From the NCBI GenBank assembly GCA_047610595.1, contig JBLFZR010000001.1:25746-89745 (forward strand): a DNA stretch of 64,000 nucleotides. The letters are read 5' to 3'. The position numbers were made by a program, and so were the translations under genes. Positions 1 to 64,000 of this stretch are shown here, piece after piece. The stretch is from Nitriliruptoraceae bacterium (GTDB lineage: Bacteria; Actinomycetota; Nitriliruptoria; Nitriliruptorales; Nitriliruptoraceae). Numbering within the stretch: position 1 is the stretch's first letter; each line of letters opens with the position of its first letter. A model generated the notes under the pieces. That model was not told the DNA's origin and made no database searches. It was given only the letters and a program-made list of their open reading frames with translations.

Positions 1-180
1 ATGATCGAGTCACGTGCCACGATGAAGTCCAGTCCTGTGTCGCGCGGAGCTGAAAGACGCCGCACGACCCGAGACCCTACCCGGAACACATCTTCAACGA
101 ACAGACGTTCGAGCGCGATGCAGCTGCGCTGCGCTCCGCCCGGGCCCTACGTTCGTTGCGAACGGCGAAGGAGCCCATGC

Positions 181-837
181 GTGACGTACACCGGCCATGT
201 CGAACCGGATGGGCCGTGGTCCGATCGCACCGACGGTTCGCTGCGCGTACGCAAGCTGTCAGTCGAAAAGATGGACAACAACGTCTACGTGCTGTCGTGC
301 GTCCGCACCGGCGACGCACTCCTGCTGGATGTGGCAGCTCGACCCGCGCGCCTGCTCGAGGCAACGGCGGACGTACGGCTACGAGCCGCAGCGCAGACCC
401 ACGGCCACTGGGACCACGTCCGAGCGTGGGACACGCTGCACGACACCCATAGGTGGGAGGTCTGGGGCCACCCGGGTGACGCCGTCGATGATCTGTATCC
501 GCAGGCACCAGACCGACTGCTCGAGGATGGCGAGCTGCTCACGATCGGAGACGTACGCGTCGAGGTGCTGCACCTGCCCGGTCACACGCCTGGCTCACTG
601 CTGTATCTGGTCGAGGGCGGGGCACAGCCGCACCTGTTCACAGGTGACACCCTGTTCCCCGGCGGCCCCGGCCGGACATCGGGACCGGATGCGTTCACCC
701 AGATCATGGACGGCCTTCAGACTCGCGTGTTTGATCGGCTCCCCGATGACACGTGGGTCTACCCCGGCCACGGTGATGACACGACCCTCGGCGCCGAGCG
801 ACCGCACCTGAGCGAATGGCGGTCGCGCGGCTGGTGA
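181..837 (+). CDS. MBL-fold metallo-hydrolase (glyoxalase II-like)
   Basis: Metallo-beta-lactamase signature THGHWDHV and LPGHTPGS in ORF 1..837. Start moved to in-frame GTG 181, with AAGGAG 7 nt upstream. The Arg-rich translation before 181 looks non-coding. Confidence 0.8.
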   Translation: MTYTGHVEPDGPWSDRTDGSLRVRKLSVEKMDNNVYVLSCVRTGDALLLDVAARPARLLEATADVRLRAAAQTHGHWDHVRAWDTLHDTHRWEVWGHPGDAVDDLYPQAPDRLLEDGELLTIGDVRVEVLHLPGHTPGSLLYLVEGGAQPHLFTGDTLFPGGPGRTSGPDAFTQIMDGLQTRVFDRLPDDTWVYPGHGDDTTLGAERPHLSEWRSRGW

Positions 838-850
838 TGCCTCTCCTACC

Positions 851-1303
851 TCAGCGCCCGAGGGCACCGAGGCCTTGCCCGGCGTCTACCTCAAGCAGAC
901 CGCCGGTCATCGGAAGATCGCGCGCAGCATCCGATGCGACCTCGAAGGGATTGATCCCCTCTCCCACCAGCAGCTCACGTAGCTCGTCAGCCTGCAGCTG
1001 GGCGCCCGCGTCACGCAAGGTGGACCAAAGATCGACCAGTGCGCGGACGGACGCGTCGTCCAACGGGTCTTGCAGCGTCCCAGCGCGTAGCTCTTCCTGC
1101 AGCGCAACGACCTCGCCAGGGGTAAGAGCCTGCTCCCCCATCTCGCCTACAAGATCGCCAGCAGCCGTCCCGACACCGACCACCCACTCCGCGAGCGTCC
1201 GGCCGGCGCTGGCACCGTCGACGGCCTCCAGGATGCGGGGCAGGTTGGCCACGACGCCGACGACGTTGACGAGCAGGAAGATCGCCAGCAGACGACGGAC
1301 CAT
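851..1303 (-). CDS. hypothetical protein with N-terminal hydrophobic anchor
   Basis: ORF 851..1462. Start moved to ATG 1303 (MVRRLLAIFLLVNVVGVVA...) with GGAGG about 8 nt upstream. No family recognised. Confidence 0.5.
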   Translation of the reverse strand: MVRRLLAIFLLVNVVGVVANLPRILEAVDGASAGRTLAEWVVGVGTAAGDLVGEMGEQALTPGEVVALQEELRAGTLQDPLDDASVRALVDLWSTLRDAGAQLQADELRELLVGEGINPFEVASDAARDLPMTGGLLEVDAGQGLGALGR

Positions 1304-1430
1304 CTTGACATCCTCCGGTCCGGCAGTCAGGTGGCTCCGATCCCGTCGGCCGATGTCAGACTGACCTGCGTGATGCCCACTCACAGCCGCGCGGCTCACC
1401 GCGTCGGGCGACACCGAAGCCGAAACACGA

Positions 1431-1458
1431 GTGGCCCGGACCAGCTGGTCCGGGCCAC
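1431..1458 (-). terminator. GC-rich hairpin terminator downstream of the 1477..1869 gene
   Basis: Perfect 28-nt palindrome GTGGCCCGGACCAG/CTGGTCCGGGCCAC, 18 nt past the stop codon. On the minus strand it is followed by TCGTGTTTCGG, a weak U tract. Confidence 0.55.
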
Positions 1459-1476
1459 TCATGCTTTGCGATCAGG

Positions 1477-1869
1477 TCAGGCAGCGCTCGCGGCGCCGAT
1501 GCCGATCAGGACCAGCACAAGGGCGATGCCTTGGAACCGGGCGATCGCACCCCACGCGGTGGCGGCGTCTGGGGCCTTACGAGCCTTCGCGGTGGAGATG
1601 CCGGCCAGCGCGACACCCGCGAACATCGCCAGCGGGTGCACGATGGCCATCGGCCACGACGCCTCCCAGTACGCGCCCTGGATGTAGACGATGATGCCGT
1701 ACACGAACTGGAGCGGCAGAAGCAGGCCAGCGAGCTTCGGCAGCCCATCGCTGAACTCGGCACCCGCGCGCCCCTGCGTCACAGCTCGGATCACCGAGAC
1801 CACGACCACAAGAAACACGGCGTAACCGAGGTATCGGTGGCCGTTCGCCATCTCTGCGGTGATGTTCAT
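1477..1869 (-). CDS. hypothetical integral membrane protein
   Basis: 130 aa with about four hydrophobic segments (YAVFLVVVVSVI, LAGLLLPLQFVYGIIVYI, AMFAGVALAGI, IALVLVLIGIGAA). GGAG lies upstream of the ATG. Confidence 0.6.
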   Translation of the reverse strand: MNITAEMANGHRYLGYAVFLVVVVSVIRAVTQGRAGAEFSDGLPKLAGLLLPLQFVYGIIVYIQGAYWEASWPMAIVHPLAMFAGVALAGISTAKARKAPDAATAWGAIARFQGIALVLVLIGIGAASAA

Positions 1870-2052
1870 GTCAGCTCCGTTGGTTTCGCAAGGAGGCTAC
1901 CGAGCGGCGCCGGCTTTCCGGGGCCTCACAGCTGACATACCGGCATTCCTGCTCGTGCACCTCGTGCGCAGCACGCAGAGATGACCGCGCATGGTGTTGG
2001 ATGCCGCGACGGCGCGGCGCTGCGCTGCCAGTCCCCAAGCACGGAGCAGGAC

Positions 2053-4269
2053 ATGACCACCAGAACGGTCGCGCGCCAGTGCACGCTGTGTGAGGCGCAC
2101 TGCGGCATCAAAGTCACGGTCGAGGAAGACCAGGTCACCAAGATCGAAGGCGACCCAAACGATGTGCTCTCGGCGGGCTACATCTGCCCGAAGGCCACGG
2201 CGCTCGCCGACCTGCATCACGATCCGGAGCGGCTCCGTCGCCCCGTGATGAAGGTCGGAGACACGTGGGAGGAGATCAGCTTTGACGATGCGTTCGCGTT
2301 GATCGGGCAACGTCTGCGTGCGGTGCAACGGGAACATGGCCGCAGCGCGGTTGGGATGTACTACGGCAACCCCGCGGCGCACTCCCCGTCCGTGATCTAC
2401 GCGGCCGCGTTGCGCGCCGCGCTTCTTACCCGCCACGCGTACTCGGCCAGCTCCATCGACCAGTTCCCCCAGGAGCACGCGGCGTGGCGGATGTTCGGCT
2501 CGAACGTCGTGCTTGCGGTGCCCGACATCGACCGGACCGATCACCTGCTCATCATCGGGGCGAACCCAGCGGTCTCGAACGGCTCCCTCGCAACGATGCC
2601 CAACGCCAAGGGGCGCATCCGAGCCGTCCGCGAGCGCGGTGGCACGGTCGTGGTGGTCGATCCTCGCCGTACCGAGACCGCGCGCCTCGCAGACAGCCAT
2701 GTCGCGGTTGCGCCCGGCGGCGATCCGTATCTGCTGCTGGCGATGCTGCACGTTTTGTTTGACGACGGGCTCGAGCCACCTGCCCACCTCGCTGGGATGC
2801 TCGTGGGCTTCGACCAGCTGCGACAGCTCGTCGCGGCGTGGACGCCGGAGGACGCCGCACCCATGGCTGGTGTCGACGCCGACGTCATCCGACAGATGGC
2901 GCGCGAGCTTGGCGCCGCCGAACGCGCGGTCATCTACGCCCGAGTCGGGGTCTGCCATCAGGTCACCGGCACCCTCACGCACTGGCTTGTGAACGTCCTC
3001 AACGCAGTCACAGGCAACCTCGACCGCGCTGGGGGTCAGATGTTCGCGACCCCACCGGTTGACGCCATGCGGCTGCTTCGACGACTTCCGTTGGCAAAGG
3101 GACCGTGGACCGATCGAGCCGGAGAACACGACGTGTTCCGGTTCGAGCTACCCGTCGCGACGTTGGCCGACGCGATCCTTGGCCCGCCGGACGGCGTGTC
3201 AGAACCGGATGCGATTGACCCGGACCACCGGGTCCGCGCGATGATCACGCACGCTGGCAACCCCGTCCTGTCGGCTCCGGGCGGCCGCCGGCTTGACGAA
3301 GCCTTTGACGCGTTGGACTTCCACGTTGCGATCGACATGTACGTCACGGAGACGTCGCGCCACGCAGACATCATCCTGCCCCCGGTGTCACATCTGGAGC
3401 GCGAGGAGTTCGACTTCCTGTTCCCAGCCTTCTCAGTTCGCAACAACGCGCGATGGAACGCTCGTGTGTTCGAGCCACCTGCGGACGGTCTTGAGGACTG
3501 GGAGATATTGGCCCGACTGATGATCGAGGTGACACCGTTGGTCGGTCGCCGGCTGACCGGTCAGATCGCACGGCGTGTCGTGGACCAGCTCAGCCCTCTT
3601 CGAATCAGCGCAGCTGGCATGGCGATCGGCCCCCATGGACGGCTGCGTCGTGGCCGCGGCGCACTGACTGTCGACAGCGTGCGCCGCACGCCCGGCGGTA
3701 TCGACCTCGGTCCACTGCAGCCCCGTTTGGCACAGCTCCTCGCCACCCGCGACCGTCGGGTGCATCTGGCACCCGACGACCTGCTCTCGGCGGCAGACGA
3801 GCTCATCCGTGACGCGCAGACGGGAGTACGCCCAGACGATGCCCCGATCGGCTACGACCTGCGGCTCATCGGGCGTCGGCATCTGCGCACAAACAACTCG
3901 TGGCTGGCCAACGTCCCAGCGATGGTGAAGGGCCGCGACCGGTGCACGGTGCTGATGCACCCCGACGATGCGCACGCACGCGCACTGACGAACCGCGCGC
4001 GGGCGCTCGTCCGGTCCCCGTACGGTCAGATCGAGCTGCCGGTGGAGGTGAGCGCCGAGATTCGCCCTGGCACGGTGGCCATTCCGCACGGTTGGGGCCA
4101 CGATCAGAAAGGTGTGGGCTGGTCCACCGCTGCAGCGCACGGCGGCGCGAACGTCAACGAGCTACACGACCCCGCACGCACGGACCGGTTCAGCGGTAAC
4201 GCGGCCGTCAACGGCACGTGGGTGACCGTGACTGTCATCCAGGGAGCGCTTACTGCCCTGCCCATTTGA
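2053..4269 (+). CDS. molybdopterin-dependent oxidoreductase (formate dehydrogenase/DMSO reductase superfamily)
   Basis: N-terminal 4Fe-4S cysteine cluster CTLCEAHCG...YICPKA. Size (~738 aa) and C-terminal NAAVNGTWV-type molybdopterin dinucleotide-binding region fit. Start at ATG 2053 with GGAGCAGGA upstream. Confidence 0.85.
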   Translation: MTTRTVARQCTLCEAHCGIKVTVEEDQVTKIEGDPNDVLSAGYICPKATALADLHHDPERLRRPVMKVGDTWEEISFDDAFALIGQRLRAVQREHGRSAVGMYYGNPAAHSPSVIYAAALRAALLTRHAYSASSIDQFPQEHAAWRMFGSNVVLAVPDIDRTDHLLIIGANPAVSNGSLATMPNAKGRIRAVRERGGTVVVVDPRRTETARLADSHVAVAPGGDPYLLLAMLHVLFDDGLEPPAHLAGMLVGFDQLRQLVAAWTPEDAAPMAGVDADVIRQMARELGAAERAVIYARVGVCHQVTGTLTHWLVNVLNAVTGNLDRAGGQMFATPPVDAMRLLRRLPLAKGPWTDRAGEHDVFRFELPVATLADAILGPPDGVSEPDAIDPDHRVRAMITHAGNPVLSAPGGRRLDEAFDALDFHVAIDMYVTETSRHADIILPPVSHLEREEFDFLFPAFSVRNNARWNARVFEPPADGLEDWEILARLMIEVTPLVGRRLTGQIARRVVDQLSPLRISAAGMAIGPHGRLRRGRGALTVDSVRRTPGGIDLGPLQPRLAQLLATRDRRVHLAPDDLLSAADELIRDAQTGVRPDDAPIGYDLRLIGRRHLRTNNSWLANVPAMVKGRDRCTVLMHPDDAHARALTNRARALVRSPYGQIELPVEVSAEIRPGTVAIPHGWGHDQKGVGWSTAAAHGGANVNELHDPARTDRFSGNAAVNGTWVTVTVIQGALTALPI

Positions 4270-4801
4270 TCGAGCAGCCCATGCTGGGCACGTGCGGCTC
4301 GGACACGGGCCGGCCGGCGAGCGCGTCCCTGAGCGCGCTGCGCAGCCACAAACCATCGTTGTTCTCACTGTTACCGGGCGACGAGCCGTCCATGGCGCCG
4401 CGGTAGACCAACTCCCGGTCGGAGTCGTACACGAAGAAGTCCGGCGTACAGCTAGCGCCGTACGACCGGCCAACGGTCGACGCACCGTCGATCGCGTACG
4501 GGAACGTCCACCCGGTACGGGCGACCTGCGCTCGGAGCCCGTCGGGCCCGTCCGACGGGTATGCCACAGGATCGTTGGAGCACACCCCGATAAAGGCGAC
4601 ATCGACGAAAGCGCCATCCGACGTAAGCCGAGCGATCTCATCCTCGATGTGCACCACGTACGGGCAGTGATTGCAGAGGAACATCACGCACACCACAGGC
4701 GCAGCGAGCTGCGACAGCCGCACCTGCCCCCCATCAGCCGTCGGTAGCTCGATCGGTGGTGCGAGGGTCCCGAGCGGGACCATCTGCGACAGCGTGGCCA
4801 T
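4250..4801 (-). CDS. thioredoxin-fold thiol-disulfide oxidoreductase family protein
   Basis: Redox motif FLCNHCPYV and C-terminal MGCSIKW, typical of this thioredoxin-like family. Start at ATG 4801 (MATLSQMVPL). The 3' end overlaps the convergent gene by 20 nt. Confidence 0.75.
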   Translation of the reverse strand: MATLSQMVPLGTLAPPIELPTADGGQVRLSQLAAPVVCVMFLCNHCPYVVHIEDEIARLTSDGAFVDVAFIGVCSNDPVAYPSDGPDGLRAQVARTGWTFPYAIDGASTVGRSYGASCTPDFFVYDSDRELVYRGAMDGSSPGNSENNDGLWLRSALRDALAGRPVSEPHVPSMGCSIKWAGQ

Positions 4802-4862
4802 ATCTGGCTCCGGCGTAGAAGGGGCAGCGGTCCCACGACGGTAACGGCACTGGCCGACCGGT

Positions 4863-6887
4863 CTAGACGCCTGCCTCACGCATGTCGCGAAGCTCCCGCT
4901 TCAGGTCGCCGATCTCGTCGCGTAGCCGAGCCGCGTACTCAAAGCGCAGCTCGCCGGCTGCCTGGTGCATCTCCTCCTCGAGACTCATAATCAGCGCGCC
5001 TAGCTCCTCGGTCGGTACCTGTTTGGGATCCAGCTGCAGATCGCGAGTGATCCGGCCAGATGCGGGCTCGTAGTGCTCGCCGGCCTCTTCGGCACGCACG
5101 GCAGCCAGGATGTCTCCGACCCGCTTACGTACTGACACCGGGTCGATGCCGTGCTCGAGATTGTGCGCCTCCTGCACCGCGCGGCGACGATCCGTCTCGT
5201 CCAGGGCGACACGCATCGCCTCGCTGATCTGATCGGCGTACATCACGACGCGCCCGTTGACGTTGCGGGCGGCGCGTCCGATGGTCTGAATCAAGGCGGT
5301 GGATGAGCGTAAGAACCCCTGCTTATCCGCGTCGAGGATGGCCACCATCGACACCTCTGGCAGGTCCAGCCCCTCACGCAGCAGGTTGATTCCGATCAGC
5401 ACATCGAAGTCGCCCATCCGGAGCTGGCGGAGGATCTCGACACGTTCAACGGTGTTGATGTCAGAGTGGAGATAGCGAACCTTCACCCCGTTCTCAAGCA
5501 GATAGTCGGTCAGATCCTCCGCCATCTTCTTGGTGAGTGTGGTCACGAGCACGCGCTCGTCGATCTCCTCGCGCCTGCGGATCTCTTCCATGAGATCATC
5601 GATCTGGCCCTTGGTCGGACGGACCTCAATCTGCGGATCAACCAGCCCGGTCGGTCGGATGATCTGCTGCACGATCGAGGAGGACTCGCGTCGTTCGTAC
5701 GCAGACGGCGTGGCCGACACGAACAGCCGCTGGCCGATCCGCTCGAGGAACTCGTCAAACTTGAGCGGCCTGTTGTCGCGCGCTGAAGGCAGCCGGAAGC
5801 CGTGTTCGACGAGGACATCCTTGCGTGCCTTGTCGCCCGCAAACATGCCACCCACCTGCGGCACACTCACATGGGACTCATCCATAAAGACGACGAAGTC
5901 CTTCGGGAAGTAGTCGAGCAACGTGAACGGCGGTTCGCCCGGCTCACGTCCATCAAAGTGCCGTGAGTAGTTCTCGATGCCGTTACACGTACCGACCTCA
6001 CGCATCATCTCAAGGTCGTAGTTGGTACGCATCCGCAGCCGCTGCGCCTCGAGGAGCTTGCCCTCGGACGTCAGCTCTTCGAGCCGCTCGTCGAGCTCGG
6101 CCTGAATCGTCAGCTGTGAGCGATCTATCGCTTCACGTCCAGAGACGTAGTGCGACGCCGGATAGACGGCAAAGTCGTGCAGCGGATCAGAGACCTCGCC
6201 CGTCACAGTGTCGACGCGCACGATTCGATCGACCTGATCGCCGAAGAACTCGATGCGCACGGCGCGCTCGGCGTCGGCCGGGAAGACCTCGAGCGTGTCA
6301 CCACGCACACGAAAAGCGCCGCGAATCAGATTCAGATCGTTGCGGTCGTACTGCAGCTCAACGAGCTTTCGAATCGACGCTTGGAGGCCGATCTCCTCGC
6401 CGACCTTCACAGCTAGCACATGGTCCTGCCACTCGTCCGGATTCCCAAGGCCGTAGATGCACGACACGGACGCCACCACCACGACGTCGCGGCGCGCGAA
6501 CAGCGCCGCTGTCGCACGGTGGCGGAGCCGGTCGATCTCCTCGTTGATCGACGAGTCCTTCTCGATGTAGGTGTCCGAGGACGCGATGTACGCCTCTGGT
6601 TGGTAGTAGTCGTAGTACGACACGAAGTACTCGACCGCGTTATCGGGAAGGAACTCACGGAACTCGTTGGCCAGCTGCGCCGCCAGCGTCTTGTTCGGGG
6701 CCATGATCAAGGCAGGCCGCTGGAGCCGCTCAAGCACCTTCGCCGCCGTAAAGGTCTTACCTGTGCCCGTCGCACCCAGCAACGTCACGGCCTTCTCGCC
6801 AGCCTCGAAGGCCTCAACGATTCCTTCGATCGCCGTTGGCTGATCGCCAGCGGGCACAAAGTCGGATACGACGCGAAACTCAGGCAT
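4863..6887 (-). CDS. uvrB: excinuclease ABC subunit B
   Basis: Walker [15 protein letters not shown] box [11 protein letters not shown], helicase C motifs, and C-terminal UVR domain [14 protein letters not shown]. Start at [10 protein letters not shown]. Confidence 0.97.
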
Positions 6888-6977
6888 ACAAGGACCGTAT
6901 CTGCAGGCTGTGATCGGCCGAAAGCAACACAACGACGCCCCCGACATAGACGGGGGCGTGGGAGGCATCGCAGCCGA

Positions 6978-7079
6978 TCAGTAGTGCCAAACCAGCGCGT
7001 AGACCACAGCAGCGAAGGCGACGAAGGTGAGACCCATAAACCCGGCAAGGATCATGGCGGTGCGGTCGTTGTCACCCAT
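6978..7079 (-). CDS. possible 33-aa single-pass membrane peptide
   Basis: MGDNDRTAMILAGFMGLTFVAFAAVVYALVWHY. AGGAG lies 6 nt upstream of the ATG. It sits in the gap between coaE and uvrB. Confidence 0.35.
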   Translation of the reverse strand: MGDNDRTAMILAGFMGLTFVAFAAVVYALVWHY

Positions 7080-7150
7080 AGGTGGCTCCTGATGCTGTTG
7101 GACGGTGGCTGCCCGTCGCGCGAGGATAGCAAGCGCAGTGGGCCGAACAC

Positions 7151-7756
7151 TCAAGGGTGTAACGCCTGCCACAGCCGGTTGACCTCACGGGAGAGTGACG
7201 ACGCATCGCCGGCGTTCGAGACGACGTGTGTCGCCGCCGCAGCTCGCTCCTCATCCGACGCTTGTGACGCGATCCGGGCACGCGCATCGCTCTCTGCGAT
7301 GCCGCGCCCGGCCGCGAGCCGCGCGACACGCAGCTCGACGGGTGCAGTCACAACAACGACTGCCTCCAGGTCGGCCGCGAGCCCCGTCTCGACCAGCAGA
7401 GGATGGTCGAGGACGACGACCCGCTCGTTGCCCGAGTGCTCTGCATCGGCGTGGGCCCGAAGCTGCGCCGCGATGCTCTCCCGAATCGCAGGGTGTGTGA
7501 TGGCCTCCAACGCTCGCAGCGAAGCCGGGTCCGAGAACACGATGGACGCCACCGCTGCGCGATCCATCGCCCCCTCGGCATCGATGACATCCGGCCCGAA
7601 CCGCTTCGTGATCGCGTTTAACCCCGGAGTACCCGGCGCAACGACCGCCCGCGCTATCGCATCGGCGTCAATGACATACGCACCGTGCGCCGCCAACAAC
7701 CGGGCAACGGTCGACTTGCCCGCCCCCATACCTCCAGTGAGACCTACAACCCGCAC
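7151..7756 (-). CDS. coaE: dephospho-CoA kinase
   Basis: P-loop GLTGGMGAGKST near the N-terminus. Start at GTG 7756 with GAGGAG upstream. Confidence 0.9.
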   Translation of the reverse strand: MRVVGLTGGMGAGKSTVARLLAAHGAYVIDADAIARAVVAPGTPGLNAITKRFGPDVIDAEGAMDRAAVASIVFSDPASLRALEAITHPAIRESIAAQLRAHADAEHSGNERVVVLDHPLLVETGLAADLEAVVVVTAPVELRVARLAAGRGIAESDARARIASQASDEERAAAATHVVSNAGDASSLSREVNRLWQALHP

Positions 7757-7882
7757 GCCAGCTCCTCTGCTTCGGTCCAGCTCGTAGCGGACCTGCATCC
7801 ATCGTGCCACGGCAGCAGCGACACGCCGCTGTGCGGGTGCCGCGCGAGCATCAACGTGCCAGCACGCGCCCGCGGCAACCGT

Positions 7883-9136
7883 TCAACACAGGTAGTTGCG
7901 AGGGTTCTTGGCTCCACCAGAGGTACGCGTTTCAAAGTGGAGATGGCTGCCGGTCACGTTGCCGCTGCTCCCTATCCGTCCGATGAACTCGCCGCGCGAG
8001 ACGGTCTGCCCCTTCTTGACGCTGGTCGAAGACTGGTGGGCGTACGCCGTTGTCACACCATCCGAGTGGCTGACCAACGTCAACCGGCCGTACCCACCCT
8101 TCGTGCCGACGTAGATCACGGTGCCGGACTGAGCCGCCACGATCGGGTCACCGGTATCACCATCGATGTCCATGCCAGCGTGCATGCGGCCCCAGCGAGC
8201 CCCGTACTCGGAGGTCACTTTGCCGGATGCTGGCTTCTGATAACAGCCTGTGGCTGGCGCTGGCGCAGACTGCGAGGCATCCGCTGGCGCAGCCGACTGC
8301 GCCCGTTCGCGGCGTGCCGCTGCGGCCGCATCATCCACGCGGCGGCGCGCGGCAGCTTCCTCACGCGCGATGATCGCTTGCATGCCGTCGGCCTCAGACT
8401 CCAGCTGCTCCTGGTCCGCGAGCAGCCGCTCCCGCTCGGACGAGAGCGAGGACAAGGCTGACGCACGCTGCGAGAACACAGCCTCTGCCTTCGCCAGCAG
8501 CTCGTGCTGTGTCGCGCGCGCGTCGTCGAGCTCTACCAGCGCGCGCGCGAGCCGCTCGGCGGTCGCCGCGGCCTGCGCACGGGCTGCACCCAGCGTCTCG
8601 ATAGACGCAGCGTCACGCCCAGCCAGCGCGTTGAGCATGGCGAGCTGATCCAGAGCACCGCTCAGGTCGCGGCTGGCGCCCGGGTCCGTCAAAACGCTGA
8701 ACGCCGACGGAGTCCCGTTCATGAACGCCTGTCGGGCACGGCTGTTGACCAGCGCTTCGATACGCCCGGCCTCCACCAGCGCCGCATCCGCCTCCTGCTG
8801 GGCTGCGCCAACCCCGACCTCGAGCGTCTCGACCTCAGCGAGCAGCTCGTTCAGCGCCTGCTCCAGCGCTACGACGGCAGCCTGGGCCTCGGCGAGCGCC
8901 TCCTCGGACTGCGACGCGCGCCCAGCTACATCATCAAGCTGCGCGAGCGTGGCCTCGATCGCACGTCGCGTTTCTGCGAGACTCTCCCGGTCGCCGTCCG
9001 CAGCGCTGGACGGCAGGCCTGACAGCATCGCGAGAGCGACGCACAGGGCGCTCGCGCGCCTCGCGATCCGGCGAGGCCGGTTCACGCGCCGGGGGCCACG
9101 GTCGTTGGAGGTCAGGGCGTGGGGTGATGTCTGCAT
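7883..9136 (-). CDS. M23 family metallopeptidase with long coiled-coil N-terminal region
   Basis: C-terminal LytM/M23 motifs HAGMDIDG and GSHLHFETR. Ala/Glu/Leu-rich coiled coil precedes them. Signal/anchor ALCVALAMLSGLPSSAADG. Confidence 0.85.
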   Translation of the reverse strand: MQTSPHALTSNDRGPRRVNRPRRIARRASALCVALAMLSGLPSSAADGDRESLAETRRAIEATLAQLDDVAGRASQSEEALAEAQAAVVALEQALNELLAEVETLEVGVGAAQQEADAALVEAGRIEALVNSRARQAFMNGTPSAFSVLTDPGASRDLSGALDQLAMLNALAGRDAASIETLGAARAQAAATAERLARALVELDDARATQHELLAKAEAVFSQRASALSSLSSERERLLADQEQLESEADGMQAIIAREEAAARRRVDDAAAAARRERAQSAAPADASQSAPAPATGCYQKPASGKVTSEYGARWGRMHAGMDIDGDTGDPIVAAQSGTVIYVGTKGGYGRLTLVSHSDGVTTAYAHQSSTSVKKGQTVSRGEFIGRIGSSGNVTGSHLHFETRTSGGAKNPRNYLC

Positions 9137-9229
9137 ATGCGCGCGAGCCTACGCCTCCGAGGGCTCGAAAGGCTGCGGCTAGGACAGCGATTGACTGCAT
9201 CTTCGTGCGCACCGATCGTGGTCCAAAAC

Positions 9230-9265
9230 CGACGACGCCCCGACCAGATGGTCGGGGCGTCGTCG
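9230..9265 (-). terminator. intrinsic terminator of rpsA
   Basis: Perfect 16-bp stem CGACGACGCCCCGACC / GGTCGGGGCGTCGTCG with loop AGAT, 22 nt after the rpsA stop. On the minus strand it is followed by GGTTTTGG. Confidence 0.8.
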
Positions 9266-9286
9266 TGCGTCATGCGACGGGAAGGA

Positions 9287-10819
9287 TCACTCCTCCTCGT
9301 CAGCCTCCGGCGCGGCCTCGTCGGTGGTGGGCGCCTCAACGGCGACCTCCTCCGTTACCTCGGCAGCAGCCTCAGGGGCGATCGCCTCAGGGGCGATCAC
9401 CTCTGCGACCTCAGCGGCGACCTCAGCGGCCGGCTCGGGGAGCTCGGCCTCTGCGAGGGCGACCTCCTCGGGCGACGGTGCGTCGGCACCAGCAAGACGA
9501 GCGCTCGCGAACGCGGCGGCCATCGCACCACCGGCGGCCGGTGCGGCCTCCGACTCGGCTTCGGACGAGTACGCCGTCGAGACGGTCGGCTCATCGCGGT
9601 AGCTCACGTTGGACGTGTTGGCTGCCGCAGCGGCCTCCGGCGACATGGCCTGCTTCAGCGAGAGGCTGATGCGGCGACGCTCGGTGTCGACATCGATGAC
9701 CTTGACCTCAACCTGGTCGCCGACGTTAACGACGGCCTCCGGGACCTCGACGTGACGGTCAGCCAGCTCGGAGATGTGAATCAGGCCCTCGATCCCATCA
9801 GCGACCTTCACGAAGGCACCGAACGGAACAAGCTTGGTGACCTCGCCCGGAACGATCTCGTTCACACCGTGCTCGCGTGCGAACTTGTTCCACGGGTCTT
9901 CCTGCGTGGCCTTGAGCGACAGCGACACGCGCTCGCGCTCGAGGTCGACATCCAGAACCTCGACCTTGACCTCGTCGCCAACCTCGACAACCTCGGACGG
10001 GTGGTCGATGTGCTGCCACGACAGCTCGGAGACGTGCACCAGGCCGTCAACGCCACCAAGGTCCACGAAGGCACCGAAGTTGACGATGGACGAGACGACG
10101 CCCTCGCGGACCTCGCCCTTCTGGAGCGACGTGAGGAACTCGGAGCGGAACTCGCTCTGGGTCTCCTCGAGGAACTTACGGCGCGAGAGCACGACGTTGT
10201 TCCGGTTGCGGTCCAGCTCGATGATCTTGCACTCGAGCTGCGTGCCGACGTACGGGTCAAGGTCGCGGACGCGACGCATCTCGACCAGCGACGCGGGCAG
10301 GAACCCACGCAGACCGATGTCGAGGATGAGACCACCCTTGACGACCTCGATGACGGTGCCGACGACGGTGGAGTCTTCGGAGTAGATGCGCTCGATGGTG
10401 CCCCACGCGCGCTCGTACTGGGCGCGCTTCTTGGACAGGACGACGCGACCGAGGTCGTCCTCCTTGTGCATGACGAGCGCCTCAACGACGTCACCACGCT
10501 GTACGACATCGTTGGGGTCCACGTCGAGCTTGATCGACAGCTCGCGGGCCGGGATGACGCCTTCCGACTTGTACTGGAAGTCGATCAGGACCTCGTCGGG
10601 GTCGATCTTGACGACGACGCCCTCAATGATCTTCCCCTCCTCGATGATCTTCATGGTGCCCTCAAGGGCAGCCTCGAAGTCCTCGTCGGAGATGTCGAGC
10701 TCGACGATTGACTCGCCGGTCGATGTCATCTGGCCACCCGGGTTCTGGCTGACGACGAACTCGTCGGTGGCCTCCGGGTTGGACTCGTACTCGGGCGTGG
10801 TGGTGGTGGTATCGCTCAT
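9287..10819 (-). CDS. rpsA: 30S ribosomal protein S1 with Ala/Glu-rich C-terminal extension
   Basis: Repeated S1 domains (GKIIEGVVVKIDPDEVLIDF, GTVIEVVKGGLILDIGLRGFLPASL, REGVVSSIVNFGAFVDLGGVDGLVHVSE, VPGEVTKLVPFGAFVKV). Start at ATG 10819 or 10828. Confidence 0.95.
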   Translation of the reverse strand: MSDTTTTTPEYESNPEATDEFVVSQNPGGQMTSTGESIVELDISDEDFEAALEGTMKIIEEGKIIEGVVVKIDPDEVLIDFQYKSEGVIPARELSIKLDVDPNDVVQRGDVVEALVMHKEDDLGRVVLSKKRAQYERAWGTIERIYSEDSTVVGTVIEVVKGGLILDIGLRGFLPASLVEMRRVRDLDPYVGTQLECKIIELDRNRNNVVLSRRKFLEETQSEFRSEFLTSLQKGEVREGVVSSIVNFGAFVDLGGVDGLVHVSELSWQHIDHPSEVVEVGDEVKVEVLDVDLERERVSLSLKATQEDPWNKFAREHGVNEIVPGEVTKLVPFGAFVKVADGIEGLIHISELADRHVEVPEAVVNVGDQVEVKVIDVDTERRRISLSLKQAMSPEAAAAANTSNVSYRDEPTVSTAYSSEAESEAAPAAGGAMAAAFASARLAGADAPSPEEVALAEAELPEPAAEVAAEVAEVIAPEAIAPEAAAEVTEEVAVEAPTTDEAAPEADEEE

Positions 10820-11051
10820 CGGGAACATGGACCTCGTGTGTGGGTGCACCGGGGCGCAGGACGCGGCACGGCGCCCGACCGCGTGGCCTTCGGCCCGATG
10901 CACATGACGGTTCGTCATTGTGGTGCGGGCAGGTCGAAGGCCGGCTGGTGGGCCGGGACCGAGCAGGGTCGCATGTCGCAGTGCGAGTGTCAACGTGCCG
11001 CGACGGCGTGGCAGGCTGTGCGCACCTACCGACCGGAGCCCGACCGTGCCC

Positions 11052-11123
11052 CCCGACGCCCTTCCCCCCGTGACGCCCGACGCCCTTCCCCCCGTGACGA
11101 CCGACGCGCTGGCCCCTGTGACG
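11052..11123 (+). repeat. 3 x 24-bp tandem repeat (two identical units, third degenerate)
   Basis: CCCGACGCCCTTCCCCCCGTGACG at 11052..11075 and 11076..11099. Degenerate copy ACCGACGCGCTGGCCCCTGTGACG at 11100..11123. In frame with tag, reading PDALPPVT x2 then TDALAPVT. Confidence 0.9.
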
Positions 11124-11135
11124 CGCGATGGGCTG

Positions 11136-11705
11136 ATGCGCGGGGCCGACGGTGTGGTGCGCTGCCGTTGGACTGGCGCAGATGCGCAGTACGTGGCGTA
11201 TCACGACACCGAGTGGGGGCGCCCTGTGCACGACGACGTCCGGCTGTACGAGAAGCTGTGCCTCGAAGGGTTTCAGGCCGGCTTGTCATGGATCACGATC
11301 TTGCGCAAGCGCGAAACCTTCCGTGAGGTGTTCTACGGCTTCGATCCGGAGCGGGTCGCGGCGATGACCAGCGCTGACGTCGACCGATTGGTGCTGGATG
11401 CCCGCATCATCCGGCATCGTGGAAAGATCGAGGCGACGATTACAAACGCGCAGGCGTGCATCACGACAGTCGAGGATGTTGGCTCGCTCGACGCCCTGGT
11501 CTGGTCGTACGCCGAGACGCCGCCGACGCCGCGACGGGTTTCCCTGACCGATACGCCTTCGACGACGCTGGCCTCGACCGCGCTGTCGAAGGATCTCAAG
11601 CGGCGTGGCTGGCGGTTCGTCGGTCCGACCACCGTCTACGCGTTCTTGCAGTCCATGGGGGTCGTGGACGACCACATGGCAGGGTGTCACGTTCCGGTCG
11701 CATGA
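11136..11705 (+). CDS. tag: DNA-3-methyladenine glycosylase I
   Basis: YHDTEWGRPVHDD and EGFQAGLSWITILRKRE motifs. 189 aa from ATG 11136. An in-frame GTG at 11046 would add the octapeptide repeats. Confidence 0.85.
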   Translation: MRGADGVVRCRWTGADAQYVAYHDTEWGRPVHDDVRLYEKLCLEGFQAGLSWITILRKRETFREVFYGFDPERVAAMTSADVDRLVLDARIIRHRGKIEATITNAQACITTVEDVGSLDALVWSYAETPPTPRRVSLTDTPSTTLASTALSKDLKRRGWRFVGPTTVYAFLQSMGVVDDHMAGCHVPVA

Positions 11706-12217
11706 CGCGCAGTACCGTTCGCGGTCGCAGACACCGACCGCCGGACCCCATTGTGCGCCTCCTGCCCTCCCCCGCAGCCCTGCGACGCGCGGCCGGCCGC
11801 CGGGTGACCATCCTCGCCCGCACGCTGCTGCGGGTCGCGCCCGAGCCCATCGGCGACCTCAACAAGGTCCCCGATGACCTGCCTCGAGACACTCTGTTTC
11901 GCCAGCCGTTGATCGCGATGGCCAGCGTGGTAGGCACCCCAGAACGCCTCGAGGACAGTCAGGCGACCGTCACCTTCCGGGTCGTGGTAAAGGACGCCGA
12001 TGGCAAGCGTTGCCCGGACATCCACGTCGAGGCCCGCGTCCGTGGCCCCGAGCGTGAGGCCATCGGTGAGCTGACCACCGACATGCTCGGTGGCTGCAAG
12101 CTGAAGATGACGGGCCCCGTCGGGAGCTACGACATCGAGGTGCTGGATGTCGCAGCCCTCGCGCTGACCTGGGATGCCGAGGCCAGCACCACCACCGCCC
12201 ACGTCAACGTCGCCTAA
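11702..12217 (+). CDS. hypothetical protein
   Basis: 171 aa. Its ATG overlaps the tag stop (ATGA). No family recognised. Confidence 0.55.
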   Translation: MTRSTVRGRRHRPPDPIVRLLPSPAALRRAAGRRVTILARTLLRVAPEPIGDLNKVPDDLPRDTLFRQPLIAMASVVGTPERLEDSQATVTFRVVVKDADGKRCPDIHVEARVRGPEREAIGELTTDMLGGCKLKMTGPVGSYDIEVLDVAALALTWDAEASTTTAHVNVA

Positions 12218-12222
12218 ACCCC

Positions 12223-12270
12223 GACTCTGTCACGCACGGGTGCGTATACGCACGTGAGCGTGACAGAGTC
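12223..12270. terminator. bidirectional hairpin between convergent genes
   Basis: 13-bp arms GACTCTGTCACGC / GCGTGACAGAGTC enclose a second palindrome GTGCGTATACGCAC (12240..12253). It fills the 59-nt gap between two convergent stop codons. Confidence 0.6.
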
Positions 12271-12276
12271 GACAGG

Positions 12277-12948
12277 TCAGCTGAGGTTGGCCAGCAGCGG
12301 GAGCTGCGGGGCGTCGCGCTTGGTGCGCTTGAGCTCCGAGAAGCTCGGGATCTTCGCTGCCGCCTCGATGGCGCGGTAGAACGTCACGCTCTCGGCGGGC
12401 GATGGGACGTCCGAGATGACCGGCCCGAAGAACGATGACGGGCTCTCTCCGTCCGGATCAAACGTGATGATCGGCGTGCCGACGTCCTCCCCTGTGCGCG
12501 ACAGCGCCTCGGTGGTGCCTTCCTCGAAGAGGTGGTCCAACGAGTCATCGTCCACCGCGGACGCGAGCGCCGGGTCGAGCTCCAGCGCGCGCAGAATCGC
12601 GGCATAGTCCACGCCGGTGGCGAGCTGCGCCATGACGGCATCCCAGCCACCCGTCGGCCCGGCCTGCTCCCATGTGGCGTTTCCGATGGCCTCGTACAGC
12701 GGGCCCGCGACCTCATCGCCGTGCAGCGCGGCGGCCGCAGCGATCACGCGGTGCGCGCGGCGTCCGAACCAGTGTCCCTCTCGCATCGGTGATCCCTCGT
12801 CGTACGGGCTGTTCAGCGTGACCAGAGAGATGTACGACCAGCGGACGGTGATGTCCGTCTCGGCCTGCACCACACGCACCCATTTCGCCGTGATCCAGCA
12901 GAACGGGCACGCAGGGTCGAAGAAGAACTCAAGGTCGGGCGAGGGCAT
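12277..12948 (-). CDS. DsbA-like thioredoxin-fold protein, Rv2466c (mycothiol-dependent reductase) family
   Basis: N-terminal FFFDPACPFCWITAKW (CxxC). GEDVGTPIITF...FFGPVIS and FSELKRTKR closely resemble my recollection of M. tuberculosis Rv2466c. Confidence 0.75.
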   Translation of the reverse strand: MPSPDLEFFFDPACPFCWITAKWVRVVQAETDITVRWSYISLVTLNSPYDEGSPMREGHWFGRRAHRVIAAAAALHGDEVAGPLYEAIGNATWEQAGPTGGWDAVMAQLATGVDYAAILRALELDPALASAVDDDSLDHLFEEGTTEALSRTGEDVGTPIITFDPDGESPSSFFGPVISDVPSPAESVTFYRAIEAAAKIPSFSELKRTKRDAPQLPLLANLS

Positions 12949-13143
12949 AGCAGGCTCCGTGCAGCAGGGCGGTGCCGCCGCCGGGAGAGGCGGTGCGGCT
13001 GCACAACGCCGACGCGCGGCCCGCCACTCCCCCCGCGCGGCCTGCGACCGCGAGACAGAACGGCGGCCGGGTGCGGGGCACGGACCTGGGCGCTGTGGCC
13101 GAGCTCGACGCCGGCCCGGCAGGCATGTCCCGTTGCACGCTCC

Positions 13144-14526
13144 TCAGCCAACCGCGGCCGGCTCGATGTTCTGATTGATATGGAACAGATTGCCGGGGTC
13201 GTATGTCGCCTTCACCGCGGCGAGGCGGTCGTAGTTGGCACCGTAGTTCTCGGCGACTCGGTGGTCATCGTCGCCCGACATGAAGTTGATGTACCCGCCG
13301 CCACTGCCCGAGTGGGGGTGGATGGCGTCGTAGTAGTCCCTCACCCACTTGGTGTTGGCGTCGTTGTCGGCCGGGTCGGGCCACATGCCCGCGATGACGG
13401 GCGCGAAGTTCTTGTCGCGGTGCCCGAACGCCGTCTCGTCGGCACCGACCCGCTGGGCGGCACCGTTGATCGAGTACAGGTGCATGGTCGAGCTGACATG
13501 GGGAGTCTTCTTGCCGTGCTCCACGTGGCTGGTGATGGCTTCGTCGCTGAGTTCGGTGACGAAGTCGGCCTTCCAGTAGTGCTGCATGCCCTTAGGCACA
13601 AGCCCGTCGAACGCCGCGTTGAGGGCTGGGAACGGCGCCGGTCCAACATGGTGCGCCTTGACCTCGGCGACGTCGCGTAGCGGCTGCAACACGGCATCCG
13701 CCTCGTCGTGGGGACCGTTCCAGCAGCTCACCAGCGCGCAGAACAGGTCACCGACGCGATCCTCTGGGACGAAGGGCAGCGGAGGTGCGATCTGCCACGC
13801 GAAGAACAGGCCGAGCTCCTCGGGAGCGGTGGCGATGTAGTCACGGTAGAACGCCATCACGGCCGCGGCATCGTCCACCTCGTAGAACATCGGACCGCCC
13901 ACGATGTCGCCGACGTCGTGGAGTTGGAACTCGAAGCTGGTCACGACACCGAAGTTGCCGCCACCGCCGCGCAGGGCCCAGAAGAGCTCTTCGTTCTGGC
14001 GGGCGCTGGCCGTCACCTGACGACCGTCGGCCAGGACGACATCAGCTGACAACAGGTTGTCAATCGAGAGTCCCAGACCGCGTGTCAAGTAGCCGATCCC
14101 ACCGCCCAGTGTCAGTCCGCCGACGCCCGTCGTGGAGATGATGCCGCCGGGCGCGCCCAACCCGAACGGATAGGTCGCGTGGTCGACGTCACCCCACGTC
14201 GCACCGCCACCGACTCGGGCGGTGCGCTTCTCGGGATCGACGCGCACGCTGTTCATCAACGACAGGTCGACGACGAGACCGTCGTCGACGGTGCCGAAGC
14301 CAGGGACGCTGTGACCTCCGCCTCGCACGGCGAGGTCGAGGCCACTCTCAGTCGCCGCCCGAACCACGGCCATCACGTCGGCTGCGTCCATGCAGCGGAC
14401 CACCGCGCTGGGCCTGCGATCGTGCATGGCGTTGTACACCGCCCGAGCCTCGTCGTAGGCGGCGTCACCAGCAGTGATGACCGGGCCACGAACGGCGTCG
14501 GTCAGGCTCTCGATCGTTGTGCCCAT
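13144..14526 (-). CDS. FAD-binding oxidoreductase (FAD/PCMH domain with BBE-like C-terminus)
   Basis: VRGGGHS, TTGVGGLTLGGGIGYL, ALRGGGGNFGVVT, and C-terminal NYDRLAAVKATYDPGNLFHINQNI. ATG 14526 has GGAG 5 nt upstream. Confidence 0.85.
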   Translation of the reverse strand: MGTTIESLTDAVRGPVITAGDAAYDEARAVYNAMHDRRPSAVVRCMDAADVMAVVRAATESGLDLAVRGGGHSVPGFGTVDDGLVVDLSLMNSVRVDPEKRTARVGGGATWGDVDHATYPFGLGAPGGIISTTGVGGLTLGGGIGYLTRGLGLSIDNLLSADVVLADGRQVTASARQNEELFWALRGGGGNFGVVTSFEFQLHDVGDIVGGPMFYEVDDAAAVMAFYRDYIATAPEELGLFFAWQIAPPLPFVPEDRVGDLFCALVSCWNGPHDEADAVLQPLRDVAEVKAHHVGPAPFPALNAAFDGLVPKGMQHYWKADFVTELSDEAITSHVEHGKKTPHVSSTMHLYSINGAAQRVGADETAFGHRDKNFAPVIAGMWPDPADNDANTKWVRDYYDAIHPHSGSGGGYINFMSGDDDHRVAENYGANYDRLAAVKATYDPGNLFHINQNIEPAAVG

Positions 14527-14553
14527 GCTCACTCCAGGCCACGGAAATTTTTG

Positions 14554-14592
14554 ATTATCGCACCCTTACCACGTCATGCCTGCGATGTCAAC
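14554..14592 (-). promoter_or_regulatory. candidate promoter elements upstream of the FAD oxidoreductase gene
   Basis: On the minus strand, TTGACA (14592..14587) and a perfect GATAAT (14559..14554) sit in an unusually AT-rich stretch. The spacing between them is too long for a single sigma-70 promoter, so assignment is tentative. Confidence 0.25.
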
Positions 14593-14768
14593 ACGCGCTG
14601 AGCCGAGCCGACACGTATGGCACAGAACGCGGCAAAGGTGGCCCGCACATGGCGCCGGCCCGTGCTTCGCCACGAGTTGGCTCGAACAGGCGCAAGCCCC
14701 CGCAAATTCAAGCAGCTATGGACTTGCTGGACGCCCTAGTACTTTTTTTTGCGTTTATTCGCCCGGTA

Positions 14769-17444
14769 TCAGTGCTTCTGCGCCTCGTACCAGGTGCTGC
14801 CGTCCGCGGTGTCTACCTCAAGGTCGATCGACAGCGTGGCGACACCTTCCATCTTGGTGATGACCATCGCGCGGACCGTCTCGAGCTCGTCGGCGGGCAC
14901 CTCGAGGATGACCTCATCGTGGACCTGCAACAGCTGACGCGAGCGACCACCCAGCGCACGCAGACCCTCGTCGACCGCGATCATGGCCAGCTTGATGATG
15001 TCGGCAGCGGTGCCTTGTATCGGTGCGTTCAGGGCCATTCGCTCGGCGATCTCTCGGCGTCCACGGTTGTCGGCGACAAGGTCGGGGAGGTATCGGCGTC
15101 GCCCGAACATCGTGGTGGTGTAACCATCCCGCCGCGCCTGCTCCACACATTCGGTGAGGAAGCGGCTGATGCCCGGGAAGCGATCCATGTACGCGGTCAC
15201 GATGCCTTCGGCTTCGCTTGGCGAGATGCCGAGCTGCTGCGAGAGGCCGAACGGGGTCAGCCCGTACGCCAGCCCGTAGTTCACAGCCTTCGCTCGGTCA
15301 CGGATGGTCGAGTCGACATCCGCCAGCGGGATATCGAACACCTTGGATGCCGTGGTGGCGTGAATGTCCTCGCCACCACGGAACGCGGCGAGCAGCCCGT
15401 CGTCCTGCGACAGGTGTGCCATCACTCGCAGCTCGATCTGCGAGTAGTCCGCGACGAGGAAGCTGTCAAAGCCCTCGCCCGCGACGAACGCCTTACGGAT
15501 CTCGCGACCCTCGGCGCTACGCACCGGGATGTTCTGGAGGTTTGGGTTGGACGAGGACAGACGTCCGGTCGCAGCGACCGTCTGTGACAGGGTCGTGTGT
15601 ATCCGCCCGGTGCCAGCGTCAATCAGCTTCGGGAGCGCGTCGACGTACGTCGACAGCAGCTTGCTCGTCTCGCGCCACTCCAACACCGTGTCCACGATGC
15701 GGTGCTGCCCGGCGATCTTCTTCAGCTCGTCCTGTGCGGTGGACCAGCCGGTCTTGATCTTCTTGGTACGGGGCAGTTCGAGCTCCTCAAACAGCACAAC
15801 CTGCAGCTGCTTCCCCGAGCCGACGTTGAACGTGCGACCGGCGAGCTCGTGGACCTCGCCCTCCAGCCGGCCTGCACGTTCGCTCAGCTTCTCGTGCAGA
15901 TCGGCCAGCACATGCGAGTCGACGGCCATACCGACGGCCTCCATCTGCTGCAGCAGCGGCACCAAGGGCAGCTCAACGTCCCGCATCAGCGAGGTCTGCT
16001 CGCGCTCCGCCAGCACCGATTCCAGGTGCTCGGCGAGCTGGCGGGTGGCCTCCGCCCGCAGCGCACGTTCAGCCCAGGGGTCCGGCTCAACGTCAAACGA
16101 AAGCTGATCCCCACCATCGCCATCTCCGGCGACCTCGATGGAGCGCCGCAGGTGCTGGATGCTGATGCGTTCGAGGTCGAAGCTGCGTTGCTCCGGGTTG
16201 CACAGGTAGGCCGCCAGCTCGGTGTCGAGCGTCAGCCCAGCGACCTCCCAGCCCTCCCCCTGCGCGACGTGCAGCAACACCTTGGCGTCATGGCTGACGA
16301 TCGGTTGTGTCTGGTCTGCCAGCGCGGCCGCCAGCGCAGTCCGGTCTTTGCCAGTCAGGACATCGGCACGCACCGATGCGGGATCGCGGTCGGATGCTGC
16401 GAGCCCCAGCGCATCCAGACGCAGGTGCGGAACGCGGTCGCTGGTGCTGCAGAGCACTGCAAGCGGGCTGTTTAGCCCTTCGAGCCAGACGGCCAAACCG
16501 TCCGCTTCAAGCCGTTGCGGCTCCTTCACAAAGCCAGCAGCGGCCTGCTGCTCGACCTCGCCGATGACGTCTGCGAGGAACCGGTCGTACAGCGCCCGGA
16601 ACTCGAGCGTCCCAAACAGCTCACGCGTGCGCTCGGGGTCGTGGTCGCGGCGCGCGACCTCGTCAAGCCCGATCGGGACGTCAACATCTCGTCGCAGCGT
16701 CATGATCAGGAGGTTTGAACGCACCTGCCCCTCATGCTCGAGCAGCATCGCCGGAACCTTCTTGCCGCTGATCTCGTCCACGTGCGCGTAGATGCCATCG
16801 ATGTCGCCGTACGCGTTGATCAGCTTCGCGGCCGTCTTCTCTCCTACGCCGGGCACGCCGGGCAGGTTGTCAGACTTGTCGCCACGCATCGCCGCGTACT
16901 GGACGTACGACGACGGCGCGACGCCGAACTTCTCCTCGACTGCCTCAGGGGTCATCTCGTTGACATCCGAGATGCCGCGCACGTTGTAAAGCACCGTGAT
17001 GTGCTCGCTTACCAGCTGCATCGCGTCGCGGTCCCCCGTGACAACACCGACGCGCCAGCCCTCCTCCACAGCCTGGGTGGCCAGCGTCGCGATGACGTCG
17101 TCGGCCTCGACACCGGGGACGATCGCGACCGGCACCGCGAGGACGTCGAGCACCTGCTCGATAAGCGGGAGCTGTTGACGGAACTCGTCCGGCGTCTTCG
17201 CCCGACCAGCCTTGTACTCCGGGTACGCCGCGGTTCGGGCGATGTCTCGGCCCTTGTCGAACGTGACCACGATGCCCTCGGGCTTGCGATCGGCCAGCAG
17301 CTTGATGAGCATCGCGGTGAAGCCATAGACGGCGTTGGTCACCTGCCCTGTCGACGTCTGCATCTCGGGTGGGAGCGCGTAAAAGGCGCGGTACGCAAGG
17401 CTGTGTCCGTCGAGGAGCAGCAGGAGCGGACGTTCATCTGGCAC
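14769..17444 (-). CDS. polA: DNA polymerase I
   Basis: 5' nuclease LLLLDGHSLAYRAFYAL. Polymerase motif A LVADYSQIELRVMAHLS, motif B RDRAKAVNYGLAYG, motif C LQVHDEVILE. GTG 17444 chosen as start. Confidence 0.95.
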   Translation of the reverse strand: MPDERPLLLLLDGHSLAYRAFYALPPEMQTSTGQVTNAVYGFTAMLIKLLADRKPEGIVVTFDKGRDIARTAAYPEYKAGRAKTPDEFRQQLPLIEQVLDVLAVPVAIVPGVEADDVIATLATQAVEEGWRVGVVTGDRDAMQLVSEHITVLYNVRGISDVNEMTPEAVEEKFGVAPSSYVQYAAMRGDKSDNLPGVPGVGEKTAAKLINAYGDIDGIYAHVDEISGKKVPAMLLEHEGQVRSNLLIMTLRRDVDVPIGLDEVARRDHDPERTRELFGTLEFRALYDRFLADVIGEVEQQAAAGFVKEPQRLEADGLAVWLEGLNSPLAVLCSTSDRVPHLRLDALGLAASDRDPASVRADVLTGKDRTALAAALADQTQPIVSHDAKVLLHVAQGEGWEVAGLTLDTELAAYLCNPEQRSFDLERISIQHLRRSIEVAGDGDGGDQLSFDVEPDPWAERALRAEATRQLAEHLESVLAEREQTSLMRDVELPLVPLLQQMEAVGMAVDSHVLADLHEKLSERAGRLEGEVHELAGRTFNVGSGKQLQVVLFEELELPRTKKIKTGWSTAQDELKKIAGQHRIVDTVLEWRETSKLLSTYVDALPKLIDAGTGRIHTTLSQTVAATGRLSSSNPNLQNIPVRSAEGREIRKAFVAGEGFDSFLVADYSQIELRVMAHLSQDDGLLAAFRGGEDIHATTASKVFDIPLADVDSTIRDRAKAVNYGLAYGLTPFGLSQQLGISPSEAEGIVTAYMDRFPGISRFLTECVEQARRDGYTTTMFGRRRYLPDLVADNRGRREIAERMALNAPIQGTAADIIKLAMIAVDEGLRALGGRSRQLLQVHDEVILEVPADELETVRAMVITKMEGVATLSIDLEVDTADGSTWYEAQKH

Positions 17445-17687
17445 GGAGGACCTCAGCGAGCGTGGCGAAACACCAATCGTAGGCGGCCCCCTACCCGGCG
17501 CTCCCAGAGGTCGTACGTCCGCGCGCGTCACTCACTCGAGGTTTGGCTCGATCAGGGTTCGCAAAAACGTCGCGATCGCCCACACGTCGATAGAGCCCGT
17601 GCTTGACACCGACCATGCGACCTCGACCAGCCCGAGGAACGGCCCGCCTGGGGCTTTATCCGGCGCCAGCACATCACCCAACACAGC

Positions 17688-18908
17688 TCACCAGAGCGTG
17701 CCCTGGTCCTCGTCCTCATCCTCGCGTGGAGAGTCGGCGTCCGCACCAAACGCGGCGAACAAGCCGTCCCCGTCCAACGAGTCGACCTCCCCGTCCCCGT
17801 CCTCGTCGTCGTCGTCGTCGTCATCATCGGCGTGATCGGCGTGATCGGCGATGTTGACGTCGTCGAGGTCTTCATCGTCTGCGTCCTCTTCGACGCCGGT
17901 CACACCGATCCTGTCGGCGATGAGCTGGCCTAGCGTGTCCGACACAGACGCACGTTCGACCCGATCCGTCGCGATCGCCGATTCCTCAGAATCCGGGTCA
18001 GCCGCACGCTCGACGGCCGGGGCGAACGCCGCCTGCACGTCGGGGGTCTCTCGCGGCGCAACCTGCTCGACGGCCGGGGCCTCGACCTGCGCGACGGGCT
18101 GATCCTCAACCGCCACCTCGTCCTGGTACGCATCCTCGTACTCGTCGACATCCTCATCGGTGACAGCCGAGGGCAGCGGCGCGTACTCGTCGTCGTCCGG
18201 CTCGAGGTCGGCGAGCAGATCAAGCGCAGCGCCCCACGCGATGCCCGTAGCCGGGTCTTCCTCGAACATCGGGGATGCGTCAACATCATCAAGCGGTGCA
18301 GTGATGCCATCCGTCGCAGCTGCGATCGTGGCGACACCGACGGCAGGCGCCAACACCTCGGGCGTCAGCTGGACATCACCGTTGACGATGGCCTTGCGGA
18401 CGGTCTCGAGGATGCCGTTGATGAACGGACGGGCCTTCTCTCCTGCAAACCCACCTGCAAGCGAGACTGCTTCGTCGATCACGACGATCGGCGGGGTGTC
18501 TTGCTCGGCCAGCTCGTACACGGCCAGTCGTAGCAGGTTGCGATCCACGGCTGGCATGCGCTTGACCGACCAGCGCTTGGCGACCTCGCCAAGCAGCGCA
18601 TCGATGGACGCGAGATGCACGGCGACGCCCTCGATGAGCGTGCGCGTGTAGTCGTCTAACGGCATCCGGCGGCGGCGCGTCAGCTCGACCTGCAAGGCCT
18701 CGTCGCCGGCGACCTGCTCGGCGTCGGGCTCCAGCTCGTCCAGCAGTGACAGCGCGCCACGTTGGCGTTCGATCTGGGCGAGCAAGACACGCGGGTCGAC
18801 GCCGCGGATGTCGGCCTGAAACAGCACCTTCAGCGCACGCTCGCGTGCGAGGTGCGGGTGGTGGGTGCCGGGGCGAGGAGCGTCCGTGCGCTCGGTTGCG
18901 TCAGTCAT
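17688..18908 (-). CDS. nusB: transcription antitermination factor NusB with ~230-aa acidic C-terminal extension
   Basis: NusB core ARERALKVLFQADIRG...AVDRNLLRLAVYEL...EAVSLAGGFAGEKARPFINGIL within the first ~175 aa. The same frame stays open through Asp/Glu-rich sequence. The start overlaps the efp stop (TGATG). Confidence 0.85.
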   Translation of the reverse strand: MTDATERTDAPRPGTHHPHLARERALKVLFQADIRGVDPRVLLAQIERQRGALSLLDELEPDAEQVAGDEALQVELTRRRRMPLDDYTRTLIEGVAVHLASIDALLGEVAKRWSVKRMPAVDRNLLRLAVYELAEQDTPPIVVIDEAVSLAGGFAGEKARPFINGILETVRKAIVNGDVQLTPEVLAPAVGVATIAAATDGITAPLDDVDASPMFEEDPATGIAWGAALDLLADLEPDDDEYAPLPSAVTDEDVDEYEDAYQDEVAVEDQPVAQVEAPAVEQVAPRETPDVQAAFAPAVERAADPDSEESAIATDRVERASVSDTLGQLIADRIGVTGVEEDADDEDLDDVNIADHADHADDDDDDDDEDGDGEVDSLDGDGLFAAFGADADSPREDEDEDQGTLW

Positions 18909-19465
18909 CACGCGCGCGACTGGTACTCGCCAGTGCGGGTGTCCACCTTGATCTTCTCGCCGATCGTGATGAACAAAGGCACGTCAACCTCAACGCCGGT
19001 CTCAAGCGTCGCAGGCTTCAGCGTGTTGGTCGCGGTGTTGCCGGCAAGGCCCGGCTCGGTGTATGTCACCTCGAGTGACACGGTGGTCGCGATCTCGGTG
19101 CCGATGATGCGCCCGTCAAACTCGGTGACGTCGATGTTCTCGCCCTCACGGATCCACTTGATGGAGTCACCCATGACCGCAGCGGTCAGGTTGCGCTGCT
19201 CGAAGGTCTCGGTGTTCATCACGGCGAACTCGTCGCCGTCTTGATAGAGGTACTGCAGCGTCTTGCGCTCGAGGTACGCCTGCTCGACGTTCTCGGCGGA
19301 CCGGAAGGTGCGCTCGACGACCTTGCCGGACTCGACCTCCTTGAGCTTGGTGCGCACGACGGCCTGCCCCTTGCCAGGCTTGTGGTGCTGGTTCTCCACG
19401 ACGTTCCAGAGCTTGCCTTCAAGCAGCAGCGTCATGCCGTTCTTGAGGTTGTTCGTTGAGACCAT
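18908..19465 (-). CDS. efp: elongation factor P
   Basis: MVSTNNLKNGMTLLLEGKLWNVV...HHKPGKGQAVVRTKLK, 185 aa. Confidence 0.95.
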   Translation of the reverse strand: MVSTNNLKNGMTLLLEGKLWNVVENQHHKPGKGQAVVRTKLKEVESGKVVERTFRSAENVEQAYLERKTLQYLYQDGDEFAVMNTETFEQRNLTAAVMGDSIKWIREGENIDVTEFDGRIIGTEIATTVSLEVTYTEPGLAGNTATNTLKPATLETGVEVDVPLFITIGEKIKVDTRTGEYQSRA

Positions 19466-19536
19466 GGCGGGCCCTCTCGGGTGGATGGGCGCGAGGCCCG
19501 ATGGTGAGTTGGTGATGATGTCGGACGTGTTGCGCG

Positions 19537-20715
19537 TCAGACAACCTGCAAAGATCGTGGTGCGTGCGTGAGGCATCGTGCCGGACCGACGTCGCGAACG
19601 ACGAGCGTGTCTTCGATGCGGACGCCGCCCTTCCCAGGAAGGTAGACACCGGGTTCAACGGTCAGGGCCGTGCGCGGACGAAGGGTAGCAGTGGAGGTGG
19701 CGGCGACCGCCGGTGCCTCGTGAATGTCCAACCCGACCCCGTGCCCGGTGCCGTGCAGGAACGCCTCCCCCAACCCTTGCGATGCCAGATAGTCGCGGCA
19801 TGCAGCGTCCACGTGACGTGCCTCGATGCCGTGCCGCACAACGTCGACGCCGCGCTGCTGTGCGACTGCGACCGCCTCGAACACGCGGGCCATCTCTGGC
19901 GTCGGCACACGCCCGGCAGCGACGGTTCGGGTCGTATCGGCGTGGTAGCCGTCCACACGGGCACCGCAGTCGATGGTGACCAGCTCACCGGCACCGATCG
20001 CCCGATCGGTCGGGGCGTGATGCGGCACCGCGCCGTTCGGCCCAGCGGCAACGATCGACTCAAACCCGACCTGTGCCCCACGCACCCGGAAGGCGTCCTC
20101 CAGAGCGGCCGCGACCGATCGTTCCGTGCGCCCCACCAGCCCGACCGCCAGCACGGCGTCCAGCGCGGCATCTGTGATCGCGCACGCCCTGGCCAATCGC
20201 GCAAGCTCGGCCGGGTCTTTGCACTGCCGTTCACGCTCCACGATCCCGGTGGCCGCGACGGCGCCGCGCAACCCCTCGTCAAGCGCGTTCGCGTGCAGCT
20301 GGACGCCTTGACGATGGGTGACGTGGTCGGCCTCGAACACCAGGCTCGCGACCCCTGCGGCCGCCGCGCGCGCGGACGCCACCTCGATGAAGCTGCGTGT
20401 CACCGCAACCTCTAGGCCAGGACATTCCGTCGCGGCGCGGCCGAGGTACCGATGATCAGTCAGCAGCACGCTGCCGGTCGGTAGCACCAGCAGCCATCCG
20501 TTAGATCCCGTGAAACCCGAGGCCCACCGCACGTTCGCTGGAGCGCTCACGACCAGCGCGACTGCACCGTGACGGTCGTGGACAAGCTCGCCGAGGCTGC
20601 CTTCAAGACGACGGCGCCGTGCGGCGGTGGCCAAAGCAGGCAAGGGATCCGGGTGCTCTGGATCGAGCCACGCCTCCCACGGCAACGTGCTCGCCATGCT
20701 GCTCGCGTTACGCAC
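19537..20715 (-). CDS. pepQ: M24 family Xaa-Pro aminopeptidase/dipeptidase
   Basis: Metal-ligand motifs DCGARVDGYHADTTRT and HGTGHGVGLDIHEAP. GTG 20715 has AGGAG 5 nt upstream. Confidence 0.85.
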   Translation of the reverse strand: MRNASSMASTLPWEAWLDPEHPDPLPALATAARRRRLEGSLGELVHDRHGAVALVVSAPANVRWASGFTGSNGWLLVLPTGSVLLTDHRYLGRAATECPGLEVAVTRSFIEVASARAAAAGVASLVFEADHVTHRQGVQLHANALDEGLRGAVAATGIVERERQCKDPAELARLARACAITDAALDAVLAVGLVGRTERSVAAALEDAFRVRGAQVGFESIVAAGPNGAVPHHAPTDRAIGAGELVTIDCGARVDGYHADTTRTVAAGRVPTPEMARVFEAVAVAQQRGVDVVRHGIEARHVDAACRDYLASQGLGEAFLHGTGHGVGLDIHEAPAVAATSTATLRPRTALTVEPGVYLPGKGGVRIEDTLVVRDVGPARCLTHAPRSLQVV

Positions 20716-20723
20716 GCTGACTC

Positions 20724-21815
20724 CTACTCCGAAGACGGTCCGGTCAGCTCGTCCAGCACAGCATCCACCACGCTGCGGTCCGGCGTCGAGAGGGTGGGCG
20801 CACCCATCCCTTCCAGCAGCACGAAGCGCACACCGCGATCTGCTTTCTTGTCACGTGCGAGCACCTGCCACAGCTCGGAGCGGTCCAGCACCGGCAGCCG
20901 CGTCGGCAGCCCAAGCTGCGCGACGGCAGCCTCGATCCGGGCAGCCAGCTCGGGTGAGGTCTGTCCCGTGGCTAGCCCGATCCGGGCAGCCGCCACCATG
21001 CCCACAGCGACGGCTTCCCCGTGCAACCAGCTGCCGTAGCCCTCCATCGTCTCGACCGCGTGACCGATCGTGTGACCGAAGTTGAGGTAGGCCCGCTCCC
21101 CGTGCTCCCGCTCGTCGCTGGCGACGACCGCAGCCTTCACAGCGATAGACCGTTTAATGAGCTCGACAGTGACATCATCCGCCGGCCCATGCATGGCGGG
21201 CGTGCCCGCCTCAAGCAGCTCTACAACCCGTGAATCACGAAGGAATCCAGCCTTTAGAACCTCTGCGAATCCCTCACGGCGTGCACGTTCACTGAGCGTG
21301 CCCAGCGTGTCAACATCTGCGATGACGGCCAGCGGCTGGTGGAACGCACCAACCAGGTTCTTGCCCTCGGGGAGGTTGATCCCGGTCTTGCCGCCGACCG
21401 CCGCATCAACCTGCGCGAGCACGGTCGTCGCCACGTGTACGACTGAGACGCCTCGGTTCCACGTTGCGGCGAGGAAGCCTGCAAGGTCACACACCACACC
21501 TCCGCCCAACGACACGATGACGTCACGACGGGTAAGCGGGATCTCGGCCGCCTTGCGCCACAGATGGGCGAGGATCTCCGGTGACTTCGCACCCTCGCCG
21601 TCCGGCACCTCCACGACCTCGACGCGGTGATCATGTGCTCGCAGCCCATCCGTGAGCGACTGCAGGTGGTGGCGTGCCACCGGAGGCTGCGTCACGATGA
21701 GCACACGCGTGTGCAGACCGAGGTTGACGATCTCTGCGACTTTCCCAACGATCCCACGGCCGACATGGACCTCGTACGGCTGTCGCGGTAGGTCGACGTT
21801 GATGATTGACGTCAC
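20724..21815 (-). CDS. aroB: 3-dehydroquinate synthase
   Basis: GGGVVCDLAGFLAATWNRGV, KTGINLPEGKNLVGAF, LNFGHTIGHAVE. GTGA overlap with aroK. Confidence 0.93.
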   Translation of the reverse strand: MTSIINVDLPRQPYEVHVGRGIVGKVAEIVNLGLHTRVLIVTQPPVARHHLQSLTDGLRAHDHRVEVVEVPDGEGAKSPEILAHLWRKAAEIPLTRRDVIVSLGGGVVCDLAGFLAATWNRGVSVVHVATTVLAQVDAAVGGKTGINLPEGKNLVGAFHQPLAVIADVDTLGTLSERARREGFAEVLKAGFLRDSRVVELLEAGTPAMHGPADDVTVELIKRSIAVKAAVVASDEREHGERAYLNFGHTIGHAVETMEGYGSWLHGEAVAVGMVAAARIGLATGQTSPELAARIEAAVAQLGLPTRLPVLDRSELWQVLARDKKADRGVRFVLLEGMGAPTLSTPDRSVVDAVLDELTGPSSE

Positions 21816-22369
21816 ATCGTCACCTCATGCTCGGATGGTGTGAGGACGTCGCCAGCACGGCGGGCCCATGCCAGCACCTCCTCGGTCACGTCCGCAGCAA
21901 CGCCGCTCGCATCGAGCACGAGCTCGGCGACCTCGCGATACCGGTGGTCGCGTTCAAGGTGCAGCCGCGCAAGAGCAGCGCGAGGGTCACCAGCCAGCAG
22001 CGGCCGTTGCGCGACCTGTGCGGGGTCGGCCACGATCCGGTCAACAAGCACCGAAACCGGCACGTCAAGGTGGACCAACACCCCGGTAAGCAGCAGCTCC
22101 GCCACGTTGTCGTCCGCCAGCACGGCGCCACCACCAAGGCTCACAACAATGTCGTTATGCCGCAGCAGGCGCCGAATGATCTGGTGCTCGACCTCACGGA
22201 AGTACTCGATTCCGGCCTCGTCGACGATCTGCGTGACCGGTCGGTCTAGCACCTTCTCTATCTCGGCGTCGACGTCTGCGAACGAGCGTCCAAGACGGGC
22301 TGCGAGCAGGCGGCCGACGGTTGACTTGCCAGATCCGGGCATGCCGGTGAGCGCGATTGTTCTGCTCAT
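21812..22369 (-). CDS. aroK: shikimate kinase
   Basis: P-loop GMPGSGKSTVGRLLA. ATGA overlap with aroC. Confidence 0.9.
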   Translation of the reverse strand: MSRTIALTGMPGSGKSTVGRLLAARLGRSFADVDAEIEKVLDRPVTQIVDEAGIEYFREVEHQIIRRLLRHNDIVVSLGGGAVLADDNVAELLLTGVLVHLDVPVSVLVDRIVADPAQVAQRPLLAGDPRAALARLHLERDHRYREVAELVLDASGVAADVTEEVLAWARRAGDVLTPSEHEVTM

Positions 22370-23556
22370 CGGAGGGCGATCGCCTCACGGTAAGCCGCAA
22401 GGTTGCGGGCCACCTCGTTAACCGTGTCTCCACCGAACTTCTCGAGCAACGCGTCAGCGAGCTCGTACGCCACGACATGTTCCAGCACCACGCCCGCTCG
22501 CGGGACCGCACACCGGTCCGAGCGCTGTGTGATCGCGACGGCCGGCTCGTGCGTATCGATGTGAGCTGTCTTCATCGGCCGGTCCAACGACGACAGCGGC
22601 TTCATCACCACGCGCATCATCAGCGGCTGGCCGGTGGTCATGCCCGCTTCGAGCCCGCCCGCGCGGTCCGTGCTGCGGACGTAGCCGTCGCGGTCGTTCC
22701 ACGAGATCTCATCGTGGGCCTCGCTGCCGGGAACGTCGCCGAGCCGGAACCCGAGACCGAACTCAACGCCCTTCATCGCTTGCACGCTCATCGCAGCTGC
22801 GGCGAGCCGCGCATCGAGCTTGCGGTCCGCGTGCACGTGACTTCCCAGCCCCGGAGGAAGCCCGTACGCCAGCACCTCGATCACGCCTCCGAGCGTGTCA
22901 TTGTCGTCCTTCGCGCGATCGATACGCGCCTGCATCCGCGCCGAGCTGTCAGCGTCGAAGCATCGGCACGGGTCATCGTCGACCGCTTGCAGATCGTCGG
23001 GCCCCGGACGCACGGCGTCCTCGGGCGTCGCTTCTCCCCCGATGCGCACGACGTGGCTCACAACTGTGATGCCAACCGCATACAGCAGCTGCCGCGCGAG
23101 AGCACCAACAACGACGCGCGAGGCCGTCTCGCGGGCTGAGGCGCGCTCGAGCGCGTCTCGCACATCCTCGTACTCGTACTTGAGGGCACCCACGAGGTCT
23201 GCGTGGCCCGGCCGCGGGCGCGTAAGCATCTCGCCGCGACCGGTAGCCCGAATCGCATCAAGGTCGTCGCGCGGCTCTGGGTCCATCGCGTCAACCCACT
23301 TGGGCCACTCGGTGTTGCTGATGACCACACTGATCGGGGAACCCATGCTGCGCCCGTGTCGGACACCGGCCAACACCTCAAGCTCATCGAGCTCAAAGCT
23401 CATCCGAGGGCTCCGGCCGTATCCAAGGCGCCGTCGCGCGAGCTCTCCGGCCAGCAGCGCTCGGTTGACGTCGAGACCTGCGGGCAAGCCCTCGACAGTC
23501 GCAACGAGCGCCTTACCGTGAGACTCACCGGCGGTGAGGAATCGAAGACGAGGCAC
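22366..23556 (-). CDS. aroC: chorismate synthase
   Basis: RFLTAGESHGKAL, GRSPRMSFE, ERASARETASRV. GTG start with GGAG upstream. Confidence 0.95.
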   Translation of the reverse strand: MPRLRFLTAGESHGKALVATVEGLPAGLDVNRALLAGELARRRLGYGRSPRMSFELDELEVLAGVRHGRSMGSPISVVISNTEWPKWVDAMDPEPRDDLDAIRATGRGEMLTRPRPGHADLVGALKYEYEDVRDALERASARETASRVVVGALARQLLYAVGITVVSHVVRIGGEATPEDAVRPGPDDLQAVDDDPCRCFDADSSARMQARIDRAKDDNDTLGGVIEVLAYGLPPGLGSHVHADRKLDARLAAAAMSVQAMKGVEFGLGFRLGDVPGSEAHDEISWNDRDGYVRSTDRAGGLEAGMTTGQPLMMRVVMKPLSSLDRPMKTAHIDTHEPAVAITQRSDRCAVPRAGVVLEHVVAYELADALLEKFGGDTVNEVARNLAAYREAIALR

Positions 23557-23722
23557 GCGAGCTCCGGGGAGGGACGGAGTCGCGAGGCTATCGCTGTCAC
23601 CTCGGTGCCCTCTGCGAGCCGCGAGAGGCAGGTCAACGCCAGCTGTAACCCAGCATCACCACTGGTGACCTCTTCACGTGCGCGTCATCACGACAGATCG
23701 GCCGCTGGTGCGCAGCTGCGCC

Positions 23723-25072
23723 TCAGCGGACCTCGTCCCACTGCACCACGATCGGCTCACCGTTCTCGCCCAGGTCTGGGATCGCACCACCGTCATAGTT
23801 GATGATGCCGGTACCACTAAACGTCGTACCGAAACCCAGCGAGTCACGCGCGACGAACGAGATGTTGTCGGTTATCGGGTTTCCGATGAACGTCATGCTG
23901 CCGTTCGCGAACACCAGCGCCGGACGTTGCAGCTCCGTGGCGAGCAGGTTCGCCTGCAGTGTGATGTCGCCACCAGCGAGCAGAAACAGCCCGGGATACA
24001 AGCCGTCTAGGCTTGGCTGGCTGGCGCTCGGTCCGATTGTGATATCGCCGTCTGTGACGATGGTGATCGAGCCGTTCGGCCTCGAGATATCCACATCTAC
24101 CTCATCACGAAAGAAGTACACACCTCTCGCTGTCGAGGTGCCAGCGAACGACGTGCCAACCCACGACGCAGGCGGGCTGCTCATCGCGACACCAGAACAC
24201 GGGGACAGGTCCGATGCCGCGCGTTGAAACCACAAGCCGGCGCAGTGGTCGAACCAAAGCCCCTGTGCTGCCAGCTCGAGCGCGTCGTCGGTGCCCCACA
24301 CGTTTCCTGGGTCTACCTCCGGGATAGGCACCGCAGCGATCGGCCCCGTGATCTTGGCCACCGCTGTGCCAAGGCATAGAAGGGAGGCGCAGGTGCCGCT
24401 GTAGCTGATGCCTTCTTCTGCCACGCCAGACACCCCGTTCACCTTCAGACCACCGTTGCTGTGCACGGAGCCGCGGTCGCCCGTGATGAGGAAGCCTCCG
24501 TTCATGGTCAGATTTCCCCCCGAGAGCAGCGCCGACTCACCAGTGAATCGCCGCGACGAGAACGCAACCTGTACACGCACGACCCGCGCGTATGCCGATC
24601 CGGTGCCGTTGACATAAGCCGTGCGACTCGGCGTGAAACCGACGCCGTAGATGAAGTTCGCATCGACACCCGAGGGACGGATCGCGACGGCCTCGCCCTC
24701 GACGAACGCGATCAGCGGCTCAAGGGGGTCCAGCAGGTACGCGCCAGACGCTTCTTGGGCCGTTGCGACCGCAAGCGCCCACGCCGCGGGCCCTTGCCCC
24801 GTCGCAGTCGGACCATCAATCCCGCTGGTGTCGTCAGGGTTGTTCGCGAGCCGCTGGAGGAACACCTCCGCCCCGGCCTCAGCCACATGGACCGTGTCTT
24901 CGAAGTCAAGCTCGAACGCAGCCTGATCCTGTTCGGACTTTGCCGTTGCGAACACGATGCCCACGATGCCCGACACGACCAGCACAACCAGCAGCGCGTA
25001 CACCATCGCAAAACCGTCATCGCGGCCGTGACTCGGCACCATCGGTCGCTCCCGTTCGTTTGATGTGGTCAC
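23723..25072 (-). CDS. PilX-like pilus protein with large C-terminal repeat (beta-helix-like) domain
   Basis: N-terminus ...GRDDG|FAMVYALLVVLVVSGIVGIVFA resembles a PilX_N/prepilin-like anchor. GTGA overlap with the upstream pseudopilin gene. Alternative ATG at 25042 has GGGAG 6 nt upstream. Confidence 0.6.
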   Translation of the reverse strand: MTTSNERERPMVPSHGRDDGFAMVYALLVVLVVSGIVGIVFATAKSEQDQAAFELDFEDTVHVAEAGAEVFLQRLANNPDDTSGIDGPTATGQGPAAWALAVATAQEASGAYLLDPLEPLIAFVEGEAVAIRPSGVDANFIYGVGFTPSRTAYVNGTGSAYARVVRVQVAFSSRRFTGESALLSGGNLTMNGGFLITGDRGSVHSNGGLKVNGVSGVAEEGISYSGTCASLLCLGTAVAKITGPIAAVPIPEVDPGNVWGTDDALELAAQGLWFDHCAGLWFQRAASDLSPCSGVAMSSPPASWVGTSFAGTSTARGVYFFRDEVDVDISRPNGSITIVTDGDITIGPSASQPSLDGLYPGLFLLAGGDITLQANLLATELQRPALVFANGSMTFIGNPITDNISFVARDSLGFGTTFSGTGIINYDGGAIPDLGENGEPIVVQWDEVR

Positions 25073-26571
25073 GGTGTGTCGGGCCCAACCGTCACAACCG
25101 TCACGCTGTTCTGAGACTCGTCGTACTGATACCCGCCCGATGGATCGTTGACCTGTGTCACCGTGAATGTCAGGGTTTTGTTATGGCCGATCCCTGGCAC
25201 GACGACCTGACACGCACCGGACGCATCCGTGGAGCAGCTGACGTTCGTGCTGCTGGATGTGTAAGCCGTCGCAGAGATGATCACGCCGGCGCCAGGAGTA
25301 CCCACGGTGGTGAGACCGAGCTCGATCGTGACATGCGCCTCCCATTTGTTGCTCGCGCCAACGGCACCGCCCGCGGCATCCATCTGAGCAACAAACATCG
25401 TGGTCGAGCTCGCGGTGATGGCAGCGCTGTGACTGTCACTCAGCGGTGACAGCAGGTCGTCGTCCGTGACGGTCAACGTCACCACGTAGTCCCCGTTCTG
25501 TGGGAACGTGTGGGTGATGCCCGCATCGTTCTCGGTAACAGGGCTCGTGCCGTCACCGAACTCCCACTCGTAGCTTTCGATGCCACTGTCGTCGTTGCTG
25601 GCACTCCCATCAAAGGTGCAGATCACTGCCACGCAGCTGACCGTGAAGGCCGCTGTAGGACGGGCGTTACCAGACGTCAGCCCTGGACGTACGACCACGG
25701 TGACGCTGGCGCTCTGTCCGGTGGCGTCGGTCACGGTCAAAGTGACCTCATAGTCCGTGTCCCCGGAGCTGAACGTGTGGCTTGCGGTTGGAATCAACCC
25801 TGTGTCTACGTCTTCAAGCTCAAAGTCCCACACGTAGCTGGTGATCTCGTCACCGTCTACGTCGAAGCTCCCGCTCGCGTCGAACGAGCATCCCACGGTT
25901 CCAACCGGGCACTCAAACGAAACGAGCGGCGTCGGTGGCGCCCCCTCAACGGCGCTTAGCCCAGCGTTTCGTATCTGGATCGTCGTGCTGGTCGCCAGGT
26001 TCGGCTCTCCAGCCTGCGGGTTTTCGACCTCAAACGTCACACGCACGCTTCGCGTCCTCGACGGACCACCCGCAACGATTCCGCCGTTGCGACAGGACAG
26101 GCTAAACGGCTGCGCTGCAGGCTGGGCGCCCGGATACACGAACACTGCGGCGTCGATGATGTCATCGCCGATGAGCTGGATCTCGTCACTCCCCGCGATA
26201 GGAGTGCGACGCTGGAACACCGCCTCGCCCGCCTCGTCCGTCACAAGCTCGAAGATGTCCAGCTCGGAGTCCACCACGAGTCCGTCGCCGTTGTCGTCGG
26301 TCCACAGATCAAGGCTTGTCGCGGTCGAGCTAGCACAGACCTCGTCCGCGCCGCGAACAAAGTCCCGGATGCGCTGCGTGGCGATACGTGTGCTGTCGAG
26401 GGTGGACGCGACGTTTGTGGCGTCCAGCTGCGCACGAAAACCCCCAACGATGCCCGTGGTGGCGATCGTTGCCACGACAGCAAGCAGGGTCATCCCAACC
26501 AGCAGCTCCGCAAGGGTGGTGCCGTCCTCGCTGCGTGCACGGTGCCGGATGGTGTGGCGCTGCTTACCCAC
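25069..26571 (-). CDS. prepilin-type (class III signal peptide) protein with two PKD domains
   Basis: Leader VGKQRHTIRHRARSEDG|TTLAELLVGMTLLAVV, with Glu at +5. PKD repeats contain SYVWDFE...YEVTLTVTD and SYEWEFGDG...YVVTLTVTD. GTG 26571 has GGAGG 6 nt upstream. Confidence 0.7.
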   Translation of the reverse strand: MGKQRHTIRHRARSEDGTTLAELLVGMTLLAVVATIATTGIVGGFRAQLDATNVASTLDSTRIATQRIRDFVRGADEVCASSTATSLDLWTDDNGDGLVVDSELDIFELVTDEAGEAVFQRRTPIAGSDEIQLIGDDIIDAAVFVYPGAQPAAQPFSLSCRNGGIVAGGPSRTRSVRVTFEVENPQAGEPNLATSTTIQIRNAGLSAVEGAPPTPLVSFECPVGTVGCSFDASGSFDVDGDEITSYVWDFELEDVDTGLIPTASHTFSSGDTDYEVTLTVTDATGQSASVTVVVRPGLTSGNARPTAAFTVSCVAVICTFDGSASNDDSGIESYEWEFGDGTSPVTENDAGITHTFPQNGDYVVTLTVTDDDLLSPLSDSHSAAITASSTTMFVAQMDAAGGAVGASNKWEAHVTIELGLTTVGTPGAGVIISATAYTSSSTNVSCSTDASGACQVVVPGIGHNKTLTFTVTQVNDPSGGYQYDESQNSVTVVTVGPDTP

Positions 26572-27112
26572 GGGATACCTCCGAGAACAAGGTGCTTCTG
26601 CGGACCTCTTTTGAACCTCGTGGGAGGTCATAGCTCACCACGACAGTCACACGCCTCGTGCCGTCCGGTATCGCACTGTCCACGACCTTGGTCGCGATCG
26701 TGACGACCCGAATCTCTGCGATCGACGACGCCACCGAGCCCTGATACGGGGCCGCTGCATTGATCGCTCCAAGCTCGTTCTCAGCCAGCGGCTCGCAGCC
26801 GATCGGGCCACCGCCGTCGGGGTCAAACGCCCCCAGCGTGCCGCCGCAGCTGACGGTCGTCGAGTCAAACTCGTCTGGCAACATCAACAACGGGACGACG
26901 TACATCGCGATCTCGGCAGGCGCGCGTGCCCGCAGCCCTTCGATCACCTCCGTGGCCACCTGCGAGGCAGCCTGACGGGCACGTGACTCGCTCAAGGACT
27001 GGAGCCCGCCGATGATGGCAGCGAAGAAGGCCGTCATCGCGATACCGATCAGCATGAAGGTGACCAACGTTTCAACGAGTGAAACGCCTGATTCCCCTCG
27101 CAACGTGTCCAT
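26564..27112 (-). CDS. prepilin-type minor pilin/pseudopilin
   Basis: MDTLRGESG|VSLVETLVTFMLIGIAMTAFFA, with G at -1 and E at +5. GGAGG lies 7 nt upstream of the ATG. Confidence 0.7.
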   Translation of the reverse strand: MDTLRGESGVSLVETLVTFMLIGIAMTAFFAAIIGGLQSLSESRARQAASQVATEVIEGLRARAPAEIAMYVVPLLMLPDEFDSTTVSCGGTLGAFDPDGGGPIGCEPLAENELGAINAAAPYQGSVASSIAEIRVVTIATKVVDSAIPDGTRRVTVVVSYDLPRGSKEVRRSTLFSEVSRG

Positions 27113-27209
27113 ACGACGACCTCCGCTCGTTTCATCGGCCCGACAGGTTTTGGACTAAAGGAGCAATGTCTCCTCAGGTTTCCCGAACGGATGGGATGCA
27201 GACTGTGTC

Positions 27210-27232
27210 GTGCCGGCTGACCGGGCCAGCAC
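27210..27232 (-). terminator. possible partial terminator/attenuator hairpin between the PilP-like gene and the pseudopilin genes
   Basis: Minus-strand RNA GUGCUGGC-CCGGUCA-GCCGGCAC gives an 8-bp stem with one G.U pair. There is no U tract. Confidence 0.25.
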
Positions 27233-27264
27233 GCCCTCACAGCTGCGTGCTTGTCGCCAACAGA

Positions 27265-27897
27265 TCACTTCAGAACGGTCGCGCCGACGCACAACGAGAA
27301 GGACTCGTCGCCGTACTGCAGGGTCACGCACGAGCTATCGACAGCGAGCACACGAAACGAGGTGGCGAAGCTGTCGCCAGCCATGACCTCATAGGTCGTC
27401 GCGTCAACAACGACGGTGGCAGCATCAAGGTCGATAGCCGTCAGCGTCACCACCGTTCCCTCACACACCGTCTCGGCAGCGTCGCCGGAGCACGCCTGAC
27501 CGGTGACCGGCGGAGTGCTGGGCTCGTCCGGCTCCGCGGGCACCGGACCTGTGGGGTCGGCTGGGTCGGCTGGACCTGTGGGGTCAGCTGGGTCGGCTGG
27601 GTCCGCGAAGTCAGGAACGACCCGACGGAACGGGTCTCGTGAGAGGATGACTCGAATCGCGCTGTCACGGTTCGCGTCGCCGACAGCGCTCGCATCGATA
27701 CGGGCGACCAGAGCCGAGATCGGATCGGCAACGGACGTCGCTACAGCTGGTTCCTCGACGGCCGTGCCGTCGGCTGTCGTTGCCAGGACATCACTGGCCG
27801 CCCGAGCGTAATCACGATCGACGGCGAGCAGCGCGACAGCCCCGAGCAGCCCGGTCACGACCATGGCCTGCAGCATCCTGCGGCTGGCGATGTTCAT
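27265..27897 (-). CDS. PilP-like pilus assembly protein (hypothetical)
   Basis: ATGA overlap with the pilO stop. N-terminal membrane anchor, SRDPF motif, Pro/Asp-rich linker, and a C-terminal ~70-aa beta-rich domain with 4 Cys. Confidence 0.5.
   Translation of the reverse strand: MNIASRRMLQAMVVTGLLGAVALLAVDRDYARAASDVLATTADGTAVEEPAVATSVADPISALVARIDASAVGDANRDSAIRVILSRDPFRRVVPDFADPADPADPTGPADPADPTGPVPAEPDEPSTPPVTGQACSGDAAETVCEGTVVTLTAIDLDAATVVVDATTYEVMAGDSFATSFRVLAVDSSCVTLQYGDESFSLCVGATVLK
27545..27598 (-). repeat. 2 x 27-bp in-frame tandem repeat inside the PilP-like gene
   Basis: GGACCTGTGGGGTCGGCTGGGTCGGCT then GGACCTGTGGGGTCAGCTGGGTCGGCT (plus strand). Encodes PADPADPTG x2 in the linker. 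Confidence 0.9.
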
Positions 27898-28517
27898 GAC
27901 ACGACCTCCTGCTGCACGGCGGACTCGCTCGGGACCGCGCTCGGCGCAGCTTCGGGCGCCGGGACTGGCTGCTCATAGGTGTCGATGGAGGCGTACAGCG
28001 ACGCGATCACCGTCAGGTTGAGCGTGGGATACGAGCCAGGGGCTATCGACACGGTGTTGACGTTGAAACCGCGTGCTGTGATTCTGGGATCTTCGAGCCG
28101 ACGCAGAAAGTCCACGATCTGAAAGTACGAACCGGATGCGGTCATCGACAGCGAGATCTGGTGCAGCTTCACACCTGCAGTGACCGGCGTTGGACGCCCT
28201 GTCGAGAGCTGACTGATCACAACTCCGGCATCATCAGCTGCGGCTTGCATCTGCCGTAGCGCACTTTCGATCTCATCACTCGTCGGCACCACCGACCGGA
28301 GGGCCGCGATGTTCGATTCCATCTGCGCCGATCGACTGCGCATCGACTCCAGCGCTGTTATCCGGCTCTGAAGCGCGACGCCCTGCGCCTCGACTGCTGC
28401 CAGATCTGACTCAAACACCGTCACCTGTTCGCGCTGCGGTGACATCAGAAGCATCCACCACAACGCGATGGCGAGAACCAGCGCGAGCACGGGCACGAGG
28501 ATCGCCTGACGACTCAT
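27894..28517 (-). CDS. pilO: type IV pilus assembly protein PilO
   Basis: Single N-terminal TM segment, then coiled coil, then ferredoxin-like core (LSMTASGSYFQIVDFLRRLE). ATGA overlaps on both sides. Position follows pilN. Confidence 0.75.
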   Translation of the reverse strand: MSRQAILVPVLALVLAIALWWMLLMSPQREQVTVFESDLAAVEAQGVALQSRITALESMRSRSAQMESNIAALRSVVPTSDEIESALRQMQAAADDAGVVISQLSTGRPTPVTAGVKLHQISLSMTASGSYFQIVDFLRRLEDPRITARGFNVNTVSIAPGSYPTLNLTVIASLYASIDTYEQPVPAPEAAPSAVPSESAVQQEVVS

Positions 28518-29143
28518 TGATCACCCCGTCCGTGCGTGTTGTATCGGTTGGTGCGAACCTCTGGGCCGAGGTCCATGTCGAGCGAGAAGGTCGTGACATC
28601 GAACTCATCCACGCTTGCCCCGCCGCCGAACACGTTGTCGAACGCCGCCGCCCGCTCTACGTCAAGCATGAGTCGTTCGAGGCCGGGTGCCAGCCCCACA
28701 AGGACTCGTCCGGCCAGAATCAAACGTCCGTGTGACAGCCGTGTCCCACCGGCCTGTGGCAGCGCCGGTTCGGGGCTGATCGTCAGACTGAGCGTCTGCA
28801 GCTCCGCAGTCGGTGGCAGGACCGCAGCTAGATCCTGCAGGATGCCCGCGACGGACGCTTCCTGTCCCATCGCAGTGGACACCTCGGCCGCTGCATCCGC
28901 ACGACGTTGCTCTAAGTCAGCGAACGGTGCCAGCTCCCCCACACGGGCCTGCAGCACGCGGTTCGCGTCCTGGCCAGCGGCCAGATTCTGCTCGGACGTC
29001 GCTACGGCGGCGCCTTGCGCGACGGTCAGTGCGCCCATCACGGCCACCAGAGCCGCAGCAGCTGCGATCGACGCGTTTCGACGCCGTACCGCACGAGCTT
29101 GCTTCATGATCGCGTGGGGTAGCAGGTTGACTTTGACGCTCAT
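28514..29143 (-). CDS. pilN: type IV pilus assembly protein PilN
   Basis: MSVKVNLLPH, the conserved INLLP-type PilM-binding N-terminus, followed by a TM segment. ATGA overlap with pilM. Confidence 0.8.
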   Translation of the reverse strand: MSVKVNLLPHAIMKQARAVRRRNASIAAAAALVAVMGALTVAQGAAVATSEQNLAAGQDANRVLQARVGELAPFADLEQRRADAAAEVSTAMGQEASVAGILQDLAAVLPPTAELQTLSLTISPEPALPQAGGTRLSHGRLILAGRVLVGLAPGLERLMLDVERAAAFDNVFGGGASVDEFDVTTFSLDMDLGPEVRTNRYNTHGRGDQ

Positions 29144-30174
29144 TCGAGACCTCCCAGCGCGAGCCCGATAGAGGTCGCCAGGACCGGTCCCCACGCCACC
29201 AACGTCTCTTCATCCACGTCGAGCGAATGATCCACAAAGTCGAACGGGCGCGCGATCTCAACGTTGAGACCGAGCGCATCCATGAGTTGCTCGCGAAGCC
29301 CGACCAGCACAGAGCCACCGCCCGCGAGCACGACGCGGTCAACGCGCCCCACGCCTGTCTGTGCCCGGAAGTAGTCCAGTGACGAACGAATCTCATCCGC
29401 GAACTGATGCACGCGCTCCAAGATGATCAAGCTCGTAGGGTCTGTCCCTGTAGCGCCCAGGCTTCGCTTACGCAGCTCCGCGTCCGCGAACCCGATGTCC
29501 TCAGCCGAGGCCACCGATGCAGTGATGTCGTCGCCTCCGAGCACAAGGATGCGCACGAACAGCGGCACGCCGGCCTGATGCACGACAACCGAAGTCACGC
29601 CGGCGCCGATGTCGATAAACACCTCGCTGGTGTCGCCCAGCGACTCAGTCGCGAGCGCCCGAAGCAGCGCGAACGGGTTCAAGTCGACCCCAACCGGTTT
29701 AAGACCAGCCTTGGTGACCGCACCAACGTGGGCGCTGATCATGTCTTTCTGCGCCGCCACCAGCAGCACCCGGAGCGTGCGACGCCCCTGCGCATCAGTG
29801 ACTTCCTCAAGCGTGTGATAGTCAAGCTCAGCAGCTTCAACGGGGATAGGGATGAACTCCTGGACCTGGAACGGCAACGACTGGCGCAGCTCATCGTCGG
29901 GCAGGTACGGCAGGTTCACCTGGCGTACGACTACACGTTGGTTCGCAACGCCTAAGTGCACATGCTTATCGCGCAGCCCGAGAGATGCGTAACCCCGCTT
30001 GATGGTCGCCACAACTGCGTCCATGTCGACGATCTCGCCCTCACGCACGGCACCCACGGGCAGCTCGACCTGCTCGACAGACTGCACGACACGGCGTCCC
30101 TTCTTGACCACCACCTCGGTGATCGTGACCGATCGGGTCCCGATGTCGAGCCCAACGGCGCGAGAACGGGCCAT
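29140..30174 (-). CDS. pilM: type IV pilus assembly ATPase-like protein PilM
   Basis: Actin-like fold motifs VGLDIGTRSVTITEV and IDIGAGVTSVVV...LAGGGS. 344 aa. Confidence 0.9.
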   Translation of the reverse strand: MARSRAVGLDIGTRSVTITEVVVKKGRRVVQSVEQVELPVGAVREGEIVDMDAVVATIKRGYASLGLRDKHVHLGVANQRVVVRQVNLPYLPDDELRQSLPFQVQEFIPIPVEAAELDYHTLEEVTDAQGRRTLRVLLVAAQKDMISAHVGAVTKAGLKPVGVDLNPFALLRALATESLGDTSEVFIDIGAGVTSVVVHQAGVPLFVRILVLGGDDITASVASAEDIGFADAELRKRSLGATGTDPTSLIILERVHQFADEIRSSLDYFRAQTGVGRVDRVVLAGGGSVLVGLREQLMDALGLNVEIARPFDFVDHSLDVDEETLVAWGPVLATSIGLALGGLE

Positions 30175-30377
30175 CAGCTCAGACCCTCGGTACCAGTGCT
30201 CGGCGACACCGAGGACTGCAGGTACGCGGCAAGCGTCTCCGGCGCGATCCGGTAGCTACGCCCGATGCGAAGCGCCCCCAGCTCGTCGCGCTGAATCAAG
30301 CGATACACCGTCATCGTGGACACTCGGAGGCTCACAGCCACCTCTGCCACTGTGAGCAGCGTCGGAGTCTCAGCCAC
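30174..30377 (-). CDS. small excisionase/MerR-family helix-turn-helix DNA-binding protein
   Basis: LLTVAEVAVSLRVSTMTVYRLIQRDELGALRIGRSYRI. GTG 30377 has GGAGG 6 nt upstream. Its stop overlaps the pilM ATG (TGATG). Confidence 0.8.
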   Translation of the reverse strand: MAETPTLLTVAEVAVSLRVSTMTVYRLIQRDELGALRIGRSYRIAPETLAAYLQSSVSPSTGTEGLS

Positions 30378-30402
30378 CGTTGTCCTCCGTCTTGTTGGGT
30401 GT

Positions 30403-30609
30403 TTACACCGCGGCGGCATGCCCTTCAGGCAACAGCACACGCGCCACTTCTACCACATCCGCATCATCTGCGACTACGGCCTCAACTACCACCGTCGGCA
30501 CAGTGGCCACACGACTGTAGGACAGTGACCACATCAGCTGCTCGGTTTCGACGGCCGCATCCACCACGCGTCGCTGCCGTCCGAGCGCCAGCGACGCAGG
30601 CGGAAACAC
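30403..30609 (-). CDS. possible 68-aa acidic small protein (uncertain)
   Basis: An in-frame GTG lies 1 nt after the pilD stop, and the ORF ends 25 nt before the HTH start, so it exactly fills the gap. SD is weak, and third-position G/C is only moderate (about 45 of 69 codons by eye). Confidence 0.3.
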   Translation of the reverse strand: MFPPASLALGRQRRVVDAAVETEQLMWSLSYSRVATVPTVVVEAVVADDADVVEVARVLLPEGHAAAV

Positions 30610-30610
30610 C

Positions 30611-31411
30611 TTATGCCAGCCCGAGCAGGGAGAGGACGGGGGTTCGCAACGCCCTACCTCCAACGATGGCCAGCAGCATCCCGGCTGCCAGGTAGGGCCC
30701 AAACGGGATGCGTGACGCGAGCTTCACTCGTCCGGTCGCCAGCAGCGTCACCGCCATACACACAGCACTCAGCATCGCTCCGTACAGCAGCACGGCAACC
30801 TCGAAGCCACCCAGGTAGCCCGCGACCAAACCCAGCGAGATCAGCAGCTTGACGTCACCCATCCCGAAGCCGGCTCGACCACGCAGCAGTCGGTAGCTCT
30901 CCCCAAGAAGGAAGAGACCGAGCGGCACGAGAACGGCCGCCATCACGCCGCGCCGGAGCGCGAGCAGCGAGCCGGGGCCCCAGATTGACGGAGGAGCCAG
31001 CAGCACCAGCAGCACGAACGGCAGCCGGTACGTAAGCCGGTTCGGGATGATGCGGTGCTCGATGTCGATCGCGGTCACAACGACCAACGACCACGTAAGC
31101 GCAAGGAGCGCTGGTAACAGCAGCGTCGCGCCTTCGGAGGCCGCAACGATGCCAAACAGCAGCGCCGTCACGGCTTCTACGAGCGGGTAACGCCAATGAA
31201 TCGGTTCCTGACACTCCCGACACTGACGTCCGAGCAACAGCCATGACACCACCGGAACGTTGTCGCGCGGTCGAATCGGTGCGTCGCAGAAAGGACACGC
31301 TGATCGCTTCGGCTCACTGACGCTCCGGCCGAGCGGCCAGCGGTGGATCGGCACGTTCGCGAAGGAACCAAAGATCAATCCCAGCACGGCGCAGGCGGTA
31401 ACAACGATCAC
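30611..31411 (-). CDS. pilD: prepilin peptidase (A24 family, with N-terminal Cys-rich methyltransferase-type region)
   Basis: CPFCDAPIRPRDNVPVVSWLLLGRQCRECQ (CxxC...CxxC). Catalytic-type IDIEHRIIPN and GMGDVKLL. Start set at GTG 31411, because the longer ORF would overlap the pilin gene. Confidence 0.85.
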   Translation of the reverse strand: MIVVTACAVLGLIFGSFANVPIHRWPLGRSVSEPKRSACPFCDAPIRPRDNVPVVSWLLLGRQCRECQEPIHWRYPLVEAVTALLFGIVAASEGATLLLPALLALTWSLVVVTAIDIEHRIIPNRLTYRLPFVLLVLLAPPSIWGPGSLLALRRGVMAAVLVPLGLFLLGESYRLLRGRAGFGMGDVKLLISLGLVAGYLGGFEVAVLLYGAMLSAVCMAVTLLATGRVKLASRIPFGPYLAAGMLLAIVGGRALRTPVLSLLGLA

Positions 31412-31565
31412 AGTGTTCCGTTCGGGGAACGAGGAGAGGAACGCACAACACCCCTCCAGTTGTCGGACATGGCGGCGCGTCCGCGCAGGTGCAGGCACAA
31501 GATACGGCTGGCCGGCCGCAGATGCGGCCGGCCAGCCGCGATGCGCGACGACGTGTGTCGTTCGA

Positions 31566-32054
31566 TCAGCCGGTGGCGCACACGGCCGCAGCGAAGCCCT
31601 GAATGCCGCCATCAACTGAGCTGTACGTGACGTTGTTGTCCCCGCCAATCAGCTGATGCGAGAAGCAGATCTTGAACGCAGTCCCGCTCACGCTGAAGTC
31701 AGTAGCGGCAACGCCGGCGTAGCTCTCGGCCAAACCAGCGGCGCTGCGAGTCACAACACCGAACTCAACGTCGCTTGCACCGAGGGCGACGAGCTGGCCG
31801 TCAACAAAGCTCTCGAAATCGGCCGCAGCGCCCCCGATGAGGTAGTTACCACCGAACGCAGTGGCCTCGGCCTCTACCTCCAGCGCGATGTTGCGGACCG
31901 CGCTCGTGAGCTCGGCCTGCCACGCCCGCTCCCGCTGGCTCAGAAACTGAGGGATCGCGATCGCGGCAAGGATTCCGATGATGATCACGACAACGAGGAG
32001 CTCGATAAGCGTGAACCCCTCTTCGTGGCGCCGCGCGCGGATGGAGCTGGTCAT
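31566..32054 (-). CDS. pilA: type IV major pilin
   Basis: MTSSIRARRHEEG|FTLIELLVVVIIIGILAAIAIPQF, a canonical class III signal peptide with E+5. C-terminal Cys pair (CFSHQ...AAVCATG). 162 aa. Confidence 0.85.
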   Translation of the reverse strand: MTSSIRARRHEEGFTLIELLVVVIIIGILAAIAIPQFLSQRERAWQAELTSAVRNIALEVEAEATAFGGNYLIGGAAADFESFVDGQLVALGASDVEFGVVTRSAAGLAESYAGVAATDFSVSGTAFKICFSHQLIGGDNNVTYSSVDGGIQGFAAAVCATG

Positions 32055-32283
32055 GGGTGGTGTCCCTTCAGGACGAATAAGTGCGATGAAACGCCATGAG
32101 ACGTTGACGCAATCATCGGCACATGGCTTCGCGACCTTGAGCATCGGAGCCAGGACACCCTCCCGCGGCGGGCCCTCGGTGTCAAGCTTCAATGAGACGG
32201 GTCGCCCGATCAATCACTGAGCCTGACGGAGTAACGGAGATCACCAAGGCTGAGATCCTCGACATCTGCCGCGACCAACAGCC

Positions 32284-33504
32284 TCATACGAGGTTCATGA
32301 TCTCGAAGATCGGCATGTACAGCGCGATGACCATCGACCCAACGATCGCACCGAGGACCGCGATCATGATCGGCTCCATCATGGCAGTCAGCTGGTCGGT
32401 GGTCGCCTCGATCTCACGGTCGTAGAAGTCCGAGATCTTGTTCAACATCGTGTCGACAGCACCAGTCTCCTCGCCGACGGCGATCATCTGAGTCACCATG
32501 GAAGGGAACACGACATGCTTCGCCAGTGGCACAGCCATCGCCTCCCCCTCACGGACTCCTGACTGCACGTCCTTGATCGCAACGCTCATCACGCCGTTGT
32601 CCACCGTCTCGGCTGCGATCTCGAGTGCTTGCAAGATCGGCACACCCGACTGCAGCAGGATCGCCAGGTTCCGAGCGAACCGCGTGATCGCAATCTTGTG
32701 AAAGAGCTCACCGAACACGGGCAGCTTGAGCTTTATCACATCGAGCTGAAACCGACCGTTATCTGTCTTCCTGTAGGCCTTGAAAGCCTGCCACAACGCG
32801 ATAGGGCCGATCAGAAACGTGAACACACCAGCCCACGATGTGATGAAGTTGGACGCAAACAGCAAGATCTTGGTTGGCCCCGGCAAATCGCCCCCAAGGG
32901 TGTCAAACAGCCCTACGAAGGTCGGAACGATGAAGATGAGCATCGCAGCGGTCAGACCGATCGCCATACACAACACCAGCACCGGGTACGTCATGGCTGA
33001 CTTGATCTTCTGGCGAAGCGCCACGTCCTTCTCGAGGTTGTCGGCGACCTGCAGCAGCACGCGATCAAGCATGCCGGCAGCTTCACCAGCGCGAACGAGC
33101 GCGATGTAGAGCTTCGGGAAGTCGTCGTGATCAGCCATCGCGGCTGACAAGGAACGACCAGCCTCGACGTCGCTGGTCATCGTCTCGAGCACCTCAGCCA
33201 GCTTGACGTTGTCAGTCTGCTCTTGGAGGATCACCAGCGCACGCAGCAGTGACAGGCCCGAGCTGATCATGGTTGCGAACTGCCGCGAGAAGATCGCGAG
33301 ATCTTTCAGACCAACCTTCGGGCCGAAGCCCGGAATCGTCAGCTCCTTGCTCCCGAGCCCCTCCTTCTTCTGCTCGATGGAGATAGGGGCATAGCCCATA
33401 GAGCGCAGCTTCTCGGCCACCGCGGCTTGGGTGTCAGCCTCCAGCTCGCCCAACACGAGCGTTCCTGCCCTGTCGCGAACCTGATACGCGAACGTCGAGG
33501 TCAT
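32284..33504 (-). CDS. pilC: type IV pilus platform protein PilC (GspF family)
   Basis: Two GspF repeats (FSRQFATMISSGLSLLRAL and FARNLAILLQSGVPILQAL). C-terminal MPIFEI. 406 aa. Confidence 0.92.
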   Translation of the reverse strand: MTSTFAYQVRDRAGTLVLGELEADTQAAVAEKLRSMGYAPISIEQKKEGLGSKELTIPGFGPKVGLKDLAIFSRQFATMISSGLSLLRALVILQEQTDNVKLAEVLETMTSDVEAGRSLSAAMADHDDFPKLYIALVRAGEAAGMLDRVLLQVADNLEKDVALRQKIKSAMTYPVLVLCMAIGLTAAMLIFIVPTFVGLFDTLGGDLPGPTKILLFASNFITSWAGVFTFLIGPIALWQAFKAYRKTDNGRFQLDVIKLKLPVFGELFHKIAITRFARNLAILLQSGVPILQALEIAAETVDNGVMSVAIKDVQSGVREGEAMAVPLAKHVVFPSMVTQMIAVGEETGAVDTMLNKISDFYDREIEATTDQLTAMMEPIMIAVLGAIVGSMVIALYMPIFEIMNLV

Positions 33505-33593
33505 GGTGGCTCCCTAGGTGTCTGGCGCGCGTCACGCCTCGTATGTGTATCGGTCGATGGGAGCCGGCACTACAGCTCCGTCTTAACCGCATC

Positions 33594-35192
33594 TCATCCA
33601 CGTCCCGCCAGTCGATTGAACTCCGACACTTGGCTGCACTTGTCCAGAGCATCGTCGTACGTCACCGTGCCCTTCTTCACAAGCGTGGCCAGTGACTGGT
33701 CCATCGTCACCATGCCGTGGGACGCTCCAGCCTGCATAGCCGAGTAGATCTGGTGGGTCTTGCCTTCACGGATGAGGTTCTTGATACCTGACGTGGCCAT
33801 CATGATCTCGGTCGCGACAGTCCGACCTTTGCCATCCGCCGTCTTAAGGAGCGTCTGACACACGACACCTTTCAGCGCACCAGCCAGCATGACGCGGATC
33901 TGCTCCTGCTGGTGCGGCGGGAACACGTCGATGATTCGGTCGATCGACTGCGGTGCGTCCTGCGTGTGCAGCGTGCCAAACACCAGGTGGCCAGTCTCCG
34001 CGGCGGTCAACGCGATCTGAATCGTCTCGAGGTCGCGCAGCTCACCCACCAAGATCACATCCGGATCTTGTCGCAGGACGTGCTTGAGCGCTGCGGTGAA
34101 CGAGTAGCTGTCGGTGCCGATCTCGCGCTGATTCACCACCGACTTCTTGTGCTCGTGCAAGAACTCAATAGGGTCCTCAATCGTCATGATGTGAGCGGCC
34201 CGCTGCTCGTTCACCGTGTTGATCAAGGCGGCAAGCGTGGTCGACTTACCGGAGCCGGTCGGTCCTGTTACGAGCACAAAGCCTCGCGGAAGGAACGCCA
34301 GATTCGAAACCTGCGACGGGATACCGAGCTGCTCCAGCGTCATCATCTCGAACGGGATCACACGCATCACCGAGGCGATGGACTGGCGCTGCTGGAACAC
34401 GTTTACTCGAAAACGCGCCAACCCGGCGATCTGGTAGGACATATCGAGCTCGAGGTTGTTCTCGAACTCCTCACGCTGCTTCTGTGTCATGATCGCGTAC
34501 AGCATCCCCTGCAGCTCGTCTGGAACCATCTGCGGATAATCGGGCAGCTGCTGCATATCGCCGTGCACACGAACGGACGGAGCGACGCCGGCCGTGAGAT
34601 GCAGATCCGAACCACCACTCTCGATCAGCTTCGCCAGCAGCTCGTTGAGGTCGACCGATGCCCCTGTCTCGCTGCGCAGTCGAGGTTCGGCGGCCCCCAC
34701 GGCCACCGGTGCGTCAGCTGTCAACCCCTGCGAACCTGGCGCGACGTGCCGATCGTCAACGACGGCGACAGGGCTGAGGTGACGAATCGCGTCCATCACC
34801 TGCGCTCGAGCTGCCAACACAAGCTCGACGGCTTGGCCCGTGTGCTCTGTCACCCGCGCGGCAGCGCCACGATTGTTGGGGTTGGCGATAGCCACCACGA
34901 TGGCGTTTCCCTCCCCAAACCCGACCGGGACAGCCTCAATCTCGGCTGCAAGATGTTGCGGAACCAATCCGACCGCGGCCATGTCCACGGTCGTGGGCTT
35001 CACCTCGATGAACCGCATACCGAGCTGCGTCGCAGCTGCCTGCATCAGCTCATCTTGGCTCGCGTACCCAAGATCGAGGACGGCACGTCCGAGGCTCACC
35101 CCCTGCTGCTGCTGGTGCGCCGTGGCGTCGGTGAGCTGCGTCTGACTGATGGTGCCGCGCTGGACGAGGGCATCCCCGAGTCCGATTGTCAT
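33594..35192 (-). CDS. pilT: twitching-motility (retraction) ATPase PilT with N-terminal T2SSE_N/MshEN-like domain
   Basis: Walker A GPTGSGKST. PilT signature GIKNLIREGKTHQIYS. No tetracysteine Zn motif. ~190 extra N-terminal residues carry two LGxxLVxxG...Q motifs. Confidence 0.9.
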   Translation of the reverse strand: MTIGLGDALVQRGTISQTQLTDATAHQQQQGVSLGRAVLDLGYASQDELMQAAATQLGMRFIEVKPTTVDMAAVGLVPQHLAAEIEAVPVGFGEGNAIVVAIANPNNRGAAARVTEHTGQAVELVLAARAQVMDAIRHLSPVAVVDDRHVAPGSQGLTADAPVAVGAAEPRLRSETGASVDLNELLAKLIESGGSDLHLTAGVAPSVRVHGDMQQLPDYPQMVPDELQGMLYAIMTQKQREEFENNLELDMSYQIAGLARFRVNVFQQRQSIASVMRVIPFEMMTLEQLGIPSQVSNLAFLPRGFVLVTGPTGSGKSTTLAALINTVNEQRAAHIMTIEDPIEFLHEHKKSVVNQREIGTDSYSFTAALKHVLRQDPDVILVGELRDLETIQIALTAAETGHLVFGTLHTQDAPQSIDRIIDVFPPHQQEQIRVMLAGALKGVVCQTLLKTADGKGRTVATEIMMATSGIKNLIREGKTHQIYSAMQAGASHGMVTMDQSLATLVKKGTVTYDDALDKCSQVSEFNRLAGRG

Positions 35193-35223
35193 GGTCCCAC
35201 ACTCCTGGTCTGGCGGCGCGTAG

Positions 35224-36894
35224 TCAGACGACCACACGACCGATCTCTTCGATGGTGGTGATCCCGGTTAAGACCTTGGCAAGGCCGTCGTCGCGCATCG
35301 TCAACATGCCCTGCTCGATCGACATGCGCTTGATGTCGTCCGACGAGGCACGAGCGACACACATGCGTTCGATCTCTTCGGTGACCGTCATGATCTCGTG
35401 GACCGCCAGCCGTCCCCTGTAACCAGTCTTGCCGCACGACGAGCATCCGGTGAGCTTGGGCACCGCCGGGCGCGACTCGGCAAGCTCCTCGCTGTAGCCC
35501 GCCAAGATGTACGCGTCCGGCTCGAGCGTCTGCATCATGGTGCATTTCTTGCAGACGCGGCGGCACAACCGCTGCGCGAGGACGCAGTCGGTTGCGGACG
35601 CCACGAGGAACGGCTCCACACCCATCTCGATCAGCCGGATGATCGCGCTCGCAGCATCGTTGGTGTGCAACGTGGACAGCACGAGGTGACCGGTCAGCGC
35701 AGCCTCAACGCCGATGGTCGCGGTCTCTTTGTCGCGCATCTCGCCCACGAGCACCACGTCTGGGTCCTGGCGCAGGATCGATCGCAGCGCCGTCGCGAAG
35801 GTCAGACCGACCTTGTTGTTGATCTGCACCTGGTTGATACCCGGAAGGCGGTACTCAACGGGGTCCTCGGTGGTGACGATGTTGATATCTGCGTTGTTTT
35901 TCACGTTCAGGGTGGCATACAGCGTCGTGGACTTACCGGAACCGGTTGGCCCCGTCACCAGAATCAGCCCGTACGGCTTGCGGTAGGACTCTTCGTACCG
36001 ACGCTCGTTGTCCGGTTCAAAGCCAAGGTCTCGCAGCTCGAGCATCACGGACGTTCGGTCCAGGATGCGCATCACCACCTTCTCGCCGTACACCGTGGGA
36101 AGCGTCGAGAATCGGAGGTCGATGGCCTTGCCTGCGATGTTGAGCGCGATACGACCGTCCTGCGGGATCCGCTTCTCGGCGATGTCCACCTCGGCCATGA
36201 TCTTCAGCCGAGAGATGACACCAGACTGAATCGACTTCGGGCTGCGCATGACCTCATGCAGCACACCGTCTACCCGGTAACGGACGCGGAGGTCCCGCTC
36301 CCCCGGCTCGATATGAATGTCGGACGCCCCATCGTTCACAGCCTGCGAGATGAGCAGGTTGACGAACTTCACGATCGGCGGCTCCTCGCTGACGACGGTG
36401 AGGCCCGATAGGTCCGCGAGGTCCTCCTCGAGCGTGCCGAAATCGTCAGCGATCGACTCGATCTCGTCGCCCATCTTGCTAAGTCGACGGATCGCGTCCC
36501 GTACGTCATCGCGGGTCGCGACGACTGGGACGAGGTCGCGCTTCGTGATCGACCGGATGTCATCGAGCGCGAAGACGTTGGCAGGGTCACTCATCGCGAC
36601 GATAAGTGCGCCGTTCGCGTCCAAACGCAACGGAAGGGCGTTGTATCGCTTGGCCAGCGTTTCAGAGATCATCGAGGCCGCGATCGGATCGATCTCAGCC
36701 TCCGACAGATCGACAAAATCCAGCCCTATCTGTGACGCCAGCGCACACACCAAGTCGCGCTCACCGAGGTAGCCACGGTCCACGAGCACGCGTCCGAGGG
36801 AACGTCCCTTCTCACGATGAGCCTCATCCGCTTCCTCGACCTGTTCCACGGTGACCAGGCCCTGCTCCACGAGCATGGCTCCAAGCCCATTCAT
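35224..36894 (-). CDS. pilB: type IV pilus assembly (extension) ATPase PilB (GspE family)
   Basis: N-terminal T2SSE_N. Walker A GPTGSGKST. Tetracysteine motif CRRVCKKC...CSSCGKTGYRGR. 556 aa. Confidence 0.93.
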   Translation of the reverse strand: MNGLGAMLVEQGLVTVEQVEEADEAHREKGRSLGRVLVDRGYLGERDLVCALASQIGLDFVDLSEAEIDPIAASMISETLAKRYNALPLRLDANGALIVAMSDPANVFALDDIRSITKRDLVPVVATRDDVRDAIRRLSKMGDEIESIADDFGTLEEDLADLSGLTVVSEEPPIVKFVNLLISQAVNDGASDIHIEPGERDLRVRYRVDGVLHEVMRSPKSIQSGVISRLKIMAEVDIAEKRIPQDGRIALNIAGKAIDLRFSTLPTVYGEKVVMRILDRTSVMLELRDLGFEPDNERRYEESYRKPYGLILVTGPTGSGKSTTLYATLNVKNNADINIVTTEDPVEYRLPGINQVQINNKVGLTFATALRSILRQDPDVVLVGEMRDKETATIGVEAALTGHLVLSTLHTNDAASAIIRLIEMGVEPFLVASATDCVLAQRLCRRVCKKCTMMQTLEPDAYILAGYSEELAESRPAVPKLTGCSSCGKTGYRGRLAVHEIMTVTEEIERMCVARASSDDIKRMSIEQGMLTMRDDGLAKVLTGITTIEEIGRVVV

Positions 36895-37038
36895 AGGACG
36901 ACCTTCAAACCCTGACGCAGCACGTGTCCTCCTGCGGTTACAACCCGACGCATGTCAGGCACTCACGCTTCGTGATCAGCTTCGCACACCTCGCCTCTGT
37001 GTCAAGCGTCGGCGCACGCTGCCGAATCTTGAGCAAGT

Positions 37039-37914
37039 TCACTGCGTGAACGCCACCGATGTTGCGCCACCGAGCGCTGCCTCGTAGCTGCCGACCGGCG
37101 CCACGCCGCCGGTCCAGACCTCAAACGCATCCGCCGCTTGAGCCACGAGCATCGCCGTGCCGTCGTGCGCCTCGACGCCGCGATCAAGAGCTGAAGCTAC
37201 GAAAGGCGTCACGCGGTGCCCGTACACAAGATCGTGGGCGATCTGACCGTCATGCAGCTCCATAAACGCCGCTGGCAACGACTCACCCGCCATCCCGAGC
37301 GTCGTCGCGTTCAGGACGACACGCGCGTCGCGCACCAGCGCACCGATCCCGCTCGCAGACAGGTCAAGCGCCCGTGAGGACGGCGCACCGGCTGTCGTCG
37401 CCAGCGCGGACAGCAGCTGTGCGGCATCCAGATCACGGCCGATGACAGCGACTGCAGCCCCGGCCCGACCCAAGGCGACGACGGCGGCGCGGGCGGCCCC
37501 ACCTGTCCCGAGCACAACACACACATTGCCCGCGATGCCCGGCACGGTTGAGCCCAACACGCGCCCGAGGCCGGTGGTGTCGGTGGTGGTGCCATGCAGC
37601 GAACCGTCGCGCCACCACAGCGTGTTCACAGCGCCGACCAAGCGGGCCTCGGCCGTCAGCTCGGCGCACAACGCATACGCGGCCCGCTTGTGTGGGACCG
37701 TCACGTTGGCGCCGAGGGCTCCGACGGCTCCCAACCCGGCGATGGCGGACGCAAGATCTGCGGGTGCAACACGCAGTGCGACGTAGACAACATCGAGACT
37801 GAGCTCGCGAAACACCGTGTTGTGAAGCTGCGGCGAGAGCGAGTGTGCCACCGGGTCGCCGAGCAACGCCGCGAGCCTGGTGCTGCCGCCGGGCCACGTC
37901 ACAGGCTGACTCAC
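37039..37914 (-). CDS. aroE: shikimate dehydrogenase
   Basis: LLGDPVAHSLSPQLHN and NADP-binding VLGTGGAARA. GTG 37914 overlaps the mltG stop (GTGA). Confidence 0.85.
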   Translation of the reverse strand: MSQPVTWPGGSTRLAALLGDPVAHSLSPQLHNTVFRELSLDVVYVALRVAPADLASAIAGLGAVGALGANVTVPHKRAAYALCAELTAEARLVGAVNTLWWRDGSLHGTTTDTTGLGRVLGSTVPGIAGNVCVVLGTGGAARAAVVALGRAGAAVAVIGRDLDAAQLLSALATTAGAPSSRALDLSASGIGALVRDARVVLNATTLGMAGESLPAAFMELHDGQIAHDLVYGHRVTPFVASALDRGVEAHDGTAMLVAQAADAFEVWTGGVAPVGSYEAALGGATSVAFTQ

Positions 37915-39056
37915 AGGCAGTTCGACGCGGAACGGAAGGCCGCCACGTTTCGGTTGTGTTCGCTGAGAGACTTGGCGAACACGTGCGCGCCATCGCAAGC
38001 CGGGGTCAGCACGTAGTACGTGAACGTTGTAGAAGCCGGGTTCAACGCCGCTCGCAACGACGCAGCCCCGAAGCCGCTGATCGGCGTCGGCGGCAAGCCG
38101 GTCACGGCGTACGTGTTGTACGGCGAGTCCACCGTGGTGTCCTCGTACAACACCCGTTCCTTCCACTGCCCCAGCGCGTACAGCACCGTCGCGTCAAGCT
38201 GGAGCGGCATACCTACGTCCAACCGGTTGTAGATCACTGACGCGACGATCTCGCGCTCCGCATCAACTCTGGTCTCACGTTCGACGAGCGACGCGATCAC
38301 CATCGCGTCAAACACTGTCAGCCCACGGTCATCCAGCGCTGCCAGCTCGTCCTCGCTGATCAGCTCCAGCTGGGCGGCGAGCTGATCCACCATCCGCTGC
38401 AGCACCACCTTGGCGTTCGCATCCACCCCCACGTTGTACGTCTCGGGGAACAGAAGTCCCTCAAACGGGTAGCGCACCTGCGGCCCGAAGCTCGACGGGT
38501 CCGGAAGCCCATCCGGCAGCAGCAGCGCATCGTCTCCGACGCCACCGGCGTCGAGGTGCGCCGCCAGCACGGCCTCAAGATCACCCTGTGCTACCTCGTC
38601 GAACTGCGCCGCAAGCCGCTCCAGCGTGAGCACCTGACTTAAACCTTCCTCCACCCGGAAGGTCAGCTCGGTCGCGCGGGCTGGCCCCGCGCGGAACACG
38701 GCCTCGACATCCTCGGCCGCCATGTTGGTAGTCAGCTCGTACGTCCCAGCTTCGAGCGTCACAAACAACTCCCGCGAGTACAGATCGAACGACTGCGCCC
38801 GTTTGACGACGCCAGCAGCCTCGAGCCCCTCAGCCAGGCCGCTCCGGCTGACCCCGAGTTCCACCTCGAAGGTGACGGCGACAGTCGGACCGTCAGCCTC
38901 CGAGTCGAGCTGGGCACCGGCCCAGCGCAGCGCAGCGAAGCCTCCCGCGACGAGCAGCAGCAGGACGACGAGGAAGGCTTTGGACCCTCGGGACAGCTCC
39001 ACGGTGTTGATCTCCTCGTAGGAGTGCAGCGTGCCAGCCGCGGACGCGGGCCGCAC
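37911..39056 (-). CDS. mltG: endolytic murein transglycosylase MltG (YceG-like)
   Basis: PYNTYAVTGLPPTPISGFG motif with an N-terminal TM segment. Start is uncertain (GTG 39056 or GTG 39002). Confidence 0.85.
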   Translation of the reverse strand: MRPASAAGTLHSYEEINTVELSRGSKAFLVVLLLLVAGGFAALRWAGAQLDSEADGPTVAVTFEVELGVSRSGLAEGLEAAGVVKRAQSFDLYSRELFVTLEAGTYELTTNMAAEDVEAVFRAGPARATELTFRVEEGLSQVLTLERLAAQFDEVAQGDLEAVLAAHLDAGGVGDDALLLPDGLPDPSSFGPQVRYPFEGLLFPETYNVGVDANAKVVLQRMVDQLAAQLELISEDELAALDDRGLTVFDAMVIASLVERETRVDAEREIVASVIYNRLDVGMPLQLDATVLYALGQWKERVLYEDTTVDSPYNTYAVTGLPPTPISGFGAASLRAALNPASTTFTYYVLTPACDGAHVFAKSLSEHNRNVAAFRSASNCL

Positions 39057-39101
39057 GTGTTAGTCGTGTGGTTTATCGGTCGTTCTGGGTGTCGCGACGG
39101 T

Positions 39102-39584
39102 TTAACCGTCAGCCGCCGCCGCTCTCTTGACCACGTGGGCATCCAGCACCCCGCGCAAGATGATCCCGGCCGCGACGGTGTCTATCTTCAGCTTTCTCTC
39201 CGCGCGTGACGCGTCGGCGCTGATCATCAGCCGCTCCGCCTCCACCGTTGTCAGCCGCTCATCCCACAGCGCGACCGGCAACCCCGTCGCGTCACGAACC
39301 GCGTCCGACAGCCGACGTGCCCGGGTCCCGGGTCCCGTCTCTCGGCCGGTCATGTCTCGCGGCCAGCCGACGACGATGCCGACCACAGCCTGCGCGTGCG
39401 CCACGACCGCAACATCGTCGGCGATGCCCGTCAGGTCGCGCGGATGGCTGACAGGCAGCACCGAGTGCGGCTGCGCGACCACCTGCATTGGGTCGGTAAG
39501 AGCGATCCCAACCCGCACGTCACCGGGGTCGACGGCGAGCAGTCGGCCTGTCAGCGGCAGGGCGTCCCCGGGGCCGAACGTCAC
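39102..39584 (-). CDS. ruvX: Holliday junction resolvase-like RuvX (YqgF)
   Basis: LLAVDPGDVRVGIALTDP. GTGA overlap with the alaS stop. Confidence 0.85.
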   Translation of the reverse strand: MTFGPGDALPLTGRLLAVDPGDVRVGIALTDPMQVVAQPHSVLPVSHPRDLTGIADDVAVVAHAQAVVGIVVGWPRDMTGRETGPGTRARRLSDAVRDATGLPVALWDERLTTVEAERLMISADASRAERKLKIDTVAAGIILRGVLDAHVVKRAAAADG

Positions 39585-42199
39585 GTCGGGACTGCCTCGC
39601 GCGCCAGCTTGGCCGCGAGCGCGAGGGCCTCAGGCAGCTTCTCGCCCCGCTTGCCGCCCGCCTGAATCAGATCACCCTTGCCGCCGGCACCACCACCGAC
39701 AAGCTGCGCAGCCGGGTGCAAGATCGGGCGTGCTTCGACGCCCGCATCCACAAGGTCTTGCGTCAGCGCGCACACCAGCTGCGCCTTCCCGTCATCAGTC
39801 GCGGCACCGAGCACGACGACGGCGCGCTGCCCCAGATGTCCGCGCACCTCAAGCGCGACCTGTCGCAGCTCGTTGGGGTTGACGACATCCACGATCACCG
39901 CAACGACTGCGAGCCCGTCGAGGCGCTCCGCCTCGTCGGCCAACGTCTTCGCGGTGCCTGACAGCGCCTGACCTCGCAGCTTCTCGAGGTCCTTCTCGAC
40001 GAGTTTCAACCGGTCCATCAACGAGCTGACACGCTCGATCGCAACGTCGGTCGACGATCCGAGCAGGCGGGCTACCTCCTCGGCCACCAGCATCTCGCGG
40101 CGGGCGTAGCGGTACGCATCAACGCCGGTAAGGGCCTCGATTCGCCGCGTGTTGCTGCCGATGGACTCCTCGCGCACAAGGTAGATGTTGCCGATCGTGG
40201 CGCCGGTCGGGACGTGCGTGCCGCCACACAGCTCCTTGGAGAAGTCCCCGATCGTGACGACGCGAACCTCCTGTCCGTACTTGTCGCCGAAGTTCGCGAC
40301 GGCACCGGCGGCCTTCGCCTCGTCGATGCCCATCAGCTCGGTTGTGACGTGCGGGTTGTGCAGCACCCGGTCGTTGATCGTGCGCTCGATCTCGGCGACC
40401 TGTTCTGGTGTCACCTGCGCAAAGTGCGGGAAGTCAAAGCGCAGACGCCCCGGCTCGTTCAGTGAGCCGGCCTGCTGCGCGTGGCTACCGAGCACCTCTT
40501 TCATCGTCGCGTGCAGGATGTGTGTCGCCGAGTGACTGCGACCGACAGCCGTGCGTCGCACCTCATCGACCGATGCGTTCGCGAGCTGTCCCGTGGTCAC
40601 CTCGCCTGCCTCGACGACCACGCGGTGACTCTGCACCCCCTCGAGGGCGTTCTGCGTGTCAATCACGCGGAGCCGACCGGTTGGTGTCTCGATGACGCCG
40701 TGGTCGCCGACCTGCCCACCGCCCTCGGCGTAGAACGGGCTGCGGGCCATGATCAGCTCGAACGCATCCCCCTCGGAGGCGCTCGTGATCAGCCCGCCGG
40801 GCGTCACCAACGCCCCAAGCTCGGCCTCGCCGGTCAACGACCGATAACCGAGGAACTCGGTCGGCCCCACCTGTGCAGCGGCTTCGCGATACACATCAGC
40901 GTCGATGCCATCGCCGCCGCGCTTGGAGGCGGCGCGTGCCCGTGCACGCTGCTGTTCCATCAGCTCGTTAAAACGGTCGCGGTCAAGCGTCAGGCCGGCG
41001 TCCTGTGCGATCTCGGCGGTCAGGTCAACCGGGAACCCGAAGGTGTCATGCAGCTCGAAGGCCACGTCGCCAGCGAAGGTTCCCTGTGACCGGGCGATCA
41101 CAGCCTCGGCTCGGGCCAGACCTTGGTCTACGACGCGGGCGAAGTCTGACTCCTCCGCGCTGGCGACCCGAGTCACCAGCACGCGCTGCGCAACGAGCTC
41201 CGGATAGGCGCCGCCCATGACGTCGATGACTGCGTCGATCAGGGCCGGGACGACGGCCTGCGTGGTTCCAAGCAGGCGCGCATGTCGCACCAAGCGCCGC
41301 AGCAGCGAGCGCAGCACGTAGCCGCGTCCTTCTTTGGACGGCAAGACGCCGTCCGCGATCAGGAACGCGGTCGAGCGCGCGTGCTCGGCCATGACCTTCA
41401 GGCTTACGTCGGTCGCCGGGGACGCACCGATCGCAACCCCCGTCAGCGCGCTGGCCTTCGCCAGCAGCGGGACGAACAGGTCGGTCTCGTACAGAGTCGC
41501 AACATCCTGCATGATCGTGGCGAGTCGCTCGAGCCCGAGGCCCGTGTCGACGTTCTTGGCCGGGAGGTTGCCAACGATCTTGCCGTTGTCGTCGCACACG
41601 AACTCGGTGAACACGCAGTTGTAGTACTCGACGAAGCGCTCGTCATCGGCGGCCGGTCCCCCGTCCACGCCGTACTCCGGCCCCTTGTCGTAGAAGAACT
41701 CGGCACAGTGACCGGCAGGACCTGCCTGGCCTGTCCACCAGAAGTTGTCCTTGTCGAAGCGCTGGATGCGCTCGATCGGGATGCCTGTCTCTGCGAGAAT
41801 AAGCGCAACAGCGTCATCATCGTCAAGGTGCGCCGTGGCCCAGATGCGCTCTGGGTCAAGCCCGTACTTGTCGGTCGAAAGCTCCCAGGCCCAGCGAATC
41901 GCCTCGCGCTTGAAGTAGTCACCGAAGCTGAAGTTGCCCAACATCTCAAAGAACGACAGGTGGCGCGCAGTCCGACCCACGTTCTCGATGTCGTTGGTGC
42001 GCACGCACTTCTGCGCGCTGACCAGCCGCAGCGCGGGCGGGGCCGCGTCACCGTTGAAGTACGGAACGAACGGGAGCATGCCCGCGATGTTCAGCAGCAC
42101 CGTCGGGTCCTGCGGGATCAGCGAGGCGCTGGCCATACGCGTGTGACCCTTGTCCTCGAAGAAGGATAGGAACGTCTCGCGAATGGTGTTGGTGTCCAC
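39581..42199 (-). CDS. alaS: alanine--tRNA ligase
   Basis: FFEDKGHT, NFSFGDYFK, editing-site HSATHILH, C-terminal GGGAGGKGDLIQAGG. GTG 42199 has GAGG 6 nt upstream; ATG 42217 is an alternative. Confidence 0.95.
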   Translation of the reverse strand: MDTNTIRETFLSFFEDKGHTRMASASLIPQDPTVLLNIAGMLPFVPYFNGDAAPPALRLVSAQKCVRTNDIENVGRTARHLSFFEMLGNFSFGDYFKREAIRWAWELSTDKYGLDPERIWATAHLDDDDAVALILAETGIPIERIQRFDKDNFWWTGQAGPAGHCAEFFYDKGPEYGVDGGPAADDERFVEYYNCVFTEFVCDDNGKIVGNLPAKNVDTGLGLERLATIMQDVATLYETDLFVPLLAKASALTGVAIGASPATDVSLKVMAEHARSTAFLIADGVLPSKEGRGYVLRSLLRRLVRHARLLGTTQAVVPALIDAVIDVMGGAYPELVAQRVLVTRVASAEESDFARVVDQGLARAEAVIARSQGTFAGDVAFELHDTFGFPVDLTAEIAQDAGLTLDRDRFNELMEQQRARARAASKRGGDGIDADVYREAAAQVGPTEFLGYRSLTGEAELGALVTPGGLITSASEGDAFELIMARSPFYAEGGGQVGDHGVIETPTGRLRVIDTQNALEGVQSHRVVVEAGEVTTGQLANASVDEVRRTAVGRSHSATHILHATMKEVLGSHAQQAGSLNEPGRLRFDFPHFAQVTPEQVAEIERTINDRVLHNPHVTTELMGIDEAKAAGAVANFGDKYGQEVRVVTIGDFSKELCGGTHVPTGATIGNIYLVREESIGSNTRRIEALTGVDAYRYARREMLVAEEVARLLGSSTDVAIERVSSLMDRLKLVEKDLEKLRGQALSGTAKTLADEAERLDGLAVVAVIVDVVNPNELRQVALEVRGHLGQRAVVVLGAATDDGKAQLVCALTQDLVDAGVEARPILHPAAQLVGGGAGGKGDLIQAGGKRGEKLPEALALAAKLAREAVPT

Positions 42200-42200
42200 G

Positions 42201-42509
42201 TCAGGCCTCGTTGGCATCTGTGTTGGTGGTGGTGTCGCGCGCGTCCCGCTCGATCTGCGCGATCTCGAGCAGTGACGGGACGCCGTACCGCTGCCGTAGC
42301 TCTGTCTCACGCAGCTGCGCGTGGTCGCGCCCGGCTTCCAGCGCGGTGCGGAGCCGCGACGAGGTCGAGCCGACCTTGCGCCCGGTGCGCTCGGCCACGG
42401 CGCCCGGTTTAACGGCCTCGGTGATGCGGTCCAGCTTGCGCAACGCGCGCATGCCGAGCACCAGACCGAACCCCAGCCCGAGCAGGGCCCAGAACATGCG
42501 CCGGATCAT
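42201..42509 (-). CDS. hypothetical membrane-anchored protein
   Basis: MIRRMFWALLGLGFGLVLGM anchor. ATGA overlap with the upstream DUF948-like gene. Confidence 0.55.
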   Translation of the reverse strand: MIRRMFWALLGLGFGLVLGMRALRKLDRITEAVKPGAVAERTGRKVGSTSSRLRTALEAGRDHAQLRETELRQRYGVPSLLEIAQIERDARDTTTNTDANEA

Positions 42510-42862
42510 GCGCCGGCCCGGTAGGCCTTGACCGCGCGCCCGGTGCCGACCGCGTACGCCGCAACCTTAATAAGCGGGCTGCTGACGGTCGCGTGCACGA
42601 CACCAACCAGCTGGTCGGTGGTGTGCGTGATGCTCTGCACCCCAGCGATGATCGTGTCGACCCGTGCGAGTTCGACGTTCACACCCGCGACGGTCTCGTT
42701 GGCGCTCGCAAGCAGATCGACGGTCTGATCTGCCGCGCCATGCACCAGCTTGGTCGCCTCGTCAAGCAGCGCCAGCACCTTAAAAAGGGCGAGGCAGAGC
42801 GCGATCACTAAGACACCCCAGAACGCGGCAGCGACAATCACCGCGATGTCGGTGGCGTTCAC
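42506..42862 (-). CDS. DUF948-like membrane protein
   Basis: N-terminal TM IAVIVAAAFWGVLVIALCLALF followed by a helical region. GTG 42862 has GGGAG 5 nt upstream. Its position before alaS is typical for this family as I recall. Confidence 0.6.
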   Translation of the reverse strand: MNATDIAVIVAAAFWGVLVIALCLALFKVLALLDEATKLVHGAADQTVDLLASANETVAGVNVELARVDTIIAGVQSITHTTDQLVGVVHATVSSPLIKVAAYAVGTGRAVKAYRAGA

Positions 42863-43023
42863 GTCAGCTCCCGGGTCAGGTGTGCGCTGCAGCGATCTCT
42901 GCGCAGCGGTCGAACGGTCGCCAACAGTAGTCCCCGCAACCGTCGTCGCTGGCCTCGCGTGCACGCTTGACCAACGTGATGGTCGCAACGCCCCACCAGC
43001 GCGAAGCTCAGACCGGTTGTCGG

Positions 43024-44370
43024 TTAGCTCGGGGGTGCCGCGTAGCGAGTCGGCCACCACGCGTGCAGCCGCGCAGCGAGCCCCGCCTCATGACCGTACG
43101 GCGTGGGGTCATACAGACGCAGGCGACGCAGCTCATCGGGCAGGTGCTGCTGTCCTGTGAAGGCACCCGGAGCGTCGTGCGGATAGGTGTAACCCACGCC
43201 GCTGCCGATCTTCGCGGCGCTCTTGTGGTGCGCGTCTCGCAGATGCGCAGGGATGGGAGCATCGCCGTGGCGCCGCACCGCGTCCTTCGCACGCCCGATC
43301 GCGGTCGTGATGCTGTTGGACTTCGGGGCGGTCGCCAACGCCAACGCGCAGTGCGCGAGCGCGAACTCTGCCTCTGGCAGCCCGACCTTGTCCAGCGCAT
43401 CGAAGGCGGCTGTTGCGGTCGGCAGCGCCATCCGATCTGCCATTCCTACATCCTCGGAGGCGAATATCACCATGCGTCGGGCGATGAACCGTGGGTCCTC
43501 GCCGCCCTCCAGCATCCGAAACAGCCAGTACAGCGTCGCGTCAGGGTCGCTGCCTCGCATGGACTTGATAAACGCGCTGACGATGTCGTAGTGCTGATCT
43601 CCAGCCTTGTCGTAGCGGAATCGACGCTGGGCGACGTTCACCGCGTCGATAGCAAGCGGCGTGCCGTCACGATGCGCGGCCGCTGCCACCTCCAAGGTGG
43701 TCAGCAGCATGCGAGCATCACCCGATGCGAGGTGCACCAGGTGCGCTTTGGCCTCGTCGGTCAACGTGACCGCACCCGCAAGGCCGTGCGGCGCGACCAG
43801 CGCCCGATCGAGCAGCGCCAGCAGGTCGTCGTCGGTGAGCGACTCGAGTCGCACCAGCCGGCAGCGCGACAGCAGCGCGTCGTTGAGCTCGAAGAACGGG
43901 TTCTCGGTGGTGGCGCCGACCAGCAGCACCCATCCGGACTCGACGCCTGGCAGCAGCGCGTCCTGCTGGGACTTGCTGAACCGGTGAATCTCGTCGAGGA
44001 ACAACAGCGTGCGCCGCCCGGTCATCTCGAGCCGCGTCCGACCCTCGTCGATCACCCGCCGCACATCTTTCACGCCCGCGCTCACCGCGGACATATCCAC
44101 GCGCTGCGCCTTGACGCAGCTGGCGATCACGTGCGCGATCGACGTCTTACCGGTCCCCGGCGGGCCCCACAACAGCAGGCTGGTAGGCAGCACTCCCTCG
44201 TCAAGCGCAAGCCGCAGCGGCGTGCCCGGTCCCAAGATCTGGGCTTGGCCCACCAGCTCGGCCGGCGTCTCTGGCCGCATCCGGGCGGCCAGCGGCGCGG
44301 CGGACGACACGCCCGTGCGGACAGGCGTGGGCTCGTCGCCAAGGTCATCAAGGGGCAGCGTGTTGGTCAT
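43024..44370 (-). CDS. rarA: replication-associated recombination protein A (AAA+ ATPase)
   Basis: LLWGPPGTGKTS, FLDEIHRFSKSQQDALLP, and C-terminal MgsA region YDIVSAFIKSMRGSDPDA. Confidence 0.92.
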   Translation of the reverse strand: MTNTLPLDDLGDEPTPVRTGVSSAAPLAARMRPETPAELVGQAQILGPGTPLRLALDEGVLPTSLLLWGPPGTGKTSIAHVIASCVKAQRVDMSAVSAGVKDVRRVIDEGRTRLEMTGRRTLLFLDEIHRFSKSQQDALLPGVESGWVLLVGATTENPFFELNDALLSRCRLVRLESLTDDDLLALLDRALVAPHGLAGAVTLTDEAKAHLVHLASGDARMLLTTLEVAAAAHRDGTPLAIDAVNVAQRRFRYDKAGDQHYDIVSAFIKSMRGSDPDATLYWLFRMLEGGEDPRFIARRMVIFASEDVGMADRMALPTATAAFDALDKVGLPEAEFALAHCALALATAPKSNSITTAIGRAKDAVRRHGDAPIPAHLRDAHHKSAAKIGSGVGYTYPHDAPGAFTGQQHLPDELRRLRLYDPTPYGHEAGLAARLHAWWPTRYAAPPS

Positions 44371-44459
44371 GCGGCTGACGCTACAACCCGTCGCGACCGT
44401 CCCGGCGTACTGTGCTCGCGTTCCGTCCAGCGAGCTAGGCCGACGATCAGGGGCTGACC

Positions 44460-45464
44460 ATGAGCGAGCGACGACTGTCAGGGGAACGACTCGCGGGCGA
44501 GGTGGTCGGCGCGGTGCTGCGCGGCATGGACCTCAACCAGGTGCTTGCAGGGGTGGACCTCGACGCTTTAGTCGCCCGTATCGACCTCGACGCTGTGCTG
44601 GCCCGCATCGACATCGACGCGCTCGTGGCGCGCATGGATGTCGACGCGCTCGCGCGACGCATCCCGATCGAGGAGCTGGTCGGCACGGCCCCGCTGCAGC
44701 GCGCCGTCGACGGTCTCAACCTCGGCCCGGCGCTGCGCTCGGCCGGACTCGCGGACATCGTCGCGCAGTCCGTCGGCCGTTCAACCCTCGACACCGTCCG
44801 CCGGCGCGTGGCGGTCATCGACGCCCTCGCTGAGCGGCTGTCAGGTGGTCTGCTGCGGCAGGACATCGACGCATGGCCCGCCGGCCCGCACGCCCTCGTC
44901 GGTGACGAGCTCGGTCCGCTTGGTGATCTTGACTCGCAGGTTGACGGAGTTGGTGCCTGGAACGTCGCCGGGCACTACGTGGGGCCGCTCGCACGGGTGC
45001 TGGCCACCAGCCTGGACGTGTTCGGTGCCATCAGCTCATGGTCGCTGCTGACAAGCGTCGTGCTCACCTTGCTGGCCCGCGGCTTCGGGCTCGAGGTAGA
45101 CATCGCAGCAGCCGAGACGGGCATCGGGTTCGCAGTTGGGTTGGCCGCGTGGCTCGGCGCGTGGTTCCTGCTGCCCCTCGAGCTGTTCGGACGCACCCCC
45201 GCGATGGCTGTCCTCGGCATGCGTGTCGTGACCACAGATGGTGGGGCATCCGGCTTTGGCCGGATCGTGACTCGCTCGATCATCCAGCTTCCGAGCGTGC
45301 TGCTGCTCGGTCTCGGCTACGCCGTCACGCTGTTCGACAAGCGGCGCAGGACGCTGCATGACCTGCTGTCGGGGACCAGTGTCGTGTGGGACTGGGGCGA
45401 CCGTGAGGCCACGATCACCAGCCCGCTCGGCCGGTGGGTGGCAGGCCATATCGAGACTGACTGA
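44460..45464 (+). CDS. RDD family membrane protein with N-terminal nonapeptide repeats
   Basis: C-terminal RDD-type region GRTPAMAVLGMRVV...KRRRTLHDLLSGTSVV. Confidence 0.75.
   Translation: MSERRLSGERLAGEVVGAVLRGMDLNQVLAGVDLDALVARIDLDAVLARIDIDALVARMDVDALARRIPIEELVGTAPLQRAVDGLNLGPALRSAGLADIVAQSVGRSTLDTVRRRVAVIDALAERLSGGLLRQDIDAWPAGPHALVGDELGPLGDLDSQVDGVGAWNVAGHYVGPLARVLATSLDVFGAISSWSLLTSVVLTLLARGFGLEVDIAAAETGIGFAVGLAAWLGAWFLLPLELFGRTPAMAVLGMRVVTTDGGASGFGRIVTRSIIQLPSVLLLGLGYAVTLFDKRRRTLHDLLSGTSVVWDWGDREATITSPLGRWVAGHIETD
44556..44663 (+). repeat. 4 x 27-bp in-frame tandem repeat
   Basis: Units at 44556, 44583, 44610 and 44637 encode DLDALVARI, DLDAVLARI, DIDALVARM and DVDALARRI. A degenerate copy lies just upstream. 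Confidence 0.9.
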
Positions 45465-45468
45465 GCTG

Positions 45469-46044
45469 TCAGCGGCGGTCGGCGGGGGCTTCGAACACCC
45501 GGATGCCATCGACATCGATCCAGCGTGCTCGCGCGCGGTACGGCCGCGTTGGGTCCACCGTGCTCCGCGCTTCCACAAGGAACCCTGCGCTGCTGAAGGT
45601 CCATTGGAACGGCGCGTCGGGAAGCCGGAATGTCACCAACCGTGCGTCGCCGTTGCCCTGTGTCGCACGCGGCAGCCCGTCCATATCCGGCATCACCCGC
45701 CACCACCAGCCCGGGTACAGCCGTCCTCCTTGGACCATCCGAGCCTCGACCGTGCCCGCCGCGTCGTACACGGTGGCGACGCCACCGACGAACGTCTGCT
45801 CGTAGCCACCGCGAAGGGCGTCACCCTCGCCGCCCGCTCTCGGACTGGCCGAGCTGCGAAGCACCCAGTCGTCGTTGGATCGCCACACGTAGACGACGGA
45901 GCCGGACGGCCGACCCTCCATGACGAGGTCGTACTGCGCCTCGAACGGTGGTGGCAGCACCAGATGCACCGGTCGGGGCGCAACGACAGCAGCTACGAGC
46001 GCAACAACCGCCGCCATCCCGACCGACACGGCCATGCGCTTCAT
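45469..46044 (-). CDS. hypothetical secreted/anchored protein
   Basis: MKRMAVSVGMAAVVALVAAVVA signal/anchor. ATGA overlap with the EamA gene stop. Confidence 0.55.
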   Translation of the reverse strand: MKRMAVSVGMAAVVALVAAVVAPRPVHLVLPPPFEAQYDLVMEGRPSGSVVYVWRSNDDWVLRSSASPRAGGEGDALRGGYEQTFVGGVATVYDAAGTVEARMVQGGRLYPGWWWRVMPDMDGLPRATQGNGDARLVTFRLPDAPFQWTFSSAGFLVEARSTVDPTRPYRARARWIDVDGIRVFEAPADRR

Positions 46045-46970
46045 CCGTCACCTGTGTGCACGTGGGCGCCCAGCGGCACCGCCTGCTCTGCCTGTGCTGC
46101 CGGCCCGCGGGCGACCAGCACGAGCCCAAGGGCCAACAACGTCGCGCCCGCAGCGGCCAGCGGTGCCGGTCGTTCGCCCAGCAGCAGCACGCCAAGCATC
46201 GCTGCGACAAGCGGTTCCGTCAGCGTCAGCGTGCCGACGGTCGCGGGCGGCAACGCGCGCAGGCCACGTGCGTACAGCACGTACCCAAGCGCGACTGTCA
46301 CGATCGCGAGCCAGCCCACCAAGGCGAGCCCTCGCCCCGAACCCAGGCCGGACACATCCTGCGTGACAAGCAGCATGGCACCCGGAACCGCGCCCACCGC
46401 GAACACCGCCGCCATCGCCGTTGTCGGTGCAAGCCCCGCGTCCAGCAACCGACGGCTCGAAACCGTCAGCACGGCGTACGCCAACCCTGCACCCAGGGAC
46501 AGCGCAACTCCGACCGGATCGACCGATACAGACCCTGACGGGGCCAGCACCAGCGCGCAGCCGATGACGGCCAGCACGGTCGCCGCCCACCACGCGCGGC
46601 TGGGTGCCGTGCGGTCGGCAACCCACGCGACCATCCCAGTGAGCACAGGCACGCTGCCGATCCCGACGACGGTTCCGACGGCCACGCCGGCACGGTCAAC
46701 TCCCGAGAAAAACAACAGTTGGTACGCGGCGATCGCGATGCCCGATACCACCAACGCCCCGCGCGGAGCCGAGCGGACCGGCGCCCCTGTGCGGCCGACG
46801 ATGACTGCGAGCAGCAGCAGTGCCACAGCACCCGCCACGACGCGAGCGGCACCCACGACTGCCGGCGACGATGTCACGTCGGCAAGCGCCTGCGCCGTCC
46901 CGGTGGTGCCCCAGGTCGCGGCTCCGAGCACGACAGAGAAGGTGCTGACGGCGCGGCCGCGATCGGACAT
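46041..46970 (-). CDS. EamA/DMT family transporter
   Basis: ~10 hydrophobic segments. Gly/Ala/Leu/Val-rich two-fold repeat. ATG 46970 has AGGAG 5 nt upstream. Confidence 0.8.
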   Translation of the reverse strand: MSDRGRAVSTFSVVLGAATWGTTGTAQALADVTSSPAVVGAARVVAGAVALLLLAVIVGRTGAPVRSAPRGALVVSGIAIAAYQLLFFSGVDRAGVAVGTVVGIGSVPVLTGMVAWVADRTAPSRAWWAATVLAVIGCALVLAPSGSVSVDPVGVALSLGAGLAYAVLTVSSRRLLDAGLAPTTAMAAVFAVGAVPGAMLLVTQDVSGLGSGRGLALVGWLAIVTVALGYVLYARGLRALPPATVGTLTLTEPLVAAMLGVLLLGERPAPLAAAGATLLALGLVLVARGPAAQAEQAVPLGAHVHTGDG

Positions 46971-47060
46971 GCACGCTCCTGCAACGCGCAGCGACCTCGG
47001 TAGGCCGCTGAGGCGCGAAGCGTAGGCTCCGGCCCCGGACACCCCGACCGAGCGGTCCCT

Positions 47061-49016
47061 ATGTCGTTGCCCGACACATCGCACGTCCAACGCGTGGGGC
47101 TCTCGTATCGGGCTGATATCCAGGGTCTGCGCGGCGTTGCTGTGCTGCTCGTGGTGGCGTATCACGCCGGCGCGCTGCTGCCGGGCGGGTTCATCGGCGT
47201 AGACGTCTTCTTCGTGCTTTCGGGCTTCCTCATCACGTCACTGCTGCTGGCGGAGGCACGTGCGACTGGGACGATTCGCATCGGACGGTTCGCGGCACGA
47301 CGCATCCGGCGACTGCTCCCGGCCCTGGCCGTCATGCTCGTGGGCACCGTCGCGCTCAGCGCTGCCATCGTTCCGGTCGGCCGACACCTCGACGCGGTCA
47401 CCGCCACCGGTGCAGCCGCGGCCACGGTGCGGGCCAATCTGTTCCTCGCCGGCAGCGGGGGCTACTTCACCGCAGCGGCTGCGCTGAACCCGCTGCTGCA
47501 CACCTGGTCACTCTCGCTCGAAGCGCAGTTCTACCTGCTTCTGCCCACGCTGCTGATGCTGGCGCTTGCGGTCGCGCGCTACCGCGGCGGCACACCCAAC
47601 CGCGCGGTGCTCGCGGCAGTCGGCATCATCTTCGGCCTCTCGCTGACGGCCCTCGTGTGTGCGCGGCTGACCGAGCCCGCCACGATGCTTACCGATGGCC
47701 CGCGGCTGTTCTACAGCCTGCACACACGCATGTGGGAGCTTGCGGCCGGTGGGCTGTTGGCGTTGCTCCCAGCGGTCTCGTTCGCGCGACTGCCGACGTG
47801 GTGGCGACCTGCGGGGCTGCTGCTGCTCGTGTTCGCATCAGTGATCATCGAGGGCGCGATGTCCTTTCCCGGCGCGATGACGGCCCTGCCTGTGCTTGGC
47901 ACGTTGCTGGCTCTGAGCCCCACTGGACCATCGATGGGGCTTACCGTGCGGCCGCTGGTGTGGCTCGGAGACCGGTCGTACTCGTGGTACCTGTGGCACT
48001 GGCCGGTTCTGAGCCTGACGCGTTGGATGACAGACGAGACGGTGTGGACCTTGCTCGCAGCCGCTGCGCTCTCGCTGCTGCCAGCGATGGCCTCGTACCG
48101 CTTCGTGGAGCAACCGCTGCGACGCCGCAGCGCCGACACGACGCGCCGGGTGGCGCGGCTCACCGCGGTGTGCGTTTCGCTCCCGTTGGTCGTATCGCTG
48201 ACGGCGGGCGCGCTCGGAGACATCGCGTTCCGTCACGCCTCGACCAAGCTCCCAGGCCTTGGCTTCACGCAGCCGAGCACCCAGCTGACCTACCTCCCGG
48301 ATGGCATAGCCCGTGGAACGATCGCGATCGTGGGCGACTCGCACGCGCAGGTGCTCGTGCCGCAGCTGGGCGAGCAGCTGACGACACTTGGCTTCACCGT
48401 CGTCAACCTCACCCACCCGGGATGCATCTTCTTGCCCGATCTTGTCGCACACCTCGAAGGATGTGAAGCATCGATCGGCGACGATCTCGCGGCGCTGGCT
48501 GCCGATCGACCCGATCTGGTGGTGCTCGCAGGTCGCGCAGCGGCTCGCATGACGCGCTCCGCCGATGGGTTCCACATCCTTGATCCCGACGGCGTTCGCG
48601 CCACATCGGTTGCGGAAGCGCTCACGATGTACGAGATCGGACTGACCGCTGCGTTCGGGCGACTCACGTCCGGCGCGACCCCGGTGGTGTTCGTCTCAAG
48701 CGTTCCAACGTTCGACACCATGCCGGCGCCGACGCTCGTGCAGGGGCTGCGCGGCGAGATCAACCTCGAGGTTGTGCCGCGCGCCGTGGCCGAGCTCCGT
48801 GACGCGGCCCCACTCGCCATCGAGCGCCGGTCAGCCTCCACGATCGGAGATGTCGCGGTGATCGACCCGCTGCCGCTGCTGTGTGGCCCCATCAGCTGCG
48901 ACCAGCTGCGCGATGGTGTGCTGCTGTACCGCGATGACAATCACCTGTCACAGACCGGTGCACGGCGCGTCACAGCAGCCATCGTCGAGGCCGTCCTGGC
49001 GCGATTGGGCGACTGA
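47061..49016 (+). CDS. acyltransferase family 3 (OafA-like) membrane protein with C-terminal SGNH-like domain
   Basis: DIQGLRGVAVLLVVAYHAG. WSLSLEAQFY. Multiple TM segments. C-terminal soluble domain with IAIVGDSHA and DDNHLS. Confidence 0.85.
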   Translation: MSLPDTSHVQRVGLSYRADIQGLRGVAVLLVVAYHAGALLPGGFIGVDVFFVLSGFLITSLLLAEARATGTIRIGRFAARRIRRLLPALAVMLVGTVALSAAIVPVGRHLDAVTATGAAAATVRANLFLAGSGGYFTAAAALNPLLHTWSLSLEAQFYLLLPTLLMLALAVARYRGGTPNRAVLAAVGIIFGLSLTALVCARLTEPATMLTDGPRLFYSLHTRMWELAAGGLLALLPAVSFARLPTWWRPAGLLLLVFASVIIEGAMSFPGAMTALPVLGTLLALSPTGPSMGLTVRPLVWLGDRSYSWYLWHWPVLSLTRWMTDETVWTLLAAAALSLLPAMASYRFVEQPLRRRSADTTRRVARLTAVCVSLPLVVSLTAGALGDIAFRHASTKLPGLGFTQPSTQLTYLPDGIARGTIAIVGDSHAQVLVPQLGEQLTTLGFTVVNLTHPGCIFLPDLVAHLEGCEASIGDDLAALAADRPDLVVLAGRAAARMTRSADGFHILDPDGVRATSVAEALTMYEIGLTAAFGRLTSGATPVVFVSSVPTFDTMPAPTLVQGLRGEINLEVVPRAVAELRDAAPLAIERRSASTIGDVAVIDPLPLLCGPISCDQLRDGVLLYRDDNHLSQTGARRVTAAIVEAVLARLGD

Positions 49017-49036
49017 TCACCACACTGCCGCACAAG

Positions 49037-49468
49037 CTAGGCGCCAGCCTCGACGTACGAACGTAGGCCTGCGTTCATCCGCTCGTACACCGCCAAGATC
49101 TTGCCCTGCACCGGCACCAGCGCGATCGACGCGGGACCGGTGAACGTTTCGTAGTGCTCCAGCGTCGTCCCGGTGCCGTCCGCGGTCAGCTCGAACGCGT
49201 GCACGGCCGACAGCACGCCTGGGATGCCGCCACCCCACGCGAGCTTGCGGCCGCGGTCGACATCCGTGAACGTGCCCGGCAGCGGCGGTCGCGGCCCCGG
49301 TAGCAGCGGCAGCCGGATGATCGCGCGTCCACCGACCTGCACCCGACGCGACGACAGGCCGAAGCCTGCCGCCCACGTCTTCCACGACGGGATGTCGGTA
49401 AGCGCGTCGAACACCTCGACCGGCGTTGCGTCGATGTAGATCGGGGCCGTACGGATGTCGACGGTCAT
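49037..49468 (-). CDS. SRPBCC (START/polyketide cyclase-like) family protein
   Basis: IDATPVEVFDALTDIPSWKTW, typical of this fold. GAGGA lies upstream of ATG 49468. Confidence 0.7.
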   Translation of the reverse strand: MTVDIRTAPIYIDATPVEVFDALTDIPSWKTWAAGFGLSSRRVQVGGRAIIRLPLLPGPRPPLPGTFTDVDRGRKLAWGGGIPGVLSAVHAFELTADGTGTTLEHYETFTGPASIALVPVQGKILAVYERMNAGLRSYVEAGA

Positions 49469-49478
49469 AGGCACGTCC

Positions 49479-51269
49479 TCACTTGCTCTTGGCGACGGGG
49501 CGCAGCATGAGGCCCACGTCCTTGAGGCCGGTCTCCTCGAACGCCGCCGGGGCGTCCGTCAGCAGGCAGGCACCGGACTGGGTCTTGGGGAACGCGATGA
49601 CGTCGCGGATGTTGTCAGTCCCGGCCAGCAGCATCACCAGTCGGTCCACACCCAGCGCGATGCCGCCGTGGGGCGGAGCCCCGTACGTCAGCCCACGCAG
49701 CAGGAAGCCGAACTTGTCCTGCTGCTCGTCATCCTCGATGCCGAGGAATCGGAACACGCGCTCCTGCACTGCGCGCTGGTGAATACGCATCGACCCACCG
49801 CCCAGCTCGTAGCCGTTGCACACCACGTCGTACGCGTTGGACAGCGCGTGCTCCGGGTCGCTGTCGAAGGTGTCGAGGTACTCGGGCTTAGGTGCCGTGA
49901 ACGGGTGGTGCGTGGGCGTCCATCCGACCGTTCCCACGGCGGTGCCGCGGTCCTCGACCGGCTCGAACATCGGCGCGTCCACGACCCAGCAGAACGCGTA
50001 CGTGTCAGCCGCGATGAGGTCGCGTTCCTTGGCGAGGTGGTTGCGCAGGGCGCCCATGAGGTCCAGCGCGAACCGGCGGTCACCGGCACCGAAGAACACC
50101 GCATCGCCCGGCGTCGCGCCGGTCTCGGACTTGATGCCCGCGATCTCGTCCTCAGACATGAACTTCGTCAGCGGCGACCGCAACGAGCCGTCCTCCTCCA
50201 CGACGCCCCATGCAAGACCCTTCGCGCCGCGACGGATGGCCCACTCGGTCGTTGCGTCAAACAGCTTGCGGGTCATCGTGCCGCCGCCTGGAAGCGCCAG
50301 CGCGACGACCGAACCGCCACCGCCAAGCACACCCTTGAACACGCCGACGTTGGTGTCGGCGAACACGCCGTCCAGCGTTGCGAGCTCCATCGCATCGATG
50401 CGAAGGTCTGGCTTATCGGTGCCGTAACGCGCCATCGACTCGGCGTACGTCAGTCGTAGGAACGGGGCCTGAACCTCAACACCCTTGGTCTCACGCCAGA
50501 TGGTGGCGATGAGCTCCTCGGTCAGGCCGATCACGTCCTCCTGATCACCGAAGCTCAGCTCGATGTCTAGCTGCGTGAACTCGGGCTGGCGGTCCGCGCG
50601 CAGGTCCTCATCACGGAAGCAACGAGCGATCTGGTAGTAGCGCTCGACGCCGGCGACCTGCAGCAGCTGCTTAAACAGCTGTGGGCTCTGCGGCAGCGCG
50701 TAGGTCTCGCCCGGCGACAGACGCGACGGGACCAAGAAGTCACGCGCACCCTCCGGGGTCGCACGCGTCAGCATCGGCGTCTCGACGTCGAGGAAGCCGT
50801 GCTCCTCCATCACGCGACGGATGACGCTGCTCGCCTTCGAGCGAGTCTGCAGGATCGACGCCATCGAGCCACGACGTAGGTCGACGTAGCGGTGCTTGAG
50901 CCGCAGCGACTCGTCGACGTTCACGTCGCCGTCCAGCGGGAACGGCGGGGTCTCGGACTCGGCGAGCACCTCGAGCGAGGTCGCGACGACCTCAACGGCA
51001 CCGGTGTCGAGGTTCTTGTTGACCATGCCGTCGGGGCGCGCGCGCACGGTTCCGACAACCCGAATGACCCACTCGGTACGCAGGCGGTGCGCAGCCTCGA
51101 GCGCGTCACCGTGCTCGGGGTCTGCGACGACCTGGACCAGCCCGCTGCGATCCCGTAGGTCGAGGAACACGACACCTCCGTGGTCACGGCGCACCGAGAC
51201 CCACCCGGCCAGCGTGACCTCGTCGCCGTCGTGCTCGGCACGCAGCGTGCCTGCGCCGTGTGAGCGCAT
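49479..51269 (-). CDS. aspS: aspartate--tRNA ligase
   Basis: MRSHGAGTLR start, typical of AspS. FRDEDLRADRQPEFTQLD. GGGSMRIH. FPKT. GTG 51293 is an alternative start. Confidence 0.95.
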   Translation of the reverse strand: MRSHGAGTLRAEHDGDEVTLAGWVSVRRDHGGVVFLDLRDRSGLVQVVADPEHGDALEAAHRLRTEWVIRVVGTVRARPDGMVNKNLDTGAVEVVATSLEVLAESETPPFPLDGDVNVDESLRLKHRYVDLRRGSMASILQTRSKASSVIRRVMEEHGFLDVETPMLTRATPEGARDFLVPSRLSPGETYALPQSPQLFKQLLQVAGVERYYQIARCFRDEDLRADRQPEFTQLDIELSFGDQEDVIGLTEELIATIWRETKGVEVQAPFLRLTYAESMARYGTDKPDLRIDAMELATLDGVFADTNVGVFKGVLGGGGSVVALALPGGGTMTRKLFDATTEWAIRRGAKGLAWGVVEEDGSLRSPLTKFMSEDEIAGIKSETGATPGDAVFFGAGDRRFALDLMGALRNHLAKERDLIAADTYAFCWVVDAPMFEPVEDRGTAVGTVGWTPTHHPFTAPKPEYLDTFDSDPEHALSNAYDVVCNGYELGGGSMRIHQRAVQERVFRFLGIEDDEQQDKFGFLLRGLTYGAPPHGGIALGVDRLVMLLAGTDNIRDVIAFPKTQSGACLLTDAPAAFEETGLKDVGLMLRPVAKSK

Positions 51270-51357
51270 AGATCCGAAGGGGGTGATGGACACGTGACGG
51301 CCTGACGATGGTCGGTGCTTGGGATGCGGAGGCGAAGGTTACGCCCCGCTGGCCCGC

Positions 51358-52686
51358 TCAGATGCGGGCCTGGATGTGTGCGATGAGGTCGGCCTCGGTG
51401 ACGGTGACCTGGTCCCCGGAGATGAGGTCCTTAACAGCGACGCTGTCGGCTGCGGCCTCATCGTCGCCACGGATGATGACGAAGCGGATGCCACGACGGT
51501 CGCCGTACTTGAACTGCTTGCCGAGCTTGCCGTCGCTGAGATACAGATCGGTGTCGATTGAGCCCTCGCGCCGGAGCTGTGTGGCGATGCGCATCGCATC
51601 GGCGCGGTGCTGCTCCCCCATCACCGTCACCAGCGCGGTCGGTGCCGCGGCGCCCGCATCAGCTTCCGAGAGCAGCAGCAGGATGCGTTCGATGCCCAGC
51701 GAGCCGCCCGTCGCAGGGATGTCGTTCTTCGAGAACATCCCAACGAGGCCGTCGTAGCGCCCCCCACCTGCGATGGATGCGCCGAGCCCTTCGTGGGCCA
51801 CCTCGAACACCGGGCCGGTGTAGTACGACAGGCCACGCGCCAGGACTGGGTCGAACGCGATAGCACCACCGGCGAGGTTGGAGGTGGTGAGGTCGAGCAC
51901 CGTGTCGACCTCGGCGAGGCCTTCTGACCCGAGTGCGCCGCCGGCGATGCGCTCGCGCAGGGTCGACGCGACGTCTGATGCTGACAGGTCGACCGACAGC
52001 GCCTCGACCGCAGCGTCCGCAACGCCACGACCGCGCAGCTCCTTGGCCACGCCGTGCACGCCGATCTTGTCAAGCTTGTCGATGGCGACCAGCGCAGTCG
52101 ACTCTTGCTCGACTGGGATGCCGTAGGCCTCCACGAGGCCGCGCAGGGCCTTGCGGCTGTTCAGGCGCATGGTGAAGCCGGTCAGACCAAGCGCGTGCAG
52201 CACCTCGTTTATGGCCAGCAGCATCTCGGCGTCGGCCATCAACGAGTCACTCCCGACTACATCGACGTCGCACTGGAGGAACTCGCGGAAGCGGCCCTTC
52301 CCGGGGCGATCCGCGCGCCACACCGGCGCGATGGCGTACCGCTTGAACGGCGTGGGCAGATCGTGCTGATGGGCCGCGACGTAGCGGGCCAACGGCACCG
52401 TCAGGTCGTAGCGCAGCGCGTGGTCCGCGGTGGCTGCCGCGTCTTGGTCCGCGAGCGCCTGCTCGAACTTGTCGCCACGCGCTTGGATGCGAAAGATGAG
52501 CTGATCGCCCTCGTCGCCGTACTTACCCATCAGCGTTTCGATGCGTTCGAACGCCGGCGTGTCCATGCCCGCGAAGCCGTACGCCTCGAACACCTCACGG
52601 ATGATCGTCAGCGCCGCATGTCGCCGCGCAACCTCGTCGGGGAGGAAGTCACGGGTGCCGGACGGCGGGTTGGTGTTGCTCGACAT
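51358..52686 (-). CDS. hisS: histidine--tRNA ligase
   Basis: GTRDFLP, RYDLTVPLARY, FREFLQCDVDVVG, GGGRYDGL. Confidence 0.95.
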   Translation of the reverse strand: MSSNTNPPSGTRDFLPDEVARRHAALTIIREVFEAYGFAGMDTPAFERIETLMGKYGDEGDQLIFRIQARGDKFEQALADQDAAATADHALRYDLTVPLARYVAAHQHDLPTPFKRYAIAPVWRADRPGKGRFREFLQCDVDVVGSDSLMADAEMLLAINEVLHALGLTGFTMRLNSRKALRGLVEAYGIPVEQESTALVAIDKLDKIGVHGVAKELRGRGVADAAVEALSVDLSASDVASTLRERIAGGALGSEGLAEVDTVLDLTTSNLAGGAIAFDPVLARGLSYYTGPVFEVAHEGLGASIAGGGRYDGLVGMFSKNDIPATGGSLGIERILLLLSEADAGAAAPTALVTVMGEQHRADAMRIATQLRREGSIDTDLYLSDGKLGKQFKYGDRRGIRFVIIRGDDEAAADSVAVKDLISGDQVTVTEADLIAHIQARI

Positions 52687-52799
52687 CGAGGGGGCTCCTA
52701 GTCGCGGGCGACCGTACTGCCGCAGCTACCGGTGACCCATCAGACGACGTTGCCTCCCTTGTCGAGGCGATGCGACAGCCCTGACAGACACCTGCTCGT

Positions 52800-53525
52800 T
52801 CAACGCAGGAACGGGTTGGTGCGCCGCTCGTGCCCGATGGTCGTGCCAGGCCCGTGCCCTGACAGCACCGGCACGGCATCGTCGAGCGTCATCGCGGTGC
52901 GGTGGATCTCGGCGATGAGCCGCACCCCGTCACCGCCAACAAGGTCGCTTCGACCCACGCTCCCGGCGAACAGCAGGTCGCCGCTGAGCAGCATCTGCTC
53001 GTGCGCGCTGGGGCCCCCGGCCACCAGCTCGACGTGGGCATCTGCCAGCCCCTGACCGAGGTACGTCACGTGACCCGGCGTGTGACCCGGTGTGTGCGCC
53101 ACATGGAACGCCACGCCGCCCGCCGTCAGGGTCTGACCTTCGTGCACATCGACCAGTCGGTCCATATCTGGCTGCCAGTCGAGGTCGTAGCGCCGCACCA
53201 GCTCGTCGGTGCCGTGCTGGCCGTACGACAGCTGTGGTCCCGCAAACAGCCACCGGTCCTCGGGGTGCAGGTGCACCCCGACATCCCACTGTGCGGCCAG
53301 CTGCGGCACAGACCACACATGGTCGACATGCGCGTGCGTCAGCAAGATCGCGTCCACCGTGCAGCCGAGCTGTTCGATGATCGCGGGAAGGCGCTGGTCC
53401 GCTGTCTCGCCAGGATCTACCACCACACAGCTGCCCGCGGACCGGTCCCCGATCACGTAGCAGTTGGTCTGGAAGCGCCCCATCGGGACCCCGAGCACCA
53501 CCAAATCGCGTGCACCGGCGGTCAC
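52800..53525 (-). CDS. MBL-fold metallo-hydrolase (paralog 1)
   Basis: LLTHAHVDH and AHTPGHTPGH. GTGA overlap with paralog 2. Confidence 0.85.
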   Translation of the reverse strand: MTAGARDLVVLGVPMGRFQTNCYVIGDRSAGSCVVVDPGETADQRLPAIIEQLGCTVDAILLTHAHVDHVWSVPQLAAQWDVGVHLHPEDRWLFAGPQLSYGQHGTDELVRRYDLDWQPDMDRLVDVHEGQTLTAGGVAFHVAHTPGHTPGHVTYLGQGLADAHVELVAGGPSAHEQMLLSGDLLFAGSVGRSDLVGGDGVRLIAEIHRTAMTLDDAVPVLSGHGPGTTIGHERRTNPFLR

Positions 53526-54232
53526 GGTAGGTGCGGGTTGCTGACCCGCTCGATACCAACGGTTGTGTCCGGACCGTGCCCACTGAGGATGACCGTGTCG
53601 TCATCCAGCGGTAGCACCGTGCGCACGATCTCGTCTATCAGTCGCGAGGAGTCTCCGCGTGGGAAGTCGCTGCGACCAACGCTGCCTCGGAAGATGAGGT
53701 CGCCGCTGAACAGAATCTCGTCCGACGGGGACGGGTCACCGAGCACCACCTCGATCTGTGCCTGCCGCATATCTCGCCCAAGGAACGTGCAGTGCCCCGG
53801 GGTGTGCCCGGGCGTGTGCGCCACATCGAACGTCACCCCACCGCGGACCAACCGCTCGCCGTCGGTGAGATCCACCAGACGGCTGTCATCCGGCTGCCAG
53901 TCCAGCCCGAACTGCTCGGTCAGGATGGTGCGCGGCAACGGCCCGAACGCGTGCTGTGGCTCATCCCAGATCCACCGGTCTTCTGGGTGCAGATGCACAC
54001 CGACATCGAACGCCTCGGCCAGCGCCGGAGCCGACCAGTGATGGTCGATGTGCCCATGCGTCAGCAAGATCGCCTCCGGCGTCAGCCCCAGCCGTTCCAC
54101 CAGGTCTGGGATCCGATCTGCCGCCGTCTCGCCCGGGTCCACGACCACACACGTCCCGGTCTCACGATCTCCCACGATAAAGCAGTTCGTTTCCCACCGA
54201 CCCAGCGGCATCCCAACAACGATGTGCGACAC
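53522..54232 (-). CDS. MBL-fold metallo-hydrolase (paralog 2)
   Basis: LLTHGHIDH and AHTPGHTPGH. Clearly alignable along its length with paralog 1. GTG 54232 has AGGAG 5 nt upstream. Confidence 0.85.
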   Translation of the reverse strand: MSHIVVGMPLGRWETNCFIVGDRETGTCVVVDPGETAADRIPDLVERLGLTPEAILLTHGHIDHHWSAPALAEAFDVGVHLHPEDRWIWDEPQHAFGPLPRTILTEQFGLDWQPDDSRLVDLTDGERLVRGGVTFDVAHTPGHTPGHCTFLGRDMRQAQIEVVLGDPSPSDEILFSGDLIFRGSVGRSDFPRGDSSRLIDEIVRTVLPLDDDTVILSGHGPDTTVGIERVSNPHLP

Positions 54233-54400
54233 ACATGCTCCTACCAGCAAGCCGAAAACCCGAAGGACAACGGGCCTGCAAGGCTACTAAAGCCCTCGAC
54301 CAACCCTGCATCCCCCTGGCGCTCGTGTCGTGCCCACGCGAGCACCCCTCGGCCGGCACGTCCGGTGGCTACCGTCCATCTGTCGCTGCGAGGAGCGTTC

Positions 54401-55615
54401 ATGCACATCCGGGATTACTCCGACAACGACCATGACGCGCTGGTGCGCGTGTGGACCGAATGTGGCTGGCTCGAAGATGCCAGTGATAACGCGCAGCTCA
54501 CACACTTCATGCAGGACGCGCGCGCCAAGGTCGCCATCGTCGATGGTGGGCCCGAAGCGTGCGCCGTCGTGCACGACGGAACGATGCTGCACACCAACAC
54601 CGACCTGCCGCTGGCAGCCGTCACGGCGGTCACGACCAGCCGGGTTGGCCGCAAGCAAGGCCTCGCGCGCGCCGCGCTGCGTCCGCTGCTGGTCGAGGCA
54701 GCCGAGCGAGGCATGGCCGTCTCGGTGCTCGGGATGTTCGAACAGGGGTTTTACGACACGGTGGGGTTCGGGACCGGCAGCGAGTGGCTCTCGCACCGGA
54801 TTGACCCAGCGGACCTCGACCCGTCCCTGCCGTACCGACGTCCAGAGCGACTTGACGCTGAGGACGATGCCGCCGCGATGGCGGCGTGCCTTATGACGCG
54901 TCAGCGCGCCCATGGTGCGGTGTCCCTGCCGTCGCCTGGCATACGTCGGGCTGAGGCTGCGTGGGCTGACGGCGGGTTCGGGCTCGGCTACCGCGACGCG
55001 GACGATCGACTAACGCACTTCATATGGTTCGGATCGAAAGGCGAGTACGGCCCGTATCGGGTTGCGATGTGGGGCTGGCAGGACACCTCACAGCTGCGTG
55101 AACTCCTCGGCATGATCCGCTCGCTCGGCGACCAGGTCAGGACCGTCAGCATCCCCGAACCGGCGCAGGTGCAGCTGCAGGTTCTGACGCGCAATCCAGG
55201 ACGCAGCGAGATATCTCGCACCGAAGGCGAGCATTCGTTCCAGTTCCGCGCCTCCGCCTGGTGGCAGGCTCGCATGCTCGACGTGCCGGCATGCGTGGCA
55301 GCGATGTCGACGATCGCGCCTGTGCCCTGCAACATCGAGCTCACTGACCCCCTGGCGGACGGCCCTGACGGTTGGCACGGTGTGGCGGGCAGCTGGGTGC
55401 TGGACCTCGACACGACGTCGTCTGCCATCCGGGGCCGTGACGATGCCCTGCCAACGCTGCGCTGCTCGGTGAACACGTTCACCCGGCTGTGGCTCGGGGT
55501 GCGCTCCCCTCGGGTGCTTGCCGCGTCCGATGAGATGCAGCTGCCGGCGACGTTGCTGGACGCGCTCGAGCACGCCATCAGGCTCCCCCGGCCTGACGTT
55601 GCGCTGGACTTTTAA
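54401..55615 (+). CDS. Eis-like GNAT N-acetyltransferase (GNAT + SCP2-like C-terminus)
   Basis: ATG 54401 has AGGAG 5 nt upstream. RVGRKQGLARAAL acetyl-CoA loop. MFEQGFYDTVGFG. ARMLDVPACVAAM, an Eis-type region. ~404 aa, the size of Eis. Confidence 0.75.
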   Translation: MHIRDYSDNDHDALVRVWTECGWLEDASDNAQLTHFMQDARAKVAIVDGGPEACAVVHDGTMLHTNTDLPLAAVTAVTTSRVGRKQGLARAALRPLLVEAAERGMAVSVLGMFEQGFYDTVGFGTGSEWLSHRIDPADLDPSLPYRRPERLDAEDDAAAMAACLMTRQRAHGAVSLPSPGIRRAEAAWADGGFGLGYRDADDRLTHFIWFGSKGEYGPYRVAMWGWQDTSQLRELLGMIRSLGDQVRTVSIPEPAQVQLQVLTRNPGRSEISRTEGEHSFQFRASAWWQARMLDVPACVAAMSTIAPVPCNIELTDPLADGPDGWHGVAGSWVLDLDTTSSAIRGRDDALPTLRCSVNTFTRLWLGVRSPRVLAASDEMQLPATLLDALEHAIRLPRPDVALDF

Positions 55616-55617
55616 CC

Positions 55618-56457
55618 TCATGCAGCGGTTGTAACGACCCAGTTCGCGTGCCGGTCGATGTCGCTGTAACCCACGCCGACGTACACACGGTTGCTGGTCG
55701 AGTTTGTGGCATCCGTGAGCAGGACCACCCGCTCGGCACCACGCTCGAGCGCCGCACCTGTCAGGTGCGCGGTGAGCGCGGCTGCGTACCCGCGTCGCCG
55801 TAGCGATGGCGGCGTGTAGACCGGGCCGATGCGGTGCGAGACAGGCGTCGACAGCCGCCCCATCGCCATCGCGACCGGCACGCCGTCACGTTCCCAGAGG
55901 CGCATCGACGACCCAACCGACTCCAGCTGCGCGTTCCACACCTCGCGACTGGTGTCATTCACTCCAAGGGCCTCAACGGCGAACGCGTCCATCCACCCGG
56001 CCACCAGCGGATGATCGGTGGGCCGCATCGGGCGCATCCACCCCGCCACATGCCACGGAATCAAGGCTTCGCTGCATATCAGCAGCCGCTGCTCCATCAC
56101 CCGACTCGCCCAGCCACCGATCAGCCGAGCGATGTCGCGCGCAACCGACTCGGCCACGTCCCCCGGGCCGAACAGCTCCAACCTGCCTAGGCCGGCTGTG
56201 AGCGTAAGCAGCGGCTGTGCAAGCATGCGACGAACGCCGTCGTCATCAGCGAGCAACGCGACCAAAGCTTTCGAGCCCGACAGTGTGTGCCCGCTCTCAA
56301 CACCGACTGCGGCACCGACAACGGCACCTCTGTCGCGCACCTCGAGTATCAGCTGCGCCTCGTCCAGCAACGAGACAAGAAACTCTGACCGTGGCAGCTG
56401 GTCGAGCAAGAAGACACGGCACGCATCGGTCGGCTCGCGACGCTGGACGATCTCCAT
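55618..56457 (-). CDS. GNAT family N-acetyltransferase
   Basis: C-terminal GNAT core PVYTPPSLRRRGYAAALTAHL...LLTDATNSTSNRVYVGVGY. Start is uncertain. Confidence 0.7.
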   Translation of the reverse strand: MEIVQRREPTDACRVFLLDQLPRSEFLVSLLDEAQLILEVRDRGAVVGAAVGVESGHTLSGSKALVALLADDDGVRRMLAQPLLTLTAGLGRLELFGPGDVAESVARDIARLIGGWASRVMEQRLLICSEALIPWHVAGWMRPMRPTDHPLVAGWMDAFAVEALGVNDTSREVWNAQLESVGSSMRLWERDGVPVAMAMGRLSTPVSHRIGPVYTPPSLRRRGYAAALTAHLTGAALERGAERVVLLTDATNSTSNRVYVGVGYSDIDRHANWVVTTAA

Positions 56458-56472
56458 ACCGCAACCCGTCCG

Positions 56473-58704
56473 TCAGCCCATACCTGGTACGACGCGGTAC
56501 GCGTCATACACGCCGCCGACACTTCGGACCTGCGCCAGCGCATGCTCGAGGTGTGCGGGATCGGCTAGCTCAAAGCTGAAGCGCAGCACCCCAACTCGGT
56601 CACGACGCGTCGTGACCTGCGCGGACAGGATGTTGATGTGCAGGTCACCCAGCACCGCCGTGATGTCACGAAGCAGGTGCTTGCGGTCCAGCGCTTCAAT
56701 CTGGACCGTGACCATAAACGTCGAGCCCGACGCACCGGTCCAGTCCACCGAGATCAAACGTTCCGGTTCCTGCTCCAGCTCTGCGACGTTCGAGCAGCCT
56801 TGATGATGCACCGACACACCCCGGCCACGTGTCACGTAGCCCACGATGTCATCGCCCGGCACCGGCGTGCAACAGCGCGCCAGCTTGACCATCATGCCGC
56901 TGTCACCGTCAACCTCGACACGATCGGTACCGGCGCTGTTGATCGAGATCGACCGGGAGGACTGCTGGGCCGGCACCACCTCCGGCTCATCGTCTGACTC
57001 GGTGACCGACTGCACAAGGAAGTGTGCGACCTGCTTGGGGTCGAGATGGTTGCCGCCGATGGCCCGCAGCAAGCCGGTCAGGTCTGACTGGTTGTAATGC
57101 GCAGCCGCGTCGGCAAGGTCGCCCGACGTCGCGGCACGCGAGAGCGAGATACCTGACCGCCGCAGGGCACGTGACAGCAGCTCGCGACCGCGCTCCTCAT
57201 CGTCTTCGCGGCGCTCCTTGTTAAAGAACCCACGGATCTTGGAGCGGGCGCGCGGCGAGGTCGCGATCTGGAGCCAGTCACGTGACGGACCTGCATCTTC
57301 GGCCTTGGACGTCAACACCTCGACCGTGTCGCCGTTCGTCAGCTCATGATCAAGCGGGACGAGCCGCCCGTTCACCCGTGCCCCGATACAGCGGTGCCCT
57401 ACCTCGGTGTGCACGGCGTACGCGAAGTCGATCGGCGTGGCCCCCGCGGGCAACGCGCGTGCGTCGCCCTGCGGCGTGAAGACAAACACCTGATCCTGAT
57501 ACAGATCAAGCTTCAGCGACTCGAGGTAGTCCCCTGGATCGTCGTCATCTGTCTGCCAGTCGACCATGGCGTCCAGCCAACCGAGCTCGCTCGACCCGTC
57601 ATCCGGCGTCCCCTGTCCGCCGCGCCCGTCCGTTTTGTACATCCAGTGGGCTGCGACACCGAACTCGGCGGTGTTGTGCATCTCACGGGTGCGAATCTGG
57701 ATCTCAATCGGCCGCGCATCGGGCCCCACCACCGTGGTGTGCAACGACTGGTACAGGTTGAACTTCGGCATCGCGATGTAGTCCTTGAAGCGCCCCGGCA
57801 TAGGACGCCAGTGCGCATGCAGCTGGCCAAGGACGGCGTAGCAATCACGCACGGACTCCACGATCACGCGTACGCCCACGAGATCATGAATCTCGTCGAA
57901 CTCTTTGCCGCGCAGCACCATCTTCTCGTAGATCGAGTACAGGTGCTTCGGCCGCCCGCTGACATCGGCGCGGACGCGCACCTCTCGCAGCTGCTCGTGC
58001 ACCTCGCCGATCACGGTCTTGATGTACGACTCGCTGTCAGGCGAACGTTGACCGACCATCGCGACCAGCTCGTCATACCGCTTGGGATGCAGCGTCTGAA
58101 ATCCCAAGTCTTCGAGCAGCAGCTTGAAGTTCTGCATCCCAAGCCTGTGGGCCAAGGGGGCGTAGATATCAAGCGTTTCCTGCGCGATGCGCTTCTGCTT
58201 CTCACGCGGCATATGGCCGAGCGTCTGCATGTTGTGCAGCCGGTCCGCGAGCTTGATGACCAGCACCCGGATGTCCTTGGCCATCGCCAAGATCATCTTG
58301 CGCATGGTCTCGGCCTGCTGCTCCTGGCGGGACTCCACCTGCAGCCGGTCCAGCTTGGTCACCCCGTCCACCAGATGCGCGACGGGCGCTCCGAACCACG
58401 CCTCCATCTGTGACAGCGAAGCTTCCGTGTCCTCGACGACGTCGTGCAGCAGGGCTGCAACCAGCGTGTCTGTGTCCAATCCGAGGCCCGCGAGGATGGT
58501 GGCCACGGCGATCGGATGCGTGATGTACGGCTCGCCGCTCTTGCGGACCTGACCGTCGTGCGCCGCGAACGCGACCTCGTACGCCCGCATCACCTCTCGC
58601 ATATCGACCTTCGGCGACGAAGCGCGCACCGCAGTCGCAAGGTCGGCTAGCAGCTCGGGCAGCTCCGGGCGCCCTCCGGGCAACCGGGACAGCACGCTGC
58701 GCAC
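56473..58704 (-). CDS. relA: bifunctional (p)ppGpp synthetase/hydrolase
   Basis: HD hydrolase YITHPIAVA...HDVVEDT. Synthetase YQSLHTTV. TGS region VFTPQGD...LPAGATPIDFAY. C-terminal ACT. Confidence 0.95.
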   Translation of the reverse strand: MRSVLSRLPGGRPELPELLADLATAVRASSPKVDMREVMRAYEVAFAAHDGQVRKSGEPYITHPIAVATILAGLGLDTDTLVAALLHDVVEDTEASLSQMEAWFGAPVAHLVDGVTKLDRLQVESRQEQQAETMRKMILAMAKDIRVLVIKLADRLHNMQTLGHMPREKQKRIAQETLDIYAPLAHRLGMQNFKLLLEDLGFQTLHPKRYDELVAMVGQRSPDSESYIKTVIGEVHEQLREVRVRADVSGRPKHLYSIYEKMVLRGKEFDEIHDLVGVRVIVESVRDCYAVLGQLHAHWRPMPGRFKDYIAMPKFNLYQSLHTTVVGPDARPIEIQIRTREMHNTAEFGVAAHWMYKTDGRGGQGTPDDGSSELGWLDAMVDWQTDDDDPGDYLESLKLDLYQDQVFVFTPQGDARALPAGATPIDFAYAVHTEVGHRCIGARVNGRLVPLDHELTNGDTVEVLTSKAEDAGPSRDWLQIATSPRARSKIRGFFNKERREDDEERGRELLSRALRRSGISLSRAATSGDLADAAAHYNQSDLTGLLRAIGGNHLDPKQVAHFLVQSVTESDDEPEVVPAQQSSRSISINSAGTDRVEVDGDSGMMVKLARCCTPVPGDDIVGYVTRGRGVSVHHQGCSNVAELEQEPERLISVDWTGASGSTFMVTVQIEALDRKHLLRDITAVLGDLHINILSAQVTTRRDRVGVLRFSFELADPAHLEHALAQVRSVGGVYDAYRVVPGMG

Positions 58705-58810
58705 CCCCGTGGGGCGCGGGGGCGGGGTTGGTACACCCCGTTCGGAACGGTCGCCCGTGCTCGTCAGCCCGCTCCTGTTGCGGTGAAGGAAGACAGGTGA
58801 CTGTACGCGG

Positions 58811-59338
58811 TCAGGCAGTCAGCATCGTCCAAACAGGGGTGTCACCAAGTGCGGCTCGACCATCAAGCATGCCGAGCTCCAGCAGGACATGCACTGCCAC
58901 GACTGTCGCACCCATGCCACGGACGAGCTCGATGGTCGCGGCCGCCGTGCCACCGGTGGCCAGAACATCGTCGACGATCAGAACTCGATCACCGGGTCCG
59001 AACGCATCCGCGTGTAGCTCGATCGTCGCGGTGCCGTACTCCAGGTCGTACGTCACGGCGCGCGTCGCCAACGGCAGCTTGCCGGCCTTGCGTGCCGGCA
59101 CGAAGCCGGCGTCGATCTGATACGCGACCGGTGCGCCGAGGACGAACCCGCGTGCCTCGATACCGACGACTGCATCGATATCGAGGTCGGCGGCCGCCTC
59201 CACAAACTGGTCGATCACGTCACGGAAGGCGGCCGGATCCGCCAGCAACGGGGTCAGATCCTTGAACACGATGCCGGGCTGCGGGAAGTCCGGCACATCA
59301 CGGATCAGCGACGCGAGGGCCGCTTTGTCGGAACCCAT
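58811..59338 (-). CDS. apt: adenine phosphoribosyltransferase
   Basis: FPQPGIVFKDLTPLL and PRPP motif VLIVDDVLATGGTAAA. Confidence 0.93.
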   Translation of the reverse strand: MGSDKAALASLIRDVPDFPQPGIVFKDLTPLLADPAAFRDVIDQFVEAAADLDIDAVVGIEARGFVLGAPVAYQIDAGFVPARKAGKLPLATRAVTYDLEYGTATIELHADAFGPGDRVLIVDDVLATGGTAAATIELVRGMGATVVAVHVLLELGMLDGRAALGDTPVWTMLTA

Positions 59339-59342
59339 CTCG

Positions 59343-60386
59343 TTACTTCCGCTTCTTGTTCTTGCGGCCGCGGCCGCGCACGTAGTCGGTCGTCACGGGC
59401 GCGCGGCTCTGGATAACCGCAGCGGCGTCAACCTTCTCGGCCTCACCCGTCGCGATCTTCTTCTCGAGCTTGGCTGCGAGCTCTGCCATCGCAGGCTCGC
59501 GCTCCTTGAGCCACACCAGGAACGGCGCGGCGATGAAGATCGACGAGTACGCACCAAGCGCCATACCGACAAACAGCGCGAGCGCAAGATCTTGGAGCGT
59601 GTCAGCACCCAGCAGCTGGGCCCCGACGAACAGCAACGCGCCAACCGGCAGCAGCGAGGTGATCGAGGTGTTCAGCGAACGCCACAGCACCTCGTTCAAC
59701 GAGGTGTTCACAGCCTCGGCGTAGCTACGCCGGCCAACCGATCCGAGCTGTGCAACGTTCTCTTCCACGCGGTCGAACACGACCACCGAGTCGTACAACG
59801 AGTAGCCGAGGATTGTCAGCAACGCGATCACCGTCGACGGGCTGATCGTGAATCCGAGCACCGCGTACACGCCGATCGTGAGACCGACATCATGAATCAG
59901 CGCAAGAACGGCCGCGATGGCCATCTTCGGCTCGAGCCGCAGCGAGATGTACAGCACGACCACGATGAGGAACACGATCAGGGCCTCGAGCGCCTTGCCC
60001 GAGATTCGCTTGCCCCACGAGGCACCGACGGTTGTGACGTCAACGTCGGCGTCGTTGCCGACCACGTCGATCAGCGCCGCGATCGCGTTCGCCTCAAGGT
60101 CAGATCCGACCTCGATCGTGCCGACCTTCACGATGACGCCGACCTCGCCGTCACCCTGACTGATCTGCGTCTGGACGTCGGTGGCGCCGACGGCGGTCAC
60201 CGCGTCACCGATCTCGTCGGCGGTGGCGTCGGTCTCGGACGCGGTGACCAGGAACGAGGTGCCACCAACGAAGTCGATGGACAGGTTCATGCCGTTGGCG
60301 AGGAAACCGAAGAGGCTGACGCTCACGAGCACCATGGAGATGAAGGCAAATCGGCGACGGTGGCCGACAAAGTCGAAGCTGGTCAC
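59343..60386 (-). CDS. secF: protein translocase subunit SecF
   Basis: FDFVGHRR, SIDFVGG, and C-terminal TM bundle LLTILGYSLYDSVVVFDRV. Confidence 0.93.
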   Translation of the reverse strand: MTSFDFVGHRRRFAFISMVLVSVSLFGFLANGMNLSIDFVGGTSFLVTASETDATADEIGDAVTAVGATDVQTQISQGDGEVGVIVKVGTIEVGSDLEANAIAALIDVVGNDADVDVTTVGASWGKRISGKALEALIVFLIVVVLYISLRLEPKMAIAAVLALIHDVGLTIGVYAVLGFTISPSTVIALLTILGYSLYDSVVVFDRVEENVAQLGSVGRRSYAEAVNTSLNEVLWRSLNTSITSLLPVGALLFVGAQLLGADTLQDLALALFVGMALGAYSSIFIAAPFLVWLKEREPAMAELAAKLEKKIATGEAEKVDAAAVIQSRAPVTTDYVRGRGRKNKKRK

Positions 60387-61843
60387 GATGCGACCTCCGA
60401 GGTGGTGCGGCCGGTGACGCGAATTGTCTCGCGTCTTAGCATCTTCGTCGTGCTCATCAGGAACACAACCGGGCGGGTGAAGGCGAACAGGATGAGGATG
60501 TCCAGCACCGTCGCGATCCCGAGGGTCAGCGCGAAGCCGCGAACCGGACCGATCGCGAGGAAGTACAGGATGATGGCCGCAGCCAGCGTCACGGTGTTGC
60601 CCGCGAGGTTCGTGCGGAACGCGGATTCGAACGCGCGCTGGACCGCGGTGCGCACGGTCTTGCCGAGGCGCACCTCGTCGCGAATTCGTTCGAAGAACAA
60701 GATCGACGAGTCGGCAGTGATACCGATCGACACCACGATTCCAGCGATACCAGCCAAGGTCAACGAGAAACCGACCTTGCCAAGCAACCCAAGCAAACCG
60801 GTGATGACGGTGCCGAAGATCGCCAACGATGCGATCGCCACAACCCCGAGCCAGCGATAGAACGCGATGAGGTAGATCGCGACGAGCAGCAGGCCGATGC
60901 CGGCCGCGAGAAGACCCGCGTCCAGCGACTCGGCGCCAAGGGTCGGTGAGACGGTGCGGAAGTCCTGGTTGACGAGCGTGATCGGGAGCGCGCCCGTACG
61001 AAGCACGAGAGCGAGGTCACCCGCCTCCTGCTCGCCGCCGTCGTCGGAGATGCCGCCGCCGACGGTGATGGACGCTTGGCCGCCCGCGATCCCGAAGTTA
61101 CACAGCACCGATGGGTTCATCGCGGGGGCCGAGAACACGCGACCGTCGAGCACGATCGCGAACAGGCCCGGTTGGCCCAGGTCTCGTTCGCACGCAAGGT
61201 CAGAGGTGATGGTCTCGAACAGGGCCGCACCCTCGTTGTCGAGATCGAGCGAAACGACCCACGCGCTGCCGTTGATCGTCGCGAAGGCCGAGTCGATCTG
61301 GGAGCCCTGAATCTGGGCCTCGCTCACGCGGTACTTCAGGATAGAGATGGTCTCGCTGCCGCCACCTTCGAGCGCGACCTCGGTACCGGCCTCACACAGC
61401 AGGCCGGCCGCGTCGTTGATGTCGAGCTGCTCCTCGTCGCAGGCGGCGGTGTCGTCGTACCCCTCGTCGCCCGGCTGCAAGATCGCCTCGACCCGGCGGA
61501 ACGTCAGCTTGGCCGTACGACCGATGATGTCCTGAATACGGGACTCGTCATCGATCCCGGGCAGCTGGACGAGGATCTCCTCGCCCTGACGGGTGATGTC
61601 GGGCTCGGCGACGCCCAGCGAGTCGATGCGGCTGCGTATCACCTCGACCGTCTCGTCAAGGATGGCCTCGAAGTCGTCTGGCTTCTCTTCCCCCTCCGTC
61701 AAGACAGGGGTGTAGATAACGCTCACGCCCCCCTCAAGGTCGAGTCCGAGCTTCGGCGTCGCGCCTGTTGCGAGAGACGCCACGAGGGCACCCACCACAA
61801 GAAAGCTCGCGAGCAGCGAGGTGAATAAGGGTCGTCGGTTCAC
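60383..61843 (-). CDS. secD: protein translocase subunit SecD
   Basis: [45 protein letters not shown]. GTG 61843 lies just after the upstream stop, with GAGG upstream. Confidence 0.93.
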   Translation of the reverse strand: [486 protein letters not shown]

Positions 61844-61857
61844 GGGGAAGCCTCGCT

Positions 61858-62661
61858 TCAGCCGAGGTGGTGGCCGTTGGCGGTGATGCGGAACTCGCAC
61901 CCAAGGGTGCGCGCCGCCCGTCGGCACATGATCATGCGGTCGAGGAAGATCTCGAAGTACTCGATCACCGTCGACCGTTCTGTGTCCAGCTCCAGCTCCA
62001 GCGTGATGGTCGCCTTTTCGGCGTCCACCCGCAGGAAGCTGTGCGTAACCGCGTCGTTCACGCGGTCGTGGATGTCTGTGGTGGTGTCCGCGCCGCGTCG
62101 AACGCGGCTGCGGTGCACGTCGGCCTTGTCCGCAAGGATCACAGCAGCACCGACCGGCCCGATGGCCGAGCCGTACTGCTCCTCGTGGTTGCCGATAGCG
62201 CTCAAGATCAGGCCGATCCGGTACGGATCAAGCTCCATCTTCTTCAGCGCGTCGTACGCGATCCACGCGCCTGACAGACCGTGGTTGCTACGGCTGACGA
62301 CGTTGCCTACATCGTGCAGGTAGCCACCGGCGGCGGCGAGCTCGCACAGCTCCTCGTCGGCGCCCAGGTGGTGCAGCACGTTGTGGGCGATGCGCCCTAC
62401 GAGGTTGGCGTGTCGGAAACCGTGTTCGGTGAAACCGAGCTGCCCGAGATTCTGATCCGCGAGCTTGATGAACGCCGAGATCGTCTCGTCGGTCTGCAGA
62501 TCTTCAAGCAGATGCAGGTGCGTCCCGGTGACCTCGGTGGCCAGCGCCGCCGCCTGTGCGTTCTCACGCAACGCTGCAGTGGCGTCAGAAACGAGCAGCG
62601 CCCTGTCAGCCGACGCCCGAATGACGTCTGCGGGCCCGCGCGGCGCCGTCGGCTCGGTCAC
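61858..62661 (-). CDS. HD-domain metal-dependent phosphohydrolase
   Basis: H...HD...H...D pattern: GFRHANLV, GYLHDVGN, IGNHEE, LADKAD. ATGA-type overlap with yajC. Confidence 0.7.
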   Translation of the reverse strand: MTEPTAPRGPADVIRASADRALLVSDATAALRENAQAAALATEVTGTHLHLLEDLQTDETISAFIKLADQNLGQLGFTEHGFRHANLVGRIAHNVLHHLGADEELCELAAAGGYLHDVGNVVSRSNHGLSGAWIAYDALKKMELDPYRIGLILSAIGNHEEQYGSAIGPVGAAVILADKADVHRSRVRRGADTTTDIHDRVNDAVTHSFLRVDAEKATITLELELDTERSTVIEYFEIFLDRMIMCRRAARTLGCEFRITANGHHLG

Positions 62662-63050
62662 GCGTCCCCGTCGTCGTTGGTGGCGTCGTCGGTGGCGTCG
62701 TCGCTCACGTCGTCGGTTGCGTCGTCGGTTTCGTCGTCGGGCGTGATGGTGCTGGCGACCGCGTTACGCGCGAACCGCAGCACCGTGCCATCACCGTCAA
62801 CCACAAGGTCGACAGTCGCTTCGTCGATCGCGTCCACGACACCGTGGAGTCCGCCGATCGTCACAACCGCTGCGCCCACCTCGAGGCCGTCCAGCAGCTG
62901 CTGCTGCTCGGACTGCCGCTTGCGCTGGGGACGGACAAGCAGGAAGTACATCGCCACGAAGAACGCACCAAACAGCAGTAGCTGCCCGATACCGCCGCTG
63001 GTGCTTACCGCGTCCGTGGTGGTCGCGAGCACGCTCAATGACATCCTCAT
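62658..63050 (-). CDS. yajC: preprotein translocase subunit YajC with acidic C-terminal tail
   Basis: LLLFGAFFVAMYFLLVRPQRKRQ and VVTIGGLHGVV. GGGAG lies 7 nt upstream of ATG 63050. Confidence 0.85.
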   Translation of the reverse strand: MRMSLSVLATTTDAVSTSGGIGQLLLFGAFFVAMYFLLVRPQRKRQSEQQQLLDGLEVGAAVVTIGGLHGVVDAIDEATVDLVVDGDGTVLRFARNAVASTITPDDETDDATDDVSDDATDDATNDDGDA

Positions 63051-63123
63051 GCGCTTGCTCCCTGTTGCATGCCGAGCGCCCGCATCGTCGGCGGGCGCCC
63101 GCGCGAGGCTAGCGGGGGCAGTG

Positions 63124-64000
63124 TCAGGCGTCGAACAAGGCTGGCGGACCGGTGATCGCGCCGCCAGCAGGTGGGTCAACGTCCAGATGGGCGTACGCCG
63201 CCAGCGTGGCAACACGTCCGCGCGGCGTTCGCTGCAACAGCCCCATCTGCAGCAGGAACGGTTCCACCGCGTCTTCGACCGTGTCAGTCTCTTCGCCGAT
63301 CGACGTCGCCAACGTCGCGAGGCCGACCGGGCCACCGTCAAACCGCAGCACCACGGCCTCCAGCACTCGTCGGTCAAGCGTGTCGAGCCCGATCGAATCA
63401 ACGTCGAAGATCGTCAACGCTTGCCGTGCGACCGCGAGGTCGACGGTGCCGTCGCCGTGTACCTGCGCGACGTCTCGCACACGTCGGAGCAGCCGGTTGG
63501 CGATACGTGGTGTGCCGCGGCTACGGCTGGCGATCTCACGGGAGGCCTCGGGGTTGACGGGCACATCCAGCAGATGACTGCTGCGTGTCACGATGCGTTC
63601 GAGGTCGTCGGTGTCGTAGTAGTCCAGATGCGCTGCGAACCCGAACCGATCCCGCAGCGGGTTGCTGATCAAGCCGGTGCGGGTCGTCGCCCCGACCAAC
63701 GTGAATCGTGGAAGATCGAGACGGATGCTGCGTGCCGCAGGGCCCTTGCCGACCACGATGTCAAGCTGGAAATCTTCAAGCGCCGGATACAGCACCTCCT
63801 CGACCACCCGTGGCAGTCGATGTATCTCGTCGACGAACAGCACGTCACCTGGCTCAAGGTTGGTCAAGATCGCAGCGACATCGCCCGGACGTTCGAGCGC
63901 CGGCCCGCTGGTCGCGCGAAAGCGCCCCTGCACCTCAGACGCGATGATCGCTGCCAAGGTCGTCTTGCCCAGTCCGGGTGGACCGCTCAGAAGCACATGG
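63124..64000 (-). CDS. ruvB: Holliday junction branch migration helicase RuvB (N-terminus beyond window edge)
   Basis: [45 protein letters not shown]. Confidence 0.93.

Follow-up and report, generated by a model that had tools for sequence, protein, structure and literature searches.

A 64,000-nucleotide stretch of contig JBLFZR010000001.1 from a Nitriliruptoraceae bacterium (positions 25,746 to 89,745 of the forward strand; hereafter the window) carries a run of pilus-like genes between aroE and aroC. This raises two questions: what machine the genes encode, and how they relate to the lone A24 peptidase genes that occupy the same junction in mycobacteria and their relatives. Our analysis of the sequence indicates that the locus probably specifies an entire type IVa pilus (T4aP) machine of the monoderm type, passed on by vertical descent and ancestral to the lone junction peptidases, a reading to which we assign a probability of roughly 0.7. 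Gene identities are profile matches, and the mechanistic steps proposed below are drawn from the biology of the families concerned.

Gene content and boundaries of the locus

Positions 23723-36894 of the window contain, on the minus strand, 13 intact co-oriented genes in the order pilB, pilT, pilC, pilA, pilD, a small HTH gene, pilM, pilN, pilO, a gene in the position of pilP and three minor prepilin genes (Table 1). An initial annotation had listed these ORFs, and all were found, on the minus strand, at the coordinates it gave, although the starts of pilA and pilD were corrected to an ATG and a GTG codon, respectively. Its gene order also stands, but its count of up to 14 becomes 13 with the removal of one candidate small ORF (30403-30702): it runs into the HTH gene as well as pilD, and no relative has a conserved equivalent (best tblastn E = 0.25).

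The cluster interrupts the block alaS-ruvX-mltG-aroE / aroC-aroK-aroB-pepQ-efp-nusB, with mltG, ruvX and alaS beyond aroE, and aroK, aroB, a pepQ-like gene, efp and nusB beyond aroC. This placement in a conserved block, proposed earlier, is seen directly in the window, and the block recurs in Mycobacterium celatum, Crossiella and Microbacterium. The window AroC matches chorismate synthase chains 1ZTB and 2O11 (E = 6e-126), which we take to be the Mycobacterium tuberculosis enzyme. Neighbouring genes overlap, as had been described for both groups (1-8 nt), by 1 nt at HTH/pilM, by 4 nt at each of pilM/pilN, pilN/pilO and pilO/PilP-position gene, and by 8 nt and 4 nt at the first and second junctions between the minor prepilin genes; these start/stop overlaps are translational coupling across intact ORFs. 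The pilA-pilD spacer folds at -85 kcal/mol (z = -4.7), and the hairpin predicted within it is likely a terminator or mRNA stabiliser.

Table 1. Positions in the window of the pilus genes, the predicted hairpin and the two boundary genes
Feature	Coordinates	Strand	Basis
aroE, upstream boundary gene (context)	37039..37890	-	Shikimate_dh_N 89 bits + SDH_C
pilB, extension ATPase with N-terminal MshEN	35224..36894	-	T2SSE 459 bits, MshEN 79 bits
pilT, retraction ATPase, 532 aa, with unusual N-terminal MshEN	33594..35192	-	TIGR01420, MshEN
pilC, inner-membrane platform protein	32284..33504	-	two T2SSF domains (PF00482), 224 bits
pilA, major prepilin, 162 aa	31566..32054	-	N_methyl 36 bits, TIGR02532
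perfect 16-bp GC-rich hairpin	31504..31539	-	27 nt past pilA stop; spacer fold, inverted-repeat search
pilD, two-domain prepilin peptidase / N-methyltransferase	30611..31411	-	A24_N_bact 101 bits, Peptidase_A24 47 bits
small HTH_17 / excisionase-family DNA-binding protein, exact start uncertain	30174..30440	-	HTH_17 50 bits, TIGR01764 52 bits
pilM, actin-like cytoplasmic alignment protein	29140..30174	-	PilM_2 188 bits; TIGR01175 218 bits (cutoff 133)
pilN	28514..29143	-	no direct Pfam match; identified through orthologues
pilO	27894..28517	-	PF04350 PilO 32.5 bits (cutoff 22)
PilP-position protein	27265..27897	-	alignment, position, motifs
minor prepilin 1, 182 aa, PilV/GspI-like	26564..27112	-	N_methyl 17 bits, TIGR02523 PilV 29 bits
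minor prepilin 2, modular, with a pair of PKD domains	25069..26571	-	two PKD_4 copies, 94 bits; weak N_methyl
minor prepilin 3, 449 aa, PilX/GspK-like tip candidate	23723..25072	-	class-III signal peptide
aroC, downstream boundary gene (context)	22366..23556	-	Chorismate_synt 365 bits

Components and class of the predicted machine

The top NCBIfam match of PilB is TIGR02538 PilB at 643 bits, which is below the equivalog cutoff of 675.65 and above the scores for GspE (594) and ComGA (254). PilT matches TIGR01420 PilT/PilU at 483 bits (cutoff 319) over residues 182-521, and its translation contains GIKNLIRE, which resembles the PilT signature AIRNLIRE. PilC, too, is matched best by NCBIfam models of its own family; two of these score 424 and 383 bits, and neither reaches its equivalog cutoff. 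MshEN (PF05157) scores 40 bits in PilT, and the c-di-GMP motif model NF053729 (cutoff 38) scores 50.9 in PilB and 47.2 in PilT. When the tandem 24-residue MshEN pattern [RKPN]hGxxhhxx[GAS]hhxxxxhxxxhxx[QNKRYWST] (Wang 2016, PMC5013675) was tested in relaxed form as a regular expression, neither PilB nor PilT gave an exact match; by eye, the only departure in motif II is a Ser at position 1, and motif I fits less closely. Among the actinobacterial loci listed, the MshEN N-terminus on PilT occurs only in Nitriliruptoria; the domain has been described on extension ATPases, with no mention of a retraction ATPase (PMC5013675, PMC11656802).

The PilA leader MTSSIRARRHEEG is followed by FTLIELLVV, giving Gly at -1, Phe at +1 and Glu at +5, and the mature pilin of 149 aa has a C-terminal cysteine pair. 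Across relatives, PilD is invariant in its Cys4 motif and at the two catalytic Asp residues (D115 and GD185VK), and the HTH gene is kept between pilD and pilM in at least seven loci. PilN begins MSVKVNLLP; an NLLP-type N-terminal motif of PilN binds PilM. Iterative HMM searches placed the PilN family after pilM in at least 59 loci, and 7 of 15 orthologues match Pfam PilN (PF05137, best E = 1.8e-9). The PilO family, which has weak GspM similarity, was found in at least 58 loci. For the next gene, previously called PilP-like, the ORF and its position are upheld and the label is one of position and motifs: the protein has a TM helix, a conserved SRDPF motif, a Pro-rich repeat linker encoded by a 27-nt tandem repeat (27545-27607) and a small Cys-containing C-terminal beta domain. 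Pfam offered no family for it (T2SSB E = 0.087), its comparison with E. coli HofP by hhalign gave 1% probability, and its AF2 pLDDT is 44; its family was found in at least 12 loci, fewer than PilN or PilO.

All three minor prepilins have class-III signal peptides. Minor prepilin 1, whose N_methyl and TIGR02523 scores are both below cutoff, has a class-III signal peptide with RGESG followed by VSLVE, and minor prepilin 2, which starts with GTG, has EDG followed by TTLAE. In minor prepilin 3, RDDG precedes FAMVY and Glu at +5 is missing, as it is in GspK and PilX. Profile searches with minor prepilin 3 of the window gave no family match; its family occurs in at least 39 loci, with DUF7305 in 2/15 orthologues and Ricin_B lectin in 2/15, and AF2 predicted only the N-terminal helix with confidence.

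The locus thus combines the features of a T4aP, namely PilB, PilT/PilU, a two-repeat PilC, PilM-PilN-PilO, a two-domain PilD and type IVa prepilins. PilT, PilM, PilO, PilD and the pilin score above curated cutoffs and PilN is recognised through its orthologues, which bears out the earlier proposal of a complete T4aP-type cluster with PilT and PilMNO. No match to a secretin family, and so no PilQ, was found among the 13 cluster genes, as expected of a monoderm. Three related machines were considered and rejected. A Tad/Flp (type IVc) system does not fit TadA-family TIGR03819 scores of only 41-54 bits, a single two-repeat PilC and a mature pilin of this length. For a ComG competence pilus, the scores of ComGA (cutoff 300), ComGB (140, cutoff 240) and ComGC (33, cutoff 75) are too low, falling well short of the Pil models, and PilT and PilMNO are present. 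For a type II secretion system, GspE scores below both its cutoff of 630 and PilB, the secretin, GspL and GspC are missing, and a PilT would be atypical.

In the working that we propose, PilD would cut after Gly-1 and N-methylate PilA and the three minor prepilins; the minor pilins, one with two PKD domains and another without Glu+5, would form a priming or tip complex. PilB, docked on PilC and held by the PilM-PilN-PilO scaffold, would polymerise PilA through the cell wall with no secretin. PilT would depolymerise the fibre, and the resulting retraction would let the pilus pull on what it adheres to, drive twitching or take up DNA. More speculatively, c-di-GMP may gate both extension and retraction through the MshEN-type N-termini of the two motors. 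Control of the pilM-side operon probably falls to the small HTH protein.

We consider it unlikely that such an intact machine would be mainly a DNA-uptake (competence) pilus or a short pseudopilus and not an adhesive or twitching one. Cultured Nitriliruptoria are described as non-motile, which counts for a DNA-uptake role, and the MglA/MglB/PATAN genes that adjoin pilB in relatives are absent from the window, which would fit a non-motility function. Also in its favour, PilT-dependent T4aP power the uptake of DNA in many species (PMC6370729). However, no comEA, comEC or dprA gene turned up among those of the cluster, the ComGA and ComGB models score far below those for PilB and PilC, and the PKD and lectin modules on minor pilins suggest adhesion. 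The DNA-uptake and adhesion/twitching roles are not mutually exclusive.

The aroE/aroC junction and the lone peptidases

We scanned genomes for the 80 loci most similar to the window PilD, a sample biased accordingly, and scored aroC/aroK/aroB downstream of pilD wherever the flank extended for 6 kb or more. Among the matches listed, the aroE / T4aP / aroC arrangement was found in 35/42 actinobacterial loci with enough flank (Nitriliruptoria 4/4, Thermoleophilia 20/23, other Actinomycetota 11/15), and aroC/aroK/aroB lay downstream of pilD in 0/11 non-actinobacterial loci. In Microbacteriaceae, the T4aP cluster sits away from the aro genes (0/10 loci, again among the matches listed). Egicoccus and a related MAG have the gene order of the window between aroE and aroC. 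In a Nitriliruptoraceae MAG (L003), the junction holds a full-length two-domain pilD with the HTH gene and nothing else of the cluster, and in M. celatum it holds a 135-aa A24 protein; M. celatum shares with Crossiella, Thermomonospora and Nonomuraea a lone shortened A24 gene immediately upstream of aroC. The corresponding orphan A24 gene next to aroC in M. tuberculosis is presumably Rv2551c. In Microbacterium the junction is empty and aroE abuts aroC, and the Tsukamurella junction has no A24 gene. The proposed comparison across Actinomycetota yielded the full cluster in three classes, the pilD + HTH intermediate, the lone A24 gene and the empty junction. The lone A24 gene that the initial annotation placed at this site is real in the four taxa named above but fails as a universal feature, given Microbacterium and Tsukamurella.

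The lone peptidases (135-260 aa, PF01478 only) keep both catalytic Asp residues and have lost the Cys4 / A24_N_bact domain; no pilus assembly genes were found near their loci. In a neighbour-joining PilD tree built on 145 columns without a bona fide TadV/CpaA outgroup, the L003 PilD grouped with that of the window and two further loci, L001 and L002 (98% bootstrap), and the Actinomycetes PilDs grouped with the lone peptidases (86%); the node joining Nitriliruptoria and Actinomycetes had 44%, and the Thermoleophilia PilDs stood apart from the other actinobacterial PilDs. The orphan peptidases thus fall inside actinobacterial PilD clades (98%, 86%) and not in an unrelated one, which, with the three-class synteny and the pilD + HTH intermediate, supports the earlier idea that they are relics, and suggests that the lone junction A24 of mycobacteria and relatives is the leftover of the same operon.

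We judge it rather improbable, somewhat more so than a mainly DNA-uptake role, that the lone A24 proteins by aroC are Tad-type (TadV-like) peptidases that arrived independently. They are short and confined to PF01478, like TadV, and the A24 of Wenjunlia (Streptomycetaceae), which adjoins a Tad locus, clusters with them, the clade having 0% support once Wenjunlia is left out; the tree has no true TadV outgroup, and the route to aroE-pilD-aroC takes two deletions, pilD lying inside the full cluster. Against this, the lone genes share the slot and orientation of the full clusters, in L003 the slot is occupied solely by a full-length two-domain PilD and the HTH gene that belongs to the cluster, the Thermomonospora and Crossiella proteins retain vestigial N-terminal regions, the best matches of a lone-peptidase profile beyond the lone peptidases themselves are two-domain actinobacterial PilDs, and the lone A24s are nested in the Actinomycetes PilD clade. 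The position of the Wenjunlia A24 beside a Tad locus also fits retention for Tad pilin processing.

With the lone genes read as leftovers of the pilus operon, the T4aP operon would have entered the aroE/aroC slot early in Actinomycetota, Mycobacteriales, Pseudonocardiales and Streptosporangiales would have deleted all but the peptidase, and the peptidase would later have lost its N-terminal Cys4 domain, probably surviving by processing other prepilins, for example Flp/Tad. A broader joint reading, which we hold at about even odds, is that a T4aP has occupied the slot since the last common ancestor of Actinomycetota, and maybe longer, given the pilMNO-aroK-aroB linkage shared with Proteobacteria; that the Mycobacterium orphan A24 is the last gene of the operon, kept for Flp/Tad prepilins; and that PilT retraction in Nitriliruptoria is gated by c-di-GMP via MshEN, a mode so far described only for extension motors.

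Every stage of loss is seen in relatives and the MglAB/PATAN module has already gone from the window, so the cluster could itself be a silent or decaying remnant heading for the lone-peptidase state; this is very improbable with 13/13 ORFs full length, catalytic motifs intact, coupled start/stop overlaps kept and codon usage like that of core genes. Recent horizontal insertion between aroE and aroC in this lineage is largely refuted and the least probable of these alternatives: transfer of T4P loci from one genome to another is documented (Denise 2019, PMC6668835) and overall GC is 0.58-0.65 in the cluster vs 0.65-0.70 in the flanks, but GC3 matches (pil genes 0.70-0.81, flanks 0.74-0.82) and so gives no compositional sign of insertion, the insertion point and orientation are common to three actinobacterial classes, PilD groups by class, close relatives are not without the cluster, and no tRNA, integrase or flanking direct repeat was found.

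Significance and comparison with known systems

Surveys had already predicted T4aP in Actinomycetota, where experiments have addressed Tad pili only (PMC6916266, PMC6668835), and the earlier remark that T4aP are barely studied in the phylum agrees with these sources (Pelicic 2019; Denise 2019). The window provides a clean, complete, single-locus actinobacterial example with PilT and PilMNO, and the aroE/aroC slot offers a simple positional marker for T4aP or their remnants in any actinobacterial genome, as well as a hypothesis, open to testing, of where the unexplained lone A24 of mycobacteria and relatives comes from and what it does. The full cluster is also present in cultured, probably tractable hosts (Sanguibacter inulinus DSM 100099, Kineococcus and Egicoccus). 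The MshEN-PilT fusion suggests direct action of c-di-GMP on the retraction motor; if demonstrated, such control would be a new element of T4P regulation.

Both window ATPases share the N-terminal MshEN of Vibrio cholerae MshE and other MshEN extension ATPases, which are c-di-GMP receptors; they differ in that the domain is also found on a PilT-family retraction ATPase and that the 24-residue motifs are imperfect. The lone A24 genes of Mycobacteriales, Pseudonocardiales and Streptosporangiales share slot and orientation with the window cluster. Actinobacterial Tad/Flp pili (Micrococcus luteus, Bifidobacterium breve) have the phylum and the dependence on an A24 peptidase in common with the window system, but consist of TadA, TadB/C, TadZ and tiny Flp pilins without PilT or PilMNO, and the window cluster contains no Tad component. 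In E. coli, hofMNOPQ-aroK-aroB shows the same linkage of pilMNO to aroKB, whereas the window has aroC separating aroK from the pilus genes. Diderm T4aP (Pseudomonas aeruginosa, Myxococcus xanthus, Neisseria) share the core set and the PilT, PilM and pilin profile families with the window, but their genes are scattered where the window has one locus, and its 13 genes include no PilQ or other outer-membrane T4aP homologue. The Firmicutes monoderm T4aP (Clostridium perfringens/difficile, Streptococcus sanguinis) differ from the window, known here from its genes, in phylum and in lacking its MshEN on PilT, extra HTH gene, RDPF-motif PilP-position protein and aroE/aroC slot. As in the window, however, they have a single locus with pilB, pilT, pilC, pilD, pilM, pilN and pilO, a major pilin whose leader is rather long, minor pilins and no secretin, and their modular minor pilins carry adhesive domains (PMC6916266), to be compared with the PKD domains of minor prepilin 2.

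Composition of the pilus cluster and its chromosomal setting

The initial annotation had described a type IVa pilus (T4aP) cluster between aroE and aroC, and this is borne out by an uninterrupted run of co-oriented ORFs on the minus strand and by profile matches for the Pil components (see table). Its reading of the start/stop overlaps was likewise correct (1, 4, 4, 4, 8 and 4 nt). The small gene that it had entered with a query as 'sORF?' (99 aa) runs into the genes on both sides and is without a counterpart in the relatives (lowest E = 0.25); since this ORF was rejected, the cluster comprises 13 genes. The product encoded after PilM gave no direct profile match. Its N-terminus, MSVKVNLLP, contains an NLLP-type motif that we take to be a PilN feature, 7 of its 15 orthologues match Pfam PilN and its family sits after pilM in 59 related loci. 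Class-III signal peptides are present in all three proteins encoded 3' of the gene at the PilP position, which we term minor pilins 1 to 3; absence of Glu+5, as in the last of these, is a trait of the tip pseudopilins GspK/PilX.

The protein encoded directly 3' of pilO, in the PilP position, combines a TM helix and a small beta domain with a conserved SRDPF motif and a Pro-rich linker. Although this layout is like that of PilP, homology is backed neither by Pfam (nothing significant on 10 orthologues; T2SSB E = 0.087), nor by hhalign (1% probability against E. coli HofP), nor by AlphaFold2, since models from single sequences (mean pLDDT 44, and 39 for minor pilin 3) were too poor for a fold search. 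Three partly overlapping copies of a 27-nt tandem repeat encode the PADPADPTGP Pro-rich linker and are a possible site of length variation.

The cluster is preceded by alaS, ruvX, mltG and aroE and followed by aroC, aroK, aroB, an M24 peptidase gene, efp and nusB, with polA, rpsA, uvrB, relA and aspS farther away, and the region is core chromosomal. Overall GC drops within the cluster. Recent horizontal insertion was rejected because the pil genes (0.70-0.81) equal the flanks (0.74-0.82) in third-position GC, no tRNA genes occur within the 64-kb window and no direct repeats were found at the cluster borders. A perfect 16-bp GC hairpin located 27 nt 3' of the pilA stop would be consistent with a pilin transcript that is terminated or stabilised on its own; scans with sigma-70 promoter and terminator consensus sequences gave fewer matches than in shuffled controls and were uninformative. 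Elsewhere in the window, a 555-aa ORF is probably not a real gene, because it lacks a Pfam match and its translation is biased towards Ala, Pro, Thr, Ser and Arg.

Features of the cluster and related loci (window coordinates unless a locus is named)
Feature	Coordinates	Strand	Observations
Pilus cluster	23723-36894	minus	13 genes
PilB			T2SSE 459 bits, MshEN; top NCBIfam model TIGR02538
PilT	33594-35192		TIGR01420 483 bits (cutoff 319); MshEN at residues 1-180
PilC			two T2SSF repeats
Prepilin PilA	starts 32054	minus	N_methyl; leader MTSSIRARRHEEG then FTLIELLVV
PilD	starts 31411	minus	A24_N_bact, Peptidase_A24
Rejected 'sORF?'	30403-30702
88-aa protein			HTH_17/excisionase family
PilM			TIGR01175 218 bits (cutoff 133)
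PilN candidate
PilO			PF04350, over its cutoff
PilP-position protein	27265-27897	minus
27-nt tandem repeat	27545-27607
Minor-pilin block	23723-27112
Minor pilin 1			weak similarity to PilV; 182 aa
Minor pilin 2			PKD domain in two copies
Minor pilin 3			without Glu+5; no family match; 449 aa
aroE-pilB gap	36895-37038
555-aa ORF	45358-47025	plus	probably spurious
AT skew change	46000-48000		+0.33 to -0.28
Next gene after 555-aa ORF	47061-49016		AT3 acyltransferase-SGNH protein
Extra module, Egicoccus	L001:2008-4655
Extra module, related MAG	L002:2499-4743
Amycolatopsis filament cluster	L088:10001-20200

Full clusters in the aroE-aroC slot of relatives

The closest named relatives of PilD are from Egicoccus sp. 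(60% identity) and Nitriliruptoraceae MAGs, which assigns the window to a Nitriliruptoria-like actinobacterium. In Egicoccus (locus L001) and a related MAG (L002), the same cluster occupies the same place, between aroE and aroC-aroK-aroB, in the order pilB, pilT, pilC, pilin, pilD, (HTH), pilM, pilN, pilO, the P-position gene and three minor pilins. At both loci aroE and pilB are separated by three additional genes, encoding a Roadblock/MglB-like protein, a PATAN (PatA_N) protein and a small Ras-like (MglA-like) GTPase, which resemble a module for the control of polarity or motility attached to the pilus operon; none of these is found anywhere in the 64-kb window.

Scanning 185,579 species genomes by PilD alignment gave at least 80 loci, a sample biased to similar PilDs, and the window proteins were mapped onto the best 80, counting, among loci with a flank of at least 6 kb, those with aroC, aroK or aroB 3' of pilD in the same orientation. 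Among the loci listed, this arrangement was found in all four from Nitriliruptoria, 20 of 23 from Thermoleophilia and 11 of 15 from other Actinomycetota (Sanguibacter inulinus, Kineococcus, Acidothermaceae and others), and in none of the Microbacteriaceae (0/10) or non-actinobacterial loci (0/11). Upstream aroE or mltG was present in the listed loci wherever the cluster was short enough for the flank to include it. The aroE-cluster-aroC arrangement is accordingly both old and broadly distributed across the phylum, and no peculiarity of the window.

The genes of the minor-pilin block, those of the 449-aa family among them, are located 5' of pilD in most of the Actinomycetes and Thermoleophilia loci listed (L005, L016, L021, L023, L043 and others) and 3' of pilMNO in Nitriliruptoria; thus the operon has been reshuffled internally while its chromosomal slot is unchanged. 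At two Kineococcus loci (L018 and L043) aroE and pilT are separated by ~1.1 kb, with no PilB match and no aroC match ahead of aroK, and the version at this locus may be without an extension ATPase.

Lone peptidases at the aroE-aroC junction

A lone A24 peptidase gene at this junction in other actinobacteria, mentioned in the initial annotation, had been proposed there as a possible relic of the full operon. We sampled Actinomycetes without peptidase bias, using an AroC profile that included the PDB 1ZTB/2O11 sequence (which we take to be M. tuberculosis chorismate synthase) and then examining genomic contexts. Mycobacterium celatum has alaS-ruvX-mltG-aroE, an A24 gene (135 aa) and aroC-aroK-aroB-aroQ ... 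pepQ-efp-nusB; in Crossiella the order is the same apart from a PTS insert, and an A24 gene (223 aa) immediately precedes aroC, the position also of the A24 genes of Thermomonospora (260 aa) and Nonomuraea gerenzanensis. Among the genera sampled, the lone gene was thus confirmed for three orders, but not universally, since aroE adjoins aroC directly in one Microbacterium and Tsukamurella has no A24 gene at the junction. The aroC on an Embleya 'plasmid' is an isolated copy and a Streptomyces plasmid A24 has an unrelated genomic context. The PLSDB 'plasmids' NZ_LT559118.1 (Nonomuraea, 11.85 Mb) and NZ_CP108785.1 (Embleya, 5.7 Mb) carry core genes such as aroC and are therefore chromosomes or chromosome pieces. 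On a Mycobacterium-like ENA contig (P0217), a 647-aa protein call that unites chorismate synthase, SDH_C and Peptidase_A24 domains almost certainly results from miscalling across the aroE-A24-aroC junction, and incidentally confirms the gene order.

The junctions form a graded series from the full cluster, through pilD with the HTH gene and a truncated A24, to an empty site. The second state is represented by a Nitriliruptoraceae MAG (L003), in which alaS-ruvX-mltG-aroE is followed by a pilD that is full-length, encodes both domains and shares 4 nt with aroE, and then by the HTH gene and aroC-aroK-aroB. The Cys4 N-terminal domain is still present in this PilD and is lost or degraded in the lone peptidases, which retain both catalytic aspartates and whose profile, after their own kin, best matches two-domain actinobacterial PilDs. 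Neighbour joining on 145 columns of the peptidase domain (200 bootstraps), with no true TadV outgroup and with deep nodes left without resolution, placed the PilDs of L003, the window, L001 and L002 in one group (98%) and the lone peptidases of Actinomycetes inside Actinomycetes PilDs (86%). The tree puts an A24 encoded beside a Tad locus in Wenjunlia (Streptomycetaceae) together with the lone peptidases, which leaves room for the latter being simply Tad-type peptidases; the same placement fits retention of the lone peptidases to serve Tad/Flp pilins.

Remote from the aro genes, Amycolatopsis sp. NEAU-NG30 (L088) has a distinct cluster for a type IV filament, encoding a short PilT-like ATPase, an MshEN-T2SSE ATPase, a T2SSF protein, a ComGC_C-like pilin and a two-domain PilD of its own; the peptidases of other Amycolatopsis species are all A24-only, at 213-222 aa. 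Literature on Rv2551c, cg1830, SCO1497 and MSMEG_3031 as peptidases yielded nothing usable (MSMEG_3031 is aroK), and a literature search yielded nothing linking prepilin peptidase with chorismate synthase.

Predicted working of the pilus and comparison with known systems

PilB and PilT both match the c-di-GMP-receptor domain MshEN above the curated NCBI cutoff, with imperfect 24-residue motifs in each. PilT of L001 and L002 likewise bears MshEN; the fusion is limited to Nitriliruptoria among the actinobacterial loci listed, and full-length relatives form at least eight further 50%-identity clusters. Two papers on MshEN (PMC5013675, PMC11656802) discuss it on extension ATPases and do not mention it on a retraction ATPase, and we found no description of an MshEN-bearing PilT in the searchable literature. 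With component identities taken from profiles and the mechanism inferred from established T4aP biology, PilD would process the four prepilins, the minor pilins would prime assembly and occupy the tip, PilB would extend the fibre on PilC with PilMNO as scaffold, and PilT would retract it. PKD modules in the window, together with the Ricin-B lectin modules that a few orthologues carry, suggest a role in adhesion.

A Tad system was rejected as the ATPases are of the PilB and PilT types, a Com system as ComG models fall below their cutoffs and PilT and PilMNO are present, and a T2SS as there is no secretin and the GspE model scores under PilB. For Gram-positive bacteria and Actinobacteria, T4aP had already been predicted by surveys, operons with pilT among them (PMC3244431, PMC6668835), so the cluster belongs to an already known kind; Tad pili are the sole actinobacterial type IV filaments studied experimentally (PMC6916266). 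The searchable literature yielded nothing on T4P in Nitriliruptoria and no description of aroE/aroC-slot conservation with a graded loss series. Slot conservation and the MshEN-PilT fusion merit modest follow-up, and neither affects the prevailing view of how T4P work.

In E. coli K-12, hofM-N-O-P-Q is directly followed by aroK-aroB, as is pilMNOPQ in Pseudomonas; the actinobacterial order is pilMNO ... aroC-aroK-aroB. Judged by gene order, the actinobacterial arrangement looks like a version of the hofMNOPQ-aroK-aroB neighbourhood, and the shared pilMNO-aroKB neighbourhood argues for vertical descent.
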